A DNA stretch of 64,000 bases from an uncultured Actinomycetes bacterium (GTDB taxonomy: Bacteria > Actinomycetota > JAICYB01), in assembly GCA_963766295.1 (NCBI GenBank), contig CAVXYW010000001.1:666815-730814 (forward strand). Reading direction: 5' to 3'. The translations under genes and the position numbers were made by a program. Numbering within the stretch: the first letter of the stretch is position 1; the number at the start of each line of letters is the position of its first letter. The notes under the pieces were generated by a model. The model was not told the origin of the DNA and searched no databases. It saw nothing but the letters and a program-made list of their open reading frames with translations. Below, in pieces: positions 1 through 64,000 of the stretch.

Positions 1-488
1 CGCACAGGCATCAAGTCGTCGCGATGGAGTCGAAGTTCACCCATGCCCGAACAGCGGATGGGATCTTGGTCACCGGGCGCGTCGACAGGCTCGACATCGA
101 CGACGGCCAGTACGTGATCGTCGACTACAAGACGGGTCGCTTCGGTGAAGACGCTCGCGCCCTGGACGAGTCGCTGCCGTTGTCCCTCTACGCGATTGCG
201 GTTTCGGCGGCGCTGGGACGAGAGGTTTCGCGGATCGCCGTCGAGCATCTGTCCACAGGACGGCGCGTGGAAACGCGACGCGACTCGAAACGTTTGGAGC
301 TCGATTGGGAAGCTCTCACCAAGCACGCGCGCGAGATGCGCTTGACCGGGATATTTCCGCCCCAGCCCGGCCCCCTGTGCCGGTGGTGCGACTACATCGT
401 GGCCTGCCCGGAAGGACGTGCGACGCTGCGCGTCGAGAACATGCCGGACGATGACTACTGGGAGCCGCCGACGGAAGAGCCCTCATGA
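1..488 (+). CDS. PD-(D/E)XK nuclease family protein (RecB/AddB/Cas4-like), C-terminal fragment; 5' end lies outside the window
   Basis: The reading frame is open from base 3 with no stop. Contains an IVDYKTG motif (D-x-K of PD-(D/E)XK) and a C-terminal CRWCDYIVACP cysteine cluster typical of Fe-S containing RecB-family nucleases. Stop overlaps the folB start (ATGA). Confidence 0.5.
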   Translation, partial: HRHQVVAMESKFTHARTADGILVTGRVDRLDIDDGQYVIVDYKTGRFGEDARALDESLPLSLYAIAVSAALGREVSRIAVEHLSTGRRVETRRDSKRLELDWEALTKHAREMRLTGIFPPQPGPLCRWCDYIVACPEGRATLRVENMPDDDYWEPPTEEPS

Positions 489-850
489 GCGGCAAGGACT
501 GCATCTTCGTCAAGGGGATCAAGGCCGAGGGCAAGCACGGACTGCAAAGTGACGGCGAGCGCGACAAGCCGCAACCTTTCGAAGCGGACGCAGAGGTCTA
601 CGTAGATCTCAAACCAGTGGCCAACGCCGACCAGCTGGACGAGACGATCGATTACGTGACGATCGCGCAGACGGTTCGCTCGGTGATCGAGGAGCGTTCG
701 TTCGAACTACTCGAGACGCTGGCCGATGCGATCGCTACGGAAGTTCTCGCACTGGGTGCCGATTCCGTGCGTATCCGAATGCGCAAGCCGCGTGCGGCCA
801 CCCACGCCGGCGTCGATGACATCTCGATCGTTGTGGAGCGATCGATCTGA
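485..850 (+). CDS. folB: dihydroneopterin aldolase
   Basis: 121 aa. The N-terminus MSGKDCIFVKGIKAEGKHG and overall length match the FolB family, and folK follows directly. Confidence 0.85.
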   Translation: MSGKDCIFVKGIKAEGKHGLQSDGERDKPQPFEADAEVYVDLKPVANADQLDETIDYVTIAQTVRSVIEERSFELLETLADAIATEVLALGADSVRIRMRKPRAATHAGVDDISIVVERSI

Positions 851-867
851 CCTTTGTTTACGTCGGT

Positions 868-1335
868 TTGGGCTCCAACGTCGGAGACCGGCTGGCCAGT
901 CTCAAGAAAGCCGTCGAGCTTCTCGACTCATCCGATGGACTCTCGGTCGAAGGTGCGTCGAACGTCTACGACACCGATCCCGTCGGAGGAGATCAAGCGA
1001 ACTTCCTCAACGCCGTGGTCCGCATCGAATCGTCGATCTCGGCACAGGATCTGCTCGCACGGCTGAAGGAGATCGAAACCCAGATCGGTCGTCGCGAGCG
1101 CGGACGGTGGGCACCGCGCGAGATAGACCTCGATGTACTGCTCTTCGCCGACGCAGTGATCGAAGAACTCGATCTCGTCGTCCCGCACACGGAGATCGCG
1201 AACCGCGCATTCGTTCTGGTGCCGCTTTTGGACCTCGATCCCGGCGTCGAGATCCCCGGGCTCGGCTCAGTCGCCGACCTGGCGGCTCGAGCGGGGACGG
1301 ACGGCGTCCGGTTAACCGCTCACTCCCTCCGCTAG
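868..1335 (+). CDS. folK: 2-amino-4-hydroxy-6-hydroxymethyldihydropteridine pyrophosphokinase (HPPK)
   Basis: The GSNVGDRLASLKKAVELL opening matches the HPPK N-terminus. The annotated TTG start would remove the conserved first strand (VYVGLGSN), which is encoded in frame upstream from about 847 (CTG overlapping the folB stop), so the true start is uncertain. Confidence 0.8.
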   Translation: MGSNVGDRLASLKKAVELLDSSDGLSVEGASNVYDTDPVGGDQANFLNAVVRIESSISAQDLLARLKEIETQIGRRERGRWAPREIDLDVLLFADAVIEELDLVVPHTEIANRAFVLVPLLDLDPGVEIPGLGSVADLAARAGTDGVRLTAHSLR

Positions 1336-1377
1336 CGAGGGATTGACGAAGCGAACATACGTTCGTATAGTATCGCG

Positions 1378-2370
1378 ATGGACAGGGAGCCTCTCTTCGA
1401 GCTCCGCAGGAGGACTTTCGACACGCCGCACTTCCGCGGGATCGAGTTCATCGAGGTCGAAGCCAAGACGATCATCAACAAAGTGCCGGGGAACTTCCTT
1501 CCATTCAGTCACACCATCAACCCCTACCGAGGTTGCTCGCATGCATGCACCTTTTGTTTTGCTCGCAAGACACACACGTACATGGACATGAATGCAGGCA
1601 ACGACTGGTCTACGAAGATCGTTGCGAAGGTGAACGCGCCCGAGCTCCTACGGCACGAACTCAGGGCTAAGAAGTGGAAGGGCGAACCCATCGCGATGGG
1701 GACGGCAACTGATCCGTATCAGCGTGGCGAGGGCCGTTACGGGTTGATGTCAGGAATCATCCGCGCACTCACCGATTACAGGAACCCGTTTTCGATCCTG
1801 ACCAGAGGGACTTTGATACTTCGAGACCTTGGGTTGTTGCGTGAGGCAGCTTCCGTCACGAAGGTCTCTACGGCGTTCTCGATTCCAACGCTTGACGAAG
1901 ACGTCTGGCGTCGCAGCGAGCCCGGCACTCCGCACCCGCGCAAGCGGATCGAGGCCGTACGCAAGCTGAACGACGCCGGGATCGGCTGCGGGGTGATGGT
2001 CGCTCCGATCCTTCCGGGGATCAGCGACCACCCTCGTCAGTTGATGGACGTCGTCAGTGCCGCGATCGACGCCGGCGCCACGCATGTGTCGCCGATCTTG
2101 CTTCACCTGCGGCCGGTCGTCCGTGAGGAGTACATGGAATGGCTTCAGCGGGAGTACCCGGGCATGGTCACTCGCTACGAGCAGATGTACGACGAAAGTT
2201 CCTACGCCTCAAAAGAGGACCGCAAGGCGCTCGGCCGGCGGATCGCCGGCCTGGTCAGGGCCGCCGGAGGTCTGAAGCCGTCTGTCGACGTGGACGAGCG
2301 CTTCGGCCACCGCAAGCCAGCCGCTGATCTTCCGGAGCCGCCCCGGCGCAAGCAGCTCCAGCTCCTCTAA
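1378..2370 (+). CDS. radical SAM protein (SPL / DNA repair photolyase-like family, Rv2578c-like)
   Basis: CSHACTFCFARK is a CxxxCxxC radical-SAM cluster motif. Length is 330 aa, starting at ATG 1378. Confidence 0.7.
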   Translation: MDREPLFELRRRTFDTPHFRGIEFIEVEAKTIINKVPGNFLPFSHTINPYRGCSHACTFCFARKTHTYMDMNAGNDWSTKIVAKVNAPELLRHELRAKKWKGEPIAMGTATDPYQRGEGRYGLMSGIIRALTDYRNPFSILTRGTLILRDLGLLREAASVTKVSTAFSIPTLDEDVWRRSEPGTPHPRKRIEAVRKLNDAGIGCGVMVAPILPGISDHPRQLMDVVSAAIDAGATHVSPILLHLRPVVREEYMEWLQREYPGMVTRYEQMYDESSYASKEDRKALGRRIAGLVRAAGGLKPSVDVDERFGHRKPAADLPEPPRRKQLQLL

Positions 2371-2492
2371 CTGGGCGGGCGCCTATTGCGCCCACCGGGT
2401 ATCCTGCTGGCAGGTCCAAGTCCGGTATCCCAGCGGGAACTGGAACGGAGGGCACTCCTTTCCACCCGCGCGGCTAGTAGAGGAGATGTCGC

Positions 2493-3341
2493 GTGGCGAG
2501 ACGGCCAACCGTCTCGATAGTCGGATGCGGTCGCGTCGGTGGCGCGATCGGCCTGGCGCTTCGTGAAAACGGCTACGAGATCGCGGCCGTTTGGTCGAAC
2601 TCGCGCGCCGGGCGACAGCGCGCTCATCGCCTGCTCGACGCTCCCGTGCTGGAGCCGGCCGCTGTCGCCGCCGCCGGCGACCTCGTCTTCCTAAGCGTCT
2701 CGGACGACGCCATCGCGCCCATGGCCAAGCAGATCGTTCCCGGTATCCGCAAAGGGAAGAGCGTCGTGCATACGAGCGGCGGAGTGTCGGTGAAGGCCCT
2801 CGACCCAGTACGCAACGCCGGTGCGCACGTCGGCTCGGTCCATCCTCTGCAGACGATCCCGGACCCCGAAACCGGCGCAAGTGCCCTTCATGGATCGGCG
2901 GTGGCCGTCACATGCGAGCCGAGAGACCGCGGCTCGTTGCATGCAGTAGCCCGCGCCTGGGGAGGTCAGCCTTTCGCGCTGGCGGACGAGAACAAGTCGA
3001 TCTACCACGCAGCGGCGATCTTCGCGTCGAACTATGTGGTGACGACGATGTGGGCCGCGCAGGAGTTGCTGCGCAGCATCGGCGTCCGCAATCCGGGTCC
3101 TTTGCTCGAGCCGCTCGTAAGGGCTTCGGTGGACAACGTTTTCGAGTCGGGTCCGGCAAAGTCCATCACCGGTCCAGTTGTGCGCGGCGACACCGGGATC
3201 GTTCGCAAGCACATCGCCGATCTCAAGAAAGCCGATCACCCCACCGGCGATCGCATCCGGTCGACCTATCGATCGCTGGCCCGACTAACGGCCGCTCTCG
3301 CGGGAACCGACCCGGACGTCATCGAAAAGGCGACGGCATGA
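2493..3341 (+). CDS. Rossmann-like DUF2520 domain protein (F420-dependent NADP oxidoreductase-like), the conserved neighbour upstream of panC
   Basis: GTG start preceded by an AGGAG RBS. Has a VSIVGCGRVGGAIG dinucleotide-binding motif. Its position before panC matches the mycobacterial Rv3603c-panC-panD arrangement. Its stop overlaps the panC start (ATGA). Confidence 0.65.
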   Translation: MARRPTVSIVGCGRVGGAIGLALRENGYEIAAVWSNSRAGRQRAHRLLDAPVLEPAAVAAAGDLVFLSVSDDAIAPMAKQIVPGIRKGKSVVHTSGGVSVKALDPVRNAGAHVGSVHPLQTIPDPETGASALHGSAVAVTCEPRDRGSLHAVARAWGGQPFALADENKSIYHAAAIFASNYVVTTMWAAQELLRSIGVRNPGPLLEPLVRASVDNVFESGPAKSITGPVVRGDTGIVRKHIADLKKADHPTGDRIRSTYRSLARLTAALAGTDPDVIEKATA

Positions 3342-4216
3342 TCGCGACGGGAAAGATCATCGAGGTCCGCAAGATCCTCGAAGCTGCCCGTCTCGAGGGA
3401 CAAACCGTCGGGTTCGTCCCGACCATGGGTGCGTTGCACAAAGGACACCGCTCGCTCATCCGGCGCGCTCGCGCAGAGAACGGCCACGTCGTCGTCAGCA
3501 TCTTCGTCAACCCGACACAGTTCGGTGCCAACGAGGATCTATCGGCTTACCCGCGTACGTTCGCCGACGACTGCGAGGCTTGCGCCGACGAAGGCGCCGA
3601 CCTCGTCTTCCACCCGGACGTTGACGAGATGTACCCCAAGGACGCGAAGACGACGGTCAATGTGGGTCTCTTGGCCGAACCTATGGAAGGGAGATTCAGG
3701 CCGGGACATTTCGACGGTGTCGCGCTGGTGTGCGCGAAGCTCTTCGCGATCGTCGGACCGTGCACCGCGTATTTCGGCGAGAAAGACGCGCAGCAGCTGC
3801 GCGTCGTCGCGCAGATGGTGCGCGACCTTGCCCTGCCGGTCGAAGTTGTCGGCTGCCCGACCGTACGCGACGCCGACGGACTGGCCCTGTCCAGCCGCAA
3901 CAAATATCTCGGTCCAGAAGACCGCGAGCGATCGCTGTCGCTCTCGCGGGCGCTGCGCCGGATCGAAGAACTAGTGCAAGAAGGGGAGCGCGACACGGCG
4001 AAGCTGCTCGGCGCCGGCGTGTCGATCCTTGAAAACGCCGGACTCGACGCGATCGACTACCTCGAAGTCGTGGACCCCACGACCCTCGAGGCAGTCGACC
4101 GGGTCGAGCACCCGGTTCTCGTTTGTGGTGCCGTCAGGGTCGGCACGACGAGGTTGATCGACAACGTAACGATCGAAGCCAATGAGATTGAATCGTTGAA
4201 CCAAGGGGGCAGCTGA
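3338..4216 (+). CDS. panC: pantoate--beta-alanine ligase
   Basis: The [37 protein letters not shown] segment contains the PanC P-loop/HIGH-like motif. The real ATG is at 3338, so the N-terminal part of the 541-aa ORF in the track is out-of-frame read-through. Confidence 0.9.
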
Positions 4217-4579
4217 TGGTCAGGGAGATGCTGAAGTCGAAGATCCACCGCGCGACGGTGACGGAAGCGCGCGTCGAGTACGTCGGTTCCATCACGATCG
4301 ACTCGGAGCTGATGGAACTGGCCGATATCACGCCGTACGAGAAGGTGCTCGTTGCCGACATCGACAACGGCGCTCGTCTCGAGACTTACGCGATCGAGGG
4401 CCCTCCGGGCTCCGGGGTGGTTTGCATGAACGGAGCGGCCGCTCGTCTGGTCGAGAAGGGCGACAAGGTGATCATCATGACCTTCGCGTCCTACGAAGAC
4501 TCACGAGGCGCGCATGCACCGTCCGCTCGCCATCTTCGTCGACGACGACAATCGCCCCGTAGCCGGAAAGGCCGGCTGA
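4216..4579 (+). pseudogene. panD: aspartate 1-decarboxylase, interrupted by an apparent +1 frameshift near 4500
   Basis: The N-terminus [25 protein letters not shown]...[11 protein letters not shown] is PanD in frame 0 up to about ASYED. The conserved C-terminus [20 protein letters not shown] is in the +1 frame and ends at TGA 4577-4579. This is why the track shows a 418-aa panD-nadC read-through ORF. Confidence 0.75.
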
Positions 4580-4581
4580 GA

Positions 4582-5472
4582 TTGAGCTCCGATGCGGCGC
4601 CCGGCAGCGATCGGGCAGCCCTGACTACAGCGCTCGACCGAGTCATCGCGACGGCGCTGGTTGAAGACCTCGGCTCGATGGGAGCCGAGGCAGACATAAC
4701 GACGGTCTCTACGGTGCCGGCCGACACTCTCAGCGAAGGCACGGTCATCGCGAAGCAGCACGGAGTTATTGCAGGACTCGAGGCGCTGTCGGTTGCCTTC
4801 GGACAGCTGGACGACCGAGTCGAAGTCGAACTCCTGAAGCGGGACGGAAACATCGTTCAGCCCGGCGACAAGCTCGCGACCGTTCGCGGCCCGGCCCGCG
4901 CGATCCTGGCCGGCGAACGCACTGCGCTCAATCTCCTTAGTCACCTCAGCGGCATCGCAACGCTGGCAAATGCATTCGTCCAGAGAGCGCCAGAAGCGAA
5001 GATCGTCGAAACTCGCAAGACACTGCCAGGACTTCGCGCTCTCGAGAAGTACGCCGTCACGTGTGGCGGCGCCACCAATCACCGTTTCTCGCTCTGGGAC
5101 GGCGTCCTTATCAAGGACAACCACATCGTTGCCGCCGGCGGCGTCGGCGAGGCCGTCCGACGGGCGAAGAAAGCGACGACCCTTCCCGTCCAGGTGGAGT
5201 GCGCGACGCGCGACGACGTCCTCGAAGCGATCGGCGCCGGCGCACCTTCTCTGCTCCTCGACAACCGAACTCCGGACGAGCTCCTAAAACTTGTCGGGCT
5301 CATCCGCGAACGGGCCCCCGGCACTCTCATTGAAGCCTCCGGCGGAGTCACTCTCGACAACGTCGACGCCATCGCAGCCACGGGTGTCGATCGCATCTCC
5401 ATCGGCGCCTTCACCCACTCGGCTCCCGCGCTCGACGTGAGCCTGAACCTCGACCGGGTCTGGAGCGAGTAG
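4582..5472 (+). CDS. nadC: nicotinate-nucleotide diphosphorylase (quinolinate phosphoribosyltransferase)
   Basis: ALVEDLG...[33 protein letters not shown] and LIKDNH are QPRTase motifs. The likely start is TTG 4582, about 11 nt after a GGAAAGG RBS-like sequence, and the start is uncertain. Confidence 0.75.
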
Positions 5473-6244
5473 ATGCTGCTGGCCATCGACATCGGCAACA
5501 CCGAGACGACCATCGGGATCTTCAACGGCGACGAGCTCGTCCAAACCTGGCGCAGCGGCACGCAGGTCGAGCGAACCGCCGACGAGCTTGCCCTGCTCGT
5601 TTTCTCTTTCCTGAGGCTCGGCCGCGTCCCGCGTGACGCCGACATCTCCGGTGTCGCCGTTTCCAGCGTCGTCCCCCGCGCCACTCTCGCGATGCGCGAG
5701 ATGGTTCCTCACTACTTCGACCTCGAGCCGGTGATCGTCGAGCCCGGGGTGAAGACCGGGATGCCGATCCGCATCGACAACCCAAAGCAGGTAGGCGCCG
5801 ACCGCATCTGCAACGCCGTCGGCGCATACGAAGAGCACGGGGGCCCAGTTGTTGCGATCGATCTCGGCACGGCGACGACTTTCGATGCCGTCTCGGCCGA
5901 CGGTGAGTACCTCGGCGGCGCTATCGCGCCGGGGCTGGCCATCGCCGCGAACGCGCTCGTCAGCAAGACCGCTCAGCTTCAGCTCGTCGAGCTCGTCTCG
6001 TCCTCAGCGTTTGATCGGAAAGAGCACGGCGGAAGCGATCCAGTCCGGCATCGTCCTCGGCTATGCGTGTCTGATCGAAGGAATGCTCGACTTATTCCGC
6101 AAGGAGCTCGGTGGCGATACCAAGTCGGTCATGACCGGCGGACTCGCCGAGACCATGGCGCCGAATCTGGAAGGTGTCGACGTCGTCGACCCGTGGCTCG
6201 TTCTCAAGGGGCTGCGGATCATCTACGAGCGCAACGCCGAATAG
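5473..6244 (+). pseudogene. coaX: type III pantothenate kinase, interrupted by an apparent +1 frameshift near 5990
   Basis: MLLAIDIGNTETTIG and DRICNAVGA...AIDLGTATTFD are type III pantothenate kinase (CoaX) motifs in frame 0. The C-terminal part RPQRLIGKSTAEAIQSGIVLGYACLIEGML...LKGLRIIYERNAE is in the +1 frame (ORF 5849..6244). The 479-aa frame-0 ORF continues as arginine-rich nonsense that overlaps lysS. Confidence 0.75.
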
Positions 6245-6271
6245 CACAGCCCGGCACTAGACTCCGCGCTA

Positions 6272-7699
6272 ATGAGCGAGGAGGAGCTCTACCAAGCACG
6301 GCTCGTAAAGCTCGATGCGCTGAGAGCCGCCGGAGTCGAGCCTTGGCCCCCACGTTTCGACCGCACGCATCAAGCTGCCGAGCTCCACGAAGATTTCACC
6401 GATCTCCATGCCGGCACCGACACCGGCACCCAAGTACGAGTCGCCGGACGGATTCGCTCTTCGCGCGTCCAGGGGAAGCTGGCGTTCGGCGACGTTGCGG
6501 ATGCCTCGGGAACCATCCAGCTCTTTGTAACCGGCGAAGCCGTCCCGTTCTTCGATTCGCTCGACGTCGGCGACATCGTCGGTGCGTCCGGCGAAGTTGT
6601 GCGTACCAAGAGAGGAGAGCTTTCGGTAAGAACCGAAGACGTCGTCCTTTTGGCCAAAGCGCTCAGAGCTCCACCGGACGATTGGTACGGACTCCAGGAC
6701 ACCGAGCTCCGCTACCGCCAGCGCTACCTCGATCTCATCGCGAACCCCGACTCGCGCCGCATCGCGCGCGTCCGGAGCGAAACGATCAGAGCGTCACGAG
6801 ACTTCTTCGACTCCCGAGGGTTCTTCGAAGTCGAAACGCCTGTGCTTCAGCCGATCCCCGGCGGCGGCACGGCCACACCTTTCGTCACCCACTTCAACGC
6901 GATCGGCACTGACATGTACCTGCGCGTTGCTCCCGAGCTATATCTGAAGAGATTGATCGTCGGAGGCATGGAGAAGGTTTACGAGATCGCCCGCAACTTC
7001 CGGAACGAAGGACTGGGGTTCAAGTACAACCCCGAATTCACGATGCTCGAGGCCTATGAGGCTTACGCCGACTACAACGACATGATGGAGCTCACCCAGT
7101 CGTTGGTGCAGACGGCAGCGCAAGAGGCCATCGGTACAACGAATGTCAGCTTCCGCGGGCATGATTTGGATCTCGGTGGGGAGTGGCGGAGGGTGACGAT
7201 GATCGACTTGGTTCGCGATGCCACGGGTGCCGACGTCTCTCTGGACTCGACCGCAGACGATCTCCGCGAAATCGCGTCGAGGCGAGAGGTCGAGGTCGAG
7301 GATTGGTGGGGCACCGGCGAGCTCATCGGCCAGCTCTACGACAAGGTGGCCGAAGCCACGATCGTCGAGCCCACGATCGTCTACGACTACCCAAAAGAGA
7401 TTTCACCGCTGGCCCGCACCCACCGCGACGACCCGCGTCTGGTCGAGCGTTTCGAGGTCGTGGTGTGCGGTATGGAGATCGGTAACCACTTCAGCGAGCT
7501 CAACGACCCCATCGAGCAGCGCAGGCGGTTCGACTCCCAGATGGAGGCGCGCGCCCATGGAGACACCGACGCAAACCCCATCGACGAGGACTATCTAAGG
7601 GCTCTGGAGTACGGGATGCCCCCCACGGGTGGTCTGGGGGTAGGGATCGACCGCCTGGTCATGGTGCTCACGGGGGCTCCGACGCATCCGGGAGGTTGA
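6272..7699 (+). CDS. lysS: lysine--tRNA ligase (class II); the C-terminus is possibly frameshifted, with the true end perhaps near 7752
   Basis: Has an OB-fold anticodon-binding N-domain and class II motifs ([18 protein letters not shown]). The conserved C-terminal [10 protein letters not shown] motif is encoded in another frame that ends at TAA about 7750-7752. Confidence 0.85.
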
Positions 7700-7807
7700 T
7701 CCTGTTCCCTGCATTACGCCCCCAGAAGGACGATGACCAAGAAGGAACGTAAAAGGAACGCGCGTTTTGCGTTGTAAGAGGTAGCAGAGCAGGTCGGAAG
7801 GCGCCGG

Positions 7808-7813
7808 TATACT
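7808..7813 (+). promoter_or_regulatory. candidate -10 hexamer (TATACT) in the 180-nt clpC leader
   Basis: TATACT lies about 65 nt upstream of the clpC ATG, and a GGAGGGAAGGA RBS sits immediately before the start. The -35 element is weak. Confidence 0.2.
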
Positions 7814-7877
7814 CAGCGCACCGAGCCCTTGAGAGAGGGTTCACAAGGGGATTAAGCCCCTGTAGGAGGGAAGGAAG

Positions 7878-10391
7878 ATGTTCGAAAGGTTCACCGACAG
7901 GGCACGCAGAGTCGTCGTCCTGGCGCAGGAGGAAGCACGCCTCCTCAACCACAACTACATCGGCACGGAGCACCTGCTCCTCGGCCTCATCCACGAGGGC
8001 GAGGGTCTGGCTGCGAAGGCGCTGGAGTCTCTGGGCGTCACGCTCGACCAGGTCCGTTCCCAGGTCGAGGACATGATCGGCGTCGGCACGGCCACGCCGC
8101 AGGGCCACATCCCGTTCACTCCGCGCGCAAAGAAGGTCCTCGAGCTGTCGCTGCGCGAGGCGCTCCAACTCGGCCACAACTACATCGGAACCGAGCACAT
8201 CCTGCTCGGCCTCCTGCGCGAGGGCGAGGGTGTGGCCGCGCAGGTGCTGATGAAGATCGGCCTGGACATGCAGAAGGTCCGCCAGACCGTCCTCCAGCTC
8301 ATGCAGGGCTACCAGGGCCAGCAGGGCGAGGGCAAGGCGTCGGGCGAAGCTCCGTCCGGATCGCTCGTCCTCGACCAGTTCGGCCGCAACCTCACCGCGC
8401 TCGCCGCTCAGTCCAAGCTCGACCCCGTCATGCGTCCGCGAGAAGGAGATCGAGCGCGTCATGCAGGTCCTCTCGCGCCGGACGAAGAACAACCCCGTCC
8501 TCATCGGGGAGCCGGGCGTGGGCAAGACCGCGATCGTCGAAGGTCTCGCGCAGCGCATCGTGCGCAAGGAAGTTCCCGAGACGCTCGCCAACAAGCAGAT
8601 CTACACGCTCGACCTCGGCGCCCTCGTCGCCGGCTCGCGTTACCGCGGTGACTTCGAAGAGCGCCTGAAGAAGGTCCTCAAGGAGATCCGACAGCGCGGC
8701 GACATCGTCCTGTTCATCGACGAGCTGCACACGCTCGTCGGCGCCGGCGCGGCCGAAGGCGCGATCGACGCGGCTTCGATCCTCAAGCCGATGCTCGCGC
8801 GCGGTGAGCTTCAGACCATCGGTGCAACGACGCTCGCCGAATACCGCAAGCACCTCGAGAAGGACGCCGCCCTCGAGCGCCGCTTCCAGCCGATCCACGG
8901 TCGAAGAACCGACGGTCACCGACACCATCGAGATCCTCAAGGGTCTGCGCGAGCAGTACGAGCAGCACCACCGCGTGGTCATCACGGACGAAGGCATCGT
9001 CGCGGCGGCGAACTTCGCCGACCGCTACATCACCGACCGCTTCCTTCCGGACAAGGCCATCGACCTCATCGACGAGTCCGGATCGCGGATGCGTCTGCCG
9101 CAAGCTGTCGCAGTCCGCCGGAGATCAAGGAGCTCGACGACCGCATCGCGCTGCTGAACGCCGAGAAGGACTCGGCTGCCGAAGCACAGGACTACACGCG
9201 TGCGCAAGAGCTCAAGGGCCAGGTGCAGACGCTAACCAAGGAGCGCCGCGAGGAGGAAGAGGCCTGGCGGGCCGAGGACGGCGAGTTCTACGGCGTCATC
9301 GGCGAGGAAGAGGTCGCCGAGGTTCTCGGCCGCATGGACCGGCATCCCCGTCCACCGGCTGACCGAAGAGGAGTCGGCCAAGCTCCTGCGCATGGAGGAT
9401 GAGCTGCACAAGGCCTACGTGAGCCAGGACGAAGCCGTGAAGGCCGTTTCTCGCGCGATCCGTCGTACGCGCGCGGGTCTGAAGGACCCGAAGCGTCCGT
9501 CCGGCTCGTTCATCTTCCTCGGACCGTCCGGTGTCGGGAAGACCGAGCTCGCCAAGCAACTGGCCGAGTTCCTGTTCGGCGACGACGAGGCGTTGATCCA
9601 GATCGACATGTCCGAGTACATGGAGAAGCACACCGTTTCGCGTCTGGTTGGTTCGCCTCCCGGCTACGTCGGTTACGAAGAGGGCGGACAGCTGACCGAG
9701 GCCGTGCGCCGTCGTCCGTACTCGGTCGTGCTCTTCGACGAGATCGAGAAGGCGCACTACGACGTGTTCAACGTCCTGCTCCAGATCCTCGAGGACGGAC
9801 GACTCACCGACGCGCAAGGTCACCACGTCGACTTCAAGAACACCGTGATCATCATGACTTCGAACCTCGGAACCAGGCGATGTCGGCAAGGCCAAGGGCA
9901 TCGGCTTCCAGACCGAGGACGCTGAGGACATCCCCTACGAGAAGATGCGCGATCAGGTGATGTCGGAGCTGAAGAAGAGCTTCCGTCCCGAGCTGCTGAA
10001 TCGGATCGACGAAGTGATCGTGTTCCACCCGCTCTCACGCGAGCAGGTTAAGGAGATCGTCGACATCATGATCCTGCGCGTCACCGAACAGCTGAAGAGC
10101 CGCGGTATGGGCCTGGAGCTGACCGAGGCGGCCAAGAACCTGCTCGCTGAGAAGGGCTACGACCCTGCTCTTGGTGCGCGTCCTCTGCGTCGCACGATCC
10201 AGCGAATGGTCGAGGACCCGATGTCGGAGAAGGTGCTCTGGAAGGAGTTCCGCGCCGGTCAGGTCGTGGTGGTCGATGCGTCCGACGGTGAGATCGTGTT
10301 CACGAGCCGCGACGAACCGGAGCTAGAGGTTCCGCCGGAACCGGTCGAGGTGGGCAAGCCCGGGCCGAGCCCGAGCTTGAGCGACGGCTAG
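7878..10391 (+). pseudogene. clpC: ATP-dependent Clp protease ATP-binding subunit ClpC, split over three frames by at least five apparent frameshifts
   Basis: Segments in different frames follow the ClpC order: 7878-8437 double Clp_N repeat ([16 protein letters not shown]... twice); 8437-8898 Walker A GEPGVGKT; 8898-9105 [23 protein letters not shown]; 9105-9330 [12 protein letters not shown] linker; 9330-9875 second AAA domain [15 protein letters not shown]; 9875-10391 C-terminal domain ending at TAG. Shifts lie at about 8437(+1), 8898(+1), 9105(-1), 9330(+1) and 9875(+1). Confidence 0.85.
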
Positions 10392-10491
10392 AACACGCTC
10401 CAACGCGCTGACCCTTGCGCCGAGGTCGTGCAACGCTCGTTAGTCTTCTGACCGTCGTTGTACCGATGTACACCCTCAACCGAGGTCAGAG

Positions 10492-10923
10492 ATGGATGCT
10501 TGGATCCAGGCGTCGGCAACCTTTTGCATCGGGGTCTTCTTTGCCGCAGCGGTCTACATCTCGCTGGTGCAGCACCCCGCCGCCCTAGCGACGGGCACGG
10601 ATTTCGCCAGTCGGTTTTTCTCCCCTATGTACTCCCGAGCATCCGTTATGCAAGCGACGCTTGCCGTTGTTGGAACCGTTGCCGCGGCGACGGCTTACTT
10701 CTCCACTGAGCGCACCGCCTGGATCTTCGTCGCAGTTCTAATATCCAGCGTCGTCCCATTCACACTGCTGGTGATGGCGAAGGTAAACGATGAGCTGAAA
10801 GCGCACTCGCCGGATCGGTCGGCCGATCGGACGAGTGAACTCCTTGTTCGGTGGGGCCATCTTCACTGGGTGAGGACGATTGTTAGTGGTCTTGCCTTCT
10901 TGGGTTGTCTGTACTTGGCATAG
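10492..10923 (+). CDS. small integral membrane protein (about 4 TM; possibly DUF1772/anthrone-oxygenase-like)
   Basis: 143 aa with four hydrophobic segments. ATG start is preceded by GAGG. Confidence 0.4.
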   Translation: MDAWIQASATFCIGVFFAAAVYISLVQHPAALATGTDFASRFFSPMYSRASVMQATLAVVGTVAAATAYFSTERTAWIFVAVLISSVVPFTLLVMAKVNDELKAHSPDRSADRTSELLVRWGHLHWVRTIVSGLAFLGCLYLA

Positions 10924-10931
10924 GAGGTGCA

Positions 10932-11282
10932 ATGGGTCAGCAAGAACAGGATCGACGGATCGACTACGTCGAGTACTCGGCGATCGATATCGAAGCCACT
11001 AAGACTTTCTTCTCGAGCGTATTCGGCTGGAGCTTCACCGATTACGGACCGGATTACACAGCTTTCGAGGACGGCCGTTTGAACGGCGGCTTTGCCAAGG
11101 CCGATGCGGTCGGCGGAACCGGTGCTCTCGTTGTGATCTACGCGACTGAAATCGACACCATCAAGGAAGCCGTGACCAAGAACGGCGGAACGATCACGCA
11201 GGACACTTACGAGTTTCCGGGCGGGCGCCGTTTCCACTTCAACGACCCGAACGGCAACGAGCTGGCCGTTTGGTCTGAATAG
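10932..11282 (+). CDS. VOC (glyoxalase/bleomycin resistance) family protein
   Basis: GGAGG RBS then ATG 10932. The segment IDYVEYSAIDIEATKTFFSSVFGW...HFNDPNGNELAVW has the VOC fold pattern. Confidence 0.6.
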   Translation: MGQQEQDRRIDYVEYSAIDIEATKTFFSSVFGWSFTDYGPDYTAFEDGRLNGGFAKADAVGGTGALVVIYATEIDTIKEAVTKNGGTITQDTYEFPGGRRFHFNDPNGNELAVWSE

Positions 11283-12571
11283 TGACCGAACGCGTCCTCG
11301 TTGTTGGTGCAGGCGCCGCAGGTTTGGCCGCGGCCCGCACGCTTGGTGATGCCGGTCACGAGGTAACTATTCTCGAAGCGCGCGACCGCATCGGTGGTCG
11401 AGCATTCACGTCCTACGACATCGCCGAACATCCGGTGGAACTCGGTGCCGAGTTCGTTCACGGACAGTACGTCAGCACTTGGAAGTACCTAGAGCGATTC
11501 GGACTCGACACGGTCGACATCCACGACCAGCTTCGTTTCCGTTTCTTCAGCGACGGCACTGTCTGGGACGAATCCTTCCTGACGCAGTCGAACGCTTTGC
11601 TCGCGTGGAAGATGACGTACGCGTCCAAGGATTGGATCGACGGCGGTGGGGAAGACATGTCTCTGGCGGACGCTGCAATGCGCTGGCCCGGTTTCATCGA
11701 CGGTGAGCTATCTGCCGGGAAACGCGCCTTCTGGAATACCTTCGTGGCCCAGTTCCAGTGTGGGGAGCTAGACGAGGTAGGCATCGGCGGCCTGGCCGAA
11801 GCCACTCGCGACAACGACGGCGACCGGATCCTTTATCGGGTGACCGACGGTTACTCGACGCTCATGTCTCGTCTCGCCGAAGGACTCGACGTACGCACGT
11901 CGATGCCCGTCGAGCGTGTCGAGTGGTCGTCGTCCGGAGCCTCTGCGACGTGTGGTGACCACCATTTCGATGCCGATCGCATGGTGATCACGTTGCCGCT
12001 CGCGATCTTGAGGTCTGGAGACGTCGTCTTCACGCCGGAGCTTCCGGACGAAAAGAAGGCAGCGATAAACGGACTGGGCTTCGGTCCGGCGGCGAAGATC
12101 GTCCTACGGTTCTCCCAGCCGGTCTGGCCGGACGGCATGACCAATCTGATCTCAACCAACGACAGCCAGAACTGGTGGCGCTCAGGTGCCGGACGCGACA
12201 ATGAAGACGGCGTCTTGACGGCGCTCGTTTGCGGGCACGCGGTCGAGCGGTTGAGGGAGTTCGGCGATCCGTCGGCCGAGGGACTGCGTCTGCTCGAAAA
12301 GATACTTGGTGAACAGCTCGCCGGCGATCTGGTCGAGAGCCACTTCGTCGACTGGGGCGCCGACCCGTGGTCGAAGATGGGCTACTCGTTCGTGCCGCCC
12401 GGTGGTGTGGGGCTACGTGACGCCCTTGCTGCTCCGGTAGCCGACGTTCTGTTCTTTGCCGGCGAGGCAACCGACCGCGTGCGACCTCAGACCGTGCACG
12501 GAGCGTTCGATTCGGGGATGCGGGCGGCCGGCGAGCTCTCGAAGGCCTTGAAGATCCGTCAGCGTGCCTAA
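11282..12571 (+). CDS. flavin-containing amine oxidase family protein
   Basis: VLVVGAGAAGLAAARTLGDAGHEVTILEARDRIGGR is a GxGxxG FAD-binding motif of amine oxidases. Start is GTG. Confidence 0.75.
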   Translation: MTERVLVVGAGAAGLAAARTLGDAGHEVTILEARDRIGGRAFTSYDIAEHPVELGAEFVHGQYVSTWKYLERFGLDTVDIHDQLRFRFFSDGTVWDESFLTQSNALLAWKMTYASKDWIDGGGEDMSLADAAMRWPGFIDGELSAGKRAFWNTFVAQFQCGELDEVGIGGLAEATRDNDGDRILYRVTDGYSTLMSRLAEGLDVRTSMPVERVEWSSSGASATCGDHHFDADRMVITLPLAILRSGDVVFTPELPDEKKAAINGLGFGPAAKIVLRFSQPVWPDGMTNLISTNDSQNWWRSGAGRDNEDGVLTALVCGHAVERLREFGDPSAEGLRLLEKILGEQLAGDLVESHFVDWGADPWSKMGYSFVPPGGVGLRDALAAPVADVLFFAGEATDRVRPQTVHGAFDSGMRAAGELSKALKIRQRA

Positions 12572-13109
12572 GGTTCAAGGCGTGACGACCCTGCGGCCGA
12601 TGGCCGTCGACGAGCTGAGTCGTATCGCTGAGATCGACCGGTCGGAGCGGATCACGCAGCAGTACAGACAACGTGGCGGTGCGCTGGAACTGGTCGAGGT
12701 TGATATCGATGCGCCTCGCTGGGGAGAGCCCGGGGAGCATCCCGTCGAGCACCGCATCGAGTCCTGGAGACAACTGCTAGACGACGACGGCGTCCTCCTT
12801 GGAGCATTCGACGGCGATCAACTCGTTGGCTTCGCCATCTACCTGCCGTTCATAGAGGAAGGGCTCGCTCAATTAGCGGTGCTTCACGTAACGAGGACGC
12901 ATCGTCGCTTCGGTGTTGGTCGGCACTTGAGCGACGAAGTGCTCCGTCGGGCCCGCGAGGACGGTGCGGAGCGTCTCTACGTCTCGGCTACGCCTACGCG
13001 ATCGACCGTTGACTTCTACAGGGCTCAAGGATTCGAACCGCTGGAGATCCCCAACGACCGGCTTTACGCCCTCGAGCCGGACGATATCCACATGGAGATG
13101 ACGTTGTGA
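12564..13109 (+). CDS. GNAT family N-acetyltransferase
   Basis: LAVLHVTRTHRRFGVGRHLSDEVLRRAREDG is an acetyl-CoA binding motif A-like sequence. Confidence 0.6.
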   Translation: MPKVQGVTTLRPMAVDELSRIAEIDRSERITQQYRQRGGALELVEVDIDAPRWGEPGEHPVEHRIESWRQLLDDDGVLLGAFDGDQLVGFAIYLPFIEEGLAQLAVLHVTRTHRRFGVGRHLSDEVLRRAREDGAERLYVSATPTRSTVDFYRAQGFEPLEIPNDRLYALEPDDIHMEMTL

Positions 13110-13510
13110 AACGAGCCCCTAGTTTTCTGAAGATCGATTGTCTGAGTCTGCCGGTTCCGGATCTCGATGCAGCCCTGGCGTTTTACTCGGAACGTTTGGG
13201 CCACGACCTCATCTGGCGCAATGACACAGCGGCCGGTCTGCGACTGCCAGAGTCGGAGTCCGAGCTCGTCCTTCACACGGACGATCGTCCGATGGAGACC
13301 GACTTGGCTGTTGAGTCGGTGCTCGTCGCCGTCGAGCGGTTCGTCGCTGCCGGGGGACGCGTTCTTGCGCATCCGTTCGAGATACAGATCGGGCTCTGCG
13401 CGGTTGTGTCCGATCCTTGGGACAACGTGCTCGTTCTGCTCGACACGTCAAAGGGGTTGCTGCGTGTCGACGAGCAGAAGCGCGTGATCGGTAACGAAAC
13501 CCTCGGCTAG
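13106..13510 (+). CDS. VOC/glyoxalase family protein
   Basis: KIDCLSLPVPDLDAALAFYSERLGHDLIW shows the VOC fold pattern. Length 134 aa. Confidence 0.6.
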   Translation: MKRAPSFLKIDCLSLPVPDLDAALAFYSERLGHDLIWRNDTAAGLRLPESESELVLHTDDRPMETDLAVESVLVAVERFVAAGGRVLAHPFEIQIGLCAVVSDPWDNVLVLLDTSKGLLRVDEQKRVIGNETLG

Positions 13511-14049
13511 TTACCTTCCATCAGTGCCACGAGCTTGCGTACGGTATTGCAGTTGCGGATCGACATCTTCTTGTAGAGCGGCGTACCGAAGATTCCTCTC
13601 CATAGCGTGCTCTTGTTTACATCTTTCCGGTCGATGCGCCAGATAAGCGCTCCGGCGGCGTAGTGCAGATCCTCCAGCTTGGGGTCCGGTTTCAGCTCTT
13701 TCAGGACGGAGGACCGATCGACTTCCTTCCATAAAAACAATACGTCGCACCTCATCCTTTGGTCGGTCGTCCATTTTGAGGGGATCGCCTTCGCCAAGGC
13801 CTTCATCTCTTCGAGGTTGCGCAAGACAACCGGCACTTCGAAACCGAAACGCTTTGCGATGCCGGCCTCGATCTGCCCGACGAGCCGTGCCTTAGCTCGG
13901 ATCTTGCTCGCGAAGATGACGTTCCCGGAGTTGATGTAGGTCTTGACGTCCGTCACGCCTGCGTCTTCAAAGACAGACTTCAGCTGCTTCATGTCGACCT
14001 TGTTCTTCCCGCCGACATTGATCCCGCGAAGCAGAGCCACGTAGACCAT
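13507..14049 (-). CDS. DUF1697 domain protein
   Basis: MVYVALLRGINVGGKNKVDMKQLKSVFE is the DUF1697 signature N-terminus. Confidence 0.65.
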   Translation of the reverse strand: MVYVALLRGINVGGKNKVDMKQLKSVFEDAGVTDVKTYINSGNVIFASKIRAKARLVGQIEAGIAKRFGFEVPVVLRNLEEMKALAKAIPSKWTTDQRMRCDVLFLWKEVDRSSVLKELKPDPKLEDLHYAAGALIWRIDRKDVNKSTLWRGIFGTPLYKKMSIRNCNTVRKLVALMEGN

Positions 14050-14056
14050 CGCCGGA

Positions 14057-14087
14057 CTGTAACAGCGCTGGTCACTGGCGCTGTCAG
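14057..14087 (-). terminator. candidate stem-loop downstream of the DMT transporter gene
   Basis: Inverted repeat ACAGCGC-N9-GCGCTGT flanked by CTG/CAG, with no U-tract. It lies in the 51-nt gap between two same-strand genes. Confidence 0.2.
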
Positions 14088-14100
14088 AGACCGGAGGCGG

Positions 14101-14967
14101 TCAGCCGACAGCTAAAGCGACCAGACCGGCGACGATCGCCGAAGCGCCAGCCAAGCGAGCGCCGAGCCGTCCTTCGCGCAGCAACTGCGCGCCGAGGATC
14201 GTCCCGATCAGGATGCTCACCTCACGAGCTGGTGCCACGTAGCTCACAGGTGAAACCGCGAGCGCCGAAAGCACGAGGATGTAAGCGAATGGTGCGAACA
14301 CGGCAACCGCAAGGATCTCGCGGCGGTGGTGCGTCCAGGTCTCTCGTACGAAGCTGCGGCGCCTAAGCACAAGCGGTGTCAGCAAGACGCCCCGAACCGC
14401 GTTGGCTGCCCAGTCGAGGATCAGAGGAGGCACCGCCAGTTCTGCAACCGCGTACCGGTCCCAAAGTGTGTACGTCGCGATCAGCAGACCGGTAAGCAAT
14501 CCGAAGACAACGCCGGCTCGCGTGTCGCCGCGGTTGCTGCCACTCGTTGTGGTTCGTCCGAGAGCGAAAACGCCGATGCAGACCAAGCCCGCACCGCTTA
14601 GAGCAAGAACCGTCGGGCGTTCGCCGATGAATGCGATCGCCAGCGCGGTTGAAAGCATCGGGCCCGTTCCACGAGCGAGGGGATAGACCACCGACAGATC
14701 GCCTACCGCATAACCGCGTTGAAGAAGAGTGAAGTATCCGGCGTGTAGCGCGCCGCTTCCGACCAGGAATCCGATCTCCGTCCATCCGATGTCCGGAGTC
14801 GTCACGAAGTATGCGATCGCGGCGATAGGTGCGTAGAGGATCGCGGCGACTATCGCGCACAGCCACACGAAGGGCACGCCGGCGGCGCCGGCGCGCTTGG
14901 CGAACAGGTTCCACGTCGCGTGGAGTGCCGCCGCGCCGAGTACCAGCGCGAGCGACGCAGCCGTCAT
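14101..14967 (-). CDS. DMT superfamily transporter (EamA-like, about 10 TM)
   Basis: 288 aa of hydrophobic duplicated EamA-like pattern. The N-terminus is LHATWNLFAKRAG. Confidence 0.7.
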   Translation of the reverse strand: MTAASLALVLGAAALHATWNLFAKRAGAAGVPFVWLCAIVAAILYAPIAAIAYFVTTPDIGWTEIGFLVGSGALHAGYFTLLQRGYAVGDLSVVYPLARGTGPMLSTALAIAFIGERPTVLALSGAGLVCIGVFALGRTTTSGSNRGDTRAGVVFGLLTGLLIATYTLWDRYAVAELAVPPLILDWAANAVRGVLLTPLVLRRRSFVRETWTHHRREILAVAVFAPFAYILVLSALAVSPVSYVAPAREVSILIGTILGAQLLREGRLGARLAGASAIVAGLVALAVG

Positions 14968-14992
14968 TTACTGCGTCTGGTGCGGGGACACG

Positions 14993-15978
14993 CTAGATCC
15001 AGCCCCGCTTCTTGAAGAAGATGTAGAGGCCGGTGGCCGTGGAGGCCATCAGTCCGATGGCGAACCAGAAACCGAAGATCTGACCGTCTTCGGGGAAGAG
15101 CCGGAAGTTCATTCCGTAGACGCTGGCGATGAACGTCGGGACGGCGATGATCGCGGCCCAACCGGTCAATCGTTTGGTTACTTCGTTCTGCGCGTTGGTT
15201 GCTTCGACCCGCACGAGATCGATCATCGCGTCGGCGAGGTCCTCGATGTTTCGAACCTGATCGGTTATCCGCAGCGTGTGATCGTGGATGTCGCGGAAAT
15301 ACGCGCCGAAGTGAGTGTCGACGAGCCTGATGGACGAGCCGAGCGAGCCCTGGTCGACAACATTCGCGATCATCCTGGCTACGGGCAGGACGTACCTACG
15401 GAAGCGTGCTAGGCCCTGCTTGACTGTGTAAAGGCGTGTCTGCGCCTGGGATCTGGGGTCGGCGAGAACTTCTTCCTCGAGCGTTTCGATCTCGTGCTCT
15501 AGATTGTCGGCGATCCGTTGGTAGTCGTCGACGATCGTGTCCAACAGTGTGTGCATCATGTACGCGGAGCCGCCCCAGACCTCCTCTTTCGTTGCGCGCA
15601 GGCGGCGTTTGGTTTCTTGGATCGTTTGCTCGGCTCCCGAGTGCAAGGCCAGGACGAATCGCGTGCCGATGAAGCACGCGATCTGAGCCGACTCGAGCTG
15701 CCCTTCGACGGGGTGGAGCTCATGGACGATGACGAAGAGATGGTTGTCGTATTCCTCGAGCTTCGGGCGCTCCCGGAGGCTTGCGGCGTCTTCGATCGCC
15801 AGCTCGTGAAAGCCGAACTCCTCGGCGATCGTCGCGAGGTCGTCCTTGGTTAGCGTCCGGACGTCGGCATCGGCCCAGACTCTGGCCCCGCTCTGCTCGC
15901 AGATGTTCGAGATCTTCGAGAGATCGGTGATCTCTTTCCAACCTATGTCCGGCTCGTGCGAGATCGCGGTCAGCATCT
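14993..15978 (-). CDS. corA: magnesium/cobalt transporter CorA
   Basis: C-terminal TM helices carry the YGMNF signature. The likely start is MLTAISHE at about 15978, because the longer track ORF adds an arginine-rich extension that overlaps pncB. Confidence 0.8.
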
Positions 15979-15999
15979 GCGAGCTATTGTGCCAGCCAG

Positions 16000-17292
16000 A
16001 TGGCTCACGGCCTCTACACGGACCTTTACGAGCTGCGCATGGTCGCTTCGTACCTGAAGCGGGGGATGACCGGACAGTCCACATTCAGCTTGTACATCCG
16101 GCCAACACCGGAGCGCCCTTGGTTCATCGCGCACGGTGTCGACTACGTGCTCGATTTCCTCGATGGATTTCGCTACTCCGACGATGACCTCGCCTTTCTA
16201 CGGGGCATCGGATTCGCTGAATCGACGCTGAGCGAACTCGCAAGGATGCAGCCGCTCGGCGAAGTCTGGGCCGTTCCGGACGGGACCATGGTTCTGGCCG
16301 ACGAGCCAATCCTCGAGGTCACTGCGGCGCTTCCCTTTGCCCAGCTCGTCGAAACCGCGGTCATCAATCTCGTGCAGCATCCGACATTGGTTGCCACGAA
16401 GGCGGCGCGCATCACCTTCGCCGCCGGAGATCGTCCTGTAGTTGACTTCGGCTTCCGGCGTGCCCACGGTCTGGAGACGGGCGTCGTGGCTTCGCTGGCC
16501 GCCTTCGTCGGCGGCGGTTTGTCGACATCCAACATCGAAGCAGCTCGGCGTTACGGCATCCCGGTCGTCGGAACGATGGCGCACTCGTATGTGCTGGCCC
16601 ACAGCAGCGAGATAGACGCGTTCCGTGCTTATGCGCAGGACTTCCCTGACAACGCGATCCTTCTGGTCGACACCTACGACACGCGGACGGGAGTGCGCAA
16701 CGCCATCGTCGTTGCGGGCGAGCTGCGGGCCTCGGGCCACGAGTTGCGCGGGATACGACTGGACTCCGGTGATCTCACCTCTTTGTCCAAGGAAAGCCGA
16801 ACGATCTTGGACGAAGCCGGGTTTCCAGAGGTCCAGATCTTTGCGTCCGGGGGGCTGAACGAGCACGACATCGCTCGCCTTATTGGTGCCGGTGCTCCGA
16901 TCGATTCCTTCGGAGTTGGAACGGACCTCGTCGTTTCGCGAGACGTACCCGCAGTCGACATCGTCTACAAACTCGTCGCCTACGACGGCCGCCCCGTAGC
17001 TAAGCAGAGCTCGGGGAAACAGACGCTTCCGGGAGCCAAGCAGGTGTTCAGGACGTCCGGTGGTGTCTCCGAGGACATCCTCGGCCTTCGTGAGGAGGAT
17101 CGACCGGGGGGTTTGCTCGAGCCGGTCTGGCGAGACGGCAAGCGACCCCAGAGCTTCGACTCTTCTGCCGCCAGACAGCGTGCTGAGAAAGCGTTGGCGG
17201 GGTTGCCGGATCCGTTGAAGGTGCTCGAACGCTTCGAGTCACCGCCCGTACCTCGCTTGAGCGCAAGGCTTGAAGACTTGTCACGCACCTAG
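16000..17292 (+). CDS. pncB: nicotinate phosphoribosyltransferase
   Basis: MAHGLYTDLYELRMVASY...HSYV and overall layout match the NAPRTase family. Length 430 aa. Confidence 0.8.
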   Translation: MAHGLYTDLYELRMVASYLKRGMTGQSTFSLYIRPTPERPWFIAHGVDYVLDFLDGFRYSDDDLAFLRGIGFAESTLSELARMQPLGEVWAVPDGTMVLADEPILEVTAALPFAQLVETAVINLVQHPTLVATKAARITFAAGDRPVVDFGFRRAHGLETGVVASLAAFVGGGLSTSNIEAARRYGIPVVGTMAHSYVLAHSSEIDAFRAYAQDFPDNAILLVDTYDTRTGVRNAIVVAGELRASGHELRGIRLDSGDLTSLSKESRTILDEAGFPEVQIFASGGLNEHDIARLIGAGAPIDSFGVGTDLVVSRDVPAVDIVYKLVAYDGRPVAKQSSGKQTLPGAKQVFRTSGGVSEDILGLREEDRPGGLLEPVWRDGKRPQSFDSSAARQRAEKALAGLPDPLKVLERFESPPVPRLSARLEDLSRT

Positions 17293-17296
17293 CGGA

Positions 17297-17989
17297 TCAG
17301 TTCGGGTTGGACTCCAGCGCCGTTGTCGTCAGTCGCTCTTGATCCTCGACGCGAATATCCATCCCCAGCGCCGGTGAGAAGAAGTGAACAAGGAAGTCGC
17401 GTTGCGGACTGTTGATCTTCTCTTCGATCCTCCACGCCGGCCACACGCGGCCCCCGGCGTCCTCCACGCGCTTGTAACCGGTCACCCGATACTCCGATGT
17501 ACCGGCGCATCCTTCACCGCGCCAGTCCTGAGGTGGGTAGTTCTCTCTCTTCACCGGGATCCGGAGCGTTTCTATCGGAGGCGTCGGCAGGCAATCCGAT
17601 TCTTCCCCTTGGAAGGTCGTTACTGAGCTCACGTGGAGGATGCGATCCGTGAGCCAATGCTGGACGATCTCGCGTTTGTTCGCGTTCTGGTTGTTGGTGA
17701 TGACCGAGGTGACGGTGTCGCCATCGATCGAGACCGTTTGAGTGAGCTTCGTGCCCGCGGCCGGACGGTTCTCGCCGGTTCCGGTCAAGCGGTAGACGTA
17801 CTCGCCCTCTTTGGGCCGATTGACGTCGCCCTCGTTGGGTTCCTCGGGTACCGCGCCGCTTCCCGGTGAACGCGATGGCGGCGGCGTGCCGGAGTCGTCA
17901 TCGCTGGCGCAGGCCACCAGCGACAAAAGACATGTGATGGCTACAACGCCAACCGCGGCACGTCGAAGCCTTGTCCGTTCGGCGAGCAT
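17297..17989 (-). CDS. secreted lipoprotein of unknown function, paralogue A
   Basis: Signal peptide with lipobox (LSLVACAS). Shares motifs with the next gene (NRPKEG-YVY, conserved Cys pairs, W..WR). Confidence 0.55.
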   Translation of the reverse strand: MLAERTRLRRAAVGVVAITCLLSLVACASDDDSGTPPPSRSPGSGAVPEEPNEGDVNRPKEGEYVYRLTGTGENRPAAGTKLTQTVSIDGDTVTSVITNNQNANKREIVQHWLTDRILHVSSVTTFQGEESDCLPTPPIETLRIPVKRENYPPQDWRGEGCAGTSEYRVTGYKRVEDAGGRVWPAWRIEEKINSPQRDFLVHFFSPALGMDIRVEDQERLTTTALESNPN

Positions 17990-17992
17990 CTC

Positions 17993-18832
17993 TTAGGGGT
18001 GCGAACGCAGGGCGGACGTTGTCTTGCTGCTGAAATTGGCGCCGGAGAAACTTCCCGACTGGTTCGACTGTGAACGCACTTGCACCCCGAGGTCGGGTGA
18101 GAACCAACGCGTTTCGTCGGCGGTCGTAGTCAGTTGATTGTTCTTCACTTCCTGCCTGACCTTGACTCGCCACGTCGACCACGTCTTCCCCGCGGCGTCC
18201 TTCACGTTCTCCTTGCCTTCGACGGTGATCTTGAGCGTGCCGCCGCAGGCGTTGCCCTGCCCGGAGAGATTCTGAGTAGGGAACGTTTCCGACTTGATCG
18301 GGATGCGGATGATCTCCAACGGCGCGCTGAAGGTGCACGTCAAGGTCTGGCCGGATTGCTCGACGGTGTAGGAAAGCAACAACACCTTTGATGCTTCCCA
18401 ACGACTCTTCGCTACGACTCGGCCTGCTTGCGCGCTTGATGTCGTTTCGTCGGTGTTCGTGTTTCCGCTGCGGGTGATCCGGGTGGTCGTTTGAGAGCCC
18501 GACGGGAACTTCTGCGGGCCCGGTGCGAACGGAGAGGTTGACTCGCCGGAGATGTCGTAGACGTATCGACCGGCCTTCGGCCGATTGACCTGTCCCTCGG
18601 CCGCCTGGGGAACCTGATCGGAGGGAGCTTGGGTGGCAGCTGGTGCAGCCGTGCCGGCAGCCGTCGGTGACGGTGTGGCCGACGCGGTCGGGGTCGCGGT
18701 CGCCGCGGCGGTAGCCGTCGCGCGAGGAGCGGCAGTGCTTTCGGTGAGCTGGGATAGATCTCCGCCTTCGCGCCCACATGCCACCAGGACGAATCCGAAC
18801 GCGACGGCGCTGATGAGCATCTTCTTGCGCAT
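17993..18832 (-). CDS. secreted lipoprotein of unknown function, paralogue B
   Basis: Real start MRKKMLISAVAFGFVLVACG at ATG 18832 with a GGAGGA RBS. Has an Ala/Thr/Pro-rich linker then a domain paralogous to 17297..17989. The 511-aa track ORF is an N-terminal over-extension. Confidence 0.6.
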   Translation of the reverse strand: MRKKMLISAVAFGFVLVACGREGGDLSQLTESTAAPRATATAAATATPTASATPSPTAAGTAAPAATQAPSDQVPQAAEGQVNRPKAGRYVYDISGESTSPFAPGPQKFPSGSQTTTRITRSGNTNTDETTSSAQAGRVVAKSRWEASKVLLLSYTVEQSGQTLTCTFSAPLEIIRIPIKSETFPTQNLSGQGNACGGTLKITVEGKENVKDAAGKTWSTWRVKVRQEVKNNQLTTTADETRWFSPDLGVQVRSQSNQSGSFSGANFSSKTTSALRSHP

Positions 18833-18942
18833 AAATCCTCCAGGTCGAGCCATCGCTGAGGCGCTTTGTGCCGAAGCGAGTGATGGAGAACAGTGTCCCA
18901 AAACGCGGCTGGGCTGTCCCAGGTCGTTCCTAAGCTCGCGGG

Positions 18943-20286
18943 GTGGTGAAAACCAAGGTCGAGGCCGCTTGCCAGTCGTGCGGCGCCCGGATGCCGAGGT
19001 GGGTTGGACGGTGTCCGGAGTGCGGCGAGTTCGGCACGGTCGTCGAAGAGCGCATCGCACCGCCCAGCGTTGCCGTCCGCGAAGTTGCGACGCTGCCTCT
19101 GGCCGCGCAGGACCACGAGGCGGCCGATCGGATCCCAACGGGGATCGACGAGGTCGACCGCGTTCTCGGTGGCGGCATCGTGCCCGCGGGCGTCGTGTTG
19201 TTGGCCGGAGAGCCGGGAGTCGGCAAGTCGACGCTGAGCCTTCAGATCGCGATGTCGCTCGGCACATCGCGCGAGGTGCTTTTGGTGTGCGGGGAAGAAG
19301 CGCCACAACAGGTGAAGGCACGTGCGATGCGGCTCGGCCCGATACCGGAGGGTGTGCGTACTCTCGCCGACCCCGAGCTGCCGGCCGTGCTCGGTGCGAT
19401 ACAGGGATCCGGTGCGTCCGTTGTAATCGTCGATTCGATCCAAACCATCTTCGATCCCGACATACCGTCGGCGCCCGGTTCGGTTTCTCAGGTCCGTGAG
19501 TGCGGCGCGCGTTTGGTTCGGGCGGCACGCGACAACGGTGTCACCGTCATCCTCGTCGGACACGTCACAAAAGAAGGAGTCGTAGCCGGACCTCGCGTGC
19601 TCGAGCATCTCGTCGATGTCGTCCTGAACTTCGAGGGTGATCGCTCGAGTGGAGTGCGCGTGCTCCGCGGGTTGAAGAACCGTTTCGGTTCGACGCAGGA
19701 AGCAGGGTTCTTCCACATGGCTTCGGACGGCCTACTGCCGATCCGCGATGCGAGCGCATACCTTCTGGCCGATCGCCACGTCGGTAATCCCGGATCGATG
19801 CTCGCGGCTTGCGTCGAGGGCCGCAGGCCTTTCGTGTGCGAGGTGCAAGCGCTCATCCAGGCAGCCAATTCCGGTCCGATGGCACGGCGTACCGCCGTCG
19901 GGGTTGACGCATCACGTTTACCGCTTTTGGTTGCCGTTTTGGAGCGTCGTGGCGGCGTTGCTCTTAGCCGAAACGACGTATACGTGTCCGCCGTTGGTGG
20001 GATACGAATATCCGAACCTGCATGCGACCTGCCCATCGCTTTGGCGATGGTTTCGTCCTGGCGCGGCAAACCACTTCCGGACGATGCCGTTGCGTTCGGA
20101 GAGATCGGATTAGCCGGAGAGATCCGACAAGTCGCCCAGGGCGATCGCCGCCTGCACGAAGCGCGCAGTGTCGGATGCAAACATGCATTTGTGCCGCATA
20201 ACTTCACAAGCGAATTAGAAGGTGTAACTTTGCATCGTTTACGTCACATAAGCGACGCGTTAGCACTAATCAGCAAACAGTGGTAA
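18943..20286 (+). CDS. radA: DNA repair protein RadA/Sms
   Basis: N-terminal zinc ribbon CQSCGARMPRWVGRCPECGEF, Walker A GEPGVGKST, a KNRFG motif and a C-terminal Lon-like domain. Confidence 0.9.
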   Translation: MVKTKVEAACQSCGARMPRWVGRCPECGEFGTVVEERIAPPSVAVREVATLPLAAQDHEAADRIPTGIDEVDRVLGGGIVPAGVVLLAGEPGVGKSTLSLQIAMSLGTSREVLLVCGEEAPQQVKARAMRLGPIPEGVRTLADPELPAVLGAIQGSGASVVIVDSIQTIFDPDIPSAPGSVSQVRECGARLVRAARDNGVTVILVGHVTKEGVVAGPRVLEHLVDVVLNFEGDRSSGVRVLRGLKNRFGSTQEAGFFHMASDGLLPIRDASAYLLADRHVGNPGSMLAACVEGRRPFVCEVQALIQAANSGPMARRTAVGVDASRLPLLVAVLERRGGVALSRNDVYVSAVGGIRISEPACDLPIALAMVSSWRGKPLPDDAVAFGEIGLAGEIRQVAQGDRRLHEARSVGCKHAFVPHNFTSELEGVTLHRLRHISDALALISKQW

Positions 20287-20297
20287 ACTCATCAACA

Positions 20298-20792
20298 ATG
20301 GCGCGGCGCAAGAAGTACAAAGTTGGCGACCAAGTTGTTTATCCACAACACGGGGTCGCAACCATCCAGAAGATCGAGGACAAGAACGTTCTCGGTGAAA
20401 ATCAGGAATACCTCGTCCTGGAGCTCGACGAGGGCGACCTGACTCTGATGGTTCCTGCTGCCTCCGTCGAGGAGGTCGGCATCCGCAACCTCATCGGCAA
20501 GGACCAGGTCGAAGAGGTGCTGAAGGTCCTCCGCAAGGCGAAGGTCACCGACGGCGCCGACAACTGGTCACGCCGCTTCAAGGCCAACTCCGAGAAGCTC
20601 CGTTCCGGCGACATCCAGATGGTCGCCGAAGTCGTCCGAAACCTCAGCATCCGCGACCGCCAGAAGGGTTTGTCCACAGGCGAGCGCCGGATGCTGAACC
20701 GGGCCCGCAAGATCCTGTCCGGCGAGATCGCCGTTGCCCTTAAGCTCAACGGCGAAGAGGCCGAAGACGTACTTGAGAAGGCCTTGAGCTAG
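20298..20792 (+). CDS. carD: CarD family transcriptional regulator
   Basis: MARRKKYKVGDQVVYPQHGVATIQKIEDKNVLGENQEYLVLE is the CarD/TRCF RNA polymerase-interacting domain. ATG is at 20298. Confidence 0.85.
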   Translation: MARRKKYKVGDQVVYPQHGVATIQKIEDKNVLGENQEYLVLELDEGDLTLMVPAASVEEVGIRNLIGKDQVEEVLKVLRKAKVTDGADNWSRRFKANSEKLRSGDIQMVAEVVRNLSIRDRQKGLSTGERRMLNRARKILSGEIAVALKLNGEEAEDVLEKALS

Positions 20793-20829
20793 GCCGACTC
20801 ACGCGATCCGCCGCGGACAATTCCAAAGC

Positions 20830-21900
20830 ATGCTCATCGAGGCCCTGAGGCTTATCGTTGTTGTGGCCGTCGTTCTGGCGGCCAACCGGCTCGCGTCTGC
20901 GAATCCGTCGATCGGCGGTGACGCCAGCCCGGAAACCGTCGTGCTAATCGTCACCGCGCTAGGTGCGGGCGTCGGCTATCTGCTTGGAGGTTTCCTAGCG
21001 CGCGCGGTCGATCGTTTGATGCGGAAGGGCGAAGAACACGTCTCGCACCACCACGCATCGGAGATCGTTGCGGCCACCGTGGGTTTGCTCGTCGGAGGTA
21101 TCGCTTCGGCCTTCATCATCTGGCCCGTCCTGGTTTTCGTTCATCCGACCTATGTGGCGCTGGCCATTTCGGCCTTCGTCGCGATCGTGCTGCTGACGTT
21201 CACCTCGCGCCTTGCCGTGCGTAAGCGTCTCGAGCTCTTCGGAGTGCTCGGCGTGACGCCCGGAAACGAGGGCGCATCGGGTGGCTGCCTGCTCGATACC
21301 TCCGCGGCTATCGACGGTCGCGTGCTCGCTTTGTACCGTGCGGGACTGTTGCCTCAGCCGTTGTGCGTCCCTTCCTTCGTTTTGTGGGAGATGCAGGGGA
21401 TCGCCGATTCGGAAGATCCTTTGCGCCGGCGACGCGGCCAGCGTGGTCTAGACGTGCTGGCTTCACTGCGCGAGGCCGGAGCCACCGTCCGCGTGATCGA
21501 CGAGGACCCGGCTGCGACAACCGATCCCGATGCGAAGCTCGTCGTTGTTGCGCGGCGGCGGGGTATGCCGATCGTCACTTCGGACGGGAACCTCGCCAAG
21601 GTTGCCGAATTGCAGGGGGTCGGGGTCTTGAGTCTCCATCGTCTGGCCGAACTTCTTCGTCCGCCGGTTCTTCCCGGAGAAACGACCAAGGTCCGGCTCG
21701 TCCGGGCCGGTCGCGGACCGGGCCAAGGCGTCGGTTTCCTAGATGACGGCACCATGGTTGTCGTCGAAGGTGGGAACCGGCAATTGGGCGAGGAGGTCGA
21801 GGTCGAAGTGACGAGCGTTCTTTCCAACGACACCGGACGGATGTTGTTCGGCAAACTCCCCGGAGAGCAAGGCCACCAAGGACTAAGAGAAGTTCGTTGA
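20830..21900 (+). CDS. PIN/TRAM domain membrane protein (YacL-like)
   Basis: N-terminal TM helices, then a PIN-like domain (LDTSAAIDGR) and a C-terminal TRAM-like domain (KVRLVRAGRGPGQGVGFLDDGTMVVVEGG). It sits between carD and ispD, as yacL does in Firmicutes. Confidence 0.65.
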   Translation: MLIEALRLIVVVAVVLAANRLASANPSIGGDASPETVVLIVTALGAGVGYLLGGFLARAVDRLMRKGEEHVSHHHASEIVAATVGLLVGGIASAFIIWPVLVFVHPTYVALAISAFVAIVLLTFTSRLAVRKRLELFGVLGVTPGNEGASGGCLLDTSAAIDGRVLALYRAGLLPQPLCVPSFVLWEMQGIADSEDPLRRRRGQRGLDVLASLREAGATVRVIDEDPAATTDPDAKLVVVARRRGMPIVTSDGNLAKVAELQGVGVLSLHRLAELLRPPVLPGETTKVRLVRAGRGPGQGVGFLDDGTMVVVEGGNRQLGEEVEVEVTSVLSNDTGRMLFGKLPGEQGHQGLREVR

Positions 21901-22568
21901 GGGGAGTCGTTCTCCTCCTCGCCGCCGGCGAGGGAACTCGGTTGGATCATGCGGGTCCCAAAGCCTTCGTCGAGTTAGGCGGCAAGTCTCTGCTTCGCCG
22001 AGCAGCGGACAGTGCAGCATCCGCGGATCGCGTCGACTCGATCGTCGTCGCCGTGTCGGCGGGATCCGAACATCGCGCGTCTTCTGATCTGCATGGTCTG
22101 AGCAAACCAGTGAGTGTCGTTGCCGGTGGCTCCACGCGGCAGGCGTCCGCTGTAGCGGCTTTGGAGGCCGCGCCGGAAACCGAAGCCTTTGCAATTCACG
22201 ACGCCGCGCGTGCGCTGTGCTTGCCGCTGCTGTTCGACTCGACTCTTCTCGCATTAGACGATTGGGAAGCGGTATGTCCCGTTGTTCCGGTGTCGGACAC
22301 GATCAAGGAGGTGTCCGAGCCCGGCGTCGTCACCTCCACTCTCGATCGGAGCAAGCTGGTGGCCGTGCAAACACCGCAAGCCATCCGGGCCGATCTTTAT
22401 CGGCGGGCGCATTCGAACGCCGCCGCAACCGGATTCGTTGGTACCGATGACGTCTCGCTGGTGGAGCGTTTGGGGGTCGATGTGCACGTCATCGATGGGG
22501 ACTCCGCGAACATAAAGGTGACCACCAAGCACGACCTGCTCGTCGCCGCGGCCATGCTCCAACGATGA
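21897..22568 (+). CDS. ispD: 2-C-methyl-D-erythritol 4-phosphate cytidylyltransferase
   Basis: LLLAAGEGTRL and VQTPQA motifs. TTG start overlaps the previous stop. Confidence 0.85.
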   Translation: MRGVVLLLAAGEGTRLDHAGPKAFVELGGKSLLRRAADSAASADRVDSIVVAVSAGSEHRASSDLHGLSKPVSVVAGGSTRQASAVAALEAAPETEAFAIHDAARALCLPLLFDSTLLALDDWEAVCPVVPVSDTIKEVSEPGVVTSTLDRSKLVAVQTPQAIRADLYRRAHSNAAATGFVGTDDVSLVERLGVDVHVIDGDSANIKVTTKHDLLVAAAMLQR

Positions 22569-23038
22569 GAGCAGGGATCGGCTTCGACGTGCACGCCTTC
22601 GATCCAAAACGGCCCCTCGTTCTCGGCGGAGTGACGATCCCGGATGCGCCGGGTCTAGCCGGTCACTCCGATGCCGATGTCTTGTGCCATGCGATCGCCG
22701 ATGCCCTGCTCGGCGCCGCCGCGCTCGGTGACATCGGCGAGCATTTCCCCGATACGGACGAACGATGGAAGGGCGTCTTGAGCCTCGAAATCTTGCGTGA
22801 CGTTGTTTCAAAGGTGACGGAACGCGGATATGCGATCAGCTCGATCGACGCGACCGTTTTGATCGAGGCACCGAAGCTCGCGCCTCATCGAAGTGAGATT
22901 CGCGCCGCGATATCTGGCGCCTTGGGTGTCGATCCTGATCGGGTGAACGTAAAGGCAACGACGACAGAGGGGCTGGGCCCGATCGGCCGGGGAGAGGGAG
23001 CGGCCTGCATGGCCGTTGCTCTCCTAATGGACGACTGA
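22565..23038 (+). CDS. ispF: 2-C-methyl-D-erythritol 2,4-cyclodiphosphate synthase
   Basis: GIGFDVHAF...GHSDADVLCHAI...DIGEHFPDTD are IspF signature residues. ATGA overlap with ispD. Confidence 0.9.
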   Translation: MRAGIGFDVHAFDPKRPLVLGGVTIPDAPGLAGHSDADVLCHAIADALLGAAALGDIGEHFPDTDERWKGVLSLEILRDVVSKVTERGYAISSIDATVLIEAPKLAPHRSEIRAAISGALGVDPDRVNVKATTTEGLGPIGRGEGAACMAVALLMDD

Positions 23039-23054
23039 CCTTATCTTGACGGTC

Positions 23055-24428
23055 ATGGGTCTGCGCTTCGAGAACACACTCGACGGTGAGAAGAAGGACT
23101 TCGAGCCGCTAGAACCCGCCACCGCGAAGATCTACGTCTGCGGGCCGACCGTCTACGACGTACCTCACATAGGGCATGCGCGCGCTGCGATTGTTTTCGA
23201 CGTCCTGCGCCGGCACCTCATGTGGCGCGGCTTCAATGTGCTGTTCGTTCGAAACATCACCGATGTGGACGACAAGCTGATCAACAAGGCGAACGAGTCG
23301 GGTGAGTCGACGGCCGTCGTCGCGGAGCGATACACGCGAGTTTACGAGGACGCCCTGCGGATGCTCGGTGTTCTCCCGCCCGACGTCGTGCCGCGGGCTT
23401 CGGGCCACATCACGGAGATGATCGACCTGATCCAGAAGCTGGTGGACGGCGGACACGCCTACCCCGGCGAGGGGAGCGTGTATTTCGCGGTCGAGTCCTT
23501 CAAGGATTACGGGAAGCTTTCCGGGCGCGGGCTCGACGATCTCGCGAACCGCGAACGCGTCGAGCCCGCGCCGGGGAAGCGCCATCCGCTCGACTTCGCG
23601 CTGTGGAAGGCGGCCAAACCGGGCGAGCCGTCGTGGCCGTCGCCCTGGGGGCCGGGACGTCCGGGCTGGCACATCGAGTGCTCGGCGATGTCGGCCAAGT
23701 ACCTCGGCCAGCCCTTCGACATACACGGCGGCGGTGCAGACCTGATCTTCCCCCATCACGAGAACGAGATCGCGCAGTCAGAGGCTGCTTTCGAGAAACC
23801 TTTTGCGCGCTACTGGCTGCACAACGGCCACGTGAAGTTCGGCGGCGAGAAGATGTCGAAGTCTTTGAAGAACTACATCAACGTGCAGGAGGTGCTCGAG
23901 GATTACTCGGCCAACGTCCTGCGACTATTCTTCTGCCAGGCGCACTACCGCTCTCAGATCGACTACGGGCCCGAAGCTCTGGACGAAGCGAAGGCGGTGT
24001 GGGATCGATTCGCTTCTTTCCTTCGCGCTTCTCGCTCGGACGCTCCACAGGCGGAGGTTGATAACAGTGACAAGCTCGCAGCTTTCGGCGCCGCCCTCGA
24101 CGACGACCTGAATACACCGCGGGCGCTAACCGAGCTGCACGAGATCGTGTCCCGCGGAAACCGTGCGTTGGAGTCCGGCGACGAGGCCGCGGCAGCTTCG
24201 GAGCGCGCAGCTCTCGTCGAAGGTCTGGGTGTTCTCGGGTTGTCCGCCGACGCTGAAGATAGGAGCAGCGAAGTTGTTGGTCCTCTGGTCCAGCTGTTGC
24301 TCGAACAGCGGGAGCAGGCACGAGCCGACAAGGACTTCGCGCGCGCCGATCAGATCCGTGATCGTCTCGTCGAGATCGGGGTCCGCGTCGAGGACTCTGC
24401 GTCCGGGCCGCGCTGGTTCTTGGAGTGA
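23055..24428 (+). CDS. cysS: cysteine--tRNA ligase
   Basis: HIGHARAAIVFD (HIGH) and KMSKSLKN (KMSKS) motifs. ATG is at 23055. Confidence 0.9.
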   Translation: MGLRFENTLDGEKKDFEPLEPATAKIYVCGPTVYDVPHIGHARAAIVFDVLRRHLMWRGFNVLFVRNITDVDDKLINKANESGESTAVVAERYTRVYEDALRMLGVLPPDVVPRASGHITEMIDLIQKLVDGGHAYPGEGSVYFAVESFKDYGKLSGRGLDDLANRERVEPAPGKRHPLDFALWKAAKPGEPSWPSPWGPGRPGWHIECSAMSAKYLGQPFDIHGGGADLIFPHHENEIAQSEAAFEKPFARYWLHNGHVKFGGEKMSKSLKNYINVQEVLEDYSANVLRLFFCQAHYRSQIDYGPEALDEAKAVWDRFASFLRASRSDAPQAEVDNSDKLAAFGAALDDDLNTPRALTELHEIVSRGNRALESGDEAAAASERAALVEGLGVLGLSADAEDRSSEVVGPLVQLLLEQREQARADKDFARADQIRDRLVEIGVRVEDSASGPRWFLE

Positions 24429-25294
24429 AGCGACCGAGACCTCCACGCGACCGGCGCAGAGGCGAGCGCGATGCACGCCGGGATCCAGCCGGCGATCGGC
24501 GACGGGAAGTGCGCCGACAACCTCGGGACGCTACGCGCCAAAGAACGGGTTCGTCCCGTCTGTATCAGATCGAGGGACGACACCCGGTGGTCGAAGCGCT
24601 CCGCGCCGATCGTCCCATCAAGGAAGTTCTCATCGCTTCGCAATCGAGGCCGGCGAAGATCCTCGACGAGATCGTGGACCTCGCCGGTCGCGCAGGCGTT
24701 CGTGTTCGCGAGGTAACCAATCGCGAGATAGACGAGCGCGCCCGCACGCGGGCGCCGCAAGGTGTTATCGCCGTCGTTCCGCCGTTCGACTACTCGTCTC
24801 TCGATTCACTGTTGAAAAGGATCGATGACGAACGCGGTCCCGCTCTGCTCGTTGCTCTGGACGAAGTCACAGACCCGCAGAACTTCGGGGCGATAGCGCG
24901 GTCGGCCGAAGGCGCCGGTGCGCACGGCCTGATCATCGGACGCCGCCGCGCTGCGCCGGTGACGGCGGCCGTCGAAAAGACGGCGGCCGGAGCGTTGGCC
25001 TACCTGCCCGTGGCGCAGGTTCCGAACCTTCCGCGAGCGCTCGAAGAGCTCAAGGAGCGCCGTATCTGGGTTGTCGCACTGGACGGCGACGCAAGCCAAA
25101 CGATCTATGACCTCGACGTAGCAACCGAGCCGCTGTGCATCGTCGTTGGCAGCGAGGGCAAAGGCGTTTCCCGGCTCGTGCGCGACCGTGCCGATGTCGC
25201 TGTGCGGATCCCAATGTCGGGGCAGGTCGAAAGCCTCAACGCATCGGCTGCGTCCGCGATCGCGCTGTTCGAGATCGCCCGGCAACGCAGATGA
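24425..25294 (+). CDS. rlmB: 23S rRNA (guanosine-2'-O-)-methyltransferase RlmB / TrmH family
   Basis: SpoU/TrmH-type methyltransferase motifs (VVGSEGKGVSRLV, VRIPMSGQVESLNASAAS). Has an arginine-rich N-terminal extension. GTG start overlaps the cysS stop. Confidence 0.75.
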   Translation: MKRPRPPRDRRRGERDARRDPAGDRRREVRRQPRDATRQRTGSSRLYQIEGRHPVVEALRADRPIKEVLIASQSRPAKILDEIVDLAGRAGVRVREVTNREIDERARTRAPQGVIAVVPPFDYSSLDSLLKRIDDERGPALLVALDEVTDPQNFGAIARSAEGAGAHGLIIGRRRAAPVTAAVEKTAAGALAYLPVAQVPNLPRALEELKERRIWVVALDGDASQTIYDLDVATEPLCIVVGSEGKGVSRLVRDRADVAVRIPMSGQVESLNASAASAIALFEIARQRR

Positions 25295-25307
25295 CGCGGT
25301 TGAAAAC

Positions 25308-25664
25308 ATGACCGAAGAGCTGTGGCTGGCTGAAAAGATCGAGGCTTCCAAAGACGTAGGCATCCGGATCACGTGGGAGGACGCGCATGTTTCTCATTGG
25401 GACCTCGCAACGATCCGCGGCGCCTGCGGTTGTGCGACATGTCACGAGCTTCGTGCCGAGGGTAAGCCGGTCTATTTGAAGGACGCAGGAGAACTAGATG
25501 TCCTCGATGCCGAGCTCGTCGGATCTTACGGCGTGAACTTCCACTGGAACGACGGACACCGAACGGGCATCTACCGATGGGAGGATCTGCGGGAGGGGTG
25601 TCCGTGCGACGAATGCCGGACGCAGCGTCGCGTCGACGGACGGGCTAATCCTCTCGATCGCTGA
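25308..25664 (+). CDS. DUF971 (gamma-butyrobetaine hydroxylase-like N-terminal) domain protein
   Basis: CGCATCHE and CPCDEC cysteine motifs, 118 aa, ATG 25308. The longer track ORF overlaps rlmB. Confidence 0.5.
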   Translation: MTEELWLAEKIEASKDVGIRITWEDAHVSHWDLATIRGACGCATCHELRAEGKPVYLKDAGELDVLDAELVGSYGVNFHWNDGHRTGIYRWEDLREGCPCDECRTQRRVDGRANPLDR

Positions 25665-26664
25665 CGACTCCTTTTCCGTTGAAGACCTGTAGCTCGCCGG
25701 TCCAGGAGATCGTCGAAAGTGCACCGGGCCGCGATGCTCCGCCCGCGATGAATAGATGGTCGGAGATGACGCCGAAACCGCTGCCGTGAACCGGAAGCGG
25801 CGGCTGTTGCCATCGACGCCACCGCCCCGTTGGCGTGTCGAGCGCGACGTGGGTCGAAATGACGTGGCCTCCCAGTAAGCCGGGATCCTCTCCACCGACC
25901 ACGTGGAGGATGTCGTCCACTTCACCGACGGCCATCGCGCTCATCGGTTGGGTCAAGTTGGGTCCGCGTTCCCACTTGTCATCCTCGGGGTCGTAAACGT
26001 CGACACGACGAGTCGGACTACCGCTCCTGCCTCCGATCGCCCAGATCTTGCCCTTCCAGTTGGCTGCTCGGAGATGATCGCGGCCGCTCGGCAGCGACGC
26101 GCCCGTCGTCCAGCGATCCGACTTCGGATCGTAGATGAGGGTTCGGTCCGTTCGTCCAACTCCCCCCACGACGTACAACCTTCCGCGGAACGCAACCATC
26201 GCGTGGCCCTGGCGACCTTCGGGCATGGGAGCGAGCTTCTCCCATCGGCCTCCCGGCGACGAACGCCAAAAGTCTCGTCGCGCGCTCCAGTTGGTTACAC
26301 CCGATGCGCCGCCGGAGACGTAGATCCGTCCGCCCGTTGCGGCAGCAGCGGCATGGTGTCGTCCCTCGGGCAGCGGCCTCCCGCTGCGCCAAGAGTTTTC
26401 GGCGGCGTCGAAGACGCTTACAGCTTTGGACGTGGTTGTTACGCCGCGCAATCCACCGGCGACCACTAGTTCGTTCTCTACGGTTGCGGCGGCCACCTCA
26501 CCTCGGGGGCTAGGCATGTCCTTACCGGTCTGCCATCCGGGCTGAGCCGAAGGATCGGGATTCGTCGCGCGCAGCACGAGCAATCCGAACGCGACGCCGA
26601 CGACGACAAGGATCAAGCCAGCGGCGAGAACCTTCAGGATCGTACGGATGCGTCGTCCAAACAT
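25645..26664 (-). CDS. Kelch-repeat beta-propeller protein with an N-terminal membrane anchor
   Basis: N-terminal TM (LKVLAAGLILVVVGVAFGLLVL) and repeated GG/RxxH...VVGG Kelch-like blades. Confidence 0.6.
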   Translation of the reverse strand: MFGRRIRTILKVLAAGLILVVVGVAFGLLVLRATNPDPSAQPGWQTGKDMPSPRGEVAAATVENELVVAGGLRGVTTTSKAVSVFDAAENSWRSGRPLPEGRHHAAAAATGGRIYVSGGASGVTNWSARRDFWRSSPGGRWEKLAPMPEGRQGHAMVAFRGRLYVVGGVGRTDRTLIYDPKSDRWTTGASLPSGRDHLRAANWKGKIWAIGGRSGSPTRRVDVYDPEDDKWERGPNLTQPMSAMAVGEVDDILHVVGGEDPGLLGGHVISTHVALDTPTGRWRRWQQPPLPVHGSGFGVISDHLFIAGGASRPGALSTISWTGELQVFNGKGVVSDRED

Positions 26665-26737
26665 CCGGGGTTAGGGTAACGGGCGCTTTGGGACCATCGC
26701 CTAGGCACTATTACCCGGTACCCGACAGGAGAACTCT

Positions 26738-27598
26738 TTGACCGAGCAGCCCGAGCGCTGGAGCCTCGACCGGCTTGTTGGTCTTTTCGACCTCGAAGAG
26801 TTCGGGGAGGATTCCTTTCGCGCACCGAATCCGACGCGAGGTCCGTGGACCCGTGTCTTCGGCGGCCAGGTGGCAGCGCAAGCGGTTCGTGCTGCGCAAC
26901 TCACCGTGTCTGCCGACCGTCCCATCCATTCGCTCCACGCTTACTTCATACGACCAGGCCGTCCGGGGGAGCCGATCGACATGCTCGTTGAGCGTCCGCG
27001 CGATGGGAAGTCGTTCACGTCTCGTCGAGTGAAGGCGGTTCAGTTCGACGAGGTGATCTTCGACATGATCGCCTCTTTCCACAGGACCGAGACCGGCCCC
27101 GAGTACCAGATCCCGATCACCGATGACGTTCCCGCACCGGAGGACGCGCCGGAGCCGGAGGGGATGTTCGGACGGATGCGCTCGATGATGCCGTTCGATA
27201 TGCGGGAGCTCGGTCCGACGGAACCGGTTGACGGTGTCTACCGGTCGACTCGCCGTGCATGGTTCAAGACGGCGGGGGAGCTTCCGGACGACCCGGCACT
27301 GCATGCCTGCGTTCTCGCATTCGCGTCCGATATGGGTGTTGTGTCGGCGGCGCGCGTTCCCGTAGCCGGCGAAGCGGAGTGGGAGAGGTTCATGGGAGCG
27401 AGTCTCGACCATACGGTGTGGTTCCACCGCGCGATCCGAGCGGATGAGTGGATCCTGTTCGACCTGCGCACGATCTCGAGTTACGGAGCACGCGGACTGG
27501 CCGCCGGGACGATGCACGCGCAGTCTGGGAACCTCGGTGTGTCCGTCGCCCAGGAAGCGCTGATTCGTCCCCTCTCCGCCGAAAAGCCGCCGTCTTAG
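26738..27598 (+). CDS. tesB: acyl-CoA thioesterase II
   Basis: WSLDRLVGLFDLEE...FGGQVAAQAV and a double hotdog TesB pattern. TTG start. Confidence 0.8.
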   Translation: MTEQPERWSLDRLVGLFDLEEFGEDSFRAPNPTRGPWTRVFGGQVAAQAVRAAQLTVSADRPIHSLHAYFIRPGRPGEPIDMLVERPRDGKSFTSRRVKAVQFDEVIFDMIASFHRTETGPEYQIPITDDVPAPEDAPEPEGMFGRMRSMMPFDMRELGPTEPVDGVYRSTRRAWFKTAGELPDDPALHACVLAFASDMGVVSAARVPVAGEAEWERFMGASLDHTVWFHRAIRADEWILFDLRTISSYGARGLAAGTMHAQSGNLGVSVAQEALIRPLSAEKPPS

Positions 27599-27630
27599 AA
27601 CCCGATATCAGACGGTACGCTGGATGCTCT

Positions 27631-27703
27631 GCCGGGTTAGCTCAGTGGTAGAGCAGCGGTTTTGTAAACCGCAGGTCGTCGGTTCAATCCCGACACCCGG
27701 CTC
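27631..27703 (+). tRNA. tRNA-Thr (anticodon TGT)
   Basis: Cloverleaf by hand: acceptor GCCGGGT/ACCCGGC, D-stem GCTC/GAGC, anticodon stem GCGGT/ACCGC with loop TTTGTAA (anticodon TGT), T-arm GTCGG-TTCAATC-CCGAC, discriminator T. CCA is not encoded. Confidence 0.8.
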
Positions 27704-27733
27704 GGTTTCATAGGACAGGTAGTCTGCATTCCG

Positions 27734-28447
27734 ATGCCGTCCGACGACTCGAACGAGAGTGAACACGGCTACAGGCCGTTTCCTCCCGAAGACCCAGATC
27801 CTCGCCGGGCTGAAGCGTGGCGCTTGGCGGCGGAACTAAGGCGGATCATAGAAAAGCTCACGCTGGTAGCTCCGCCGGCCGAGGAGCTCGCGGCCGCGGC
27901 CGACGCTGCAGCGGCATTCGCCGACCGCCTCGAGGAGCTCTTGCCTCAGCGTGATTGGTCCTACGACGGGTACTCCGAAACGGCGCTGGCCGGATCGCCT
28001 CGCGCGTTCTTCGATCGCAGCCCGCTCATCGGCAAGGCGAACCCTCTAGCCGCGCCCATCGAACTAGGCATCATCGGTGAAGGCGCCGATGCATATGCGG
28101 AAGGCCGTGCGGTCTTCGGCGCCGCCTACGAAGGCCCGCCGGGCAACCTGCACGGCGGTTTCGTTGCCGCTTCGTTCGACGAGGTGCTCGGTTTCGCACA
28201 GTCCATCTCCGGACGGGCCGGCATGACGGGCACGCTCACCGTCCGCTACCGCAGTCCCACGCCGTTATATGAAGAGCTGCGGTTCAAGGCATGGGTCGAT
28301 CGCGTCGAGGGACGCAAGATCTTCGTCGCCGGAACCTGTCACGCCGGCGAGCGGCTGACCGCGGAGGCTGAGGGGATCTTTATCACCGTCGACCTCCAGA
28401 AGCTCGCCGATCTGATGAAGGAACGCGAAGGGTTGAAGCAACCCTGA
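27734..28447 (+). CDS. PaaI-family (hotdog) thioesterase
   Basis: GNLHGGFVAASFDEVLGFA is the hotdog active-site region. ATGA overlap with the next gene. Confidence 0.6.
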   Translation: MPSDDSNESEHGYRPFPPEDPDPRRAEAWRLAAELRRIIEKLTLVAPPAEELAAAADAAAAFADRLEELLPQRDWSYDGYSETALAGSPRAFFDRSPLIGKANPLAAPIELGIIGEGADAYAEGRAVFGAAYEGPPGNLHGGFVAASFDEVLGFAQSISGRAGMTGTLTVRYRSPTPLYEELRFKAWVDRVEGRKIFVAGTCHAGERLTAEAEGIFITVDLQKLADLMKEREGLKQP

Positions 28448-29634
28448 TGGCAGCCAATACCTCCTCTTTCCTTCAGCTTCCCGGTGACGACGATCCGCGG
28501 CGCCGCGAGATTCGCGAATGGCTCGAGGCCAACCCGGCGCCGTCACCGCGGGCTTTGGCCGAACGTGGTCTCGTTGCTCCGCACTGGCCGAAACCTTGGG
28601 GCCTCGAGGCCGACCCGATCCTCCAGCTGATCATCGACGAAGAACTCAAGACGGCCGGCGTTTCCCGTCCGGGCAACATCATCGGCATCGGCTGGGCCGG
28701 CCCGACGATCCTTTACGCAGGAACGCAAGAACAGAAGGAGCGGTACCTGTTCCCGATCCTGTCCGGAGAGGAGATCTGGTGCCAGCTGTTCAGCGAACCG
28801 GGCGCAGGATCCGATCTTGCGAACCTGAGCACGCGAGCGGTTAAGGATGGGGACCACTACGTCGTCAACGGCCAGAAGGTGTGGACGTCGATAGCGCACG
28901 CCGCGAAATTCGGGATCCTCATCGCTCGCACGGAACCGGATGCTCCGAAGCACCTCGGCATCTCGTACTTCATCTGCCCGATGGACACGCCCGGCATCGA
29001 GGTTCGTCCCATCATCGAGATGACCGGGATGCACACCTTCAACGAAGTTTTCTTCACCGACGCGCGCATCCCGGCCGAGAATCTCGTCGGCGAGGAAGGA
29101 CGCGGCTGGGAGCTCGGAAAGGTGACGCTCGCCAACGAACGCGTTTCGCTCTCCCGCGAAGGTGCCTTGTGGGGACAGGGGCCGTCGGCCCGCGACCTCG
29201 TGGACGCCGTGAAGTCGAGCGGCGGTGTTTCCGACGCCGCACTTCGTCAACGCCTCGCCCAGGTCTATATAGAAGGAGAGCTGCTCGGGATCATCCGCAT
29301 GCGAATGCTCGCGGCCAAGCTTCGTGGAGAGCAGCCGGGTTCAGAAGCGTCGGTTCGCAAAGCGCTGGCCGACGACCACGGCCAGCACATCATGAATCTC
29401 GCGAAGGATCTGGCCGGCACATCGGGGCTGCTCATTCAGTCCGGACCCGGTGGTGGAGGACTCTGGGGTCACGGATTCCTGTTCGCCCCCGCCCTCACGA
29501 TCGGCGGAGGCACCTCGGAGGTGCAGCGCAACATCATCTCCGAGCGAGTTCTCGGCCTCCCTCACGACGTGGATGTAGAGAAGGGAAAGGGCTGGTCCGA
29601 AGCGCGGAGGTCGGTCGGCGTTGAGTCCGCCTGA
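28447..29634 (+). CDS. acyl-CoA dehydrogenase family protein
   Basis: 395 aa with the ACAD N/M/C domain pattern (QLFSEPGAGSDLANL, GGGTSEVQRNIISERVLGLP). Confidence 0.8.
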   Translation: MAANTSSFLQLPGDDDPRRREIREWLEANPAPSPRALAERGLVAPHWPKPWGLEADPILQLIIDEELKTAGVSRPGNIIGIGWAGPTILYAGTQEQKERYLFPILSGEEIWCQLFSEPGAGSDLANLSTRAVKDGDHYVVNGQKVWTSIAHAAKFGILIARTEPDAPKHLGISYFICPMDTPGIEVRPIIEMTGMHTFNEVFFTDARIPAENLVGEEGRGWELGKVTLANERVSLSREGALWGQGPSARDLVDAVKSSGGVSDAALRQRLAQVYIEGELLGIIRMRMLAAKLRGEQPGSEASVRKALADDHGQHIMNLAKDLAGTSGLLIQSGPGGGGLWGHGFLFAPALTIGGGTSEVQRNIISERVLGLPHDVDVEKGKGWSEARRSVGVESA

Positions 29635-29660
29635 GTTCGGCGCGTAAACTTTCGTTCACT

Positions 29661-30053
29661 ATGGCCAAACAGATACCGCTGGTTGACTACCTCGTTCTCG
29701 ACGGTGAGCCGCACCTCGTCGCGAACGAATGCACGTCGTGCGGCGCCCGTTTCTTCGATCACCGGAACGCATGCGCGTCGTGTTTCGCGGATCAGTTCAA
29801 GAAGGTCGACGTGGCCCGCGACGGCGAACTGCAGGCGTTCACGATCGTCGCGTTCGCCGCGCCCGGGATCCCCGTTCCGTTCGTCGCCGGCATGATCGAC
29901 TGCGGCGGGACGCATGTCAGCGGAAATGTGATCAACACCGATCCCGATCCCGAGCACGTCACGCTCGGGATGAAGGTCCGTTTGGCGACCTATGTGGTCG
30001 GCACGGATGACGAGGGCACCGAAGCGATCGGCTTCGGCTTCGAGCCGGTATAG
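29661..30053 (+). CDS. Zn-ribbon/OB-fold protein (DUF35), partner of an SCP-x type thiolase
   Basis: CTSCGARFFDHRNACASC rubredoxin-like zinc ribbon plus an OB-fold. A thiolase-like gene follows immediately. Confidence 0.7.
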   Translation: MAKQIPLVDYLVLDGEPHLVANECTSCGARFFDHRNACASCFADQFKKVDVARDGELQAFTIVAFAAPGIPVPFVAGMIDCGGTHVSGNVINTDPDPEHVTLGMKVRLATYVVGTDDEGTEAIGFGFEPV

Positions 30054-30064
30054 GAGGGACTGAT

Positions 30065-31276
30065 ATGGCGAGCACTGACATCTGGATCCTAGGCATCCAC
30101 ATGACGAAATTCGGCAAGCACCCCGACCTCGATGTCGTCGACCTTGCCGCCGAAGCAGCGATGGCCGCACTGAAGGACTCGGGTCTCACGATGAAGGACG
30201 TCGGCGTTCTCGCCGCGGGCAACCTGATGGGTGGCGGCGGGGTCGGCCAGCAGCTCCAGAAGCAGATCGGTCAGACGGGGATCCCCGTCTACAACGTGCA
30301 GAACGCGTGCGCCACGGGCGCGACAGCGCTGCGCACCGCGATCATGTCGATCAAGGCCGGCGAGACCGACGTCGGACTCGCCGTCGGCGTCGAGAAGCTC
30401 GCCGGTGCGGGTCTGCTCGGTGGTGGCGGCCGTCCGAAGTCGGACAAGAACGTCTACGAGCCGCGCGGCCGGTACGGCGCGGTAGCGACGGTCGACGGTC
30501 GCATCGGGACGCAGACGATGCCCGGCGTGTTCGCACAGATCGGCATGCAGTATCTGAACGAGCACCCCTACGCCGGTGTGCCGTTCGAGCTCTTCGCGAA
30601 GATCAGCGAGAAGAACCACGCCCATTCGACGCTCAACCCAAAGGCGGCGTACACGAAGAAGATGTCGCTCGAGGAGATCATGGGCGACATGATGATCGCG
30701 TACCCGAACACCCGCCCCATGTGTTCGGCGAACTGCGACGGTGCAGCAGCGGCCGTCGTCGTCAGCGGTGAGAAGCTCAAGACGCTATCCAAGGACCAGC
30801 AGAAGCGCGCTGTGAAGGTTTCGGCGAGCGTGCTCACGACAGACCCCTACACCGAGTCGTGCCAGGTGCTGCCGGATGTCAACACGCTGACGCGGAACGC
30901 CGCGAAGCAGGCGTACGACCAGGCGGGCGTGGCGCCGGAGGATCTCGATCTCGTCGAGCTCCACGACTGCTTCGCGACGGCTGAACTTGTGCACTACGAC
31001 AACCTCGGTCTGTGCGAGCCGGGCAACGCGGCGGACTTCTTCGAGTCCGGTGCGACGTGGCGCGACGGCGACACGCCGGTGAACGTCTCCGGCGGCCTGG
31101 AGTCGAAGGGCCACCCGATCGCGGCGACGGGCATCGCGAACATCTGGGAGGTTTGCCACCACCTGCGCGGTGAGGCCGGCGACCGGCAGATCGAAGGGGC
31201 CAAGGTCGGCCTCGCTCATGTCATCGGGCTCGGCAGCGCGTGCGGCGTGCACATCCTCGAGAAGGCTGCGGTCTGA
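30065..31276 (+). CDS. thiolase-like protein (SCP-x / nonspecific lipid-transfer protein type)
   Basis: NVQNACATGATALRTA is the thiolase active-site Cys region, and there is a C-terminal CHH-type region. Length 403 aa. Confidence 0.75.
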   Translation: MASTDIWILGIHMTKFGKHPDLDVVDLAAEAAMAALKDSGLTMKDVGVLAAGNLMGGGGVGQQLQKQIGQTGIPVYNVQNACATGATALRTAIMSIKAGETDVGLAVGVEKLAGAGLLGGGGRPKSDKNVYEPRGRYGAVATVDGRIGTQTMPGVFAQIGMQYLNEHPYAGVPFELFAKISEKNHAHSTLNPKAAYTKKMSLEEIMGDMMIAYPNTRPMCSANCDGAAAAVVVSGEKLKTLSKDQQKRAVKVSASVLTTDPYTESCQVLPDVNTLTRNAAKQAYDQAGVAPEDLDLVELHDCFATAELVHYDNLGLCEPGNAADFFESGATWRDGDTPVNVSGGLESKGHPIAATGIANIWEVCHHLRGEAGDRQIEGAKVGLAHVIGLGSACGVHILEKAAV

Positions 31277-31394
31277 CGATCAAGTCCGCAGTCGCAATAG
31301 TCGTCGTGCTGTTCGCTCTGGGCGCTGCTGGTACTGGGTGACCACCTCCGGTGGCAAGGTCACGAAGATCGAAGAGCAATACCTGCCCTAGGGC

Positions 31395-32228
31395 ATGACC
31401 CTTCGCGTCCTCACTCTCAATCTCTGGAACCGGTCGGGTCCGTACGAGGAGCGCAAGCACCGAATACGTGAATGGGTCGAGCGCCTCGATCCGGACGTCA
31501 TCGGCTTCCAGGAGTCGATGCGCGGCGAGGGTTTCGACCAGGTAGGCGAACTGCTGGACGGTTTGCCGTACGAGATCGACCTCGGTGTTGCCAGCCGGTG
31601 GGACGAGATGGACTTCGGCAACGCGATAGCCAGTCGCTGGCCGATATCCGACAGGGAAGTCGTCGAACTTCCGACGGCCGACACCGACGAGACGCGATGT
31701 GCGTTGTCCGTGACCATCGACGCGCCCTTCGGTGATCTTGGTTTCACCTGCACTCATCTGAACTGGAAGTTCCATCACGGAATGGCGCGGGAGAAGCAGG
31801 TCGTCGCCGTTGCGGACGTTGCGCTGCGGCGTCGTCCTCGCGGCGAGTTCCCGCCGGTGATCGTCGGAGACTTCAACGCCGATCCCGACTCGAGTGAGAT
31901 CCGGTACATGACCGGCCTCCACGCGCTCGAGGGCCGCAGCACCTACTTTTACGACGCGTGGCCGATCGCCGGCGCTGGTGGGAGTGGGTTCACTTGGAGC
32001 AACCGGAACCACTTCGCGGCCATCGCGCTCGAACCTGACCGGCGGATCGATTACGTGTTCGTCGGGTATCCGGTCAGGCTCGGCGAGAAATTCGGTGTCG
32101 GCCGCATCGAGAGTTGCGTTGTGGTTTGCGACGACGAGGTCGACGGTGTCTGGCCGTCGGATCACTTCGGTGTGTATGCGGAACTTCGGACGGAACCGAT
32201 GCCGCGGCCGCAGTGGCCGATGAGCTGA
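31395..32228 (+). CDS. endonuclease/exonuclease/phosphatase (EEP) family protein
   Basis: LRVLTLNLWN...VIGFQE and a C-terminal SDHFGV motif. Its stop overlaps the next start (TGATG). Confidence 0.65.
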   Translation: MTLRVLTLNLWNRSGPYEERKHRIREWVERLDPDVIGFQESMRGEGFDQVGELLDGLPYEIDLGVASRWDEMDFGNAIASRWPISDREVVELPTADTDETRCALSVTIDAPFGDLGFTCTHLNWKFHHGMAREKQVVAVADVALRRRPRGEFPPVIVGDFNADPDSSEIRYMTGLHALEGRSTYFYDAWPIAGAGGSGFTWSNRNHFAAIALEPDRRIDYVFVGYPVRLGEKFGVGRIESCVVVCDDEVDGVWPSDHFGVYAELRTEPMPRPQWPMS

Positions 32229-33244
32229 TGGGTCGGCCCTTGTCGAAGCGAATCTCGCCTCGCCTCGCCGTCATCGCTTTGGTCGTGTTGCTCTTGATTT
32301 TGGCCACCGAGGCGGCCATTCGGGTGCGAGCCTCCGCACTTCCGCCTCCGCAGCGTTGGTCGACCCCGGATCTGACGCACAAGGAGCTACAGATCGGTGA
32401 TCTGCAACGCCGAGGTGGGGCGTCCGTTGCCTTCCTAGGCTCGTCGTCCGTCGACGGCGCAATAGACGCGAGCATGATTCGACACGGTATCGAGAGGCGT
32501 CCGGCATACAACGCAGGCCTACGAGGAGGAAGCATCGGGATGGTGTCGTCCTGGGCGCAACTAGTAGTCATTCCGCGGCTTCGTCCGGATGTGGTCGTGC
32601 TCGGAGTGATCAGCCGTGAGTTGAGCGGGAACGATCCTGTGACGACTGAACGCGAGCAGGACTTCTACGCGGCGCCGGCCGTGCGTCACCTGCTCGAAAG
32701 CGAGAACTTGTTGCAGCGCGTCGAGCGCAACATCGAGGACGTGTCAAAGCTCTTCGAGTACCGCACAGTGCTGCGCCGGCCTCGTGCGATCCGTGAGTTC
32801 CTCGGCCTCAGTGTTGCTCCGGCCATTACCGATCCGAACGTGTATATCGCTCCTGACGGACAGTTCAGGATCTTTCTGACGCGTAAGTACGAGAAGGTCG
32901 GCGGGCCGTTCGTGGATGAGATGCGAAGTTATGAGCTCGGGGACGAGCAGAGGGTCCGGCTCCGGCAGCTCCTCGCGTTCCTGAGTGAGCACATTGAACA
33001 CGTAATCGTCGTCAACATGCCGGTGACCGAAGAATACGTTGGTTCGCATCCGCGCAAGCACGAAGATTACGACGCATTCTCGCGAGTGCTGAAGCGTGAG
33101 GCCGAGCGCGTGGAGGCGTCGTTCATCGATGCGGGGGTGTGGCCCGATAGGTTCTTCGGCGATCTCGTGCATGTGAACACGGTCGGATCGCGCCGCATCA
33201 CCCGGATCATCGACGCGGAGATCGACTCCTTGCCGGCAGGGTAA
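32228..33244 (+). CDS. membrane-anchored SGNH-fold protein, DltD-like (putative partner of the adjacent MBOAT)
   Basis: N-terminal TM anchor (LAVIALVVLLLILATEAAI), a FLGSSSVDG serine motif and a C-terminal DLVHVN (DxxH) motif. It is convergent with and 8 nt from the MBOAT gene. Confidence 0.45.
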   Translation: MGRPLSKRISPRLAVIALVVLLLILATEAAIRVRASALPPPQRWSTPDLTHKELQIGDLQRRGGASVAFLGSSSVDGAIDASMIRHGIERRPAYNAGLRGGSIGMVSSWAQLVVIPRLRPDVVVLGVISRELSGNDPVTTEREQDFYAAPAVRHLLESENLLQRVERNIEDVSKLFEYRTVLRRPRAIREFLGLSVAPAITDPNVYIAPDGQFRIFLTRKYEKVGGPFVDEMRSYELGDEQRVRLRQLLAFLSEHIEHVIVVNMPVTEEYVGSHPRKHEDYDAFSRVLKREAERVEASFIDAGVWPDRFFGDLVHVNTVGSRRITRIIDAEIDSLPAG

Positions 33245-33251
33245 GTCTCGC

Positions 33252-34730
33252 TCAGAACTGGAAGTAGATGAACGGCGTCGGCGTTCCGCCGCTGAACACG
33301 ATCACGGCGACGACCATCACACCAAGAACGGCCCCGGCCGACACTGGGTTCATTCCGTAAGTGAGTGACTCATGGACCGCCTCCTGCGCCGTTGCCGTAG
33401 CCCCGAGTTGGGCGCGCGTCCGCGTCGCCTCGATGGCTTGGATCCGGCGTTTGCGCGACCAGAGATCGATGACGAGAACGGCTAGAGCCGCGATCGGAAT
33501 GAGCAAGGCGCCCTCTGGTGACGGAACACCCGGCCGCAGTGTCGCGATCCGCTTACCGATGGTCAATGCGTCGTCGAACGAGGCTGCACGGAAGAACACC
33601 ACGCCCACGCAGTACAGCGCGAACGTCCGCACGATGGCCGGAAAGTCCCTCCATCTCACCAGCATCGGGTGACGGTTTTCAGGCACTGGACGTAGACGCC
33701 AGTACGCGACGAGAACGCCGTTAAATACTCCCCAGAAGACGAATGTCCAAGCCGCGCCGTGCCAAAGGCCGATGAGCGCAAAGATGATCAGCACGTTCAA
33801 GATCGCTCGAAGTCGTCCCTGCCTTGCGCCTCCAAGGGGACGGCCGACGAACTCGGTGAACCACCAACCAAGTGACGTGTGCCACCGCTGCCAGAACTCC
33901 CGCATATCGCGACTCAGGAATGGCTCTTCGAAGTTGCGTCGCAGCTCGACGCCGAGCAATCGGGAGATCCCGCGGGCCATGTCGCTGTAGCCAGAGAAGT
34001 CGCCGTAGACCTGCACCGCGAAGCCGACCGTCGCAAGCACCAACGTTCGCGAACTGTGGGTCTCTGGTGCCGAATAGGCACTGTTGACGAACGTCGCGAT
34101 GCCGTCGGCTATGACGACCTTCTTGAACAAACCGGTGAGGATCAGTGCGATCGCGGACTCTGTCAGTGCTCGGTCCGGAGCTTCGCGTCGACGTTGGATC
34201 TGCGGTAGTAGCGACGTGGGCCTTTCGATGGGGCCGGCCACGAGTTGCGGAAACCACGCAACGAACGTGGCGAAAGTGACCAGGTTCCGTTCCGCATGCA
34301 TCTGCCGCCGGTAGACGTAGAAGACGTATGCGAGCGTCTGGAACGTGTAAAAGCTGATTCCGACCGGCAGAACCACTTCCAGCAGGACCGGGTTCGCGGA
34401 CAGTCCCAGCCAACCGAGGGCTGATGTGAAACTTTCGGCGAAGAAATCGAAGTACTTGAAGACCGCGAGTATGCCGATCTGAACCACAAGGCTCGTCGCC
34501 AGGAGGGCCTTTCGCGTGCTCGGCTCGTCCTTCGTATCGAGAGCGCGGCCGACGAAGTAGTCGACGATCGCGGACAAATACAAGAGTCCGAGAAATCGCC
34601 AGTCGAACGCCGCGTAGAAGACCGAGCCGGCGACAAGCATCAGCCGGTTCTGGCCCTTGAGGCCGAAACGGTAGTACAACAACAACACCACGGCGAAAAG
34701 CGCGACGAACTGGAGCGTGTTGAAGGTCAC
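33252..34730 (-). CDS. MBOAT family membrane O-acyltransferase (DltB/AlgI-like)
   Basis: 492 aa, multi-TM, with the MBOAT pattern (FVAWFPQLVAGPIERP, a conserved His region, WRRWHTSLGWW). GTG start. Confidence 0.8.
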   Translation of the reverse strand: MTFNTLQFVALFAVVLLLYYRFGLKGQNRLMLVAGSVFYAAFDWRFLGLLYLSAIVDYFVGRALDTKDEPSTRKALLATSLVVQIGILAVFKYFDFFAESFTSALGWLGLSANPVLLEVVLPVGISFYTFQTLAYVFYVYRRQMHAERNLVTFATFVAWFPQLVAGPIERPTSLLPQIQRRREAPDRALTESAIALILTGLFKKVVIADGIATFVNSAYSAPETHSSRTLVLATVGFAVQVYGDFSGYSDMARGISRLLGVELRRNFEEPFLSRDMREFWQRWHTSLGWWFTEFVGRPLGGARQGRLRAILNVLIIFALIGLWHGAAWTFVFWGVFNGVLVAYWRLRPVPENRHPMLVRWRDFPAIVRTFALYCVGVVFFRAASFDDALTIGKRIATLRPGVPSPEGALLIPIAALAVLVIDLWSRKRRIQAIEATRTRAQLGATATAQEAVHESLTYGMNPVSAGAVLGVMVVAVIVFSGGTPTPFIYFQF

Positions 34731-34766
34731 TGCGGCCTGCGATCAAGCATCTCGAAGGACTTTGCT

Positions 34767-35600
34767 GTGAATGATGTCTCGCACGACCCCGCCAGTCATT
34801 ACGACCGGGTCACCGAGGCTTGGACGTTGCTCTTGGGCGAGGATCTTCACTACGGCTTGTTCCGCTTAGGCAATGAGGGACTCCCTGAGGCGACTGCGGC
34901 GCTGACCAAGTCGATGATCGATGCAGCGGATATCGAAGCTGGGCTCGAAGTGCTCGATGTCGGGTGCGGGACAGGCGCACCCGCATGCCACCTCGCAGCC
35001 GTTTATGGGGCACGCGTGACCGGCATCACCACCAGCGCGGTAGGAGTGGCTTCGGCGCGACGCCGCGCAACGGTGGAAGGGATTGATTCCCTTGTTTCTT
35101 TTGAAGAGCGTGACGGCATGGACAACGGTTTCCCCGAGGAATCGTTCGACAGGGTTTGGGTTCTTGAGTCGTCCCATCTGATGCGTGAGCGCGACAGTCT
35201 GATAGCAGAGTGCGCACGCGTGCTTCGTCCTGGGGGCCGGTTGGTGCTGTGCGACATCATGCTCCGCCGACCGATGCCCTTTGATGAGGTTCGCAGGTTG
35301 CGCAAACCTCTCGCCCTGCTCCGCGAGGTATTCGGCGAAGCTCGGATGGAGCCACTCGCGAAGTACGAAGAGCTTGCGCAAGCGAACGGCCTCGTCGTTG
35401 AACAGGCAACGGACCTCACGCAGGTGACGCTCCCCACGTTCGCTCGCTGGCGCGACAACGCCGAGACTCATCGCGACGCTGTGATCTCCCTCCTCAGTCC
35501 CGACGGGCTCGAGCGCTTCGTCGAGGGAACAGTCGTGCTTGAGGGGTTCTGGGACGACGGTACCCTCGGGTACGGCCTGATCGCGGCCGGCAAGCCGTAA
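34767..35600 (+). CDS. class I SAM-dependent methyltransferase, mycolic-acid cyclopropane synthase (CMAS) family-like
   Basis: SHYDRVTEAWTLLLGEDLHYGLF... and LEVLDVGCGTGAPACHLAAVYGARVTGITTS match the CMAS-family layout. GTG start. Confidence 0.7.
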   Translation: MNDVSHDPASHYDRVTEAWTLLLGEDLHYGLFRLGNEGLPEATAALTKSMIDAADIEAGLEVLDVGCGTGAPACHLAAVYGARVTGITTSAVGVASARRRATVEGIDSLVSFEERDGMDNGFPEESFDRVWVLESSHLMRERDSLIAECARVLRPGGRLVLCDIMLRRPMPFDEVRRLRKPLALLREVFGEARMEPLAKYEELAQANGLVVEQATDLTQVTLPTFARWRDNAETHRDAVISLLSPDGLERFVEGTVVLEGFWDDGTLGYGLIAAGKP

Positions 35601-35608
35601 AGGCTCCA

Positions 35609-36343
35609 TCACGCCGTGAGGCCGCCGTCGACGACGATGACCTGACCGGTGACGAATGCGGCTTGAGGTGACGCGAGGAAAAGTACCGCCGAAGCCACAT
35701 CCTCGGGCTCCCCAAGTCGGCCCACCGGAGTACGTCGGATGATCTGTTCGAGATCGTTCTCATCCAAGCCGTGTGTCATTTCCGTCCGGAGGTATCCGGG
35801 TGCAACGGAATTAACCGTGATACCGCGCCCGCCGAGTTCCCGGGCGAGGGCACGGGTGAACCCGTTGAGTGCCGCCTTGGTAGAGCTGTACACAGAGAGT
35901 CCGCGATAGCCGGAGAGTCCGACGATGGACGAGATGTTGATCACGCGTCCCGTTTCCTGCCTCAGCATGCGCCGGACAACGGCGCGCGTTAGGCGGATCG
36001 TGCCCTTGAGGTTGAGATCCACCATCGTGTCCACGTCGTCCTCGTGTACAAGACCGACAACTCCGTCGATCGCAACACCGGCGTTGTTCACGAGAACGTC
36101 GATTGCACCGAACCGCTCGACCACGTTGCGCACGAACGGGTTCGCTGCCTCTCGGTCGGTGAGATCGATGGCCTCGAAATAGAAGCGATCGGGGCCCGCC
36201 TCGGCTGCTAACGAGTCCGTCTCGGCCGTCGGTGTCCGACTGCATGTAGCGACACGGTCGCCGCAGGCGAGGAACGCTCGGATCAGCGCCGCACCAAGAC
36301 CGCGGCTCCCGCCGGTAACGATGATGGCTCGGCCTGTCGTCAC
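35609..36343 (-). CDS. SDR family oxidoreductase (3-oxoacyl-ACP reductase FabG-like)
   Basis: [13 protein letters not shown] glycine-rich motif, NNAG, and an S...YxxxK catalytic pattern. Overlaps the upstream adenylating-enzyme gene by 4 nt. Confidence 0.8.
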
Positions 36344-37710
36344 TGCGTCGCCTCTTCACGGCCGCGGGCGATCTTGTGTCCGCGCACCTCGAGGGAGTCG
36401 ACGAAGCGGATACGCCTGGGTCTCGCGGCTGGAGCGAGAGTCGCGCAGGCCGTCCGGATCTCGTCGGCTAGATCCTCGGTGTCGACACCGGACACTGCGA
36501 CGACGTCAACAGCGACTATCTGTCCCGTGACGGGATTCGCTCGGCCATACGCCCGGACGAACTCGACGCCGGCGATCGACTCCACGATCTCTTCTACGGG
36601 AAGGGGATGCACCTTTACGCCGCCAACATTGATGATCTCGCTGGTTCGCCCGACGAACGCGATCCGGTCTCCACGCACCTCGACGAGATCACCTGTTGGC
36701 CGCCAGTCGTCGTCGATGTCGCTTTCGCCGTAGTAGCCGAGCATCCCGACGCGCGAGCGCACATGTAGCTCGCCGTCGACGATCCGCATCTGCACGTCGG
36801 CATCGTCGCTTCGTTCGAGCACCGTCGTGGGCAGACCGCTCTGCCTGTCGCGAACCGAGATCCCGAGGCCGAATTCGGTTGCGCCGTATACCTGCGAGAT
36901 TTTCGCCGACGGGAACAAACGACCCAGCCGCTCGATGAGGGGGCCCGGGACGGCTTCACCGCCGAGGGTGATCTGCTCGAGCGGGATCCCGCGCGCCGTC
37001 TCTTCGTCCAGCAGTGTGGCGATGAAGCGCCAGAACGTTGGCGTAGCACTCACGTGCGTAACGCCGAGTTCCCTCATGACCGCGAGGGCTTGCCTCGGCT
37101 GGTTCGAATCAGAAGCGACAAGCGTTGCGCGGCTGGCTAGCACGTGGAGTAACACTTGCACTCCAGCGAACTGGTTCAGGTTGTAAGCGAGCAGCCAGCG
37201 GGCGCCGGGCTGCACGTCGGTGTGCTTCGCCGCACCGACCAACCGAGCCCAGTCGTGTCGAGCTGCACGCTGGCGGCCGGTCGTGCCGGTTGTAAGGATC
37301 AGCACCGGGGCTTTGCCGGCTATGGCAGGTGCATCTCCGGTCTCTACCGGCAGGGATTCGAGCGGCACGACTTCAACGGACCCGAGATCAATCGGCCGGG
37401 CCGAGACGACGACGCGGTGCCCGAACTGCATTGCAAACGACTCGATAGATCCGGCGTCGAGACGATCCGGATAGACGCACCCTTCGCTCCCCACGGCGGA
37501 GGAAGCGCAGAGCAAAGGCAGAAGGTCTACAGCTTCTCCGATGCACCCGAACCGGTCGATAGAGCGCGCCTGGAGCCCTCGCGCCAGCGCGTTACTCGTG
37601 TCGAGACACTCGGCATACGTGTAGGAACGGGTAGTCGAAACGACGAGGGGCCGATCGGGAGCTTCCTCGGCGCAGGCGCGCACCAGCTGAATCAGCACGG
37701 TGCACCCCAC
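36340..37710 (-). CDS. AMP-binding (class I adenylate-forming) enzyme, short DltA-like acyl/aminoacyl-carrier-protein ligase candidate
   Basis: [10 protein letters not shown] (A3), YGATEFG (A5), TGD (A7) and [13 protein letters not shown] (A8) motifs. 456 aa, GTG start, located 19 nt downstream of the ACP gene. Confidence 0.7.
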
Positions 37711-37728
37711 ACGTTATGTGCCCTTCCG

Positions 37729-37959
37729 TCAGCGTTTGTAGAACTCGATGACCTCGCCTACGGTCTTCGGCTCGACGCCCTCGCTGTAGGGGTCGCGCCC
37801 GAGGTCGTCCTCGAGAACGACGGAGAGCTCCGCGACCTCCAGAGAGTCGAGCTTGAGGTCGTCGTATAGGTTCGAGTCGAGGCTTACCTTTGCGGCGCCT
37901 TTCTTGCCTCGCATCAATGCCTTGAGCGCTTTGAATACGGTCTTCTCAGCATCTGACAT
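37729..37959 (-). CDS. acyl carrier protein (DltC/ACP-like)
   Basis: 76 aa with a LKLDSLEVAEL phosphopantetheine-attachment (DSL) motif. ATG start with an AGGAG RBS. Confidence 0.75.
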   Translation of the reverse strand: MSDAEKTVFKALKALMRGKKGAAKVSLDSNLYDDLKLDSLEVAELSVVLEDDLGRDPYSEGVEPKTVGEVIEFYKR

Positions 37960-38097
37960 CTCGTAGCTCCTAGGCTCGACTGTAGGGGGCGAGAGGCGGC
38001 CGCCCGGATATCTATCGAATGAGTTCGTCCCCTATTAGGAACATTGTGAATGGTGCCTTAGCCTCTCGCAACTGTAGAGCTATTGCGTGGAGGAGCG

Positions 38098-38934
38098 TCA
38101 TCCGAAGGTGTTGCACTCCTCGACGGAGCCGCTGTCGAAGCCGCGACGGAACCACTCGACGCGCTGTTCGGATGAGCCGTGCGTGAAGTTCTCAGGGTCA
38201 ACCCGTCCCGTCGTCTGTTCCTGGATCCTGTCGTCGCCGATGGCCGCGGCCGCTTCCAGTCCTTCTTCCAGGTCCCCCGATTCCAGAAGCTGATCGTTGT
38301 AAGCCGAGTGGCCCCAAACACCGGCGAAGCAATCGGCCTGAAGCTCCATGAGGACGGACAGGTCGTTCGCGTCGTCGGGCGACTCCTGTTGCGCGCGCCT
38401 GACGTCCGGCTCGATACCCAGCAGGGTCTGAACGTGATGGCCGAACTCGTGTGCGATCACGTAAGCCTGTGCGAAGTCTCCCGGTGCTTCGAAGCGCTCG
38501 TGGAGCAGCCGGAAGAAGGAAAGGTCGAGATACACCTGACGGTCGGCCGGACAGTAGAAGGGTCCCGTTTCCGAAGAACCGACGCCACATCCAGTCTGAG
38601 TTGGCTGATCGAAGAGGACGAGCTTGGTCGGCTCGTATTGTTGTCCGGCTCTATCGAATAGCTCGTCCCAGGAAGCCTGGACGTCGTCCACCACGAACCC
38701 GACGAAGTCGACGAGATCGCGGTCTGGATCCGGCGCGTCCGACAAACGATCGTCCTGAGCGGGCGCTTGGGGAAACTGGTCGAACCCCTGGTCGATGTCG
38801 AAACCGCCGCCGCTGAGAAGATTGAAAAGAAGGTAGACGATCAGCCCGATCCCACCCAGGCCGCCGAGGGCTACACCACCGCCCATGCCACGGCGGTCCT
38901 CGACACCCGAGCCGCCGCCGCGCCGCCACCTCAT
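38098..38934 (-). CDS. neutral zinc metallopeptidase (YpfJ family)
   Basis: HEFGHHVQ (HExxH) and a glycine-rich N-terminal membrane segment. Confidence 0.75.
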   Translation of the reverse strand: MRWRRGGGSGVEDRRGMGGGVALGGLGGIGLIVYLLFNLLSGGGFDIDQGFDQFPQAPAQDDRLSDAPDPDRDLVDFVGFVVDDVQASWDELFDRAGQQYEPTKLVLFDQPTQTGCGVGSSETGPFYCPADRQVYLDLSFFRLLHERFEAPGDFAQAYVIAHEFGHHVQTLLGIEPDVRRAQQESPDDANDLSVLMELQADCFAGVWGHSAYNDQLLESGDLEEGLEAAAAIGDDRIQEQTTGRVDPENFTHGSSEQRVEWFRRGFDSGSVEECNTFG

Positions 38935-38947
38935 CGGTTGACTGTAG

Positions 38948-39601
38948 TCATTCGCGGCTCGGAGGTGGCTGTGTGACGTCGAAGCCGACGACCTTGGACA
39001 GTTGTAACAGTGCGTCGTCTGGATCGAGCACTTTGATAGTCGTCATGCCCATCTCTCTTGCCGGCTTCAGGTTCACACCGAGATCGTCGAGCATGACCGC
39101 ATCGATCGGTTCTATGCCGAGCTCCTCGCAAGCGATCTGGTAGAAGCGCGGCTCGGGCTTGCGCACGCCGATCCTCGACGACTCGACGATCACGTCGAAC
39201 AGGTCGAGCACCGGGTTGCGACCGCCGCCATTGCCGCTGCCCATGCTGATGAAGTTGTTGGTCAGGCAGGCCTGCTTGAGCCGCTGATCTTTGATCTTCT
39301 CGAGGGCATTGACCATCTGCGGGCGCAGGTCGCCGCTCAGGCAGCCGATCACCTCGCGCGCGTCGATTGGGTGGCCTGCGGCAAGTGCTTCGGCCTCGTA
39401 AAGGTTGCAGAACTCGTCGAAGGCAACATCGCTGCGCTCGAGCTTCGCCCAAGCGTTCTCGTGATGATTGGCCGCGTTGAGGCCTCGGATGAAGTCGTCC
39501 GGCAGCCCTTTTTCCCGCTCGTAACGAGCGAAAGACTCGAACGGGCTGGTGGTTATGACACCACCGAAGTCCCAGAGGACGGCGCGGATCACGCCAAACA
39601 T
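38948..39601 (-). CDS. HAD family hydrolase (subfamily IA)
   Basis: VLWDFGGVIT is HAD motif I, and there is a C-terminal VMLDD. An alternative ATG at 39634 would overlap the divergent hydratase start. Confidence 0.6.
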   Translation of the reverse strand: MFGVIRAVLWDFGGVITTSPFESFARYEREKGLPDDFIRGLNAANHHENAWAKLERSDVAFDEFCNLYEAEALAAGHPIDAREVIGCLSGDLRPQMVNALEKIKDQRLKQACLTNNFISMGSGNGGGRNPVLDLFDVIVESSRIGVRKPEPRFYQIACEELGIEPIDAVMLDDLGVNLKPAREMGMTTIKVLDPDDALLQLSKVVGFDVTQPPPSRE

Positions 39602-39618
39602 GTTAGAGACAACGGGCC

Positions 39619-40380
39619 ATGCCGATCGGGACATCAGTTGAAGGACACGTTGGAGTCATCGAGCTTCAGGATCCGCCGCACAATTTCCTGAACATCGAAC
39701 AGGTCAAAGCGGTGGCCGACGCCCTCGATGCGTTTGTCGCCGATATGGAGATCCGCGCAGTGGTTCTCGCCGCCCAGGGTAGGTCGTTCTGTGCAGGGGC
39801 AGGCTTTGGAGGAAGCGGTGGAAGCGAGCAGGTCGGTGGTTCCACTGAGGATCTGTACGTGCAAGCCGCACGGCTCTGCGAAGCCGAGCTCCCATTCGTC
39901 GCCGCAATTCAGGGGCCGGCGATAGGCGGGGGTTTGGGTTTCGCACTGACCGCGAACATGCGAGTTACGTGTCCCGAGGCGCGCTTTTCCGCGAACTTCG
40001 TGAAGCTGGGGATCCACCAAGGGTTCGGGCTTTCCGTAACGCTTCCCGACCTGATCGGTCCGTCAAAGGCCGCCGAGGTCCTGCTGATGGGCCGCCGATA
40101 CAACGGTGAAGAGGCCACAGCATTAGGCCTTGCCGACGTTTGCGTCCCACTCGAAAAGGTGCGCGAGACCGCGATGGAGCTTGCAGCGGAGATCGCCGCG
40201 GGCGCGCCGCTGGCGATCCGCGCGATCAACAAGACGTTGCGAGCCGGCTTGGCCGAGCGTGTTCGCGACGCAACCAAGCACGAGGCGGCGGAGCAGGCCA
40301 AGCTTTTCGCAACGCAAGACTCGCGCGAAGGGATCGCGTCGGTGAACGAGCGCCGGCCCGGCAACTTCACCGGCCGGTAA
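39619..40380 (+). CDS. enoyl-CoA hydratase/isomerase family protein
   Basis: Crotonase fold pattern (AAQGRSFCAGAGF, AAIQGPAIGGG). Confidence 0.8.
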   Translation: MPIGTSVEGHVGVIELQDPPHNFLNIEQVKAVADALDAFVADMEIRAVVLAAQGRSFCAGAGFGGSGGSEQVGGSTEDLYVQAARLCEAELPFVAAIQGPAIGGGLGFALTANMRVTCPEARFSANFVKLGIHQGFGLSVTLPDLIGPSKAAEVLLMGRRYNGEEATALGLADVCVPLEKVRETAMELAAEIAAGAPLAIRAINKTLRAGLAERVRDATKHEAAEQAKLFATQDSREGIASVNERRPGNFTGR

Positions 40381-40448
40381 GGGCCGAAGCGCCTTCTCCG
40401 CATCGGGGCCCATGCCGGGTCGCTCGCTCCCCGGTAAGCTCATCGCTC

Positions 40449-41207
40449 ATGTCCACCGCACAGATCAACGGGATAGAGCTCGGTTACGAAGCCTCGGGCG
40501 AGGGCCAAGCCGTCTTCTTCACGCACGGCTATCAAGCTTCAAAGGCGATGTGGCAGCCGCAGCGTGAAGCTTTGGACGGCGCCTATCGCGTGATCACTTG
40601 GGATCTACGAGGGCACGGAGAGTCGGGTATCCCCGACGATCCCGCCATGTACTCGCACGATCTGATGATCGGCGACATGGGTGCGCTAATCGATCACTTG
40701 GATGCCGAGCCGTCCGTCCTCGTCGGACACTCCCTCGGAGGCTATGCGTCGTTGTGCTTCTACCTCGAACGTCCGCAGTCCGTGCGCGCGTTGGTTCTAG
40801 TCGGCACAGGCCCAGGGTTCCGCGATCCCGAAGCTCGTGGGAAGTGGAACAGCATGGCCGAGCGGTTCGCTACACGTTTGGATGAAGACGGTTTGGACAT
40901 CCTCAAGCGCGCGAGCGCTGAGGTCAGCACGGCCAACCACCGATCGGCGAACGCGCTGGCCTTGGCGGCCCGCGGGATGCTGGCTCAATCGGATTCACGG
41001 GTGATCGACGCGATCGCCGAGACCTCGGTCCCGACGCTGGTGCTGATCGGGTCTGAAGACAAGCCTTTCATCGGGTCTAGCGAGTACATGGCCAAGAAGA
41101 TCCCGGGGGCCGAGCTGGTGACAGTGGATGGGGGAGGGCACGCCGCGAACATGGAACGGCCCGAGGCCTTCAACGCAGCCCTGCGGAGCTTCCTGGACCG
41201 GCTCTAG
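40449..41207 (+). CDS. alpha/beta hydrolase
   Basis: GHSLGG nucleophile elbow, a HG region near the N-terminus, and ATG 40449. The upstream part of the track ORF is an out-of-frame extension. Confidence 0.7.
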   Translation: MSTAQINGIELGYEASGEGQAVFFTHGYQASKAMWQPQREALDGAYRVITWDLRGHGESGIPDDPAMYSHDLMIGDMGALIDHLDAEPSVLVGHSLGGYASLCFYLERPQSVRALVLVGTGPGFRDPEARGKWNSMAERFATRLDEDGLDILKRASAEVSTANHRSANALALAARGMLAQSDSRVIDAIAETSVPTLVLIGSEDKPFIGSSEYMAKKIPGAELVTVDGGGHAANMERPEAFNAALRSFLDRL

Positions 41208-41394
41208 CAGCACGATTAGGCCCTTTGGAGGGGCCGCCGGTAGACTCTTGACTCGGGAATCAAGGGGCCACTGGGAGGGGTTCCTGGCTCGAATCGTAGA
41301 GCTGCTACGTGAGCGAACGCGTGCTCCGCTTGCCCTGATCGAGCGAGCGGGCGCGGCGTGGTCCGCACCCTCGGATTGGGTTCGCCGCGCCATC

Positions 41395-43485
41395 ATGCTC
41401 GTCGCAGCCATCGGCGTTTGGCTGATCCTCGACAACACGCTGGACAGAGGACTGCCGGCCGGGATCATCATCCTCGGCCTGGTCTTCGGCTCCCTCTACG
41501 CCCTGACGGCTATCGGGTTGGTCCTGATATACCGCGCGAACAGCGTTGTGAACTTCGCACAAGCCGAGTTGGGCGGTATCGCTGCCGTTTTGTCGATCCA
41601 GCTGGTTCTGCAGTACCAGGTCAATTACTTCGCTTCGCTGATCGTGGGGATCATCGCTTCGACGCTGATCGGCGCGCTTGTCTACACGTTCATCATTCGA
41701 AGGTTCCGGCGGGCGCCCAGGCTCATACTCGCCGTCGCAACCATCGGCATCGCGCAGATATTGCAGGGAGGGTCCATCCTCATCTCGCTGTTGTTCGGCG
41801 AGATCCCTGCGGGACGGCGATACGAGACGCCCTTCGACGTATCCTTCTCGGTCTTCCCGGTCATCTTCCGCAGCGATCACCTGCTGGCGATGATCATCGT
41901 CCCGGTCGTGATGGTCGCTTTGGCTTTGTTCCTTAAGTTCACCGACTACGGCATAGCGATCAGGGCAGCGGCCGAGAACGGCGACCGAGCCAATCTGCTC
42001 GGCGTGCCGATCCATTACCTGCATTTGGGCGTGTGGTCGATCGCCGCTTTCCTGTCGGCGCTCGCTGCGCTGCTGCGCACACCGATCGTCGGGTTCTCGG
42101 CGTTCACGGGCGTTACGGGGAGTGGCAACGCGCTTCTGCTTCGAACGCTGGCCGCTGCCGTGATCGGACGTATGGAAAGCCTGCCTAGAACTGTTGTGGC
42201 GGCTCTCGGCCTCGGCATCTTCCAGGAGGCCGCTTCGTGGACCTTCTCGAACACCGTGATCGTCGACGCGTTCCTCGTCCTGATCATCCTCGGCGCCCTT
42301 CTCGTCCAGCGTGGACTGATCAGCCGTGCAGCCGAGACCGGTATGTCGACGTGGCGGGCGATCCGCGAGGTGCGTCCGATCCCGGCGGAGCTCAGGAACC
42401 TGCCCGAAGTCCGGTGGGGAGTTTGGGGCCTGCGCGCGGTCATGGCGGCTTTCGTGCTGACCCTTCCTCTTTGGGCAAACACCGCGCAGGAAGAGGTCGT
42501 CGGACTCATCTACATCTACGCGATCATCGCCGTTTCCTTGGTGATCCTCACCGGTTGGGCCGGTCACATCTCGCTGGGTCAGTTCGCACTCGTCGGCTTC
42601 GGAGCGGCAACTACCGCTGTTCTCTACGGACGGCACGATTTCGATTTCTTCCTCGCTTTGATTTGCGGGATCGCGGTATCCGCATTGACCGCGCTGGTGA
42701 TCGGCTTGCCGGCTTTGCGCATCCGGGGTCCGTTCCTGGCGGTAACGACGCTGGCGTTCGCGGTGACGGCCGGCTCGTACTTCCTGGAAGACCGGTATTT
42801 CCCATGGTTCGTCCAGGACCGTATCGAAAGACCTACGTTCTGGGACCGCATCCCGCTGGACGCCGATTGGAAGATGTACTACGTCACGTTGATCGGGCTG
42901 GTCCTCGCTCTGGGTGCGGCCTGGAACTTGCGCCGGTCGCGCACCGGCCGAGCGTTGATCGCCGTGCGCGACAACCAGCTGGCCGCCGAGAGTGTGAGCA
43001 TCAACTCAACGCGCCTGAAGCTGACCGCGTTCGTGATATCGGGCGCGATGGCTGGGTTCGCCGGAGGGATCTACGCATTGCATCAGAACGGCATCTTCAC
43101 CGGTTCGTTCGATGCGGAAGTCAGCATCCGGCTGTTCTCCATGGTCGTTATCGGAGGTCTCGGCTCCCTTCCCGGTGCGCTACTGGGAGCCGGGTACGTC
43201 GAAAGCACTGAGTTCTTCCTATCCGGTGGATGGGCGCTTCTTGCTTCTGGTGCGGGGATCCTCGTCCTGCTGATGTTCCTGCCCGAGGGCCTCGGAGGTT
43301 TGATGTATACGGTCAGGGACGGGATCCTCCGCCGCATCGCACGGCGCCGCGACCTCGTCGTGCCGAGCTTGCTGGCCGACGTCCGCATCGAGACCGGCGA
43401 GATCGACATCGACATGACATCCGTTCTTTCCGGCAACGGACGCGTCGACAGAGCTTTGCCCAAGGCAAAGACGGGGAGCCGCTGA
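41395..43485 (+). CDS. branched-chain amino acid type ABC transporter permease, fused LivH-LivM
   Basis: About 696 aa. The first half is LivH-like (SLYALTAIGLVLIY..NFAQAE) and the second half is LivM-like (IIAVSLVILTGWAGHISLGQFALVGFGA). The start is uncertain (ATG 41395; the frame is open from 41128). Confidence 0.7.
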   Translation: MLVAAIGVWLILDNTLDRGLPAGIIILGLVFGSLYALTAIGLVLIYRANSVVNFAQAELGGIAAVLSIQLVLQYQVNYFASLIVGIIASTLIGALVYTFIIRRFRRAPRLILAVATIGIAQILQGGSILISLLFGEIPAGRRYETPFDVSFSVFPVIFRSDHLLAMIIVPVVMVALALFLKFTDYGIAIRAAAENGDRANLLGVPIHYLHLGVWSIAAFLSALAALLRTPIVGFSAFTGVTGSGNALLLRTLAAAVIGRMESLPRTVVAALGLGIFQEAASWTFSNTVIVDAFLVLIILGALLVQRGLISRAAETGMSTWRAIREVRPIPAELRNLPEVRWGVWGLRAVMAAFVLTLPLWANTAQEEVVGLIYIYAIIAVSLVILTGWAGHISLGQFALVGFGAATTAVLYGRHDFDFFLALICGIAVSALTALVIGLPALRIRGPFLAVTTLAFAVTAGSYFLEDRYFPWFVQDRIERPTFWDRIPLDADWKMYYVTLIGLVLALGAAWNLRRSRTGRALIAVRDNQLAAESVSINSTRLKLTAFVISGAMAGFAGGIYALHQNGIFTGSFDAEVSIRLFSMVVIGGLGSLPGALLGAGYVESTEFFLSGGWALLASGAGILVLLMFLPEGLGGLMYTVRDGILRRIARRRDLVVPSLLADVRIETGEIDIDMTSVLSGNGRVDRALPKAKTGSR

Positions 43486-46400
43486 TGGCCAAAGCTCCTA
43501 CCCGAAGAAAACCATCCGCACGGAAAGCTGCTCCCACCGAAGAGATGAAGACCCCCGAGATGTTGGCTGCGGAGATCGCGGGAGCCAAGCTACCGCCGCG
43601 CATACTCCCCGACGAGCCGCCGCCGCCCGAGTACGGACGGTTCGATCCGCGTCGCATCACCCATCCGGCGCCGTTGTTCCCGCTCGTCGTGCTGTTCGGG
43701 CTAAACGCTGTAGACGAGCTCGATCGTGTTGCGTTCGGTGTTCTCACCCCTGAGATCCGCGACTGGTTCGGTCTGTCGCTCTTCTCGGTAAGCCTGATCG
43801 CGACCCTGGTTGTCCCCGTGTCGCTCCTGCTCGAGTTGCCCATCGCCTATTACGCCGACAGGAAGAACCGCGTCCGAATGGCTGTAGCAGGGGCCAGCGT
43901 CTGGGGCGCCTTCTCCTTGTTCACAGGTATGGCCTGGAACGTTGGAACTCTGATCGTAGGACGGCTGGGCTCGGCAACCGGCCGCTTGTTCAACGCGACC
44001 CATCGCAGCCTCCTCTCCGACTATTTCCCGACCTCTTCTCGAGCTCGTGTCTTCTATGCGCACGGACTCGCGAATTCCCTGGGGCAGCTGATCGCTCCGC
44101 TGGCGGCCGGCCTTCTGGCTGCGGCCTTCACTTGGAGGACGCCTTTCGTTCTTTTCGCCATCCCTACGGCCTTTTTCGTGTTTCTCGGTTTGCGACTGCG
44201 GGAGCCCAAGCGCGGTATGCACGAGCGGCTAGAGGCCGGAGCCGACCAAGAGACCGCAGAGATCGAAGATGATGCGCCGGGCTTCGCGGAGACCTTCCGA
44301 GTTCTGTTCTCGGTGCGATCGGCTAAGCGCATCTACTACGCCTTGCCGTTCCTCACTGCGTCGTTCTTCGGTTTCGCCACGTTCCTGAGTGTCTTCTACA
44401 ACGACGAATACAACATCGGTCCGGGTACGCGTGGTGCGATCTTCTCGTCCATCGAGGGCGTCCAGATCATCTCGATCATCATCGGTGGGATCTTCGTCCA
44501 GCGCTTCGTCAATCGCAGTCCGGCACTTGCGATAAAACTGCTTGGTGTGTCGGCCATCGGTGTGTCGGCCGGGATAATCATCCTCGCGCTCTCTCCGAAT
44601 CTAGGTGTCGCGATCGCCGGCCACGCGATCCTGTCCTTCATGAGCGCGCCTCTACTCCCGGGAGCGCTCGCTGTGATCTCGTTCATCATCCCGCCGAGCA
44701 TGCGCACTCTTGGTTTCTCGACCGGGAACCTCTGGCTCCTGTTGGGTGCGCCGGCCATCCCGATCGTGGGCGCGATGGGCGACGCCTTTGGGATACGCGT
44801 CGCGCTGCTGATCATGGTGCCGATCTATCTGTTTGGTTCATTCCTGATCGCTTCTTCGGGCTTCACGATCGAAGCCGACATGGAACGAGTGAGAGTCTCG
44901 GCACGGGCGCAGGCGGATATGCGCCGGAGCCGTCGAGAGGGAAGTGCCAAGCTGCTCATCGCCCGCGACCTCGATGTTGCCTACGACGGCGTTCAGGTGC
45001 TCTTCGGAGTCGACTTCGAGGTTTCGGACGGGGAGATCATTGCCCTCCTCGGCACCAACGGTGCGGGGAAATCCACTCTCTTGCGAGCGATCTCCGGCTT
45101 GCAGCCGGCCAGCGGAGGCACCGTTCTGTTCGACGGACGCATCATCTCGGGCGCCGACCCCGTGCAGATCGCCCGCCTCGGTGTTGCGCAGATACCCGGC
45201 GGACGAGCCGTCTTCCCGACGCTCACGGTCGAAGAGAACATCCGCGTGGCCGGATGGATCTACCGCGGCGATGAGGAGCACGTTAAAGCCTCTACAGAAC
45301 GGATACTCGAGCACTTCCCTGTGCTGCGTGACCGCTGGGAAGCGCGGGCCGGCGACCTTTCCGGTGGCGAGCAGCAGATGCTTTCTCTCGCCCAAGCCTT
45401 CATCTCCAAGCCGAAGCTGCTCCTCATCGACGAGCTCACCCTCGGTCTCGCGCCAACCATCGTCGAGAAGCTGCTCGAGATCGTTCGTGAGATCCACGCG
45501 CAGGGAACGACCATCGTCCTCGTCGAGCAGTCGGTGAACATCGCATTGAAGCTTGCGAAGCGCGCCGTGTTCCTCGAGAAGGGTGAGGTGCGCTTCTCCG
45601 GACCTACCAAGGATCTTCTCGCACGTCCCGACGTCTTGCGCGCTGTGTTCCTCAAAGGGGCATCGTCGATGACCGACGGCAACGGCGAACTTCGGCGGGC
45701 AGGACCAGGGCGAACGAAGTCGACAAGTGCCCTTAAGGACGGAGAGGTCGTCTTGCAGTCGATCGGCGTAAGCAAGCATTACGGCGGTGTGCTCGCGGTC
45801 GATGGTGTCGATCTCGAGCTACGTCAGGATGAGATCCTCGGGATCATCGGCCCAAATGGGGCCGGCAAAACTACCTTCTTCGATCTTCTTACCGGCTTCA
45901 CCCCGCTCGACGGGGGCCGCGTCATCCTCAACGGTGAAGACGTCACCACGTGGCCGGCCAGCAAGCGAACGAAACACGGTCTCGGTCGGTCTTTCCAAGA
46001 CGCACGCCTCTGGTCTTCACTCACCGTGCGCGAAGCCGTCGCCGTCGCTTTCGAGCGAACGATCACCGAGCGGTCGCCTGTGCACGCGATGTTCGGTCTT
46101 CCGGTGGTCGGGGATGCCGAGCGGAATGTGAAGCGTCGCGCGGAAGAGCTCATCGAGCTCTTGGGGTTGAAGGCGTTCGCCGACAAATTCATATCCGAGC
46201 TTTCTACAGGATCACGACGCATCGTCGAGATCGCTACGCTCCTCGCGCATCGTCCATCCGTCCTTCTTCTCGACGAGCCTTCCTCGGGTATCGCTCAGAA
46301 GGAGACCGAAGCGCTCGGACCACTGCTGAAACGCGTGCGTGAGTACATGGACGGGAGCCTGGTTGTCGTCGAGCACAATGTGCCGTTGATCTCGACCTTG

Positions 46401-46643
46401 GCCGATCGCATAGTGGCGATGGACCTCGGACGCGTGATCGCCGACGGCACGCCGGACAAGGTGCTCAACGACCCGGCCGTCGTCGAGTCGTACCTCGGCA
46501 CCAGCGGCTACAAGGAGCTCACAGGAGCGGGCGACGGCCGTAAGCGGCGGAGCGCGGTACGTAAGCGCCCGACACGCAAGAGCGCAGTGCGCACTCCTCG
46601 CAAAAAGCCGACACGCCGCCGGACAACACGTAAGGCTCGATGA
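43486..46643 (+). CDS. tri-domain fusion protein: MFS-like 12-TM domain + LivF-like ABC ATPase + LivG-like ABC ATPase, with a Lys/Arg-rich C-terminal tail
   Basis: ATG 43486 overlaps the permease stop (TGATG). MFS signatures: GLNAVDELDRVAFG and YADRKNRVRMAVAG. First NBD: GTNGAGKSTLLRAISGL...LSGGEQQMLSLA...LLIDE. Second NBD: GPNGAGKTTFFDLLTG...LSTGSRRIVEIA...LLLDEP. The tail is RKRPTRKSAVRTPRKKPTRRRTTRKAR. One uninterrupted frame. Confidence 0.65.
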
Positions 46644-47485
46644 AGCGCGCGGTCGCCGGCGTTTTGTGCAGCCTGCTCATGTTCGCCGCTTGCAGTCTGG
46701 GTGAGCGTGAGGATTGGGCCGAAGCAATGCACGACGCATTTGATACGGCCCAACGCGCCAAGACGGCCAGCGCCTTTGTGCATGTCGACTTCAAAGCGAT
46801 CGATATCGTGGGTCGGTCCACACCCGATCAGCTGTTTCACGACCTCAATGGTGTAGTGGATTTCAGAACGCGCAGATCCCAAACCATCGAGACAACGGGT
46901 CGCAAGCAAGCGCTGATCTTCGATGATCTCGTTGCTTACCTGCCGCGCAGCGAAACTTCGACGGGGAAAAAGTGGGTCAGCACTGGTTTCCTGGAGGAAC
47001 CTGAGGAGGACGTCGACGTCGAGGACAGGCGGTTCTCGCTAGCCGTCCCGATGGTTTCTCCGATCATGTCGTTGGAGCTTCTGATGGGCGCTCTTACGGG
47101 AAGCACTCGCCGCGTTGGGGCCGAAACGGTTCGGGGCACACAAACGACTCATTACAGGGCTAAGGTCGCGCCAGACAACGCCGCGCGCGAGATAGACGAC
47201 GAAGACCGCAGGGAGGGGATCCTTCGGGTCCTGCAAACGATGGGTGCGAACAGCGAAGTGATAGATGCCGACGTTTGGATCGATAGCGACGGGCTGGTTC
47301 GACGGGTCAGCTACGGACTCGAGCAGCGGCAGGATCGAGTCAACTCGTTCCGGACCACCATCACGACCGACTATTTCGATATCGGCCGCGACGTGAAGAT
47401 CGACGTGCCGACCGACACGATGAGAACGGACGACTTCCAGCAGTTCGTCATCGAATTCGTCCGCGAAGCCGTTACGTTCGGCTAG
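46640..47485 (+). CDS. secreted lipoprotein of unknown function (translationally coupled to the ABC fusion gene)
   Basis: ATGA overlap with the upstream stop. The signal and lipobox are LLMFAACS. Confidence 0.5.
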   Translation: MKRAVAGVLCSLLMFAACSLGEREDWAEAMHDAFDTAQRAKTASAFVHVDFKAIDIVGRSTPDQLFHDLNGVVDFRTRRSQTIETTGRKQALIFDDLVAYLPRSETSTGKKWVSTGFLEEPEEDVDVEDRRFSLAVPMVSPIMSLELLMGALTGSTRRVGAETVRGTQTTHYRAKVAPDNAAREIDDEDRREGILRVLQTMGANSEVIDADVWIDSDGLVRRVSYGLEQRQDRVNSFRTTITTDYFDIGRDVKIDVPTDTMRTDDFQQFVIEFVREAVTFG

Positions 47486-47563
47486 CCAGCGGGCCGCTAG
47501 CCCTTACCGCGAGCGAAGCGACCGGCAAGCGAGTCCGCTGCTTCAGCTGTGGACTCGAATCGA

Positions 47564-49399
47564 TTATCTGAAGACCGGCGGATCTTCGCGCGCCCACTCG
47601 CCGTTTCGGAATCTCTTTCCGCCGTATGTTTCGATGTACGCGCCTTTCACTCCGTCGTAACCGTTGGCGTCGGGATTCCACCAAACCTCGCGGGCGTCGT
47701 CGATGGCGGTGTGGTCGTGAGCACCCTTAGTGCCGTCCGGGCCATCTTGATAGGACGTGTAACCGACTTGGAAGTCGGGCGCTCCGCCGGGCGGCGATCG
47801 GAAGATGGCTTCAGCCATGTTCACGGGAGTGAGGTTGGGGCCTGTTGCTTGCAGGAAGCTGAACACCCGCATGGCAAGGAAGTAGCCGCCGTCGGTTCCG
47901 GCTGCGAGCTTGGTTCCCGTCGCCGCTTTGTACGTCTTCGGCGGTTCACCGTTGCCACCGAGGATCTTCCCCGTCGGACCGAGCTGGCTCATGCCGAACA
48001 GGCTTCCTCTCACCTGGTTGGGTTCCCACAACCTCGGAACGTTGTCCACGTCGGTAAGGGCCACACCGATGACGATCCATTCCGGGTTGTACCCCTGACC
48101 CTGCGCCGATTGCGTGAGGAAGATCGGTGAGATCGGATCGCAGGTCAGGACGATCGTGGTGACGCCCTCGGCCTTGAACTGGATGATCGCCTGTGCCGCT
48201 TCGTCGGCGAACCTCGAGATGTCGAGCGTGTAGTTGTAACGGGACCCCTTGGGGGTGCCGTACTTCGTTTGCACATCTCGCTCGAAGATGTTGCCGCACG
48301 TCTGGTATGCGTCGTTGTCGGGGATGTAGATCGCATACTTACGCGTCTTATCCTTGTCCAACCCCTTCGCATACTTGGCAGGCTTCTTGGCGAGGCGCTT
48401 CCCGTAGTACTCAGCCACTTGATATGTGATCCGCTCGCATTCCGGCGGTCCGGCCCAGAGGTAGGGGTGATGCTTGCGGTAAAAGGTCTCCGGGTAATAC
48501 GCGGCTGCGTCGATCACCATGAGCTTTCGGGCTGCGGCGCACTCGGAGAAGGCCGGCCCACCGTCCGTCACGGCGAAGGCTTTCAGATCGTTGACGATGA
48601 CGTTCACGTCCGCGCAGGCGCCCTCCTTGCCTCGACCTTGCGCCTCTTGTGTTTCGTCGCCGAACTGAGACTCCCACTCGATGAGCTTGACTTGGCGTCC
48701 CCAGAGCTCGAAGACCTTGTTGAAGTACTTGTAGAACTCGAGGCGCGCAGCATCGGTCACGTCTTCGGATGCACCGCCGGCCTGCGCGACGACGGCGTCA
48801 ACGGCTTGTGAGTTGGCCGAGTCCGGGAACTTCCGCCGGACGATGATGATCTCCTTCTCGGTAACGCCGCGGTACGTCGCGCCAGGGTTCTTACCGTCCC
48901 ACTTCGGATAACAGGGCGCCGCGTAAGCCGACCACGGGATCTGCCGAACGTTCGGCCCACAATCGAAACCGCTTTTGGTCTTGCCGGTCAGCGTCCAGGC
49001 CAAGGGGTCGAATCCGGCCGGTGTAGCGGCCGTGGCAACAGTCGACGGGCCCGCTATAGCCGTTGCGCTCTCGACCTTCGTCTCAGACGGGCCGGTTGTT
49101 GCCGAGGGAGAGTCTCCGGACGTCTGGGTTGTCTCTCCGGACGAGACCTGACTGGCGGTTTCTGTCGGCGCGTCGTTGTCCCGCAACGGGATCAGAACGA
49201 CTATGAGGCCCCAGATGGTGAGCATTGCGTAGAAGGGCAGGTACTTCTGGATGTTGCGGACCACGCGATCGGGCCCGGTCAGTGCGTGACCGTTGGTCTC
49301 CAGAGCTTCGACACGCTCAGCAAATCGATCGAATGCATTGTTGAGCCGATCGATCGATTGTTGAATTGCGCGGTTGGAGTCGGGGCCGCGAGTAGCCAC
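47564..49399 (-). CDS. membrane-anchored extracytoplasmic protein, paralogue 1 (candidate ABC solute-binding protein)
   Basis: Proposed GTG start at 49399, 2 nt after the paralogue 2 stop. N-terminal cytoplasmic motif SIDRLNNAFDRFAERVEALE, one TM (YLPFYAMLTIWGLIVVLIPL), a Ser/Thr/Ala-rich linker, then a conserved ectodomain of about 500 aa. Confidence 0.5.
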   Translation of the reverse strand: MATRGPDSNRAIQQSIDRLNNAFDRFAERVEALETNGHALTGPDRVVRNIQKYLPFYAMLTIWGLIVVLIPLRDNDAPTETASQVSSGETTQTSGDSPSATTGPSETKVESATAIAGPSTVATAATPAGFDPLAWTLTGKTKSGFDCGPNVRQIPWSAYAAPCYPKWDGKNPGATYRGVTEKEIIIVRRKFPDSANSQAVDAVVAQAGGASEDVTDAARLEFYKYFNKVFELWGRQVKLIEWESQFGDETQEAQGRGKEGACADVNVIVNDLKAFAVTDGGPAFSECAAARKLMVIDAAAYYPETFYRKHHPYLWAGPPECERITYQVAEYYGKRLAKKPAKYAKGLDKDKTRKYAIYIPDNDAYQTCGNIFERDVQTKYGTPKGSRYNYTLDISRFADEAAQAIIQFKAEGVTTIVLTCDPISPIFLTQSAQGQGYNPEWIVIGVALTDVDNVPRLWEPNQVRGSLFGMSQLGPTGKILGGNGEPPKTYKAATGTKLAAGTDGGYFLAMRVFSFLQATGPNLTPVNMAEAIFRSPPGGAPDFQVGYTSYQDGPDGTKGAHDHTAIDDAREVWWNPDANGYDGVKGAYIETYGGKRFRNGEWAREDPPVFR

Positions 49400-49401
49400 G
49401 C

Positions 49402-51270
49402 TTACTTGAAGACCGGTGGGTCTTCCTTCGGCCACTCGCCGTTGCGGAAGCGCTTTCCTCCGTGCGTTTCGACGTAGGTCCCCTTCTTCCCGTCGGCTCC
49501 CGTGCCGCTGGCGTTCCACCAGATCTCGCGCGAGTCGTCGATGCCGGCGTGGTCCTTGGCTCCCTTGGTGCCGTTGGAGCCGTCCTGATACGAGATGTAG
49601 CCGACGTCGTAGTTCGGTGCGCCAGCGGGCGGCAGGGCCCAGAACGCGTCGGCCAAGGTCTGCGGCGTCAGATTGGGACCGGCCGCCTGCATCGCATTGA
49701 AGGCCGCTATGAAGTTCATGTAGAACGGCTGACCCGTTGTTCCCGCCGGGATGTTCGTTCCAGTAGCCGCTTTGTAGCTCTTACCCGATTCACTTTCCGG
49801 GCCGAGGACCTTCTTCGTAGCGCCGACCTGGCTCATCCCGAACAGACTTCCTCGTATCTCTTCCCCGTCCCAGGTGCGGGGGAAGTTGTCCGAGTCGTTC
49901 AGTGCCACTCCGATGTTGAACCACTCCGGCCACCAGTTCTGAGCCTTGGCCGATTGCGTGAGGAAGACCATGGATATCGGGTCGCAGGCCATCACCAATG
50001 TGGTTGCGCCGGCGGCATTGAACGAGATCGCAGCATTCGCCGCCTCGTCGGCGAATCGGGAGATATCAAGTGTGTAGTCGTAGCGCGGCCCGGGTTGAAC
50101 GCCGTACTTGTCGCGTGCCTCCTTCGTTGTGATGCCAACGCAGTACTGATACTCCGGGTTGTTCGGGACGTAGGTAGCGAAAACACGTTTCTTGTCCTTT
50201 TGGAGGTTCTTCGCCCACTTGGCCGGCTTATTTGCCAGACGTTTTCCGACGTACTCAGCCACCTGGTAAGAGATCCGCTCGCACTCCATCGTGGTGTGCC
50301 AGACGTATGGATGGTGCTTCTTGTACCAGCGCTCCGGGAAGTAAGCCCCGCCCCAGAACACGACCATCTTTCGCTCAGCAGCACATTCTGCAAAAACGTT
50401 CGACGAACTCATCACCGCGAAGGCCTTGATGTCGTTCTTGATCACGTTCGCGTCGGCGCATGCACCTTCCTTGCCCTTGCTCTGCGCTTCTGCCGTTTCA
50501 TCGCCGAACTGAGACTCGTAGATCACCCACTTAACCTTGCGACCCCAGAGCTCATAGACCTTGTTGAACCAGGGTCGCCAGACGTCTCCTACCGCCCGCG
50601 CTACCTCGGTCGACGCGAATCCGGCGGCCGTGGTGGCGGCCTCAACCGCTTGCGAGTTGGCCGACTCGGGGAAGCGGCGAACAACGATGGTGATCTCCTT
50701 GGCAGTTACCCCGTGGGAGGTCGCGCCTGGGTTCCCTTCCGTCCACTTCGGATAGCACGGCGCGGCATAAGCGGACCACGGGATCTGCCGAACTCCCGGC
50801 TTGCAGTCATAGTCTCCGGCGGTTTTGCCCTCGAGGTTCCAGGCAAGCGGATCGAAGCCCGCCGACACGTTGGCTGACGGCGCCGCTGCCGCTGGCCCGG
50901 CGGTGGTCGCCGGGCCGGATCCGTTCGAATCTGTTCTGGTTTCGGTCTCAGCTGCGACCTCCGTGCCTGGCGTGAGGCCCGTGGAGGTGTCGGATGTGGT
51001 GACTTGGCTGGCTTCTTCACGATCGTTGTCGGAGCGTGTGGGGAGGATCAAGAACATGAGAAGGAAGATCGCTGCGAGGGCGAAGAAGGGCATCCACCGC
51101 TGGACGAAGGTCGTGAAGCGGTCGGCCTCGCCTGCGGGGCCGCCGTTGCCGCCGACCTCCAGCGCGTCGATGCGGTCGGCCAGGCGCTCAAAAGCGTCCG
51201 CTAGGCGGTCGACGGAATGCTGTAAGGACGCGTTCGCGCCTCTGGTGCTGCGAGCTCCCCGTGTTGCCAA
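49402..51270 (-). CDS. membrane-anchored extracytoplasmic protein, paralogue 2 (candidate ABC solute-binding protein)
   Basis: TTG start. Same architecture as paralogue 1: SVDRLADAFERLADRIDALE, TM MPFFALAAIFLLMFLIL, a linker, and an ectodomain collinear with paralogue 1 (GFDPLAW, IPWSAYAAPCYPKW, KGKEGACAD, FRNGEW..EDPPVF). Confidence 0.5.
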   Translation of the reverse strand: MATRGARSTRGANASLQHSVDRLADAFERLADRIDALEVGGNGGPAGEADRFTTFVQRWMPFFALAAIFLLMFLILPTRSDNDREEASQVTTSDTSTGLTPGTEVAAETETRTDSNGSGPATTAGPAAAAPSANVSAGFDPLAWNLEGKTAGDYDCKPGVRQIPWSAYAAPCYPKWTEGNPGATSHGVTAKEITIVVRRFPESANSQAVEAATTAAGFASTEVARAVGDVWRPWFNKVYELWGRKVKWVIYESQFGDETAEAQSKGKEGACADANVIKNDIKAFAVMSSSNVFAECAAERKMVVFWGGAYFPERWYKKHHPYVWHTTMECERISYQVAEYVGKRLANKPAKWAKNLQKDKKRVFATYVPNNPEYQYCVGITTKEARDKYGVQPGPRYDYTLDISRFADEAANAAISFNAAGATTLVMACDPISMVFLTQSAKAQNWWPEWFNIGVALNDSDNFPRTWDGEEIRGSLFGMSQVGATKKVLGPESESGKSYKAATGTNIPAGTTGQPFYMNFIAAFNAMQAAGPNLTPQTLADAFWALPPAGAPNYDVGYISYQDGSNGTKGAKDHAGIDDSREIWWNASGTGADGKKGTYVETHGGKRFRNGEWPKEDPPVFK

Positions 51271-51491
51271 GTCCCCTCCCAGGACCGGGCAGGCACACCC
51301 ACTCCTCGCTTAGGCACCCCTAGTTGCGCCTCAGCGGTTCTTCTTGAATCGCCAGTCAAGTGATACAGCCACCGACCGGATTCCGCAAGCCGAACGGCAA
51401 AAGCCCTGGTCACGAGGGCGGAGCGGCGGCGTCTGAGCTTTAGCTCGCGGCGGTTGGCGCGAAACCTGTCCCGGTAAGTACGGTTTGTTCC

Positions 51492-52385
51492 GTGCGAATA
51501 GGGGTGTTCTCTCCGGCGGCATCGATCGAGGGATTGGTGGCCGATCTGAAGGCAGCGAAGGACGCCGCACTCGAATCGGTTTGGGTGCCCCAAGTGTTCG
51601 CCCTCGACGCGCTGACATCGTTGGCGGTTGCCGGGCAAGAAGTGCCGGGCATCGCGGTGGGAACGGGTGTGGTCCCCACATATCCGCGTCACCCATCGGC
51701 GCTTGCGTTACAAGCGCTGACAACGCAGCAGGCATTGGACGGCCGGCTGACCCTCGGTATCGGACTGTCGCATCAGATGGTCGTGGAGAACATGTGGGGC
51801 TTCTCCTTCGATCGTCCCGGCCGGCACATGCGCGAGTACCTGTCGATCCTTATGCCCTTATTGCGCGACCGTAGCGTCGCGTTCGAGGGCGAAACGTTGA
51901 AGACGATGGGGCAGGTGCAGATCCAAGGCGACGTGACGGCGCCACCCGTCGTTGTTGCGGCGCTGGCTCCCCAGATGCTTGCGATAGCCGGAAAGCTCGC
52001 CGACGGCACGATCACGTGGATGACGGGGATAAAAACGATCGAGTCCCACATAGCGCCGCGCATAAACAAGGCGGCGGCCAACGCTGGTCGCCCGTCCCCG
52101 CGCGTAGTGGTGATGCTTCCGGTCTCGGTTACCGACGATGAGCCCGAAGCTCGGGAGCGCGCGGCCAATGCGTTCGTTATCTACGGCCAGCTCCCGTCCT
52201 ACCGCGCGATGCTCGACCGTGAGGGAGCCGAAGGGCCGGCCGACGTAGCGATCATCGGCGACGCGGGCTTCGTGCGCGGTGAGATCGACAAGCTGTTCGA
52301 AGCCGGCGCAACCGATTTCGTCGGCATCACATACGCGAACCGAGAGAAGACTCTGGAGACCCTTTCCGACATCGTTCGTGGGTGA
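51492..52385 (+). CDS. LLM class F420-dependent oxidoreductase (luciferase-like monooxygenase family)
   Basis: TIM-barrel LLM pattern MRIGVF...VWVPQ...GIGLSHQ. GTG start. Confidence 0.7.
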   Translation: MRIGVFSPAASIEGLVADLKAAKDAALESVWVPQVFALDALTSLAVAGQEVPGIAVGTGVVPTYPRHPSALALQALTTQQALDGRLTLGIGLSHQMVVENMWGFSFDRPGRHMREYLSILMPLLRDRSVAFEGETLKTMGQVQIQGDVTAPPVVVAALAPQMLAIAGKLADGTITWMTGIKTIESHIAPRINKAAANAGRPSPRVVVMLPVSVTDDEPEARERAANAFVIYGQLPSYRAMLDREGAEGPADVAIIGDAGFVRGEIDKLFEAGATDFVGITYANREKTLETLSDIVRG

Positions 52386-52603
52386 CCTGAGGTAGACACT
52401 TCCTAGACCGGCCTCCTCCGCTAGCGCCTAGTTGGCCGTTATGCGCGTGGCCAGAACGCGCGAGTTAGGACAAGCCTTTTGGTCAGCTCCTCGAAGGCGT
52501 CGCCCTAGTCCCGGTCCTGGATCCGTCTAAGAAAGAGCTACGTCATCGCCCATAGCGCTTTCTGAGTATTCGGATGGAGTCTGCTCGCTGGAGGTGTTCG
52601 TTC

Positions 52604-53290
52604 TTAGTCCGGCTCCACGACGGTATCGAGCGTCACTCGGTCGCCTGTCGAAAGTGTCCACACCAGTGATGTATCGGCCGACATGACGCGTCCGGCTTCG
52701 ACCGCCCACACGATCCGCGTTCGGCCGGAAAGGCGACCTTCGAAAGTTCCAGACGCCCCGGTAGTGCGTAGGCGGCCGGAGACCGGGCCTTCGAACTCAG
52801 CCGCGTCGACCTCGGAGATGCGTCTGAACCGGACAATGTGCAGCCTCGTTCGAAGTGACGCGCGAAGGGTCTGGGTGGTGATGCGCTGCGTACTTGACCA
52901 CTCCTCACCGATCCGAACGCGCTGGGAAGGGAGCGGCGGATTGAGCTGTCCGGCGAGCGAGGCGAGATCGGTCTGTCCCGATCCCGCCACGCTCGTCCCC
53001 CGTATGCGATCGAGCTGAACCGATCCGTCGTTAAGCAGGCGGATGTCGGCGTTGATGATCTTGGCGCCCTCGCCTTCGGGACGAAGCGTGAGAGCCGCAC
53101 CACCCGGGCGGGGGTCGAGGCGGAGCGAGGCTTCCCGGCTCAGGGTTACCTCGGCTACAGACCCCTCGGCCTGGACCTCTACGCGGTAGCGTGCGGGACC
53201 GATCGGGCCGCGCCGGAGTAACACCTGATCGTCGGTGCACGCGACACTGCACGCAGTCAGGCAGAGAAGTAGGGCGAAGAGACGTCTCAT
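52604..53290 (-). CDS. lipoprotein of unknown function
   Basis: MRRLFALLLCLTACSV signal peptide with lipobox. Length 228 aa. Confidence 0.5.
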   Translation of the reverse strand: MRRLFALLLCLTACSVACTDDQVLLRRGPIGPARYRVEVQAEGSVAEVTLSREASLRLDPRPGGAALTLRPEGEGAKIINADIRLLNDGSVQLDRIRGTSVAGSGQTDLASLAGQLNPPLPSQRVRIGEEWSSTQRITTQTLRASLRTRLHIVRFRRISEVDAAEFEGPVSGRLRTTGASGTFEGRLSGRTRIVWAVEAGRVMSADTSLVWTLSTGDRVTLDTVVEPD

Positions 53291-53350
53291 AGAGTTCCAG
53301 CGACGGTAACCGACTCCGCAGCTGAAGCTGCGGAATCGCTAGTCCGCCTT

Positions 53351-53929
53351 CTAGGCGGCGTTCAGCGGTGCCGCTCCGAAGGCGACGTTGAATCGCCGGC
53401 ACCAGACGACGACCGACTTGTACTTCTCGACGTCGGTTCCGTCGGGGACCTGATAGTTCTGGTTACCGATGTTCCCCTTCAAGGCGCCAAGGTCGATGAA
53501 GTCCTGCGCGAACTGGGTCCCGCTCGCGGTTGACGCCGCGGTCGAGAGGTAGATGACGAGATCCGGACCGTTCTCGGTGCTGAAATCTTCGAATCGCACG
53601 TAGTGATGCCCGTCGTCGGCCTTACTGAGCGTCGCCTTGCCGGTGGTCTCGTGATCGATGCTGCGGAAGGAGCCGCTCAAGGTCATCATGGCGCCGTCCG
53701 TCATGGCATCGTCCTTGGCCATGGCGCCGTGGTCGGCCATCGCGTCGTCCTCGCTCATGGCATCGCCGCCGGAGCCGGGCGCCTGCTCGCTGACCGTCTG
53801 GTCGATGAACAGCGCCTGGGGCTGGAACCAGTAGAGGACTCCTCCGACCGCGGCCAGCACGAGCACGACGGCCGGGATCCACACCTTGGGACGGAGCAGC
53901 TTGCTTGTGAGCGTGGCGTTGGTGTCCAT
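53351..53929 (-). CDS. DM13 domain protein with an N-terminal membrane anchor
   Basis: Real start MDTNATL (ATG 53929, AGGAGG RBS), one TM, then LSGSFRSIDHETTGKATL...ENGPDLVIYL...YKSVVVWCRRFNVAF matching the DM13 pattern. Confidence 0.55.
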   Translation of the reverse strand: MDTNATLTSKLLRPKVWIPAVVLVLAAVGGVLYWFQPQALFIDQTVSEQAPGSGGDAMSEDDAMADHGAMAKDDAMTDGAMMTLSGSFRSIDHETTGKATLSKADDGHHYVRFEDFSTENGPDLVIYLSTAASTASGTQFAQDFIDLGALKGNIGNQNYQVPDGTDVEKYKSVVVWCRRFNVAFGAAPLNAA

Positions 53930-54038
53930 TCCGGCCTCCTGATCGCTTACTCCCCACGGTAGCCGAGGATCGATTACGGACTTCTTACAGGCCCCGAATT
54001 CGTAAGGCCCCGGCAAGGATTCGCGCGGAGAATGGTGT

Positions 54039-54722
54039 ATGGCCCAGCGCGTCCTGATCGTCGACGACGACCCCATCGTGCGAGACGTCCTCTCGCGCTA
54101 CCTCGCGCGGGACGGCTTCGATGTCGACACCGCAGCCGACGGCGAGGCCGCCCTCGGAGCCATTGCAGACGGCTCCCCCGACCTTGTCCTGCTGGACCTG
54201 ATGCTCCCCAAGCTCGACGGCTTCGACGTTTTCGAACGCATGCGCAGCTTCTCCGACGCACCGGTGATCATGCTCACGGCCAAAGGCGAGGAGACGGACC
54301 GTATCGCCGGCCTGCGCATGGGCGCCGACGACTACGTCAACAAGCCTTTCTCTCCAAAGGAAGTCTGTCTTCGCGTGCAGGCCGTACTTCGTCGAACCAA
54401 TTCTTTCGCCGAGGCCGCCACAGAGCGACTCGAGTTCAACGATCTCGAGATCGACCAGGCCAGCCGGCGCGTTCTGGTCCGCGGCGAAGAGGTCACGTTG
54501 ACCCCCAAGGAATTCGATGTGCTCGCACTTCTCGCTCGAAACCCCGGACGCGTCTTCGGACGGCTCGACATCCTGTCGGAATTGTGGGACTTCGCGTTCG
54601 ATGGAGACCCGTCGACGGTCACCGTACACATCAGGCGCTTGCGCGAGAAGGTCGAGAAGGATCCGTCCGTTCCTGCCCACATCGTCACTGTGTGGGGGAG
54701 CGGCTACAGGTTCGATCCGTGA
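54039..54722 (+). CDS. OmpR-family response regulator
   Basis: VLIVDDDP...DLVLLDLMLP receiver domain plus a winged-helix C-terminus ending VWGSGYRF. Confidence 0.9.
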   Translation: MAQRVLIVDDDPIVRDVLSRYLARDGFDVDTAADGEAALGAIADGSPDLVLLDLMLPKLDGFDVFERMRSFSDAPVIMLTAKGEETDRIAGLRMGADDYVNKPFSPKEVCLRVQAVLRRTNSFAEAATERLEFNDLEIDQASRRVLVRGEEVTLTPKEFDVLALLARNPGRVFGRLDILSELWDFAFDGDPSTVTVHIRRLREKVEKDPSVPAHIVTVWGSGYRFDP

Positions 54723-55936
54723 TGAAGGCCAGCGTTCTGCGTCCGATCGCGCTCGTCGGTGGTGTGGCGATAACGGGCGCCGCTCTGACACTGATAGTGG
54801 CGTTCGCGCTCGGCATGTCGGCTTCCGAGGTCACACATCTTGCGGCGATGCTGATACCGGCTGCCGTAACGACGGTCGTTGCAACCGTCCTGGCTGCGCC
54901 ACTGCTCGCGCGAACCTCTTTCCGGCTGCGAGTTCTGTCGCTGGTCGTTCTTGCAACCGTTGTGAGCCTGGCCAACCTCGGTGTGTTGTCTGGCCTGATG
55001 CTGGTACGACACGACGCGCTGCTTATCGCAGCCCTGCTGGTCTACTCTGCACTCGCGGGCTTCGGGGCGGCGTGGAGCTCCTCCCAGTCGTTCACGCGAG
55101 GCATGCGCGAGATCCACGACACCGCTCAGAAGTTGGCCGCCGGCGATCTACAGGCGCGGGCCGGCCGTGTCGAAGGTGGGCCTGAGCTTCAGGGGCTCGC
55201 GCAAAGCCTGGACGAGATGGCGCACCGTCTTCAGACATCGATCGTCGCCGAGAGGCGTGCGGTCTCCGTGCGCAACGATTTGATCACCGCTGTGTCGCAC
55301 GACCTCCGTACCCCGCTGGCCGGCCTTAGGGCGATGGTGGAGGCCGTGCAGGACGGAGTGGTGGACGATCCGGCAACTTTGCGTTCGTACGCGCAAGACA
55401 TGAAGGGAGCCGTCGACGCACTGGTCGTTCTGATCGACGACCTGTTCGAGTTGGTGAAGCTTGACGCTGCACCGCTCGAGTCGGAGACGGAACGAGCACG
55501 TCTGGACGAGGTCGTAGCCAGTGCGATGGCGCTATGCCGTCCCCAAGCGATCGAGAAAGGTTTGGAAGTAACCGCGGATCTGAACGGGACGGAAGCGGTG
55601 ATGGTCTCGCCGCGCGTTACGCGAGCGCTGCAGAACCTCGTGCAGAATGCGATCCGTCACACACCCGCAGATGGGTCGGTTCGCGTTGTCGCGCGGGACG
55701 ACGACAGGTCATTGGAACTGTCAGTGGAAGACACAGGGGAGGGCATCTCGGCTGCCACTGTCGATCGCATCTTCGAGCCTTTCTGGCGCGGTGACCCGGC
55801 ACGCGTCGGTGCGGGATCGGGCCTGGGGTTAACGCTGGCGCAACGGATCGTGCAGGGTCTCGGGGGCGACATTGATGTCGAGAGCCAACCGGAAAGAGGA
55901 TCGCGTTTCGCGATCAAGCTCCCTATCGCCAGATGA
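54722..55936 (+). CDS. sensor histidine kinase (2 TM, HAMP, HisKA, HATPase_c)
   Basis: ATG overlaps the response-regulator stop (TGATG). H-box AVSHDLRTPL, N-box QNLVQNAIRH, G-boxes DTGEGI and GSGLGL. Confidence 0.85.
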   Translation: MKASVLRPIALVGGVAITGAALTLIVAFALGMSASEVTHLAAMLIPAAVTTVVATVLAAPLLARTSFRLRVLSLVVLATVVSLANLGVLSGLMLVRHDALLIAALLVYSALAGFGAAWSSSQSFTRGMREIHDTAQKLAAGDLQARAGRVEGGPELQGLAQSLDEMAHRLQTSIVAERRAVSVRNDLITAVSHDLRTPLAGLRAMVEAVQDGVVDDPATLRSYAQDMKGAVDALVVLIDDLFELVKLDAAPLESETERARLDEVVASAMALCRPQAIEKGLEVTADLNGTEAVMVSPRVTRALQNLVQNAIRHTPADGSVRVVARDDDRSLELSVEDTGEGISAATVDRIFEPFWRGDPARVGAGSGLGLTLAQRIVQGLGGDIDVESQPERGSRFAIKLPIAR

Positions 55937-56158
55937 GCGGAACGGATGCCGTTTGGCCCGGTGGGCGTCCCGTAGTTGGTCAAACGGGTGACACGATTAC
56001 GGGGGAAGTGACAGTCACCAAAGTTCGCGAGGACAACCGATAACCGAATTGGATACGAGAGTGTTGCTGTCCGATGGGACCGTCGTCCTCGAGGGAACGG
56101 CTGTTTGTTACACCATGCGGCTGTCAGCCGACTAAGGCGCTTGCCGTTCGCTTCAACC

Positions 56159-57070
56159 CTAAGCGCCGCGGCGCGTGCTCGAGTACGAGTACGCGCGCGG
56201 ACGAGCCCGCAAGACCGGATCGTCCGACGCTTCGATGCCGTCCACCAGACGCATCGGGTCGAAGACGAATCGCTCACACACGTCCTGATCGGGGGCCGGG
56301 CCGGTGATCTCGAGGCGACCGGCGAGGATCTGGTCGCGGTCGTCCGGCCATCCAGTGGTCGGGTCGGACTGGTCAGCTTCCGTTGCGATCTGGACGTGCA
56401 GGTCGAAGGACGCCGGTCCCTCGGAGAGGCGCGCAAGGAGGTCGTCGCGTAGATAGGAGGGCGGCAATGCCTGCGCCTCGTCGGCTGTAAGGGTCGCCGG
56501 TTCGAGCTCGGGTTCCCAGCGATATCGGCCGAAGCGAGCGGTGTCGTCGGACGCGACGAAGCGGTACGCGTGGATCGCGAAGTACGGAGTGCGAAGGAAA
56601 CTCGCGAGCGGCGGCGCCGTCAGCAGAATCTCGGCCGCGCGGGCCGACTCCGGACGCGCCCCCACGAACGCTGCGAGCGCTTCGAAATCGAGCTTGCCAG
56701 TCGCGGGTCCCGGCGTGCGCAGATGCAGGAACTCGAGGAACTCCTCCGGCGTGCGGACGATGAACACGGGATGGTTGATCGAGACGATGTCCGTGGCGCG
56801 TCCGTCGGCGAGACGGAACTTCACGGCCATGCCGCGCGGCTCACGTCCGGAATCGTGGGCGCCGGGGTCGCCGCTGCCGTTGGAGAACCGGACGGTCGCG
56901 GGCATGCGCTCACCCTGTAGGTGCGGCGCGCGCGTCAGCGCTCGTGCATCCGGCGCCGCCGTAAAGGTTGCGTCGCAGCACACGCCCTTCGCGTGCGCCG
57001 CGCGGACTCCTGGGTTCGCCCCGAACAGAGCGTCGAACGCAGCCACGAGCTCCTCGTGCAGGCGTGCCAT
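56159..57070 (-). CDS. catalase-related (catalase-core-like haem) protein
   Basis: AAHAKGVCCDATFTA and ATVRFSNGSG...RDPRGMAVKF match catalase core-domain signatures. 303 aa. Confidence 0.55.
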   Translation of the reverse strand: MARLHEELVAAFDALFGANPGVRAAHAKGVCCDATFTAAPDARALTRAPHLQGERMPATVRFSNGSGDPGAHDSGREPRGMAVKFRLADGRATDIVSINHPVFIVRTPEEFLEFLHLRTPGPATGKLDFEALAAFVGARPESARAAEILLTAPPLASFLRTPYFAIHAYRFVASDDTARFGRYRWEPELEPATLTADEAQALPPSYLRDDLLARLSEGPASFDLHVQIATEADQSDPTTGWPDDRDQILAGRLEITGPAPDQDVCERFVFDPMRLVDGIEASDDPVLRARPRAYSYSSTRRGA

Positions 57071-57166
57071 CCACTAGAGGCTACGCTGCACGACGTTTTG
57101 CGATCGGCAGGGCGGACGGAGGAAACGCCTGTTTGGTGTGCGATCTGAAAATCTAGGCGGGGGACA

Positions 57167-57637
57167 TCAACCGGTGCGGCCCCCACACGCCTGCTTGTAC
57201 GCGGCCTCGAAGATCATCACCCACGCTTGCTTATAGCCGCCCTGGACCATCTCGGCCACATCACCGAGGGCTTCCCAATTGCTCTGCGTGAGCTCGACGC
57301 GCGTCTTGTCGTCGCCGATCGGCGTGAAGCGGACCTCGACGGTGCTGAACCCAGGCTTTTCCTCGCTCGGGTGAGGGATATGGAAATCCAGATTCAAGTA
57401 GTTGAAGGGCGCATACGACTTGATCGTTCCCCACACGACTTCGTGCTCGTCCGAGGAAAGCTCGACGATCTTTCCTCCCTCTCTCGCGTCGACACGAAGC
57501 TCCTTAACGGACTCGCCGCGCATCAATGCGGTCGAGAACCTGTCCAAGGGCCACCAGCTGCCCATGTCGATGAAGACGTTGAAGGCTTTCTCTTGATTGC
57601 ACGGGACCTCGATCGTCTTGACCAGCGGCTCCATCAT
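57167..57637 (-). CDS. SRPBCC (AHSA1/START-like) domain protein
   Basis: 156 aa with the Aha1-like/SRPBCC pattern. Overlaps the ArsR gene by 4 nt. Confidence 0.55.
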   Translation of the reverse strand: MMEPLVKTIEVPCNQEKAFNVFIDMGSWWPLDRFSTALMRGESVKELRVDAREGGKIVELSSDEHEVVWGTIKSYAPFNYLNLDFHIPHPSEEKPGFSTVEVRFTPIGDDKTRVELTQSNWEALGDVAEMVQGGYKQAWVMIFEAAYKQACGGRTG

Positions 57638-57966
57638 TTCTTTCTCCTTTCGGGTGGTTCGTCTTTGATGCGTCGTTTGATCTCCGCGCCGTACGCGCCC
57701 AGAGCTTCCGACCAGACGGTGTCTAAGTACCGACGCAGTTCTTCCAAACCGTCTCGTCGCACCGAGTACAGGTTGCGGTTGCCCTGCGCTTCAACGATCA
57801 CGAGCTTCGCCGCTTTCAGCACCTTCAAGTGCTGCGACACCGCCGGCCTGCTTACTGGGAGATCGGCGGCGAGCTCGCCCGCCGTGCGCGGGACGGTGCG
57901 AAGCGACTCGAAGATGTGCAGCCGTGTCGGATCGGCCAGCGCTGTGAGAACACCTTGGTAAGCCAT
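57634..57966 (-). CDS. ArsR/SmtB family transcriptional regulator
   Basis: ALADPTRLHIFESL...AGELAADLPVSRPAVSQHLKVLKAAKLV winged HTH. Confidence 0.8.
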   Translation of the reverse strand: MAYQGVLTALADPTRLHIFESLRTVPRTAGELAADLPVSRPAVSQHLKVLKAAKLVIVEAQGNRNLYSVRRDGLEELRRYLDTVWSEALGAYGAEIKRRIKDEPPERRKK

Positions 57967-57991
57967 AACTTACGGTAAGTTACAGCTTACC
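57967..57991 (-). promoter_or_regulatory. overlapping inverted repeats immediately upstream of the arsR start (candidate operator)
   Basis: AACTTAC-G-GTAAGTT (15-bp perfect palindrome, 57967-57981) overlaps GGTAAG-TTACAG-CTTACC (57974-57991). They lie in the 47-bp gap between the dipZ-like stop and the arsR ATG. Confidence 0.4.
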
Positions 57992-58013
57992 GACGAACCT
58001 GTCAAGGGGCTGA

Positions 58014-59717
58014 TCAGCCGAACGTGAAGCTGTAAACCTCGACCCCGGACGGCACTTCGATCTCTATCAGCCCATCGGCGGCCTCGCCCTCGCGCAACGT
58101 GTAAAGGCGCTGTCCTGCCACCTCCACGCCTCGCGAAGTGCCCGACGGTCCACGGATGCTCAACTTCTTCGGCTCCCGTGAGCCCGCCACGATAAAGACG
58201 TCCCTCGCCGCGAAGTGCAGGACGATCCGGGCACCGCGCCCGGCGATCGACCGTTCGTCGTCGACCGTCCACTCCCCTTCAAACGCCCACTGATGCAGGC
58301 GCAGGTCGCGTTCGGCGGGCGCCTGGTAGACGGCGCGCTTTTCGGGCTCGAAACCCAGGGCGCCGCCCGTGCTTCCTTGGAAGTTCTCGGCGCGACCGAA
58401 ACCCAGATAGATCTCAGGCGTGCGCCGGTCGTACAGCTCGTAGTCGGCCGCGCGAGTCTTGCCTTCCGGCAGCGCGAGGAGATCTCGGATCCTTTGCTCG
58501 GTTTGCTCGTACAGCCCTTCCCCATAATGGACTGCGCGAAGGTGGCCGTCCTTGTCGATCAAGTACTTCGCCGGCCAATAGAGGTTGTGAAAGTTGCGCC
58601 AGGTCTTGTAGTCCGGATCGAGCGCGACCGGATAATCGATATCGAAGTCCTTCACTGCTCCCTCGACGTTGGACGGCACCTTCTCGAACGCGAACTCCGG
58701 AGTGTGCACGCCGACTATCTCGAGTCCGGCTTCGTGGTACTTCGCGTACCAGTCGCGCAGGTATGGAAGCGTGCGGATGCAGTTGATGCACGAGTACGTC
58801 CAGAAATCGACGAGGACGACCTTGCCGCGCAGACGCTCGAGGGTGAGCTTGCCGCTGTTGAACCAACCCGTGACTCCGCGAAAGTCGGGGGCCGGTCCGT
58901 AGTCCACGAGCTCGTCGTACTCCGGGTAGCCCGTGGCTTCGAGCTCCGAAGTGGGAACGTCGATCCGTTTCGAGTCGGTGTCGGCCACCTTCGCTTGCCT
59001 TCCTCGGCCGATGGCTCGCTCTTCGAGTGCCGCCGTCGGAGTGGAAGTGAGGTTTATCCGCTCGGCTATGAAGCGGTTGATCGAGTTGAGGCCACCGCTC
59101 GCGATCACGACGGCGGTGATGACGAGCAGCGTCCCCATCACGATCGATACACGCCTTCCGTCGCCGAGCTTCGAGCGCAGGAAGCGTGTGATCCGCTGGC
59201 CACCGAAGATCACGAGCGTGAGGGGGCCGAGCATGCCCAGTCCGTAAAATGCCATCGTCGCGACGGTACGAGCCGAGAACTGCGTAGAGGCCGCGGCCGC
59301 CGTGATCCCGGCGAGGATAGGACCGGCGCACGGAGCCCAAACGATGCCGAGTGGCGCTCCTGCGATGACGCCCGAGCCGAATGTTTGTCCTCCGCCGCCA
59401 GCGCGCACATTTCCGACCAGGGCCGAGGCGCGGCGCTGGAACGCGCGATCGAGCCACGGGAACAGAAGAACTGCTCCAAAACCTGCGATGAGCGCCGCCG
59501 CGACCCACTGAAGGGCGTTGTCGGTGAGGCCCGTCGCACTCAACAGCCCGGCAAGAACAAGACCAATTAGAAAGAAGGAAAGCTCGAGGCCGACGACGAT
59601 CCCAAGAACGCGCCGGCGACCACCTCCGGAAACCGCGAGGATGGCCGGGAGCAGAGGAAATACACACGGAGTCAGGACTGAAGCAGCACCGCCGACGAAA
59701 GCTATGACGTACAGCAT
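58014..59717 (-). CDS. dipZ: cytochrome c biogenesis protein DipZ-like (CcdA/DsbD TM domain fused to a TlpA-like thioredoxin domain)
   Basis: N-terminal CcdA domain (LTPCVFPLLP ... VWAPCAGP) and a central thioredoxin domain with WTYSCINCIRT (CxxC). 567 aa. Confidence 0.8.
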   Translation of the reverse strand: MLYVIAFVGGAASVLTPCVFPLLPAILAVSGGGRRRVLGIVVGLELSFFLIGLVLAGLLSATGLTDNALQWVAAALIAGFGAVLLFPWLDRAFQRRASALVGNVRAGGGGQTFGSGVIAGAPLGIVWAPCAGPILAGITAAAASTQFSARTVATMAFYGLGMLGPLTLVIFGGQRITRFLRSKLGDGRRVSIVMGTLLVITAVVIASGGLNSINRFIAERINLTSTPTAALEERAIGRGRQAKVADTDSKRIDVPTSELEATGYPEYDELVDYGPAPDFRGVTGWFNSGKLTLERLRGKVVLVDFWTYSCINCIRTLPYLRDWYAKYHEAGLEIVGVHTPEFAFEKVPSNVEGAVKDFDIDYPVALDPDYKTWRNFHNLYWPAKYLIDKDGHLRAVHYGEGLYEQTEQRIRDLLALPEGKTRAADYELYDRRTPEIYLGFGRAENFQGSTGGALGFEPEKRAVYQAPAERDLRLHQWAFEGEWTVDDERSIAGRGARIVLHFAARDVFIVAGSREPKKLSIRGPSGTSRGVEVAGQRLYTLREGEAADGLIEIEVPSGVEVYSFTFG

Positions 59718-59802
59718 CGACTCGATCCTCGCAGGACTACCCTTGCCGACCTATTAACGTTGCCTTTGTGATCGTCGCCCCACGCCTCGAGCGGGTCCGC
59801 TA

Positions 59803-60552
59803 ATGAATCCGGAAAAGGCCCTACAGATACTCGCCTCCGATCCCGCGAAGACCGGTTTGTTCACCGACTTCGACGGAACGCTTTCGTCCATCGCGCCGGC
59901 TCCCGAAGATGCAGTGCCTGCGGACGGTGCCGGAGAGGCTCTCGAGTCGCTGGCCGACGGATTCGCGCTCGTTGCGATAGTCAGCGGCCGGTCACTGGAA
60001 GATCTGAAGACGAGGCTTCGCCCGCGCGGGGTGTTGCTGGCCGGCGCCTACGGACGAGAGCGATCCGACTCGCCAACAAGACGCGCTACTGAAGGATGGG
60101 AAACCGTCGGAGTGGCCGCATCGGCAACGGTTGCGAAGCTTCCGGGCGTCCGGCTGGAACGCAAGGGCGCCGGGGTCGCACTCCATTACCGGCAGGCGCC
60201 CGAAGCTGCAGATGAGGTCCGGAAGGCGGCCGAGGTTCTCGCACGCGAATTCGACCTTGAGATCCGGCCCGGACGTCGGGTTGTCGAGCTTGTGGTTCCC
60301 GGTCCGGGTAAGGGCGATGCGATGGTCGCGCTCGCCCGCGAAAAGGAATTGGAAACAGTTTTCGTAGCCGGCGACGACGCTGCGGATCTCGAAGCGTTCC
60401 TGATGATTCGCGCCCAACCAATGCGTAGTGTCATCGCGGCGGTTTCGTCCGACGAAGCACCAGAAGGTCTAACGGATCAAGCAGATCTGACTTTCGGTCG
60501 ACCCGACGAATTGGTGGCGTTCCTGGAAGAGCTCGCGCGGACTACCCAGTAA
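59803..60552 (+). CDS. HAD-IIB hydrolase, trehalose-phosphatase (OtsB)-like
   Basis: FTDFDGTLS is HAD motif I, and there are C-terminal GDDAAD and KG motifs. Confidence 0.6.
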   Translation: MNPEKALQILASDPAKTGLFTDFDGTLSSIAPAPEDAVPADGAGEALESLADGFALVAIVSGRSLEDLKTRLRPRGVLLAGAYGRERSDSPTRRATEGWETVGVAASATVAKLPGVRLERKGAGVALHYRQAPEAADEVRKAAEVLAREFDLEIRPGRRVVELVVPGPGKGDAMVALAREKELETVFVAGDDAADLEAFLMIRAQPMRSVIAAVSSDEAPEGLTDQADLTFGRPDELVAFLEELARTTQ

Positions 60553-60563
60553 CGTCGCGGGAG

Positions 60564-61319
60564 TTAAGTGACGGCGGGGCTGAGCTTCTTCTTCTCAGCC
60601 CGGTTCAGACCCCATAAGTGGAACGCGAAGTACAAGAGGAAGATCACCAGCGACCATATGGGCGGGATGAGGATGGATCCCTCGTCGAAGACCGCCACGA
60701 TCAGGAATGGGTCGCCGAGCTGCTCGCCTTCCTCGGGATCGTCGGCCACGCGTGGATCGGACGTGAGCGGAATGATCGTGGCCTGGCCGAGCAGCTTTCC
60801 GCCCTCTTCTGTGAACCTCAAGTTGGTCACCTCGTTGGTGACGGCGACTGCGGCCCCCTCGAGCACTGGGATGTCCTCGTCGGGAGGAAGCAGAGCTTGC
60901 GCGTCCGCGCAAGTCTCTGCCTCGATCTCGGGAAGGCCCTCGGGGTCGGCCGATAGGCAGTTCGAGATCGCCGAACCCAAAGCATCGCGTTGCTCGGTGT
61001 CGTCCTCGGTGGCGGCACGCCAGGGTCCGGCCGGGTATTGAGCCGGTGACGAAAGGCTTGCTCCCTCAAGCTGAACTTGCGAGATCGTTTCGCGAGCGGC
61101 TCCCACCGGATTCCAGATCGGCTCGGCGCCCCGAGGACCGACAGGGTTGATGAGCCAGAAGATCGACAGCATGACCATGAGTGCTCCGAAGCAAGCGCTC
61201 GAGAGCCAGTAACCGAACCGCCATCCGACGTTCAGTGCGATGACGAGATAAGTGGTGCCGTAGAACGAGATGACCGCGAGGATTACGGCTATCGCTCCGG
61301 CGGGTGAGTTGAGTTCCAT
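60564..61319 (-). CDS. membrane protein of unknown function (3 TM, acidic extracytoplasmic domain), co-transcribed with the cytochrome bc genes
   Basis: Start MELNSPAG. Its ATG overlaps the cytochrome c stop (TAATG). Hydrophobic helices lie at both ends around an Asp/Glu-rich domain. Confidence 0.45.
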   Translation of the reverse strand: MELNSPAGAIAVILAVISFYGTTYLVIALNVGWRFGYWLSSACFGALMVMLSIFWLINPVGPRGAEPIWNPVGAARETISQVQLEGASLSSPAQYPAGPWRAATEDDTEQRDALGSAISNCLSADPEGLPEIEAETCADAQALLPPDEDIPVLEGAAVAVTNEVTNLRFTEEGGKLLGQATIIPLTSDPRVADDPEEGEQLGDPFLIVAVFDEGSILIPPIWSLVIFLLYFAFHLWGLNRAEKKKLSPAVT

Positions 61320-62338
61320 TAACCCGGCACCCTCTGTATCGATCGGAGGTAATTGACGACGGCATCGATCTGCTCGGGCCTGATCCGGTTCTGCCATGCC
61401 GGCATCGGCGTATTCTGCCGCCCGCGCATGATCGTGTTCCTCGAAGCCTCCTCGCCGGCCTCCATGATCTGGTCGTCGGACAACGCGTCGATGGCGTTGG
61501 TTATCTCCTCATCGGTCGGCTCCGTGCGATCGGCGTGCTCGGCCAGCAAGCGGTTGCGGAGCTCGAGCTCGACCTCAACGCGTTTCACCTTTAGTCCTAA
61601 ACGATAGAACTCCGTCGTTAGGTCGGGCGCGAAGAATGTGGGCAGAGGTTGTCCCATGCCCTGACCCCCCGCATTGGGGCCGTGACAGACGGCGCATTTC
61701 TGCTCGAAGACCGCTCGTCCGTCACGGGCGTCCTCTTCGAGTTCCCAGTGTTCGCCGTCGGCAACCTGGAGCGTTGCAACGAAGTTCACGATGTCTTCGA
61801 TCTTTTGATCGTTGAGGGGTCCGCCGAACTCGATGCCCCAGGACGGCATGGGCGTACCCGGCCGGCCCATCGTTACGATGCGCGTGATCTCTTCCATCGT
61901 GTAACGCGCGAAGATGTTGTTCAGCGGCGGCGCAGGCCAGGCGGGATCGGTTGCGGCGAAACCGCCCTCGCCGCCCGGACCGTGACATTGCGCGCAGTTG
62001 GCTCCTGCCTGGCCCTCGGCAGTGTTCGGCTTGAATTCGATCTCCCCGCGCTCCTCCGACGCGTGGAGGAACTTCTTCGTGTAAGCCACTTCGCGAAAGG
62101 GTTCTACGACGAAATAAACGACGAGGAAACCCGTGATGATGAACAGGCTCACGAACGTCCAGATCTGCGCTTTGACGAGTCTCGATCCCTCCAGCACCGA
62201 GTCCGGATCGCCGCGCGAGAAGTTCGTCGGGAGGCCCTCCTGAGCTGAACGCCGCGGCCGTCCGTAGAGCAATAACAGGACGACGAGGAGACCCAGCGTT
62301 GCCAGGACGACGACGACTGCTACCTGTTGCGGCCTCAT
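61319..62338 (-). CDS. qcrC: dihaem cytochrome c subunit of menaquinol-cytochrome c reductase (QcrC-like)
   Basis: Two CxxCH haem-binding motifs (CAQCH, CAVCH) and an N-terminal TM anchor. Confidence 0.75.
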   Translation of the reverse strand: MRPQQVAVVVVLATLGLLVVLLLLYGRPRRSAQEGLPTNFSRGDPDSVLEGSRLVKAQIWTFVSLFIITGFLVVYFVVEPFREVAYTKKFLHASEERGEIEFKPNTAEGQAGANCAQCHGPGGEGGFAATDPAWPAPPLNNIFARYTMEEITRIVTMGRPGTPMPSWGIEFGGPLNDQKIEDIVNFVATLQVADGEHWELEEDARDGRAVFEQKCAVCHGPNAGGQGMGQPLPTFFAPDLTTEFYRLGLKVKRVEVELELRNRLLAEHADRTEPTDEEITNAIDALSDDQIMEAGEEASRNTIMRGRQNTPMPAWQNRIRPEQIDAVVNYLRSIQRVPG

Positions 62339-62374
62339 GTAGAGCTGACCCTATCCACGGGGCGCATCTATCGG

Positions 62375-63151
62375 CTAGTGTTCCGCGCCCTCGGCAGACG
62401 CGATGCAGTGCGGTCCGGCCGGTGGCTGATTGACCGTGTCGGTTCCCAGCGCCGGCTGCGCAAGCGACTCGGACGTGTCGACGATGACCTGTCCGTCCGT
62501 GATCTCGAACTTGAAACGCCATAATCCGGCCGGTGCAGGCGAGCCGGGCATCCGTTCGCCGGCCTTGTTGTACTTCGAGCCGTGGCACGGGCACTCGAAC
62601 CATTCCGAGGTCGAGCAGTATGGAACTCGGCATCCCAGGTGCGCGCACTTCTGATAGAGGGTCATGATCCCCTCCTTGGCGACGCCCGCTTCGACGTACA
62701 TGTTGGCTTTGTCGGCTGAGTGGGGGTAGGGAACGATATAGAAGCGGCCTTCGGGGTTGTAGTAGCGACCGTCCAGCTCGATCGTCTTCATGATGTCAGA
62801 GAGCTTTCCGGCGTTGATCTGACCGCCGAAGCCGGCCACTTTGTTCGGCCAGAGCATCGCCACTGAGGTTCCGCCGAAAGCCACACCGAAGACCGAGAAC
62901 GCGAGAAGTGATGCGCGGTTCAAGAAGATGCGGCGGTTCACTTGAACTTCGGGAGTGTCTGGAACAGGTGCGGCAACCGCGGGCGGAGGCGGACCGGGTT
63001 CCGATGGCTGACGGGAACGAACGACCAATCGTCCCGAAGGACCGGCCTTCGGTGTTGAAGCGGCTCGCCGGCGGACGGCGGTCATCGCCAGCAGCATGAA
63101 GCCGACGACGGCCAGAATCACCGCCAGCCCGACGACAACCCTTACGGCCAC
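62375..63151 (-). CDS. qcrA: Rieske [2Fe-2S] subunit of the cytochrome bc complex
   Basis: CAHLGCRVPYCSTSEWFECPCHGSKY (CxH...CxCH Rieske boxes) and an N-terminal TM. Confidence 0.85.
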   Translation of the reverse strand: MAVRVVVGLAVILAVVGFMLLAMTAVRRRAASTPKAGPSGRLVVRSRQPSEPGPPPPAVAAPVPDTPEVQVNRRIFLNRASLLAFSVFGVAFGGTSVAMLWPNKVAGFGGQINAGKLSDIMKTIELDGRYYNPEGRFYIVPYPHSADKANMYVEAGVAKEGIMTLYQKCAHLGCRVPYCSTSEWFECPCHGSKYNKAGERMPGSPAPAGLWRFKFEITDGQVIVDTSESLAQPALGTDTVNQPPAGPHCIASAEGAEH

Positions 63152-63161
63152 TGACTACCTC

Positions 63162-63734
63162 CTAGAACTCGAAGAAAAGTCCGTCGGCCCAGGGGAAGAC
63201 GAAGTTGAATCCGGGGCCGCGGAAGAACGAACCGATGATCACCAGAGTCGCCCAGTAAAAGATCATGAGAGTGAACAGGACGATCGCCAACTTGCGATCG
63301 CCTGGCTTCGAAGACGGGTTTCGGTCGACGAAGGGGAGCACCCACAGACCGACGATGTTCCACTGCAGGATCGTGATGCCGGCGACCTGCGGGTGGTAGT
63401 AGCGCAGGAGCTCCTGGAGGCCTAGGAAGTACCACGGCGCCTTCGATGGGTTCGGTGTGAGGTTAGGGTCGGCTAGCGTTCGGAAGGTCGCGTCGGCGAA
63501 TCCCATTCCTGAGATGACGAAGAGCAGCGCCGACATCAGCAGGAGCGAAACAAACTCGGCGACCAGCAAGTGCGGCCACACGTTGATCTTGTCGTCCGGG
63601 ACGCGCTCCATCCGCTGGATCGCTTCCTGGCGGACGACGGCGAGAAGGCGGTCCGCCGGTGGCTTGCCGCCTTGCGGCTTTACCGGGAGCTCTTCTTCTT
63701 TGGGGGCGCCCGGAGGCGCGTCTTGTTGCGTCAC
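63162..63734 (-). CDS. cytochrome b C-terminal module (b6f subunit IV / PetD-like)
   Basis: APWYFLGLQELL matches the subunit IV signature (PEWY region), and there are three TM segments. It follows the b6-like gene. Confidence 0.7.
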   Translation of the reverse strand: MTQQDAPPGAPKEEELPVKPQGGKPPADRLLAVVRQEAIQRMERVPDDKINVWPHLLVAEFVSLLLMSALLFVISGMGFADATFRTLADPNLTPNPSKAPWYFLGLQELLRYYHPQVAGITILQWNIVGLWVLPFVDRNPSSKPGDRKLAIVLFTLMIFYWATLVIIGSFFRGPGFNFVFPWADGLFFEF

Positions 63735-63743
63735 GCCAACCTC

Positions 63744-64000
63744 CTAGAGCGGTCCGGAGAAGCCGTCCTTCCGGACGCGCCAGAAGTGAACCGACATCAA
63801 GATCACGAGGACGAACGGCAACGCGAGTACATGGAGCACGTACCAACGCAACAGGGTCGTCCCGGTGATCTCGACACCGCCAAGCAACACGAACGAGAAG
63901 TTCTTTCGGATGACTGGGCTGAATGCGCCGATGTTGGTTCCCACCGTGACGGCCCACAGAGCGAGCTGATCCCAGGGCAGGAGGTAACCGGTGAACGAAA
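63744..64000 (-). CDS. cytochrome b6-like (N-terminal module of a split cytochrome b), 3' end only; the gene continues beyond the window
   Basis: The minus-strand frame is open to the window edge: ...[27 protein letters not shown]...[14 protein letters not shown] matches the cytochrome b6 C-terminus. Confidence 0.75.

What the first reader, a model, noticed from the sequence alone, without database searches (positions are those of the whole stretch)
32228..37959. Dlt-like gene set in an actinobacterial context: ACP, short adenylating enzyme, SDR reductase, CMAS-type methyltransferase, MBOAT and a DltD-like anchored SGNH-fold protein
Six adjacent genes reproduce the logic of the Firmicutes dltABCD D-alanylation machinery. 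There is a 76-aa carrier protein (DSL motif), a class I adenylating enzyme 19 nt downstream that would load it, and a multi-TM MBOAT (DltB/AlgI-like) that in known systems relays the carrier-bound acyl or aminoacyl group across the membrane. There is also a membrane-anchored SGNH-like protein (GSSS and DxxH motifs) in the position of DltD. Here the operon additionally encodes an SDR ketoreductase overlapping the ligase gene, and a CMAS-family SAM methyltransferase sits between the MBOAT and the ACP operon. That suggests the transferred group is a modified fatty acyl or hydroxyacyl moiety rather than D-alanine. Beta-oxidation-type genes (ACAD, DUF35 plus SCP-x thiolase, hotdog thioesterases, enoyl-CoA hydratase) flank the locus. 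I am not aware of such an ACP-dependent MBOAT acylation system being characterised in Actinomycetota. It is a candidate envelope lipid or glycan O-acylation pathway.
Basis: partly seen in the sequence, partly recalled or inferred. Interest (0 to 1): 0.78.

Follow-up and report, generated by a model that had tools for sequence, protein, structure and literature searches.

The report
Carrier-protein-linked MBOAT–SGNH glycan acylation module
An uncultured Acidimicrobiia-type actinobacterium carries a six-gene unit that probably builds an unusual acyl group on a small carrier protein and passes it across the membrane to decorate a surface sugar polymer; this combines features of two known systems, but only gene-neighbourhood evidence supports it.

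Summary
All six genes are real and belong to the stated families. They are an ACP (Ser39), a short adenylating ligase, a FabG-like SDR, a class-I methyltransferase, an MBOAT and an N-terminally anchored SGNH-fold protein.

It is not a Dlt orthologue. The MBOAT is of the PatA/AlgI type: its C-terminus carries the fused FxYxxF acyl-shuttle motif (FIYFQF), it scores far below the DltB cut-off, and it lacks DltB's DltC-docking helix. The ligase resembles MenE and aryl-acid ligases, not DltA. The methyltransferase is closest to RebM-type O-methyltransferases, not lipid CMAS enzymes.

The set recurs in three gene orders in five of seven related Acidimicrobiales loci. In three of those five it lies within glycosyltransferase and exporter gene clusters.

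The ACP–ligase–SDR cassette is also common without any MBOAT. In those loci a hexapeptide-repeat acyltransferase usually sits beside it.

Best reading (about 0.55): the cassette makes a modified acyl-ACP, and here an MBOAT→Tyr shuttle→SGNH relay puts that acyl group on an exported glycan.

Main rival (about 0.3): the MBOAT/SGNH pair is an ordinary acetyl-CoA O-acetyltransferase lying next to an independent cassette.

Verdict: a new variant of a known kind. The flanking β-oxidation genes are unrelated.

The parts
37729..37959 (-). Dedicated acyl carrier protein, 76 aa. The phosphopantetheine site is Ser39 (codon 37843-37845) in LDSL.
   Evidence: PP-binding E 1.4e-4. It scores below the FAS-ACP cut-offs (30.6 vs 70.45 bits). 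LDSL...AE.S..LE...GDP is invariant in 8 cassette ACPs. It is always the gene directly upstream of the ligase.
36340..37710 (-). Short (456 aa) ANL-family adenylating enzyme, the predicted acid:ACP ligase.
   Evidence: AMP-binding plus AMP-binding_C. No NCBIfam cut-off is reached; the best hits are MenE and fatty-acid ligases at about 97 bits. Best PDB hits are MenE 2.8e-14, feruloyl- and 4-chlorobenzoyl-CoA ligases; DltA reaches only 3.7e-6. The core motifs TTGTTGxPKG, YxxTE, TGD, GR and the C-terminal Lys446 are invariant in 22 homologues.
35609..36343 (-). Classical SDR of the FabG type (244 aa), translationally coupled to the ligase by a 4-nt overlap.
   Evidence: adh_short_C2 1.6e-60. TIGR01830 3-oxoacyl-ACP reductase scores 244 bits, and it passes the NF009466 FabG subfamily cut-off (237 vs 222). 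It follows the ligase in 18 of 19 cassette loci with adequate flanks.
34767..35600 (+). Class-I SAM methyltransferase (277 aa), RebM-like. It is convergent with the SDR and divergent from the MBOAT across a 36-bp spacer.
   Evidence: Pfam Methyltransf_11 2.5e-21 and CMAS 1.5e-20. PDB: RebM 3bus 5e-38, MitM 4e-32, D-glucose O-methyltransferase 3e-30, CMAS enzymes 7e-12. It is present beside the cassette in 11 of 19 MBOAT-less loci. It is present in five of the six cassette-bearing (full or partial) MBOAT-linked loci; in L086 a PapA_C acyltransferase takes its place.
33252..34730 (-). MBOAT, 492 aa, PatA/AlgI-type architecture. Conserved His284 and catalytic His324 (codon 33759-33761), plus two extra C-terminal TM helices.
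   Evidence: PF03062 2e-20. Among solved structures, sequence search matches only DltB (3e-28), with WHG aligned to His336. AF2 model pLDDT 89; Foldseek best hit is DltB (E 1e-13, TMt 0.70).
33255..33272 (-). C-terminal acyl-shuttle motif F487-I-Y489-F-Q-F492 (FxYxxF). Tyr489 is the predicted acyl-Tyr intermediate.
   Evidence: Sequence. The motif is present at the C-terminus of 119 of 120 homologues. F487, Y489 and F492 are invariant. The tail 489-492 has pLDDT below 50, suggesting flexibility. The motif and its role are described for DltX and PatA in PMC12148441.
33366..33434 (-). Insertion of about 22 aa specific to the clade with 55% or more identity (residues 433-455). It lies in the basic loop between the last two TM helices, which is predicted to be cytoplasmic.
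   Evidence: Clade comparison on alignment A5; helices 410-436 and 462-480 in the model. A role as an ACP docking site is speculation.
32228..33244 (+). N-terminally anchored SGNH-fold acyltransferase or esterase (338 aa). Ser73 (32444-32446), Asn95, Asp312 and His315 (33161-33172).

Best explanation
The six genes form one acylation module for an exported cell-surface glycan.

Cytoplasmic steps (inferred from family membership and gene order):
- The ligase adenylates a carboxylic acid that is not an amino acid. It may be a short keto or hydroxy acid. The ligase then loads it onto Ser39-phosphopantetheine of the dedicated ACP.
- The FabG-like SDR reduces a keto group on the ACP-bound acyl chain.
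- The RebM-like methyltransferase caps a hydroxyl or carboxyl group.

Membrane step (inferred by analogy with DltB and PatA):
- The acyl-phosphopantetheine thioester enters the cytoplasmic tunnel of the MBOAT.
- His324 catalyses transfer of the acyl group to Tyr489 of the enzyme's own C-terminal FIYFQF shuttle on the outer face.

Outside step (inferred):
- The anchored SGNH protein takes the acyl group onto Ser73 and esterifies a hydroxyl of a polysaccharide. That polysaccharide is made elsewhere in this genome.

The system therefore has a Dlt-like donor side (carrier protein plus ligase) and a PatAB/AlgIJ-like membrane and outer side (fused shuttle, no DltX).
For: - Family and fold assignments are secure. 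Catalytic residues and the FxYxxF motif are invariant.
- ACP, ligase, SDR, MBOAT and the SGNH-like gene stay together in five of seven examined loci whose MBOAT is 56-73% identical, in three different gene orders and with unrelated flanks. These are the window, L174, L001, L088 (MBOAT-ACP-ligase-SDR as one operon with an 18-bp gap) and L086. A sixth locus, L173, keeps an intact ACP beside the MBOAT.
- Identical 'longest contig' lengths tie MBOAT hits to ligase hits on eight further contigs, and to SGNH-like hits on five; three contigs carry all three.
- In the window and in L174 the six genes stand alone. No glycosyltransferase or other acyltransferase lies nearby, so the MBOAT/SGNH pair is the only candidate outlet for the acyl-ACP.
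- The distribution is complementary. A hexapeptide-repeat acyltransferase lies within 5 kb of the cassette in 0 of 6 MBOAT-linked loci and in 10 of 16 MBOAT-less loci (Fisher one-sided about 0.012, my calculation).
- Neighbours of the cassette elsewhere are glycan genes: GT4, GT2, Wzt-type ABC exporter, flippase, sugar epimerases.
Against: - No experiment exists, and no ACP-MBOAT complex could be modelled.
- The MBOAT is a typical PatA/AlgI-type enzyme. Characterised members of that type use acetyl-CoA (PMC12148441).
- The DltC-docking helix of DltB is not conserved. ACP-linked and ACP-less relatives share the same PLGG motif at that site.
- One MBOAT at 58% identity has its SGNH partner but no cassette within 10 kb. 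L173 lacks the ligase and the SDR.
- In 19 ligase-seeded loci with adequate flanks, none has an MBOAT. In the ligase tree, MBOAT-linked cassettes are interspersed with MBOAT-less ones.
- The acyl substrate is unknown.
Confidence: 0.55

Rival explanations
1. There are two independent tailoring modules that merely sit side by side. The MBOAT/SGNH pair is an ordinary acetyl-CoA-dependent O-acetyltransferase of the PatAB/AlgIJ type. The ACP-ligase-SDR-methyltransferase cassette makes an acyl group that an unlinked, probably cytoplasmic, transferase uses.
For: - The MBOAT has the fused FxYxxF shuttle and the PLGG motif of acyl-CoA-type MBOATs, and no DltB-type docking helix.
- The cassette occurs widely without an MBOAT and usually with hexapeptide transferases.
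- A close MBOAT/SGNH pair exists without the cassette.
- Sister-clade MBOATs (45-48% identity) pair with the SGNH-like gene alone.
- Tailoring genes of one glycan commonly cluster.
Against: - In the window and in L174 the six genes are isolated from all other glycan genes yet remain together. The cassette would then have no transferase nearby.
- The genes stay adjacent through three rearrangements, including an MBOAT-ACP-ligase-SDR operon.
- No hexapeptide transferase lies near the cassette in any of the 6 MBOAT-linked loci, against 10 of 16 MBOAT-less loci.
Confidence: 0.3
2. The module acylates an envelope lipid or a secreted small molecule rather than a polysaccharide. For example, it could esterify a glycolipid with a hydroxy or methoxy acyl group.
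For: - In the window and in L174 there are no glycan genes nearby. The neighbours are acyl-CoA-metabolising enzymes.
- The Pfam CMAS hit and a weak hit to the fatty-acid O-methyltransferase Mtf2.
- A PapA_C acyltransferase replaces the methyltransferase in L086.
Against: - The flanking lipid-metabolism genes are not conserved between loci.
- Three of the five full-set loci, and nearly all cassette-only loci, are embedded in GT2/GT4, exporter or flippase clusters.
- Characterised bacterial MBOAT-SGNH pairs act on polymers (PMC12148441).
Confidence: 0.1
3. It is a true Dlt orthologue that D-alanylates, or otherwise aminoacylates, a teichoic-acid-like polymer.
For: It has the same four functional roles. 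DltB is the only solved structure matched by the MBOAT, and DltD gives the longest structural alignment to the SGNH protein.
Against: - The DltB equivalog score is 153 against a cut-off of 375, and ACP-less relatives score the same.
- The SGNH-like protein gives no Pfam match to the DltD family at E <= 0.01.
- The ligase is nearer to MenE and aryl-acid ligases than to DltA.
- The ACP matches FAS-type ACPs; no DltC-named entry appears among the 60 best PDB matches or among the NCBIfam hits.
- The shuttle is fused, so there is no DltX.
- An SDR and a methyltransferase have no role in D-alanylation.
Confidence: 0.03

Closest known systems
Dlt pathway of Firmicutes (DltA, DltC, DltB, DltX, DltD)
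   Same: Both have a small phosphopantetheinyl carrier protein, an adenylating enzyme encoded next to it, an MBOAT with the conserved His, and an N-terminally anchored SGNH-fold protein. Both have the tyrosine shuttle motif FxYxxF.
   Different: - The shuttle is fused to the MBOAT on two extra helices instead of being a separate DltX microprotein.
- The MBOAT is far below the DltB family cut-off and lacks the hydrophobic HC helix that docks DltC.
- The ligase is not DltA-like.
- The SGNH protein does not match the Pfam DltD family.
- There are an extra SDR and methyltransferase.
- The host is an actinobacterium, and the context is polysaccharide synthesis rather than teichoic acid.
PatA/PatB, AlgI/AlgJ/AlgX and WssH-type MBOAT-SGNH polymer O-acetyltransferases
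   Same: The MBOAT architecture matches: about 470-490 aa, a PLGG motif, a catalytic His, two extra C-terminal helices, and a terminal FxYxxF. There is a separate SGNH partner outside the membrane. Sister-clade Acidimicrobiales MBOATs occur with the SGNH-like gene alone.
   Different: Those systems have no carrier protein and use acetyl-CoA (PMC12148441). Here a dedicated ACP, a ligase and an SDR are conserved next to the pair. The clade also has a 22-aa insertion in a basic cytoplasmic loop.
Vibrio cholerae O1 tetronate genes (VC0248-VC0252, wbeK-O)
   Same: Both are sets of genes inside an O-antigen locus that make an unusual short hydroxy-acyl group for a sugar (PMC3441752). That WbeK is a carrier protein, WbeL an AMP-ligase-type enzyme and WbeO a hexapeptide transferase is from my memory of the 1990s rfb literature and was not checked here.
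   Different: In V. cholerae the transfer is N-acylation of perosamine in the cytoplasm by a soluble transferase, with no MBOAT or SGNH. Sequence similarity between the two gene sets was not tested.
ACP-ligase-FabG(-methyltransferase) cassettes in uncultured Actinomycetota glycan loci
   Same: The same cassette, with 45-64% ligase identity in the same gene order, surrounded by GT2/GT4, exporter and flippase genes.
   Different: Those loci have no MBOAT. A hexapeptide-repeat transferase usually lies beside the cassette instead. I found no published characterisation of them.

Membership tests
Dlt D-alanylation system | DltB-type MBOAT (reaches the TIGR04091 equivalog cut-off) | tested here: not met
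   153 bits against a cut-off of 375. ACP-less relatives score 152-167.
Dlt D-alanylation system | Hydrophobic helix HC plus Lys/Arg that dock DltC (DltB M302, V305, I306, M309, K312, R317) | tested here: not met
   This region aligns to FVGRPLGGARQGRLRA in the window protein. The residue list comes from PMC11035591. The same motif occurs in ACP-less clades.
Dlt D-alanylation system | Separate DltX microprotein carrying FxYxxF | tested here: not met
Dlt D-alanylation system | DltA-type D-alanine:carrier-protein ligase | tested here: not met
   DltA (7vhv) E 3.7e-6, against MenE 2.8e-14. No DltA model appears among the 25 best of the 74 NCBIfam hits. Substrate specificity itself cannot be tested here.
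Dlt D-alanylation system | DltD family membership (Pfam PF04914) | tested here: not met
Bacterial MBOAT-SGNH polymer O-acyltransferases (PatAB/AlgIJ type) | MBOAT fold with the conserved catalytic His | tested here: met
   PF03062 2e-20. W323-H324-G325 is invariant and aligns to DltB His336. Foldseek to DltB gives TMt 0.70.
Bacterial MBOAT-SGNH polymer O-acyltransferases (PatAB/AlgIJ type) | Two extra C-terminal TM helices ending in FxYxxF | tested here: met
   Helices 410-436 and 462-480, then FIYFQF. The motif is present in 119 of 120 homologues.
Bacterial MBOAT-SGNH polymer O-acyltransferases (PatAB/AlgIJ type) | Partner SGNH protein with a Ser-His-Asp triad, placed outside the membrane | tested here: met
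Bacterial MBOAT-SGNH polymer O-acyltransferases (PatAB/AlgIJ type) | Acyl-CoA donor, no carrier protein | not testable with these tools
   Gene context argues for an ACP donor in this clade. Biochemistry is needed to decide.
ANL adenylate-forming enzymes | Core motifs A3 (TTGTTGxPKG), A5 (YxxTE), A7 (TGD), A8 (GR) and the A10 Lys | tested here: met
   These are invariant columns in 22 homologues. Pfam AMP-binding 88.7 bits.
Mycolic-acid/cyclopropane synthase (CMAS) methyltransferases | Pfam PF02353 gathering score, and closest characterised relatives are lipid-modifying CMAS enzymes | tested here: inconclusive
   It passes PF02353 (74 vs 27 bits). However, RebM, MitM and a glucose O-methyltransferase are much closer (5e-38 to 3e-30) than CMAS enzymes (7e-12). 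All NCBIfam cyclopropane and mycolic models are far below their cut-offs.
FabG 3-oxoacyl-ACP reductases | Reaches a curated FabG cut-off | tested here: met
   NF009466 subfamily 237 vs 222 bits. The TIGR01830 equivalog is not reached (244 vs 298). The substrate is unknown.

The most novel reading that the evidence does not exclude
A clade of PatA/AlgI-type MBOATs has switched, or reverted, from acyl-CoA to a dedicated acyl-ACP donor. The result is a form intermediate between Dlt and PatAB/AlgIJ. It exports a non-acetyl group, probably a short hydroxy- or methoxy-acyl group made by the ligase, SDR and methyltransferase cassette, through the fused Tyr shuttle and an SGNH transferase onto a surface glycan of Acidimicrobiia. 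The same cassette can alternatively be coupled to cytoplasmic hexapeptide transferases. That would make it an interchangeable acyl-donor module with alternative inside and outside outlets.
Probability: 0.5. Interest if true: 0.72.

Novelty: new variant of a known kind. Interest (0 to 1): 0.6.

Why it matters
The current mechanistic picture (PMC12148441) divides bacterial MBOAT-SGNH systems into two kinds. Dlt has a carrier-protein donor and a separate DltX shuttle. All the others have an acyl-CoA donor and a fused shuttle, and are said to lack a carrier protein.

A carrier-protein-fed system with a fused shuttle would break that division. It would show that donor type and shuttle architecture evolve independently.

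It would also give a route for placing acyl groups other than acetate or D-alanine on extracellular glycans. And it would provide a first functional handle on the almost unknown cell envelope of Acidimicrobiia.

Separately, the widespread ACP-ligase-FabG cassette in actinobacterial glycan loci is an uncharacterised source of unusual sugar acyl substituents.

Tried and rejected
- An exact look-up of the window MBOAT and of its 100%-identical database twin found no contig on record, so the source genome's own context could not be retrieved.
- A locus search with the SGNH-like alignment failed because no stretch was conserved enough.
It returned only MBOATs at 47% identity or less, mostly from Bacteroidota. 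None had ACP or ligase neighbours. This was useful as a negative control but gave no named cultured relative.
- A profile search of PDB with the SGNH family gave only insignificant hits. The fold search was needed.
- The idea that the MBOAT is specially DltB-like was rejected.
- The idea that the methyltransferase is a lipid CMAS was downgraded.
- The idea that the beta-oxidation, EEP or peptidase neighbours belong to the system was rejected. None recurs in related loci, and the EEP gene was never found by phmmer in any locus.
- The promoter and terminator scan found nothing above shuffled expectation.
- Seven literature searches found no description of a carrier-protein-fed MBOAT other than Dlt. 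The library is not exhaustive.


Full report
**Observation**

The window has about 63% G+C. Its proteins' closest database relatives are from Acidimicrobiales and Acidimicrobiia metagenome-assembled genomes.

- ACP: 76 aa, PP-binding, D38-S39-L40.
- Ligase: 456 aa AMP-binding enzyme, starting 18 nt downstream of the ACP.
- SDR: 244 aa, FabG-like, overlapping the ligase stop by 4 nt.
- Methyltransferase: 277 aa, class I.
- MBOAT: 492 aa.
- A 338-aa protein with only a weak GDSL_2 hit.

**What the MBOAT is**

By sequence search, the only solved structures it matches are DltB (E 3e-28), with WHG aligned on DltB His336. The AlphaFold model (pLDDT 89) superposes best on DltB (TMt 0.70).

It is nevertheless not a DltB orthologue.
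- The DltB equivalog model gives 153 bits against a cut-off of 375.
- MBOATs that have no ACP neighbour, from Acidimicrobiales and Flavobacterium, score the same (152-167 bits).
- The protein ends in F-I-Y-F-Q-F. This is the FxYxxF acyl-shuttle motif. According to PMC12148441, Dlt carries this motif on the separate microprotein DltX. In PatA, AlgI and other acyl-CoA-dependent MBOATs it is fused to the C-terminus on two additional TM helices.
- The model shows those two helices (410-436 and 462-480) and a low-confidence terminal tail. The motif is present in 119 of 120 homologues.
- The DltB helix HC that docks DltC (M302, V305, I306, M309, K312, R317; PMC11035591) aligns to FVGRPLGGARQGRLRA. 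This is an AlgI-type PLGG motif shared by ACP-linked and ACP-less clades.

**The other enzymes**

- The ligase has all the ANL core motifs. It reaches no curated family cut-off. It is closer to MenE and to feruloyl- and chlorobenzoyl-CoA ligases (E 1e-14 to 1e-12) than to DltA (4e-6).
- The ACP scores below the FAS-ACP cut-offs and does not match DltC.
- The SDR passes a FabG subfamily cut-off.
- The methyltransferase passes Pfam CMAS. Its closest characterised relatives are RebM (5e-38), MitM and a D-glucose O-methyltransferase. Lipid CMAS enzymes reach only 7e-12.

**Conservation**

I examined seven loci whose MBOAT is 56-73% identical to the window's.
- L174 (73%) has the same six genes in the same order and, like the window, no glycan genes around them.
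- L001-L003 (59%) have the SGNH-like gene divergent from ACP-ligase-SDR, then the methyltransferase on the opposite strand, then the MBOAT. They lie inside a GT2/GT4/Bac_transf/AT3 cluster. That SGNH-like protein is 28% identical to the window's over its full length.
- L088 (62%) has the SGNH-like gene divergent from an MBOAT-ACP-ligase-SDR operon, followed by the methyltransferase on the opposite strand, among many GT and methyltransferase genes.
- L086 (56%) has the set with a PapA_C acyltransferase in place of the methyltransferase, next to an ABC-2 exporter.
- L173 (56%) keeps the AT3, SGNH-like, ACP, methyltransferase and MBOAT genes but has no ligase or SDR. Its ACP is intact.
- The P0073 locus (58%) has only the MBOAT and the SGNH-like gene.

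MBOATs at 47% identity or less never have ACP or ligase neighbours (80 genome loci; L004). Several of the Acidimicrobiales ones keep the SGNH-like gene.

**The cassette has a life of its own**

The ligase family is much larger than the MBOAT clade. In three long contigs and 80 ligase-seeded metagenome loci, no MBOAT was found.
- Of 19 loci with at least 2.5 kb on both sides of the ligase, 19 have the ACP, 18 the SDR and 11 the methyltransferase.
- A Pfam census of 140 neighbouring ORFs is dominated by GT4, GT2, methyltransferases, hexapeptide transferases, Wzt-type ABC exporters, flippases, sugar epimerases and dehydratases, and sulfotransferases (L096 in detail).
- In a ligase tree, the MBOAT-linked cassettes fall in one larger clade but are interspersed with MBOAT-less ones.
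- A hexapeptide-repeat transferase lies within 5 kb of the cassette in 10 of 16 MBOAT-less loci and in 0 of 6 MBOAT-linked loci.

**Interpretation**

ACP-ligase-SDR, often with the methyltransferase, is a glycan-tailoring cassette that makes a modified acyl-ACP. Its outlet varies.

In the window's clade the only conserved candidate outlet is the MBOAT/SGNH pair. The pair stays attached to the cassette through rearrangements, and even when the unit is detached from all other glycan genes. The window's flanks within about 15 kb are housekeeping and acyl-CoA metabolism genes.

I therefore favour (0.55) a carrier-protein-fed relay: acyl-ACP → His324 → Tyr489 shuttle → SGNH Ser73 → glycan hydroxyl. 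The steps beyond family and fold assignment are inferred by analogy with DltB/DltX/DltD and PatA/PatB.

A 22-aa insertion in the basic loop between the last two helices is specific to the clade with 55% or more identity. It is a possible ACP dock, but that is speculation, and P0073 has the insertion too.

The main rival (0.3) is that the pair is an ordinary acetyl-CoA O-acetyltransferase sitting beside an independent cassette. The PatA-like architecture, the cassette-less P0073 locus and the many MBOAT-less cassettes keep this rival alive.

The acyl group is unknown. The ligase's affinities and the FabG-like SDR point to a non-amino carboxylic acid with a keto or hydroxy function. The RebM-like methyltransferase, or the PapA_C enzyme in L086, may cap the resulting hydroxyl.

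**Novelty**

PMC12148441 states that MBOAT/SGNH pathways other than Dlt lack a carrier protein. Seven full-text searches found no counter-example. The V. cholerae O1 tetronate genes are a precedent for dedicated genes making an unusual acyl substituent on a glycan (PMC3441752), but transfer there is cytoplasmic.

I class this as a new variant of a known kind, supported by comparative genomics only.

Noticed in passing
window 32228-33244 (+): The public gene call for this ORF on the 838,747-bp source contig is only 234 aa (P0122). It lacks the membrane anchor and the catalytic Ser73. Homologues support the 338-aa form that starts at 32228.
   Followed up: yes
window 31395-32228 (+): An endonuclease/exonuclease/phosphatase-family gene ends in an ATGA overlap with the SGNH-like gene, which suggests co-transcription. 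No homologue was found in any related locus, so it is probably not part of the module.
   Followed up: partly
window 34731-34766; L174 9975-10000; L173 9946-10000: The methyltransferase and MBOAT genes are divergent with a very short spacer: 36 bp in the window and 26-55 bp in L174 and L173. This leaves almost no room for two separate promoters. They may use overlapping or leaderless promoters.
   Followed up: no
L001 4530-6687 (-); L173 6671-8849 (-): In two related loci an acyltransferase-3 (AT3) gene lies directly next to, and co-directional with, the SGNH-like gene. This mirrors the AT3-SGNH fusion of OatA-type enzymes. The SGNH protein might serve two membrane acyltransferases.
   Followed up: no
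L086 8558-9847 (-): A PapA_C (polyketide-associated acyltransferase) gene occupies the slot held by the methyltransferase in the other loci. This suggests alternative capping of the acyl group: O-acylation instead of O-methylation.
   Followed up: no
L173 8885-9945: This is a degenerate cassette. An intact ACP gene overlaps the end of the methyltransferase gene, and the ligase and SDR are absent, although the MBOAT and the SGNH-like gene are present.
   Followed up: partly
window 41128-46643 (+): Two very long overlapping ORFs. One is 785 aa with two BPD_transp_2 permease matches. The other is 1137 aa and combines an MFS_1 domain with two ABC_tran ATPase domains and a branched-chain ABC C-terminal motif. 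This is either an unusual fusion or an ORF-calling artefact from wrong start codons.
   Followed up: no
window 47564-51270 (-): Two large ORFs (651 and 622 aa) have no Pfam match at E <= 1e-5. ORFs at 17297-19528 (230 and 511 aa) also have no match.
   Followed up: no
window 23046-24428 vs L001 19365-20492: In both genomes a cysteinyl-tRNA synthetase gene lies about 8-9 kb from the module. In L001 the space between holds glycan-synthesis genes; in the window it does not. The window's genome may have lost or relocated that cluster.
   Followed up: no
one search hits P0302, P0353, P0354, P0369, P0391, P0408 (644-879 aa): Some members of the SGNH-like family are double-length proteins with two or three matched stretches. 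They are tandem duplications or fusions of the domain. The family is large: 5964 cluster representatives at E <= 1e-3.
   Followed up: no

Follow-up and report, generated by a model that had tools for sequence, protein, structure and literature searches.

In the window, a 64,000-nucleotide stretch of DNA from an uncultured Actinomycetes bacterium, a single gene encodes a protein in which a 12-transmembrane (TM) MFS domain is joined to a LivF-like and a LivG-like ATPase domain. Textbooks treat ABC importers and major facilitators as examples of two separate modes of energising transport. We confirm that this fusion is a genuine, widely conserved actinobacterial gene and not an indel artefact. 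Very probably, the protein is the energising subunit of a predicted binding-protein-dependent ABC importer of the HAAT (hydrophobic amino acid/urea) family (TC 3.A.1.4; LivHMGF/Urt-like). For the MFS domain we tentatively propose the role of a coupled, conformationally active accessory module of this importer.

Architecture of the fusion gene

43485 to 46643, plus strand: MFS-LivF-LivG fusion gene, 1052 amino acids (aa) plus stop codon
43485 to 43649, plus strand: N-terminal cytoplasmic extension, basic and poorly conserved (residues 1 to 55; dN/dS 0.31)
43650 to 44864, plus strand: Spinster-like 12-TM MFS domain (residues 56 to 460; Pfam, AF2, Foldseek, PDB profile)
44865 to 44954, plus strand: helical linker from TM12 to NBD1 (residues 461 to 490; AF2 helix, H413-435 of the model)
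44955 to 45650, plus strand: NBD1, LivF/UrtE-like ATPase (residues 491 to 722; NCBIfam UrtE and LivF models)
45651 to 45752, plus strand: variable inter-ATPase linker (residues 723 to 756; 24 to 61 aa in homologues)
45753 to 46502, plus strand: NBD2, LivG/UrtD-like ATPase with BCA_ABC_TP_C end motif (residues 757 to 1006; Pfam, NCBIfam)
46503 to 46643, plus strand: polybasic C-terminal tail and stop codon (residues 1007 to 1052; 20 K/R in 46; dN/dS 0.35)

ORF analysis places the open plus-strand frame between 43230 and a TGA stop codon at 46641 to 46643. The ATG at 43485 is the likely start, one base before the position 43486 given in the initial annotation, and it yields the 1052 codons counted there. 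This ATG is preceded by GGGGAG and shares one base with the TGA of the upstream ORF (TGATG; GCTGATGG). Together with the ATGA overlap at the 3' end, it bears out the proposed coupling of the gene to a fused LivHM gene upstream and a lipoprotein gene downstream. Scans for promoters and terminators found no more matches than expected by chance.

Pfam detects MFS_1 (2.6e-32; 112.5 bits against a gathering cut-off of 33.4), two ABC_tran domains (2.4e-61) and BCA_ABC_TP_C (residues 983 to 1006) in the fusion protein. With NCBIfam models, NBD1 (residues 493 to 723) groups with UrtE/LivF and NBD2 (residues 756 to 1006) with LivG/UrtD, a placement that upholds the reported order of LivF then LivG. The Walker A, signature and Walker B motifs described for both ATPase domains are indeed complete, with GTNGAGKST, LSGGEQQ and IDELT in NBD1 and GPNGAGKTT, LSTGSRR and LDEPS in NBD2. 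In the homologue alignment, Walker A, Q-loop, LSGGEQQ and Walker B of NBD1 are at least 95% conserved, and the ATPase motifs of NBD2 are likewise kept. Searches against PDB gave 1ji0 as the best match of NBD1 (6e-53) and matched NBD2 to MJ1267 LivG (1g6h; 6.6e-32). ABC_membrane (PF00664) has no match in the protein, and the N-terminal domain is MFS by Pfam and Foldseek, which rules out an ABC exporter half-transporter (TMD-NBD).

Both ends of the protein are less constant. The N-terminal extension is gapped in most homologues of the alignment. The polybasic tail is present as annotated and occurs in every listed homologue of at least 69% identity (P0001 to P0026). It is restricted to the closest clade; 33 of 121 sequences end in a tail that has a length of at least 20 aa and a K/R content of at least 30%.

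Conservation and spread of the fusion

More than 120 full-length homologues from independent assemblies (50 to 92% identity), the orthologues called for by the initial annotation, share the architecture together with its junctions. All 120 listed homologues carry both PF07690 and PF00005 (coverage 85 to 100%), and because of this recurrence the MFS-LivF-LivG order on one chain, as first described, lies far beyond chance. Both domain junctions align gap-free with the close homologue L001, to which the MFS-NBD1 linker is 93% and the inter-NBD linker 53% identical. The dN/dS values of 0.084 for the MFS domain and of 0.065 and 0.063 for the NBDs are rough, since dS is about 1.1 and near saturation; purifying selection extends over the entire frame. 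A false junction of an MFS gene with livF and livG through an indel or assembly error, for which one could cite the frameshifts suspected earlier elsewhere in the window and frameshifted pieces in some related contigs (e.g. NBD2 in L014), is extremely improbable in view of the shared junctions, the conserved first linker and this selection.

The named members of the family belong to Acidimicrobiales or Actinomycetota. What had been taken for a highly unusual fusion is a large Acidimicrobiales/Actinomycetota family with several architectural variants. In L014 and L020 the MFS domain is fused to LivF only and LivG is a separate gene, the order in L020 being MFS-LivF, LivHM, LivG; this variant forms a large Acidimicrobiales family of 734 aa. 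The link between MFS and LivF persists with a separate LivG and a changed gene order. In L018 an extra MFS gene stands free between LivHM and the fusion gene, which implies that covalent tethering is not obligatory. One contig carries two complete tandem cassettes (binding protein, LivHM, MFS-LivF-LivG), each with its own MFS, and the homologue list includes a third paralogue for which the longest contig is of equal length. The MFS subfamily counts 234 representatives at E<=1e-30.

A scan of genome contigs with the single fusion protein returned one true relative only, L001. A metagenome scan on the alignment, in which the NBD motifs served as patterns, returned mostly ordinary LivF/LivG loci, and only L020 was useful. 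In the full-text literature, with TCDB outside the coverage, no description of an MFS-LivF/LivG fusion was found. Annotation pipelines label members of the family "MFS transporter" or "ATP-binding protein".

The predicted importer and its neighbouring genes

41128 to 43485, plus strand: fused LivH-LivM-type permease, up to 785 aa
46640 to 47485, plus strand: SCO4651-family lipoprotein (NF053532, 3.2e-23), its start overlapping the fusion stop (ATGA)
47564 to 49399, minus strand: predicted membrane-anchored LivJ-fold binding protein 1, 611 aa (AF2 and Foldseek)
49402 to 51270, minus strand: paralogous predicted binding protein 2, 622 aa, 55.6% identical to protein 1

The permease ORF contains two BPD_transp_2 domains (PF02653; 4.3e-62) and at least 14 hydrophobic segments. 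As it overlaps an upstream hydrolase ORF, its true start may be the TTG at 41248. NCBIfam models identify a UrtB/LivH-like part (residues 114 to 400) and a LivM/UrtC-like part (residues 457 to 725), all far under the equivalog cut-offs. In every related locus examined a fused LivHM gene adjoins the fusion, mostly upstream and in L020 downstream.

The set of coupled genes as first described, i.e. fused permease, fusion protein and lipoprotein gene, stands, and two LivJ-fold genes that run convergent to the operon had been overlooked. The ORF of binding protein 1 extends to 49519, with the GTG at 49399 as likely start. Neither Pfam (E<=10), phmmer nor a profile search against PDB gave a sequence match for the binding proteins. 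The AF2 model of binding protein 1 has a pLDDT mostly above 90 at residues 170 to 640, and its best 50 Foldseek matches in PDB are almost all LivJ/LivK/UrtA-type proteins or Venus-flytrap receptor domains that share this fold (about 1e-13; target TM-scores about 0.7 for the LivJ/LivK/UrtA-type folds). Its homologues measure 611 to 615 aa, and five of them carry PF13458. By fold, a cognate binding protein of type I (LivJ-like, Peripla_BP_6) is thus predicted to be present. Both proteins are conserved in L001, and LivJ-fold genes lie adjacent to or near the fusion in the window, L001, L011, L012, L014, L015, L018 and L100/L101; another related contig encodes a 558-aa protein without Pfam match upstream of LivHM. 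The binding proteins have a conserved juxtamembrane motif in common with unrelated extracytoplasmic proteins encoded downstream in the operons. A Tat signal ('RRY.PFY' motif) was considered and ruled out for the copies in the window, which read QKY and QRW, also because a conserved cytoplasmic helix precedes the anchor.

With two LivJ-fold binding proteins beside the operon, the genes would encode all components of a HAAT-type importer, into which an MFS module is built. We strongly infer that NBD1 and NBD2 would form a heterodimeric ATP motor on LivHM and that the binding proteins would hand over a small organic substrate for uptake. In common with LivHMGF/LivJ and UrtABCDE, the system has a pair of BPD_transp_2 permeases, LivF- and LivG-type ATPases with BCA_ABC_TP_C and complete ATP-binding motifs, and type-I binding proteins of predicted LivJ fold. 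It differs from them in that the permeases are fused, the ATPases are fused with LivF before LivG, a 12-TM MFS domain stands ahead of LivF, and the binding proteins are anchored via an N-terminal helix and too diverged for Pfam.

Scores lie under the NCBIfam equivalog cut-offs of both the Liv proteins (LivG 300.7 against 362, LivF 276 against 441) and the Urt proteins (UrtD 300.2 against 304.1, UrtB 84 against 250, UrtC 77 against 296), so that no substrate can be assigned; UrtE (315.9) exceeds its cut-off of 285.8 only when the scores of two NBD stretches are added. Gene neighbours differ from locus to locus: enoyl-CoA hydratase and hydrolase genes in the window, and nuo genes, sugar catabolism, siderophore genes or MoxR elsewhere. 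Since they vary in every locus, deriving a substrate from the neighbourhood was dropped.

The lipoprotein is probably a lineage-specific passenger. It is conserved in L001 (62%). The proteins encoded after the fusion in L011, L018, L100 and L101 include no detected homologue, and in L012 a MarR gene occupies this position; a conserved fifth subunit is thereby ruled out. In mycobacterial LprG-Rv1410c an MFS module is likewise followed by a lipoprotein gene. The lipoprotein here, however, matches only NF053532 (SCO4651) and, weakly, DUF7537. It has no LppX_LprAFG match, which rules out an LprG/LppX-like partner, and it is not kept with the fusion in other lineages.

The MFS domain and its possible role

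The AF2 model of residues 50 to 490 (pLDDT 85.8, pTM 0.84) shows twelve TM helices, as predicted, followed by a C-terminal cytoplasmic helix. Foldseek gave 466 matches in PDB at E<=0.001; all 50 listed are MFS transporters, with HnSpns, SPNS1, DgoT, SPNS2 and EfpA as the best. In the profile search against PDB, HnSpns ranks first (9.7e-25) and Rv1410 (8pnl) is also matched (1.8e-7); the best NCBIfam match, the ACS family, is far under its cut-off. Profile and fold therefore agree with the initial annotation that the N-terminal domain is MFS. Among solved structures, the Spinster transporters (HnSpns, human SPNS1/2) come closest to it. Spinster proteins (HnSpns 6e8j/6e9c, MsSpns, SPNS1/SPNS2) are the best matches by both profile and fold (TM-score about 0.8 for SPNS1), but are only 15 to 21% identical to the domain. 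Known Spns proteins act alone, whereas here the MFS domain is covalently joined to ABC ATPases.

Spns traits defined on HnSpns are a TM1 Asp-Arg pair, an Arg and a Glu in TM4 and the motif-A charge relay, with D87, R91 and D142 as charge-relay residues and Glu129 as 'master switch' (PMC9440201). Motif A of the fusion is YADRKNRVRM (residues 122 to 131). In the profile alignment, D125, R129 and D179 correspond to HnSpns D87, R91 and D142, D80 and R81 in TM1 to D41 and R42, and R160 to R122. The three relay residues are invariant or nearly so across all three architectures, and D125 and R129 are invariant within the A-D-R-x-x-R motif. Besides the TM1 D-R pair and the charge relay, the domain has the EPxRG turn after TM6 and the DYYP..R segment in common with Spinster proteins. 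It differs from them by extra acidic TM1 residues (D77, E78), and the position of Glu129 in HnSpns is taken by Arg167, and by Lys in most homologues. The acidic TM1 motif is missing from some divergent fused lineages. The change of Glu129 to Arg or Lys and the loss of acidic residues in TM1 fit a static scaffold as well as a regulator.

Stand-alone MFS relatives (48 to 53% identity) are located away from liv genes, which implies that the ancestor was an autonomous transporter and that the fused domain may still be one. The same positions are conserved in them as in the fused proteins. They also have the Glu-to-Lys/Arg change. D465 in the linker between TM12 and NBD1 is invariant or nearly so, even in these relatives. 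The TM6-TM7 loop was considered as an NBD-coupling element and ruled out, since EPxRG is general in Spns proteins, including HnSpns and the stand-alone relatives.

According to our tentative proposal, the MFS domain would belong permanently to this class of transporters as an accessory module in the membrane and would not be an independent second transporter. As its motif-A charge-relay network is intact, it would still make rocker-switch movements. The short, conserved helical tether would keep it against the LivF side of the complex, where it could modulate the ATPase and transport cycle by sensing ligand, lipid or proton-motive force in a 'transceptor'-like manner. The conserved signal-anchor helices of the binding proteins may, in addition, find a docking site on the MFS domain. 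The tandem cassettes, each with its own MFS, suggest a generic mechanistic role and not a pathway-specific partner. Regulatory domains on the ATPases of ABC importers are known from MetN (C2), ModC and MalK, and UhpC is an MFS sensor. In the former, as in the fusion, an extra domain able to gate the ATPase sits on the NBD chain, but these domains are soluble and C-terminal, whereas the one considered here is membrane-embedded and N-terminal; UhpC-like sensors use the MFS fold for sensing instead of bulk transport.

Alternatively, the MFS domain could be an autonomous proton-coupled Spinster-type transporter, for instance one that exports a related amphipathic compound or carries it with low affinity. 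Fusion would then serve only to have it expressed together and co-localised with the ABC importer at 1:1 stoichiometry, for two-way traffic or dual-affinity uptake. The stand-alone homologues in non-liv contexts, with their common conserved positions, and the autonomy of the nearest characterised relatives (HnSpns, SPNS1/2, EfpA and the drug transporter MsSpns) are in line with this. We consider it unlikely, as each paralogous cassette has its own MFS, the MFS-NBD1 tether is highly conserved, the acidic TM1 motif is gone in some fused lineages, and an ATPase does not act on the substrate, so that fusion to it brings no gain in channelling.

A static role is improbable as well. The domain would then be a TMD0-like anchor or docking platform that stabilises the complex or the binding-protein anchors and neither transports nor switches. 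Accessory TMD0 domains exist in ABCC/TAP transporters; the anchor motif that the binding proteins have in common with other extracytoplasmic proteins of the operons, the basic residue at the Glu129 equivalent and the missing TM1 acidic residues of divergent members would all suit such a platform. Yet the motif-A charge relay and many residues of the cavity region are invariant, and the dN/dS of the MFS domain is as low as that of the ATPases, which is more constraint than a passive anchor needs.

Still more doubtful is an energetic hybrid, in which ATP binding and hydrolysis at the NBDs would power or gate the rocker switch of the MFS domain via the tether between TM12 and NBD1, much as in ArsA-ArsB, or substrate would pass between LivHM and the MFS cavity along a shared path like that of KdpFABC. 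The topology of TMD, linker and NBD resembles that of ABC half-transporters, the conserved linker is short, with a median of 35 aa in homologues, and the canonical proton master switch of Spns proteins is missing. Against this, the stand-alone relatives show the same Glu-to-Lys/Arg change, the MFS domain has no obvious coupling helix, both NBD coupling grooves are presumably taken by LivHM, and the free MFS of L018 could not be driven via a tether. Hybrid machines of primary and secondary type exist in the ArsA-ArsB arsenite pump and KdpFABC, and the earlier statement that the fusion has no mechanistic precedent was overstated. They combine a carrier- or channel-type membrane protein with a primary ATPase in one machine and would offer an analogy if the MFS domain were energetically coupled. 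Their ATPases, however, are of other families (ArsA, P-type), and neither has a binding protein, a second complete permease or an MFS domain covalently fused to an ABC protein; the comparison does not extend to homology.

Acidimicrobiales and their relatives, a large and environmentally abundant group, thus carry a Spinster-type facilitator on the ATPase of a Liv-type importer under strong selection, with several paralogous MFS-carrying cassettes inside one genome assembly. Thousands of entries called 'MFS transporter' or 'ATP-binding protein' could receive a new annotation as subunits of a single system, a binding-protein family invisible to Pfam is now identified by its predicted fold, and the Spns fold, medically relevant via SPNS1 and SPNS2, is found in a new functional setting. 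Once known, the role of the MFS domain would define either a new mode of ABC-importer regulation or assembly through a membrane-embedded sensor or docking domain, or a true primary-secondary hybrid. The latter, if true, would be the first ABC-MFS primary/secondary transporter, as part of the chief nutrient importers across a whole class of bacteria.

Frame and conservation of the fusion gene

The operon and its surroundings contain the following open reading frames (ORFs).

39619-41207, plus strand: enoyl-CoA hydratase and alpha/beta-hydrolase genes just 5' of LivHM
41128-43485, plus strand: fused LivH-LivM permease (LivHM)
43485-46643, plus strand: MFS-LivF-LivG fusion gene
46640-47485, plus strand: lipoprotein of the SCO4651 family
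47564-49519, minus strand: first binding protein, LivJ fold by AF2/Foldseek
49402-51270, minus strand: second binding protein, paralogue of the first

The plus-strand frame of the fusion gene is open from 43230 to the TGA at 46641-46643. A plausible start codon is the ATG at 43485, which shares one base with the stop codon (TGA) of the ORF before it (…GCTGATGG…); GGGGAG lies eight bases further 5'. Since this ATG gives the 1052 aa correctly counted in the initial annotation, the start coordinate proposed there is off by one base. The proposed order of an MFS, a LivF-like (NBD1) and a LivG-like (NBD2) ATPase domain on one chain agrees with Pfam, which finds MFS_1 (2.6e-32; 112.5 bits, cut-off 33.4), ABC_tran twice (2.4e-61) and a BCA_ABC_TP_C motif at residues 983-1006, and with NCBIfam, which assigns residues 493-723 to UrtE/LivF and 756-1006 to LivG/UrtD. 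The closest solved structures are LivF-like 1ji0 for NBD1 (6e-53) and MJ1267 LivG (1g6h) for NBD2 (6.6e-32). All motifs quoted initially are found, with a conservation of at least 95% among homologues. The fused permease upstream likewise holds, its two BPD_transp_2 halves being LivH-like and LivM-like, as does the coupling to the lipoprotein gene, whose ORF starts within an ATGA overlap (46640-46643).

The initial annotation had raised an indel as a possible source of an artificial fusion. A protein search of about 5.8 billion sequences gave 723 matches at E<=1e-50. The 120 matches listed are all 935-1128 aa long, align with 85-100% of the query at identities of 50-92% and have PF07690 as well as PF00005; they stem from JGI, ENA, NCBI and Logan assemblies. 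Nei-Gojobori comparison with L001, an 85%-identical MAG locus, gave dN/dS values of 0.084 (MFS domain), 0.065 (NBD1) and 0.063 (NBD2), which are rough since dS is about 1.1. The linker between MFS domain and NBD1 is 93% identical to that of L001, versus 53% for the linker between the NBDs. These full-length homologues and the purifying dN/dS rule out an indel or assembly artefact. The fusion is real and widespread.

Elsewhere, synteny with L001 extends to the hydratase and hydrolase genes. As the listed hydrolase ORF runs into the genes on either side, its start and that of LivHM are uncertain. An AMP-binding enzyme ORF (36340-37710, minus strand) gives two Pfam stretches, the best of which begins at residue 136 and covers only model positions 166-384; its N-terminal part may be divergent, or the ORF may carry one of the frameshifts suspected initially. 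A tRNA-Thr (anticodon TGT, 27631-27703) is the sole Rfam or ARAGORN match in the 64-kb window.

A Spinster-like MFS domain and a probable complete importer

The N-terminal domain matches the MFS fold by both profile and structure comparison. Its AF2 model (residues 50-490, alignment of 20 homologues, pLDDT 85.8, pTM 0.84) contains 12 transmembrane helices and, after these, a helix on the cytoplasmic side that runs into NBD1. All 50 PDB matches listed by Foldseek are MFS transporters, led by the bacterial Spinster homologue HnSpns (6e9c, 6.4e-12), human SPNS1 (TM-score 0.79/0.82), DgoT, SPNS2 and EfpA. The sequence profile matches HnSpns over nearly its full length (9.7e-25), followed by SPNS1, EfpA, DgoT, SPNS2 and Rv1410. 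Structurally the domain is thus an MFS member with Spinster proteins as nearest relatives, and homologue conservation and dN/dS speak for one continuous chain.

HnSpns D41-R42, R122 and the motif-A charge relay D87/R91/D142, whose roles have been described (PMC9440201), align by profile with D80-R81, R160 and D125/R129/D179 of the fusion. One clear departure is the HnSpns 'protonation master switch' Glu129, which is replaced by Arg167 (codon 43983-43985) and by Lys in most homologues. TM1 carries two additional acidic residues, D77 and E78. As stand-alone relatives share both the Arg/Lys and the TM1 pattern, the replacement is a trait of a bacterial Spns-like subfamily and not of the fusion. 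Arg/Lys at this site together with D77/E78 may form a charge-swapped coupling network.

The two binding-protein genes were overlooked initially. Their ORFs are 55.6% identical to one another and both kept in L001. Sequence searches against Pfam and the PDB gave no match for them, even with the threshold at E<=10; precomputed PF13458 is present in five homologues. Their AF2 model (39 homologues in the alignment) has pLDDT mostly >90 over residues 170-640. Of the top 50 PDB matches that Foldseek gave for this model, nearly all are binding proteins of the LivJ/LivK/UrtA type or Venus-flytrap receptor domains, which have the same fold; E-values are about 1e-13 and target TM-scores about 0.7. Each protein begins with a cytoplasmic helix, followed by a single transmembrane anchor (in place of a lipobox), a linker of low complexity and a domain of about 450 aa. 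Six cysteines are conserved, four of them invariant. Comparison with the paralogue and with homologues of 611-615 aa suggests GTG 49399 as the probable start of the first gene. The two proteins represent a large unannotated family of at least 235 homologues, the named ones all 'hypothetical protein'. With LivJ-fold proteins beside the operon, the locus very probably encodes a complete binding-protein-dependent importer with the structural features of the HAAT (LivHMGF/Urt-type) group, to which the MFS domain is, going by the modelled folds, an addition.

The juxtamembrane anchor carries a conserved motif, 'H.RR[YF].PFY...VW.....LP' (core form 'R[YFW].PF[YF]'), present in the window as QKYLPFY… (about 49230-49300) and QRWMPFF… (about 50990-51060). 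Otherwise unrelated extracytoplasmic proteins 3' of the fusion at other loci (L101:12991-14613, L011:13941-14708, L100:14456-15076) share it, and it has the look of a module dedicated to docking or sorting.

Family architectures

With just the MFS domain as query, a full HMMER scan against representatives of 50%-identity clusters gave 234 at E<=1e-30 and, at E<=1e-10, 1374. The best 150 matches, mapped by domain, show three architectures: MFS-LivF-LivG (about 900-1060 aa, MFS identity down to about 30%), MFS-LivF only (675-755 aa) and MFS alone (420-500 aa). Related loci illustrate the arrangements.

Gene content of related loci
L011, Actinospongicola halichondriae: binding protein, LivHM, fusion
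L014: binding protein, LivHM, MFS-LivF, then separate LivG
L018: two binding proteins, LivHM, free MFS, MFS-F-G fusion, 347-aa protein
L020:7012-12077: MFS-LivF (734 aa), LivHM, separate LivG, within a sugar/hydroxy-acid catabolic cluster
L100/L101, GCA_004366205.1 contig SIRW01000110.1: two whole cassettes in tandem, each of binding protein, LivHM, MFS-F-G and downstream protein

Four-base overlaps link the LivHM, free-MFS and fusion genes in L018, where the 460-aa free MFS between LivHM and fusion (L018:6001-10286) places two MFS modules in one system. For a third fusion paralogue, the homologue P0101, the longest contig has the length of the one that carries the L100/L101 pair. The 734-aa MFS-LivF form is a very large, length-invariant family with clusters of up to 219 members, its few organism-named members being Acidimicrobiales; fusion homologues have Acidimicrobiales, 'Actinomycetota bacterium' and Actinospongicola as named sources. 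In pipeline annotations the proteins go under 'branched-chain amino acid transport system ATP-binding protein', 'ATP-binding protein' or 'MFS transporter'.

Beyond the closest relatives, as in L011, L018, L100 and L101, the genes 3' of the fusion showed no homologue of the SCO4651-family lipoprotein, and in L012 a MarR gene occupies its place. Directly 3' of the fusion, a family conserved across three lineages (L011:12901-13944 and L018:10357-11400, 347 aa each; L100:13243-14463, 406 aa) is unrelated to this lipoprotein and has no Pfam or NCBIfam match. All listed homologues of at least 69% identity have the polybasic tail, as do 33 of 121 sequences overall.

Role of the MFS module

What sets the system apart from all characterised HAAT importers and MFS members is the covalent union of both. 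Searches of full-text literature yielded no description of an MFS-ABC ATPase fusion; the TCDB catalogue may have an entry. Primary/secondary hybrids have precedents in ArsA-ArsB and KdpFABC, which show no sequence relation to this system.

By strong inference from LivHMGF-type systems, the motor on LivHM would be a heterodimer of NBD1 and NBD2, to which the anchored binding proteins would add the delivery of substrate for ATP-driven uptake. No substrate is assigned, since scores fall below the NCBIfam Liv and Urt equivalog cut-offs and gene neighbourhoods vary between loci.

The motifs for ATP binding and for MFS switching are both intact. Each paralogous cassette has its own MFS copy, and the domain is joined to LivF in every case, also where the genes are rearranged. 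Together with the conserved tether, this argues for a generic, physically integrated role over a pathway-specific partner. An autonomous parallel transporter, for which stand-alone relatives of 48-53% identity outside any liv context speak, is unlikely. We consider a static scaffold just as improbable: the invariant charge relay and the low dN/dS point to a domain that has kept its conformational switching. An ATP-driven or shared-path hybrid of the MFS and ABC parts is the most doubtful reading.

The evidence for integration and for switching favours, tentatively, the remaining one of these four readings, a coupled, conformationally active accessory module that would modulate the ABC cycle. 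Such a module would sense ligand, lipid or proton-motive force, and may also dock the signal-anchor helices that carry the core motif.

Follow-up and report, generated by a model that had tools for sequence, protein, structure and literature searches.

Which protein binds the substrate of the LivHM-type ABC system encoded in this stretch of DNA? The window analysed here (64,000 nucleotides from an uncultured Actinomycetes bacterium) carries a permease and ATPases of this type, and Pfam and NCBIfam revealed no other binding-protein gene among the genes flanking the operon. Two tandem genes on the opposite strand, here called A and B, had been proposed for this role in the initial annotation. 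The features concerned are the following:

41128 to 43485, plus strand: fused LivH-LivM permease with two BPD_transp_2 halves (Pfam PF02653, two stretches, E 4e-62)
43485 to 46643, plus strand: fusion of an MFS domain with LivF-like and LivG-like ATPases, 1052 aa (public call P0272)
46640 to 47485, plus strand: lipoprotein of the LprG/LppX fold with lipobox LMFAAC; start codon and ATPase stop codon overlap (ATGA)
47564 to 49399, minus strand: gene B, putative paralogous TM-anchored binding protein, 611 aa, GTG start
about 49295 to 49378, about 49184 to 49240 and about 47567 to 48988, minus strand: predicted helix, TM segment and ectodomain of gene B
49402 to 51270, minus strand: gene A, putative TM-anchored type I (LivJ/K-fold) substrate-binding protein, 622 aa, TTG start
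51154 to 51240, minus strand: gene A residues 11-39, conserved amphipathic helix predicted to be cytoplasmic (SLQHSVDRLADAFERLADRIDALE; AF2 pLDDT 70-83)
51040 to 51096, minus strand: gene A residues ~59-77, predicted signal-anchor TM helix with juxtamembrane motif (QRWMPFFAL ... LILPTR)
50830 to 51039, minus strand: gene A residues ~78-147, predicted disordered linker rich in Ser/Thr/Ala/Glu/Pro
49405 to 50829, minus strand: gene A residues 148-622, predicted binding-protein ectodomain, pLDDT >90

The open reading frames and the public gene calls for the contig, which are identical in length (A is P0001, 622 aa; B is P0270, 611 aa), agree on two tandem minus-strand genes with the coordinates, starts and 2-nt gap originally described: an SD-like GGGAGG lies 5-10 nt upstream of the TTG of gene A, which ends in TAA, and the GTG of gene B at 49399 is 2 nt past this stop. 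Aligned over their full length the two proteins are identical at 354 of 629 positions (56%, E = 0), and every shared motif quoted for them can be found in this alignment. Other parts of the first description need adjustment: the proteins are not giant but about 620 aa long, the ectodomain measures about 475 aa instead of about 500, and the pair, said to be downstream and antisense of the ABC locus, is in fact convergent with the ABC operon, with 78 nt between the stop codons. Two related loci (L001 and L003) show this tandem, convergent arrangement as well and carry separate orthologues of A (73% and 84%) and of B (75% and 83%); the paralogues are an old, conserved pair.

Sequence comparison gives little purchase on the ectodomains, and their assignment comes from structure and from relatives. 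A and B have no match in Pfam or NCBIfam, even at E<=10, and both fail PF13458 (Peripla_BP_6; gathering threshold 31.7 bits); searches of the PDB with the sequence of A and with the family profile returned chance-level matches only (an SDR, ATP synthase subunit b). The AF2 model of the gene A protein (pLDDT 87 overall, >90 in the ectodomain) has 688 Foldseek matches in the PDB at E<=0.001, and 41 of the best 50 are bacterial or archaeal solute-binding proteins of the LivJ/LivK type or sensors built on one, the remaining nine coming from animal receptors (ANP and GABA-B), whose type I ligand-binding domains are homologous. Among the matches listed, which include 4kv7, 4m88, 4q6b (with Leu), 3ipc, 2liv, 4n03 and 3eaf, E lies between 1e-12 and 4e-9 (best 1.1e-12), with TM-scores normalised to the target of 0.6-0.72 for the top-ranked bacterial ones, which places the model in the LivJ/LivK group of the type I periplasmic binding protein fold. 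Relatives at 53-55% identity do pass PF13458 (P0077, 40.2 bits; P0107, 33.6 bits), as do remote family members (P0165, 37.7 bits; P0249, 47.8 bits), and at E<=0.01 this profile recognises only 7 of 76 aligned members. The comparison with the type I fold that had been suggested as a check is thus positive and, judging from the model, the fold of A/B is type I, LivJ/LivK-like, related to Peripla_BP_6 and very divergent. The suggestion that A and B may be a new family holds at the subfamily level only, for a large, mostly unannotated and divergent branch; the fold is not new and the superfamily is known.

At E<=1e-30 this branch comprises 718 sequence clusters, most of them without annotation and most from Acidimicrobiia in metagenomes; the named members that we encountered are labelled 'hypothetical protein', except for two labelled 'ABC transporter substrate-binding protein'. 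Salinilacustrithrix flava and Actinospongicola halichondriae are cultured carriers of such a gene. The company that these genes keep is highly conserved: of 36 non-redundant related loci, most of which come from Acidimicrobiia, about 33 have one to three of them directly beside a fused LivHM gene, and a fused LivF-LivG ATPase nearly always comes next, the complete set being present in about 26 loci. The usual order, on one strand, is binding protein (one to three copies), LivHM, (MFS-)LivFG, and the remote member P0224 has the same linkage to transporter genes; in the window's clade, genes A and B are convergent with the transporter operon, without co-transcription. Co-occurrence with the fused ABC genes, the other check initially suggested, is therefore confirmed, and the linkage is the one expected of the HAAT family (LivHMGF-type), a BPD_transp_2 permease with LivG/LivF-type ATPases. 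Among neighbour genes that could hint at the ligand, only the transporter genes recur, acyl-CoA ligases being found in five loci, which is too few; one recurrent neighbour 'cluster' proved to be an antisense ORF artefact.

The LivJ/LivK-type fold combined with the conserved linkage to LivHM/LivFG makes A and B almost certainly the missing binding components, which supports the original proposal for the neighbouring ABC system, and we estimate at about 80% the probability that they are two membrane-tethered type I substrate-binding proteins serving the adjacent importer. Within this explanation, the analysis itself shows the fold, the paralogous relationship of A and B, the prediction of an anchor and the conserved transporter linkage.

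The importer itself has unusual partners. NCBIfam recognises LivH/LivM/UrtB/UrtC halves in the permease, whose true start is probably downstream of the ORF start at 41128, given orthologues of 692-702 aa; an exact look-up of five candidate starts gave no match. In the ATPase fusion, Pfam detects MFS_1 at the N-terminus (E 4.5e-32) followed by two ABC_tran domains, NCBIfam concurs, and the C-terminus is a 47-aa Arg/Lys-rich tail (46500-46640). Compared with PDB sequences, the MFS domain has two matches only, the Spinster-like transporter 6e8j and human Spinster homolog 1. The lipoprotein belongs to the NCBIfam SCO4651 family (82.8 bits, cut-off 65) and its AF2 model (pLDDT 85.6) matches LprG, LppX, LprF and LolA in Foldseek. 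Proteins of 400 aa encoded downstream in other clades were considered as relatives of this lipoprotein and rejected (hhalign probability 0.3%, no Pfam matches). Our literature searches found nothing specific on this arrangement or on the MFS-ABC fusion.

How would A and B be held at the membrane? The layout initially drawn for them (N-terminal helix, TM segment, Ser/Thr/Ala/Glu linker, ectodomain) holds in the hydropathy profile and in the AF2 model of A. Helix 11-39 of A displays a hydrophobic stripe (residues 16, 20, 23, 27, 30, 34 and 37) and conserved arginines (22, 29 and 33), and in an alignment of 22 N-termini L16, S19, R22, L23, F27, R29 and R33 are at least 90% conserved. A Gly-rich loop separates it from the hydrophobic helix, modelled at residues 49-75 with a hydropathy maximum of 2.34 at residue 60, and beyond this the linker is unconserved, with pLDDT <50 at residues 77-118 and low to ~140. 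The juxtamembrane motif is conserved across the family and the amphipathic helix in the window's clade, the N-terminal region varying from 10 to 65 residues in length across the family. An N-terminal hydrophobic helix is present in 225 of 231 full-length members and a lipobox-like motif in one. The early remark that a TM anchor with a cytoplasmic segment is atypical for LivK-type proteins was correct. A and B have no lipobox with a Cys ending a signal peptide, and no obvious small-x-small signal-peptidase site directly follows the TM helix in A (LILPTRSD) or B (VLIPLRDN); the extracytoplasmic location predicted for the ectodomain is based on this helix together with an Arg-rich N-terminus, an acidic post-TM segment and six conserved cysteines. 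The neighbouring LprG-like protein with its lipobox suggests that the organism makes lipoproteins. A profile of the N-terminal 80 residues scored nothing in a set of 5.8 billion proteins, the family members themselves included, and is therefore uninformative as to the anchor's occurrence on other ectodomains. Some of these operons encode a second small protein that has the conserved anchor too. The anchor tends to co-occur with a basic ATPase tail, an association that is confounded by phylogeny and on which the role proposed below for the cytoplasmic helix depends; presence of the MFS domain shows no link to the type of N-terminus among the family loci compared.

Membrane anchoring could also mean that A and B are sensors or receptors in which a type I domain on a single TM helix signals ligand occupancy inward, to the ATPase or another partner, much as ANP and GABA-B receptors do. 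We find this improbable: receptor ectodomains are indeed among the Foldseek matches (1dp4, 1t34, 4mr7) and conservation of the cytoplasmic helix is unexpected for a pure anchor, but the cytoplasmic part is only ~55 residues long and lacks an output domain, members with short N-termini (10-20 residues) retain the transporter linkage, this linkage to LivHM/LivFG is nearly universal, and the survey of neighbour genes found no conserved regulator gene nearby. That the N-terminal region is instead a long cleavable, Tat-type signal peptide, leaving the mature proteins free or wall-associated, appears quite improbable. The twin arginine on which it depends immediately precedes the hydrophobic segment in 140 of 225 members, and a Tat annotation exists for some LivK-type proteins (for example 3i45); at this position, however, QRW stands in A and QKY in B, RG or a single R is seen in other members, the motif that is conserved reads R-Y-x-P and not S-R-R-x-F-L-K, the hydrophobicity of the segment (2.2-2.8) equals that of a TM helix, and no A-x-A-like site is found past the helix. 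With RR absent from both proteins, a Tat signal was rejected for A and B.

A lipobox is the usual anchor of binding proteins in Gram-positive bacteria, and the lipoprotein encoded after the ATPase has one, in a gene that overlaps the ATPase stop; it might thus be the real binding component, with A and B serving something else. This is scarcely credible, since its fold is that of LprG/LppX/LolA, without a periplasmic binding protein fold, and its gene is confined to the window's clade (6 loci), while the A/B family accompanies the transporter everywhere; the LprG fold seen by Foldseek led us to reject it as the binding protein.

Taking A and B as tethered binding proteins of the importer, the signal-anchor helix would remain uncleaved and insert each protein N-in/C-out, and the flexible ~70-residue linker would give the two-lobed ectodomain freedom of movement on the cell surface. 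The ectodomain would close on a small ligand and then dock on the adjacent fused LivH-LivM, with the LivF-LivG ATPase domains of the MFS fusion powering what would be import. The helix and juxtamembrane motif probably serve to retain the binding protein at the transporter; as a hypothesis, they may contact its membrane domains or the Arg/Lys-rich ATPase tail. A and B may differ in specificity: two paralogues on one translocator would most likely widen or split the substrate range, by analogy with LivJ/LivK of E. coli. The context offers a weak hint that the ligand is a hydrophobic acid or lipid-like compound, drawn from enoyl-CoA hydratase and alpha/beta hydrolase genes upstream, the LprG-fold lipoprotein and the Spinster-matching MFS domain.

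Known systems resemble A and B in some respects and differ in others. A and B share the two-lobed alpha/beta fold of LivJ/LivK, cluster-B type I binding proteins (PF13458) of HAAT importers (LivHMGF), as well as the partners, BPD_transp_2 permeases and LivG/LivF-type ATPases, and several paralogous binding proteins may share one translocator in both cases. There are, however, differences: (i), identity to solved members is ~12-16%, and Pfam does not detect A and B; (ii), the ectodomain exceeds theirs by ~100 residues and has a Cys-containing segment at its N-terminus, a C-terminal beta extension and six (nearly) invariant cysteines (alignment columns; residues 156, 172, 271, 296, 330 and 377 of A); (iii), A and B have a predicted N-terminal TM helix and conserved cytoplasmic segment, whereas LivJ/LivK-type proteins are secreted or lipid-anchored. 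ABC importers of the OpuA and GlnPQ type have one or more binding domains per transporter, fused to the permease. As in these, the binding domain of A and B would sit permanently beside the translocator, but without covalent fusion; the tether would be a separate TM helix, with a hypothetical transporter contact. Archaeal binding proteins, for example in Sulfolobus, are attached to the membrane through a hydrophobic stretch at the N-terminus, with a Ser/Thr-rich linker after it (PMC2797410), as A and B would be, although the Sulfolobus examples have short, processed class III (pilin-like) signal peptides (PMC2797410) and the actinomycetotal family has a conserved, apparently unprocessed region of 10-65 residues. 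Finally, the neighbours of A and B, rather than A and B themselves, recall the mycobacterial lipid transport operon LprG-Rv1410, which pairs a lipoprotein with an MFS protein (PMC6519032, PMC10576003, PMC4709180), in that an LprG-fold lipoprotein gene adjoins MFS-encoding sequence; in the window the MFS part forms one protein with the LivF/LivG ATPases, the lipoprotein is restricted to a single clade, and no Rv1410-type chain is among the PDB sequence matches of the MFS part.

A bolder and rather unlikely proposal is that the whole N-terminal module (amphipathic helix, R-Y-x-P-F-Y motif, TM helix ending in P-T/S) does more than anchor passively: as a dedicated docking device it would fasten the binding protein to the transporter from the cytoplasmic side, for example on the ATPase tail or MFS domain, and it might also signal across the membrane independently of the permease. 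Combined with the fused MFS domain and the LprG-fold lipoprotein, it would make up a hybrid ABC/MFS machine, possibly one for lipid-like substrates. If true, the binding protein would be coupled to its transporter in a new way.

As tethered binding proteins, A and B fill the apparent gap in an ABC locus otherwise devoid of a binding protein, and assigning this function to so large a family changes how nutrient uptake is read in the genomes of uncultured Actinomycetota. Only the conserved anchor might teach something new: how tethered binding proteins stay at, or talk to, their transporter.

Genes A and B, two tandem paralogues that encode putative binding proteins with a transmembrane (TM) anchor, converge on the operon of a LivHM-type ABC system, with stop codons 78 nt apart. 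The initial annotation had proposed their products as the missing binding component of this system, a proposal that stands because fold and transporter linkage agree. The features are:

51270 to 49402, minus strand: gene A, an ORF with a TTG start, product 622 aa
49399 to 47564, minus strand: gene B, an ORF with a GTG start, product 611 aa
41128 to 43485, plus strand: fused LivH-LivM permease (LivHM), one polypeptide
43485 to 46643, plus strand: three-part fusion of MFS_1, LivF-like and LivG-like ATPase domains (MFS-LivFG), 1052 aa
46500 to 46640, plus strand: Arg/Lys-rich C-terminal tail of the ATPase, 47 residues, net charge about +18
46640 to 47485, plus strand: lipoprotein with lipobox LMFAAC, NCBIfam SCO4651 family, its ATG overlapping the ATPase stop codon

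GGGAGG is located 5-10 nt upstream of the TTG of gene A, the GTG of gene B (49399) lies two bases past the TAA of gene A, and public gene calls for the contig give products of identical size, bearing out the two minus-strand ORFs first annotated here; to call the proteins "giant", as was done then, overstates lengths of 622 and 611 aa. A and B are 56% identical across their full length (E = 0, pairwise alignment), and all the common motifs listed for them recur in this alignment. The N-terminus of protein A is basic and includes a conserved helix (residues 11-39); a loop rich in Gly leads to a strongly hydrophobic helix (about residues 59-77), after which come a disordered linker of Ser/Thr/Ala/Glu/Pro, up to about residue 147, and a compact domain of about 475 residues; the order helix, TM segment, linker and ectodomain is as originally described for both proteins. 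Nearby, a luciferase-like monooxygenase gene (51492-52385, plus strand) is divergent from gene A and also adjoins the pair in the related loci L001 and L003; beyond it, a DM13-domain protein gene (53351-54076, minus strand) also adjoins the pair in L001. The sole Rfam or ARAGORN match across the whole window is a tRNA-Thr (TGT; 27631-27703, plus strand).

Neither A nor B matches Pfam or NCBIfam, even at permissive thresholds, and PDB sequences gave no match to protein A or to the family profile. In contrast, the Pfam Peripla_BP_6 cut-off (31.7 bits) is passed by homologues of 53-55% identity (P0077, 40.2 bits; P0107, 33.6 bits) and also by remoter members; only 7 of the 76 aligned members reach E<=0.01, which puts the family at the margin of this model. 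The AlphaFold2 model of A, computed with 76 homologues as input, has pLDDT >90 throughout the ectodomain. Among its 50 listed Foldseek matches in the PDB (E from 1e-12 to 4e-9), 41 are LivJ/LivK-type type I binding proteins, for example 4kv7, 4m88, 4q6b (with leucine), 3ipc, 2liv, 4n03 (a fatty-acid binder) and 3eaf (archaeal), with TM-scores to target of 0.6-0.72 for the top bacterial matches; the other nine are the homologous ectodomains of ANP and GABA-B receptors. Together, the Peripla_BP_6-positive homologues, the model and the Foldseek matches settle the predicted fold: the structure search returned type I binding proteins and not the unrelated fold that would have spoken against the original proposal. 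Compared with the LivJ/LivK-type proteins it matches, the ectodomain has about 100 additional residues, located in a Cys-containing segment at its N-terminal end and a beta extension at its C-terminal end, and six cysteines are invariant or almost so across the family, which fits a putative extracytoplasmic location. Function and fold place A and B with the LivJ/LivK-type binding proteins that serve HAAT-family importers; they miss the strict Pfam cut-off, but their relatives pass it and their modelled structure fits the type I fold, and we class them as a very divergent subfamily. Searched with a profile, 1.84 billion cluster representatives yielded 718 family proteins at E<=1e-30, rising to 1827 at E<=1e-10; the named members encountered are labelled "hypothetical protein" save two, "ABC transporter substrate-binding protein".

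Linkage was followed in 40 related genome loci and several metagenome contigs, in which all five protein types were located; the genomes are mostly of Acidimicrobiia and related Actinomycetota, with the isolates Salinilacustrithrix flava and Actinospongicola halichondriae among them. About 33 of 36 non-redundant loci have one to three family genes immediately next to the fused LivHM, nearly always with the fused ATPase genes following, so that the co-occurrence on which the proposal depended is present; the gene set is complete in about 26 loci, several others being cut by contig ends. The commonest order is binding protein, LivHM, (MFS-)LivFG on a single strand, kept without the MFS part around the remote member P0224, while the clade of the window (L001, L003, L007, L014, L016) has the lipoprotein gene, and its binding-protein genes are in inverted orientation to the operon. 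The tandem pair recurs in L001 and L003, one gene nearest A (73% and 84%) and the other nearest B (75% and 83%); judged from these sequences, the duplication therefore predates the three lineages, and by analogy with LivJ and LivK the two proteins probably differ in specificity. In the remote members P0150, P0155 and P0249 (about 1000 aa) and at L046:8001-10952 the binding domain is fused to an N-terminal secreted domain, which spans about 450 aa without a Pfam match and is followed by two TM helices; the P0249 gene directly follows a MacB-type (FtsX/MacB_PCD) permease gene in place of LivHM.

The lipoprotein encoded within the operon is not the real binding protein: its AlphaFold2 model (pLDDT 85.6) matches Mycobacterium tuberculosis LprG, LppX and LprF, plus LolA, and it is confined to one clade. 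The mycobacterial partner of LprG is the MFS transporter Rv1410; in the clade of the window, and only there, the LprG-fold lipoprotein gene follows an MFS-containing gene. Other clades have, in its place after the ATPase gene, a gene for a protein of about 400 aa with a single TM helix at the N-terminus (L008:17695-18927, L011:9632-10837, L013:17076-18284, L034:18232-19395); this protein matches nothing in Pfam, and no similarity between it and the lipoprotein could be detected (hhalign probability 0.3%). A sensor role for A and B is unlikely, given that they have no output domain and that members with minimal N-termini are still linked to the transporter. We also rejected as unlikely a cleaved Tat signal, because A and B carry QRW and QKY at the position of RR in other members, and the hydrophobic helix is not followed by any obvious signal-peptidase site.

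A and B are best read as tethered binding proteins, and an N-terminal TM helix is found in 225 of 231 full-length family members, a lipobox-like motif in only one. The neighbouring lipoprotein has a normal lipobox, which suggests that the TM anchor is not forced by absent lipoprotein machinery. At its cytoplasmic edge the anchor carries a conserved basic-aromatic motif, typically H-x-R-R-Y-x-P-F-Y, and at its outer edge a conserved P-T/S. The cytoplasmic part takes three forms: the amphipathic helix of the window (SLQxSVDRLxxAFxRLAxRLxxLE; hydrophobic residues with 3-4 spacing form one stripe, conserved Arg residues another, and one face is acidic), the shorter EDPFLRRSxKTALH and a minimal form of about 10 residues. 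Archaeal binding proteins are known in which a Ser/Thr-rich linker comes after a hydrophobic segment at the N-terminus; these carry class III signal peptides, which are short and processed (PMC2797410). Our literature searches brought up no bacterial binding protein with a conserved extension into the cytoplasm and a conserved juxtamembrane motif. The same anchor recurs on small proteins whose genes lie downstream of the transporter, for the most part in loci that lack the MFS domain, with a Pro-rich linker past the anchor, then a Cys-containing domain, and no Pfam match:

L021:16336-17097, L029:16240-16980, L039:7001-7741 and the L018 and L024 equivalents: anchored proteins of about 245 aa, HxRRYPxWY-TM-LPV

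Moreover, in 24 of 27 informative loci (exceptions L017, L041 and L045) the Arg/Lys-rich ATPase tail accompanies long cytoplasmic N-termini of the binding proteins and is lacking alongside minimal ones, an association confounded by shared ancestry. On these two grounds, we hypothesize that the conserved anchor may contact a partner; just as well, the cytoplasmic helix could rest on the membrane surface, or A and B could pair through it.

The MFS domain of the ATPase fusion (Pfam E 4.5e-32) is kept in about 25 related loci and missing in L018, L021, L024, L029, L041 and L045; NCBIfam places it among generic MFS families only, its only PDB sequence matches are Spinster-type (6e8j, E 2.7e-9 over its N-terminal half; human Spinster homolog 1, E 7e-4), and we found no literature describing an MFS fusion to LivF/LivG ATPases. 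LivHM orthologues have 692-702 aa, so the true start probably lies downstream of 41128; none of five candidate starts had an exact counterpart in the protein collection. Directly upstream of the permease gene lie enoyl-CoA hydratase and alpha/beta hydrolase genes (39619-41207, plus strand), a pair that L001 and L003 share and the wider family lacks. As listed (40140), the hydrolase ORF has 240 nt in common with the hydratase gene, which makes a later true start probable.

To the established fold, paralogy, predicted anchor and transporter linkage of A and B we add a mechanism in which they would insert N-in/C-out, remain tethered while the flexible linker lets them reach outward, take up a ligand between their lobes and hand it to LivHM for ATP-driven import. 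Conserved-neighbour analysis across the loci for a ligand clue gave transporter genes only; the hydratase and hydrolase genes, the LprG/LppX/LolA fold of the lipoprotein and the Spinster-type matches weakly hint at a hydrophobic or lipid-like substrate. The main question on A and B has an ordinary answer, LivJ/LivK-type binding proteins; the conserved anchor and the odd transporter architecture are the unusual features.
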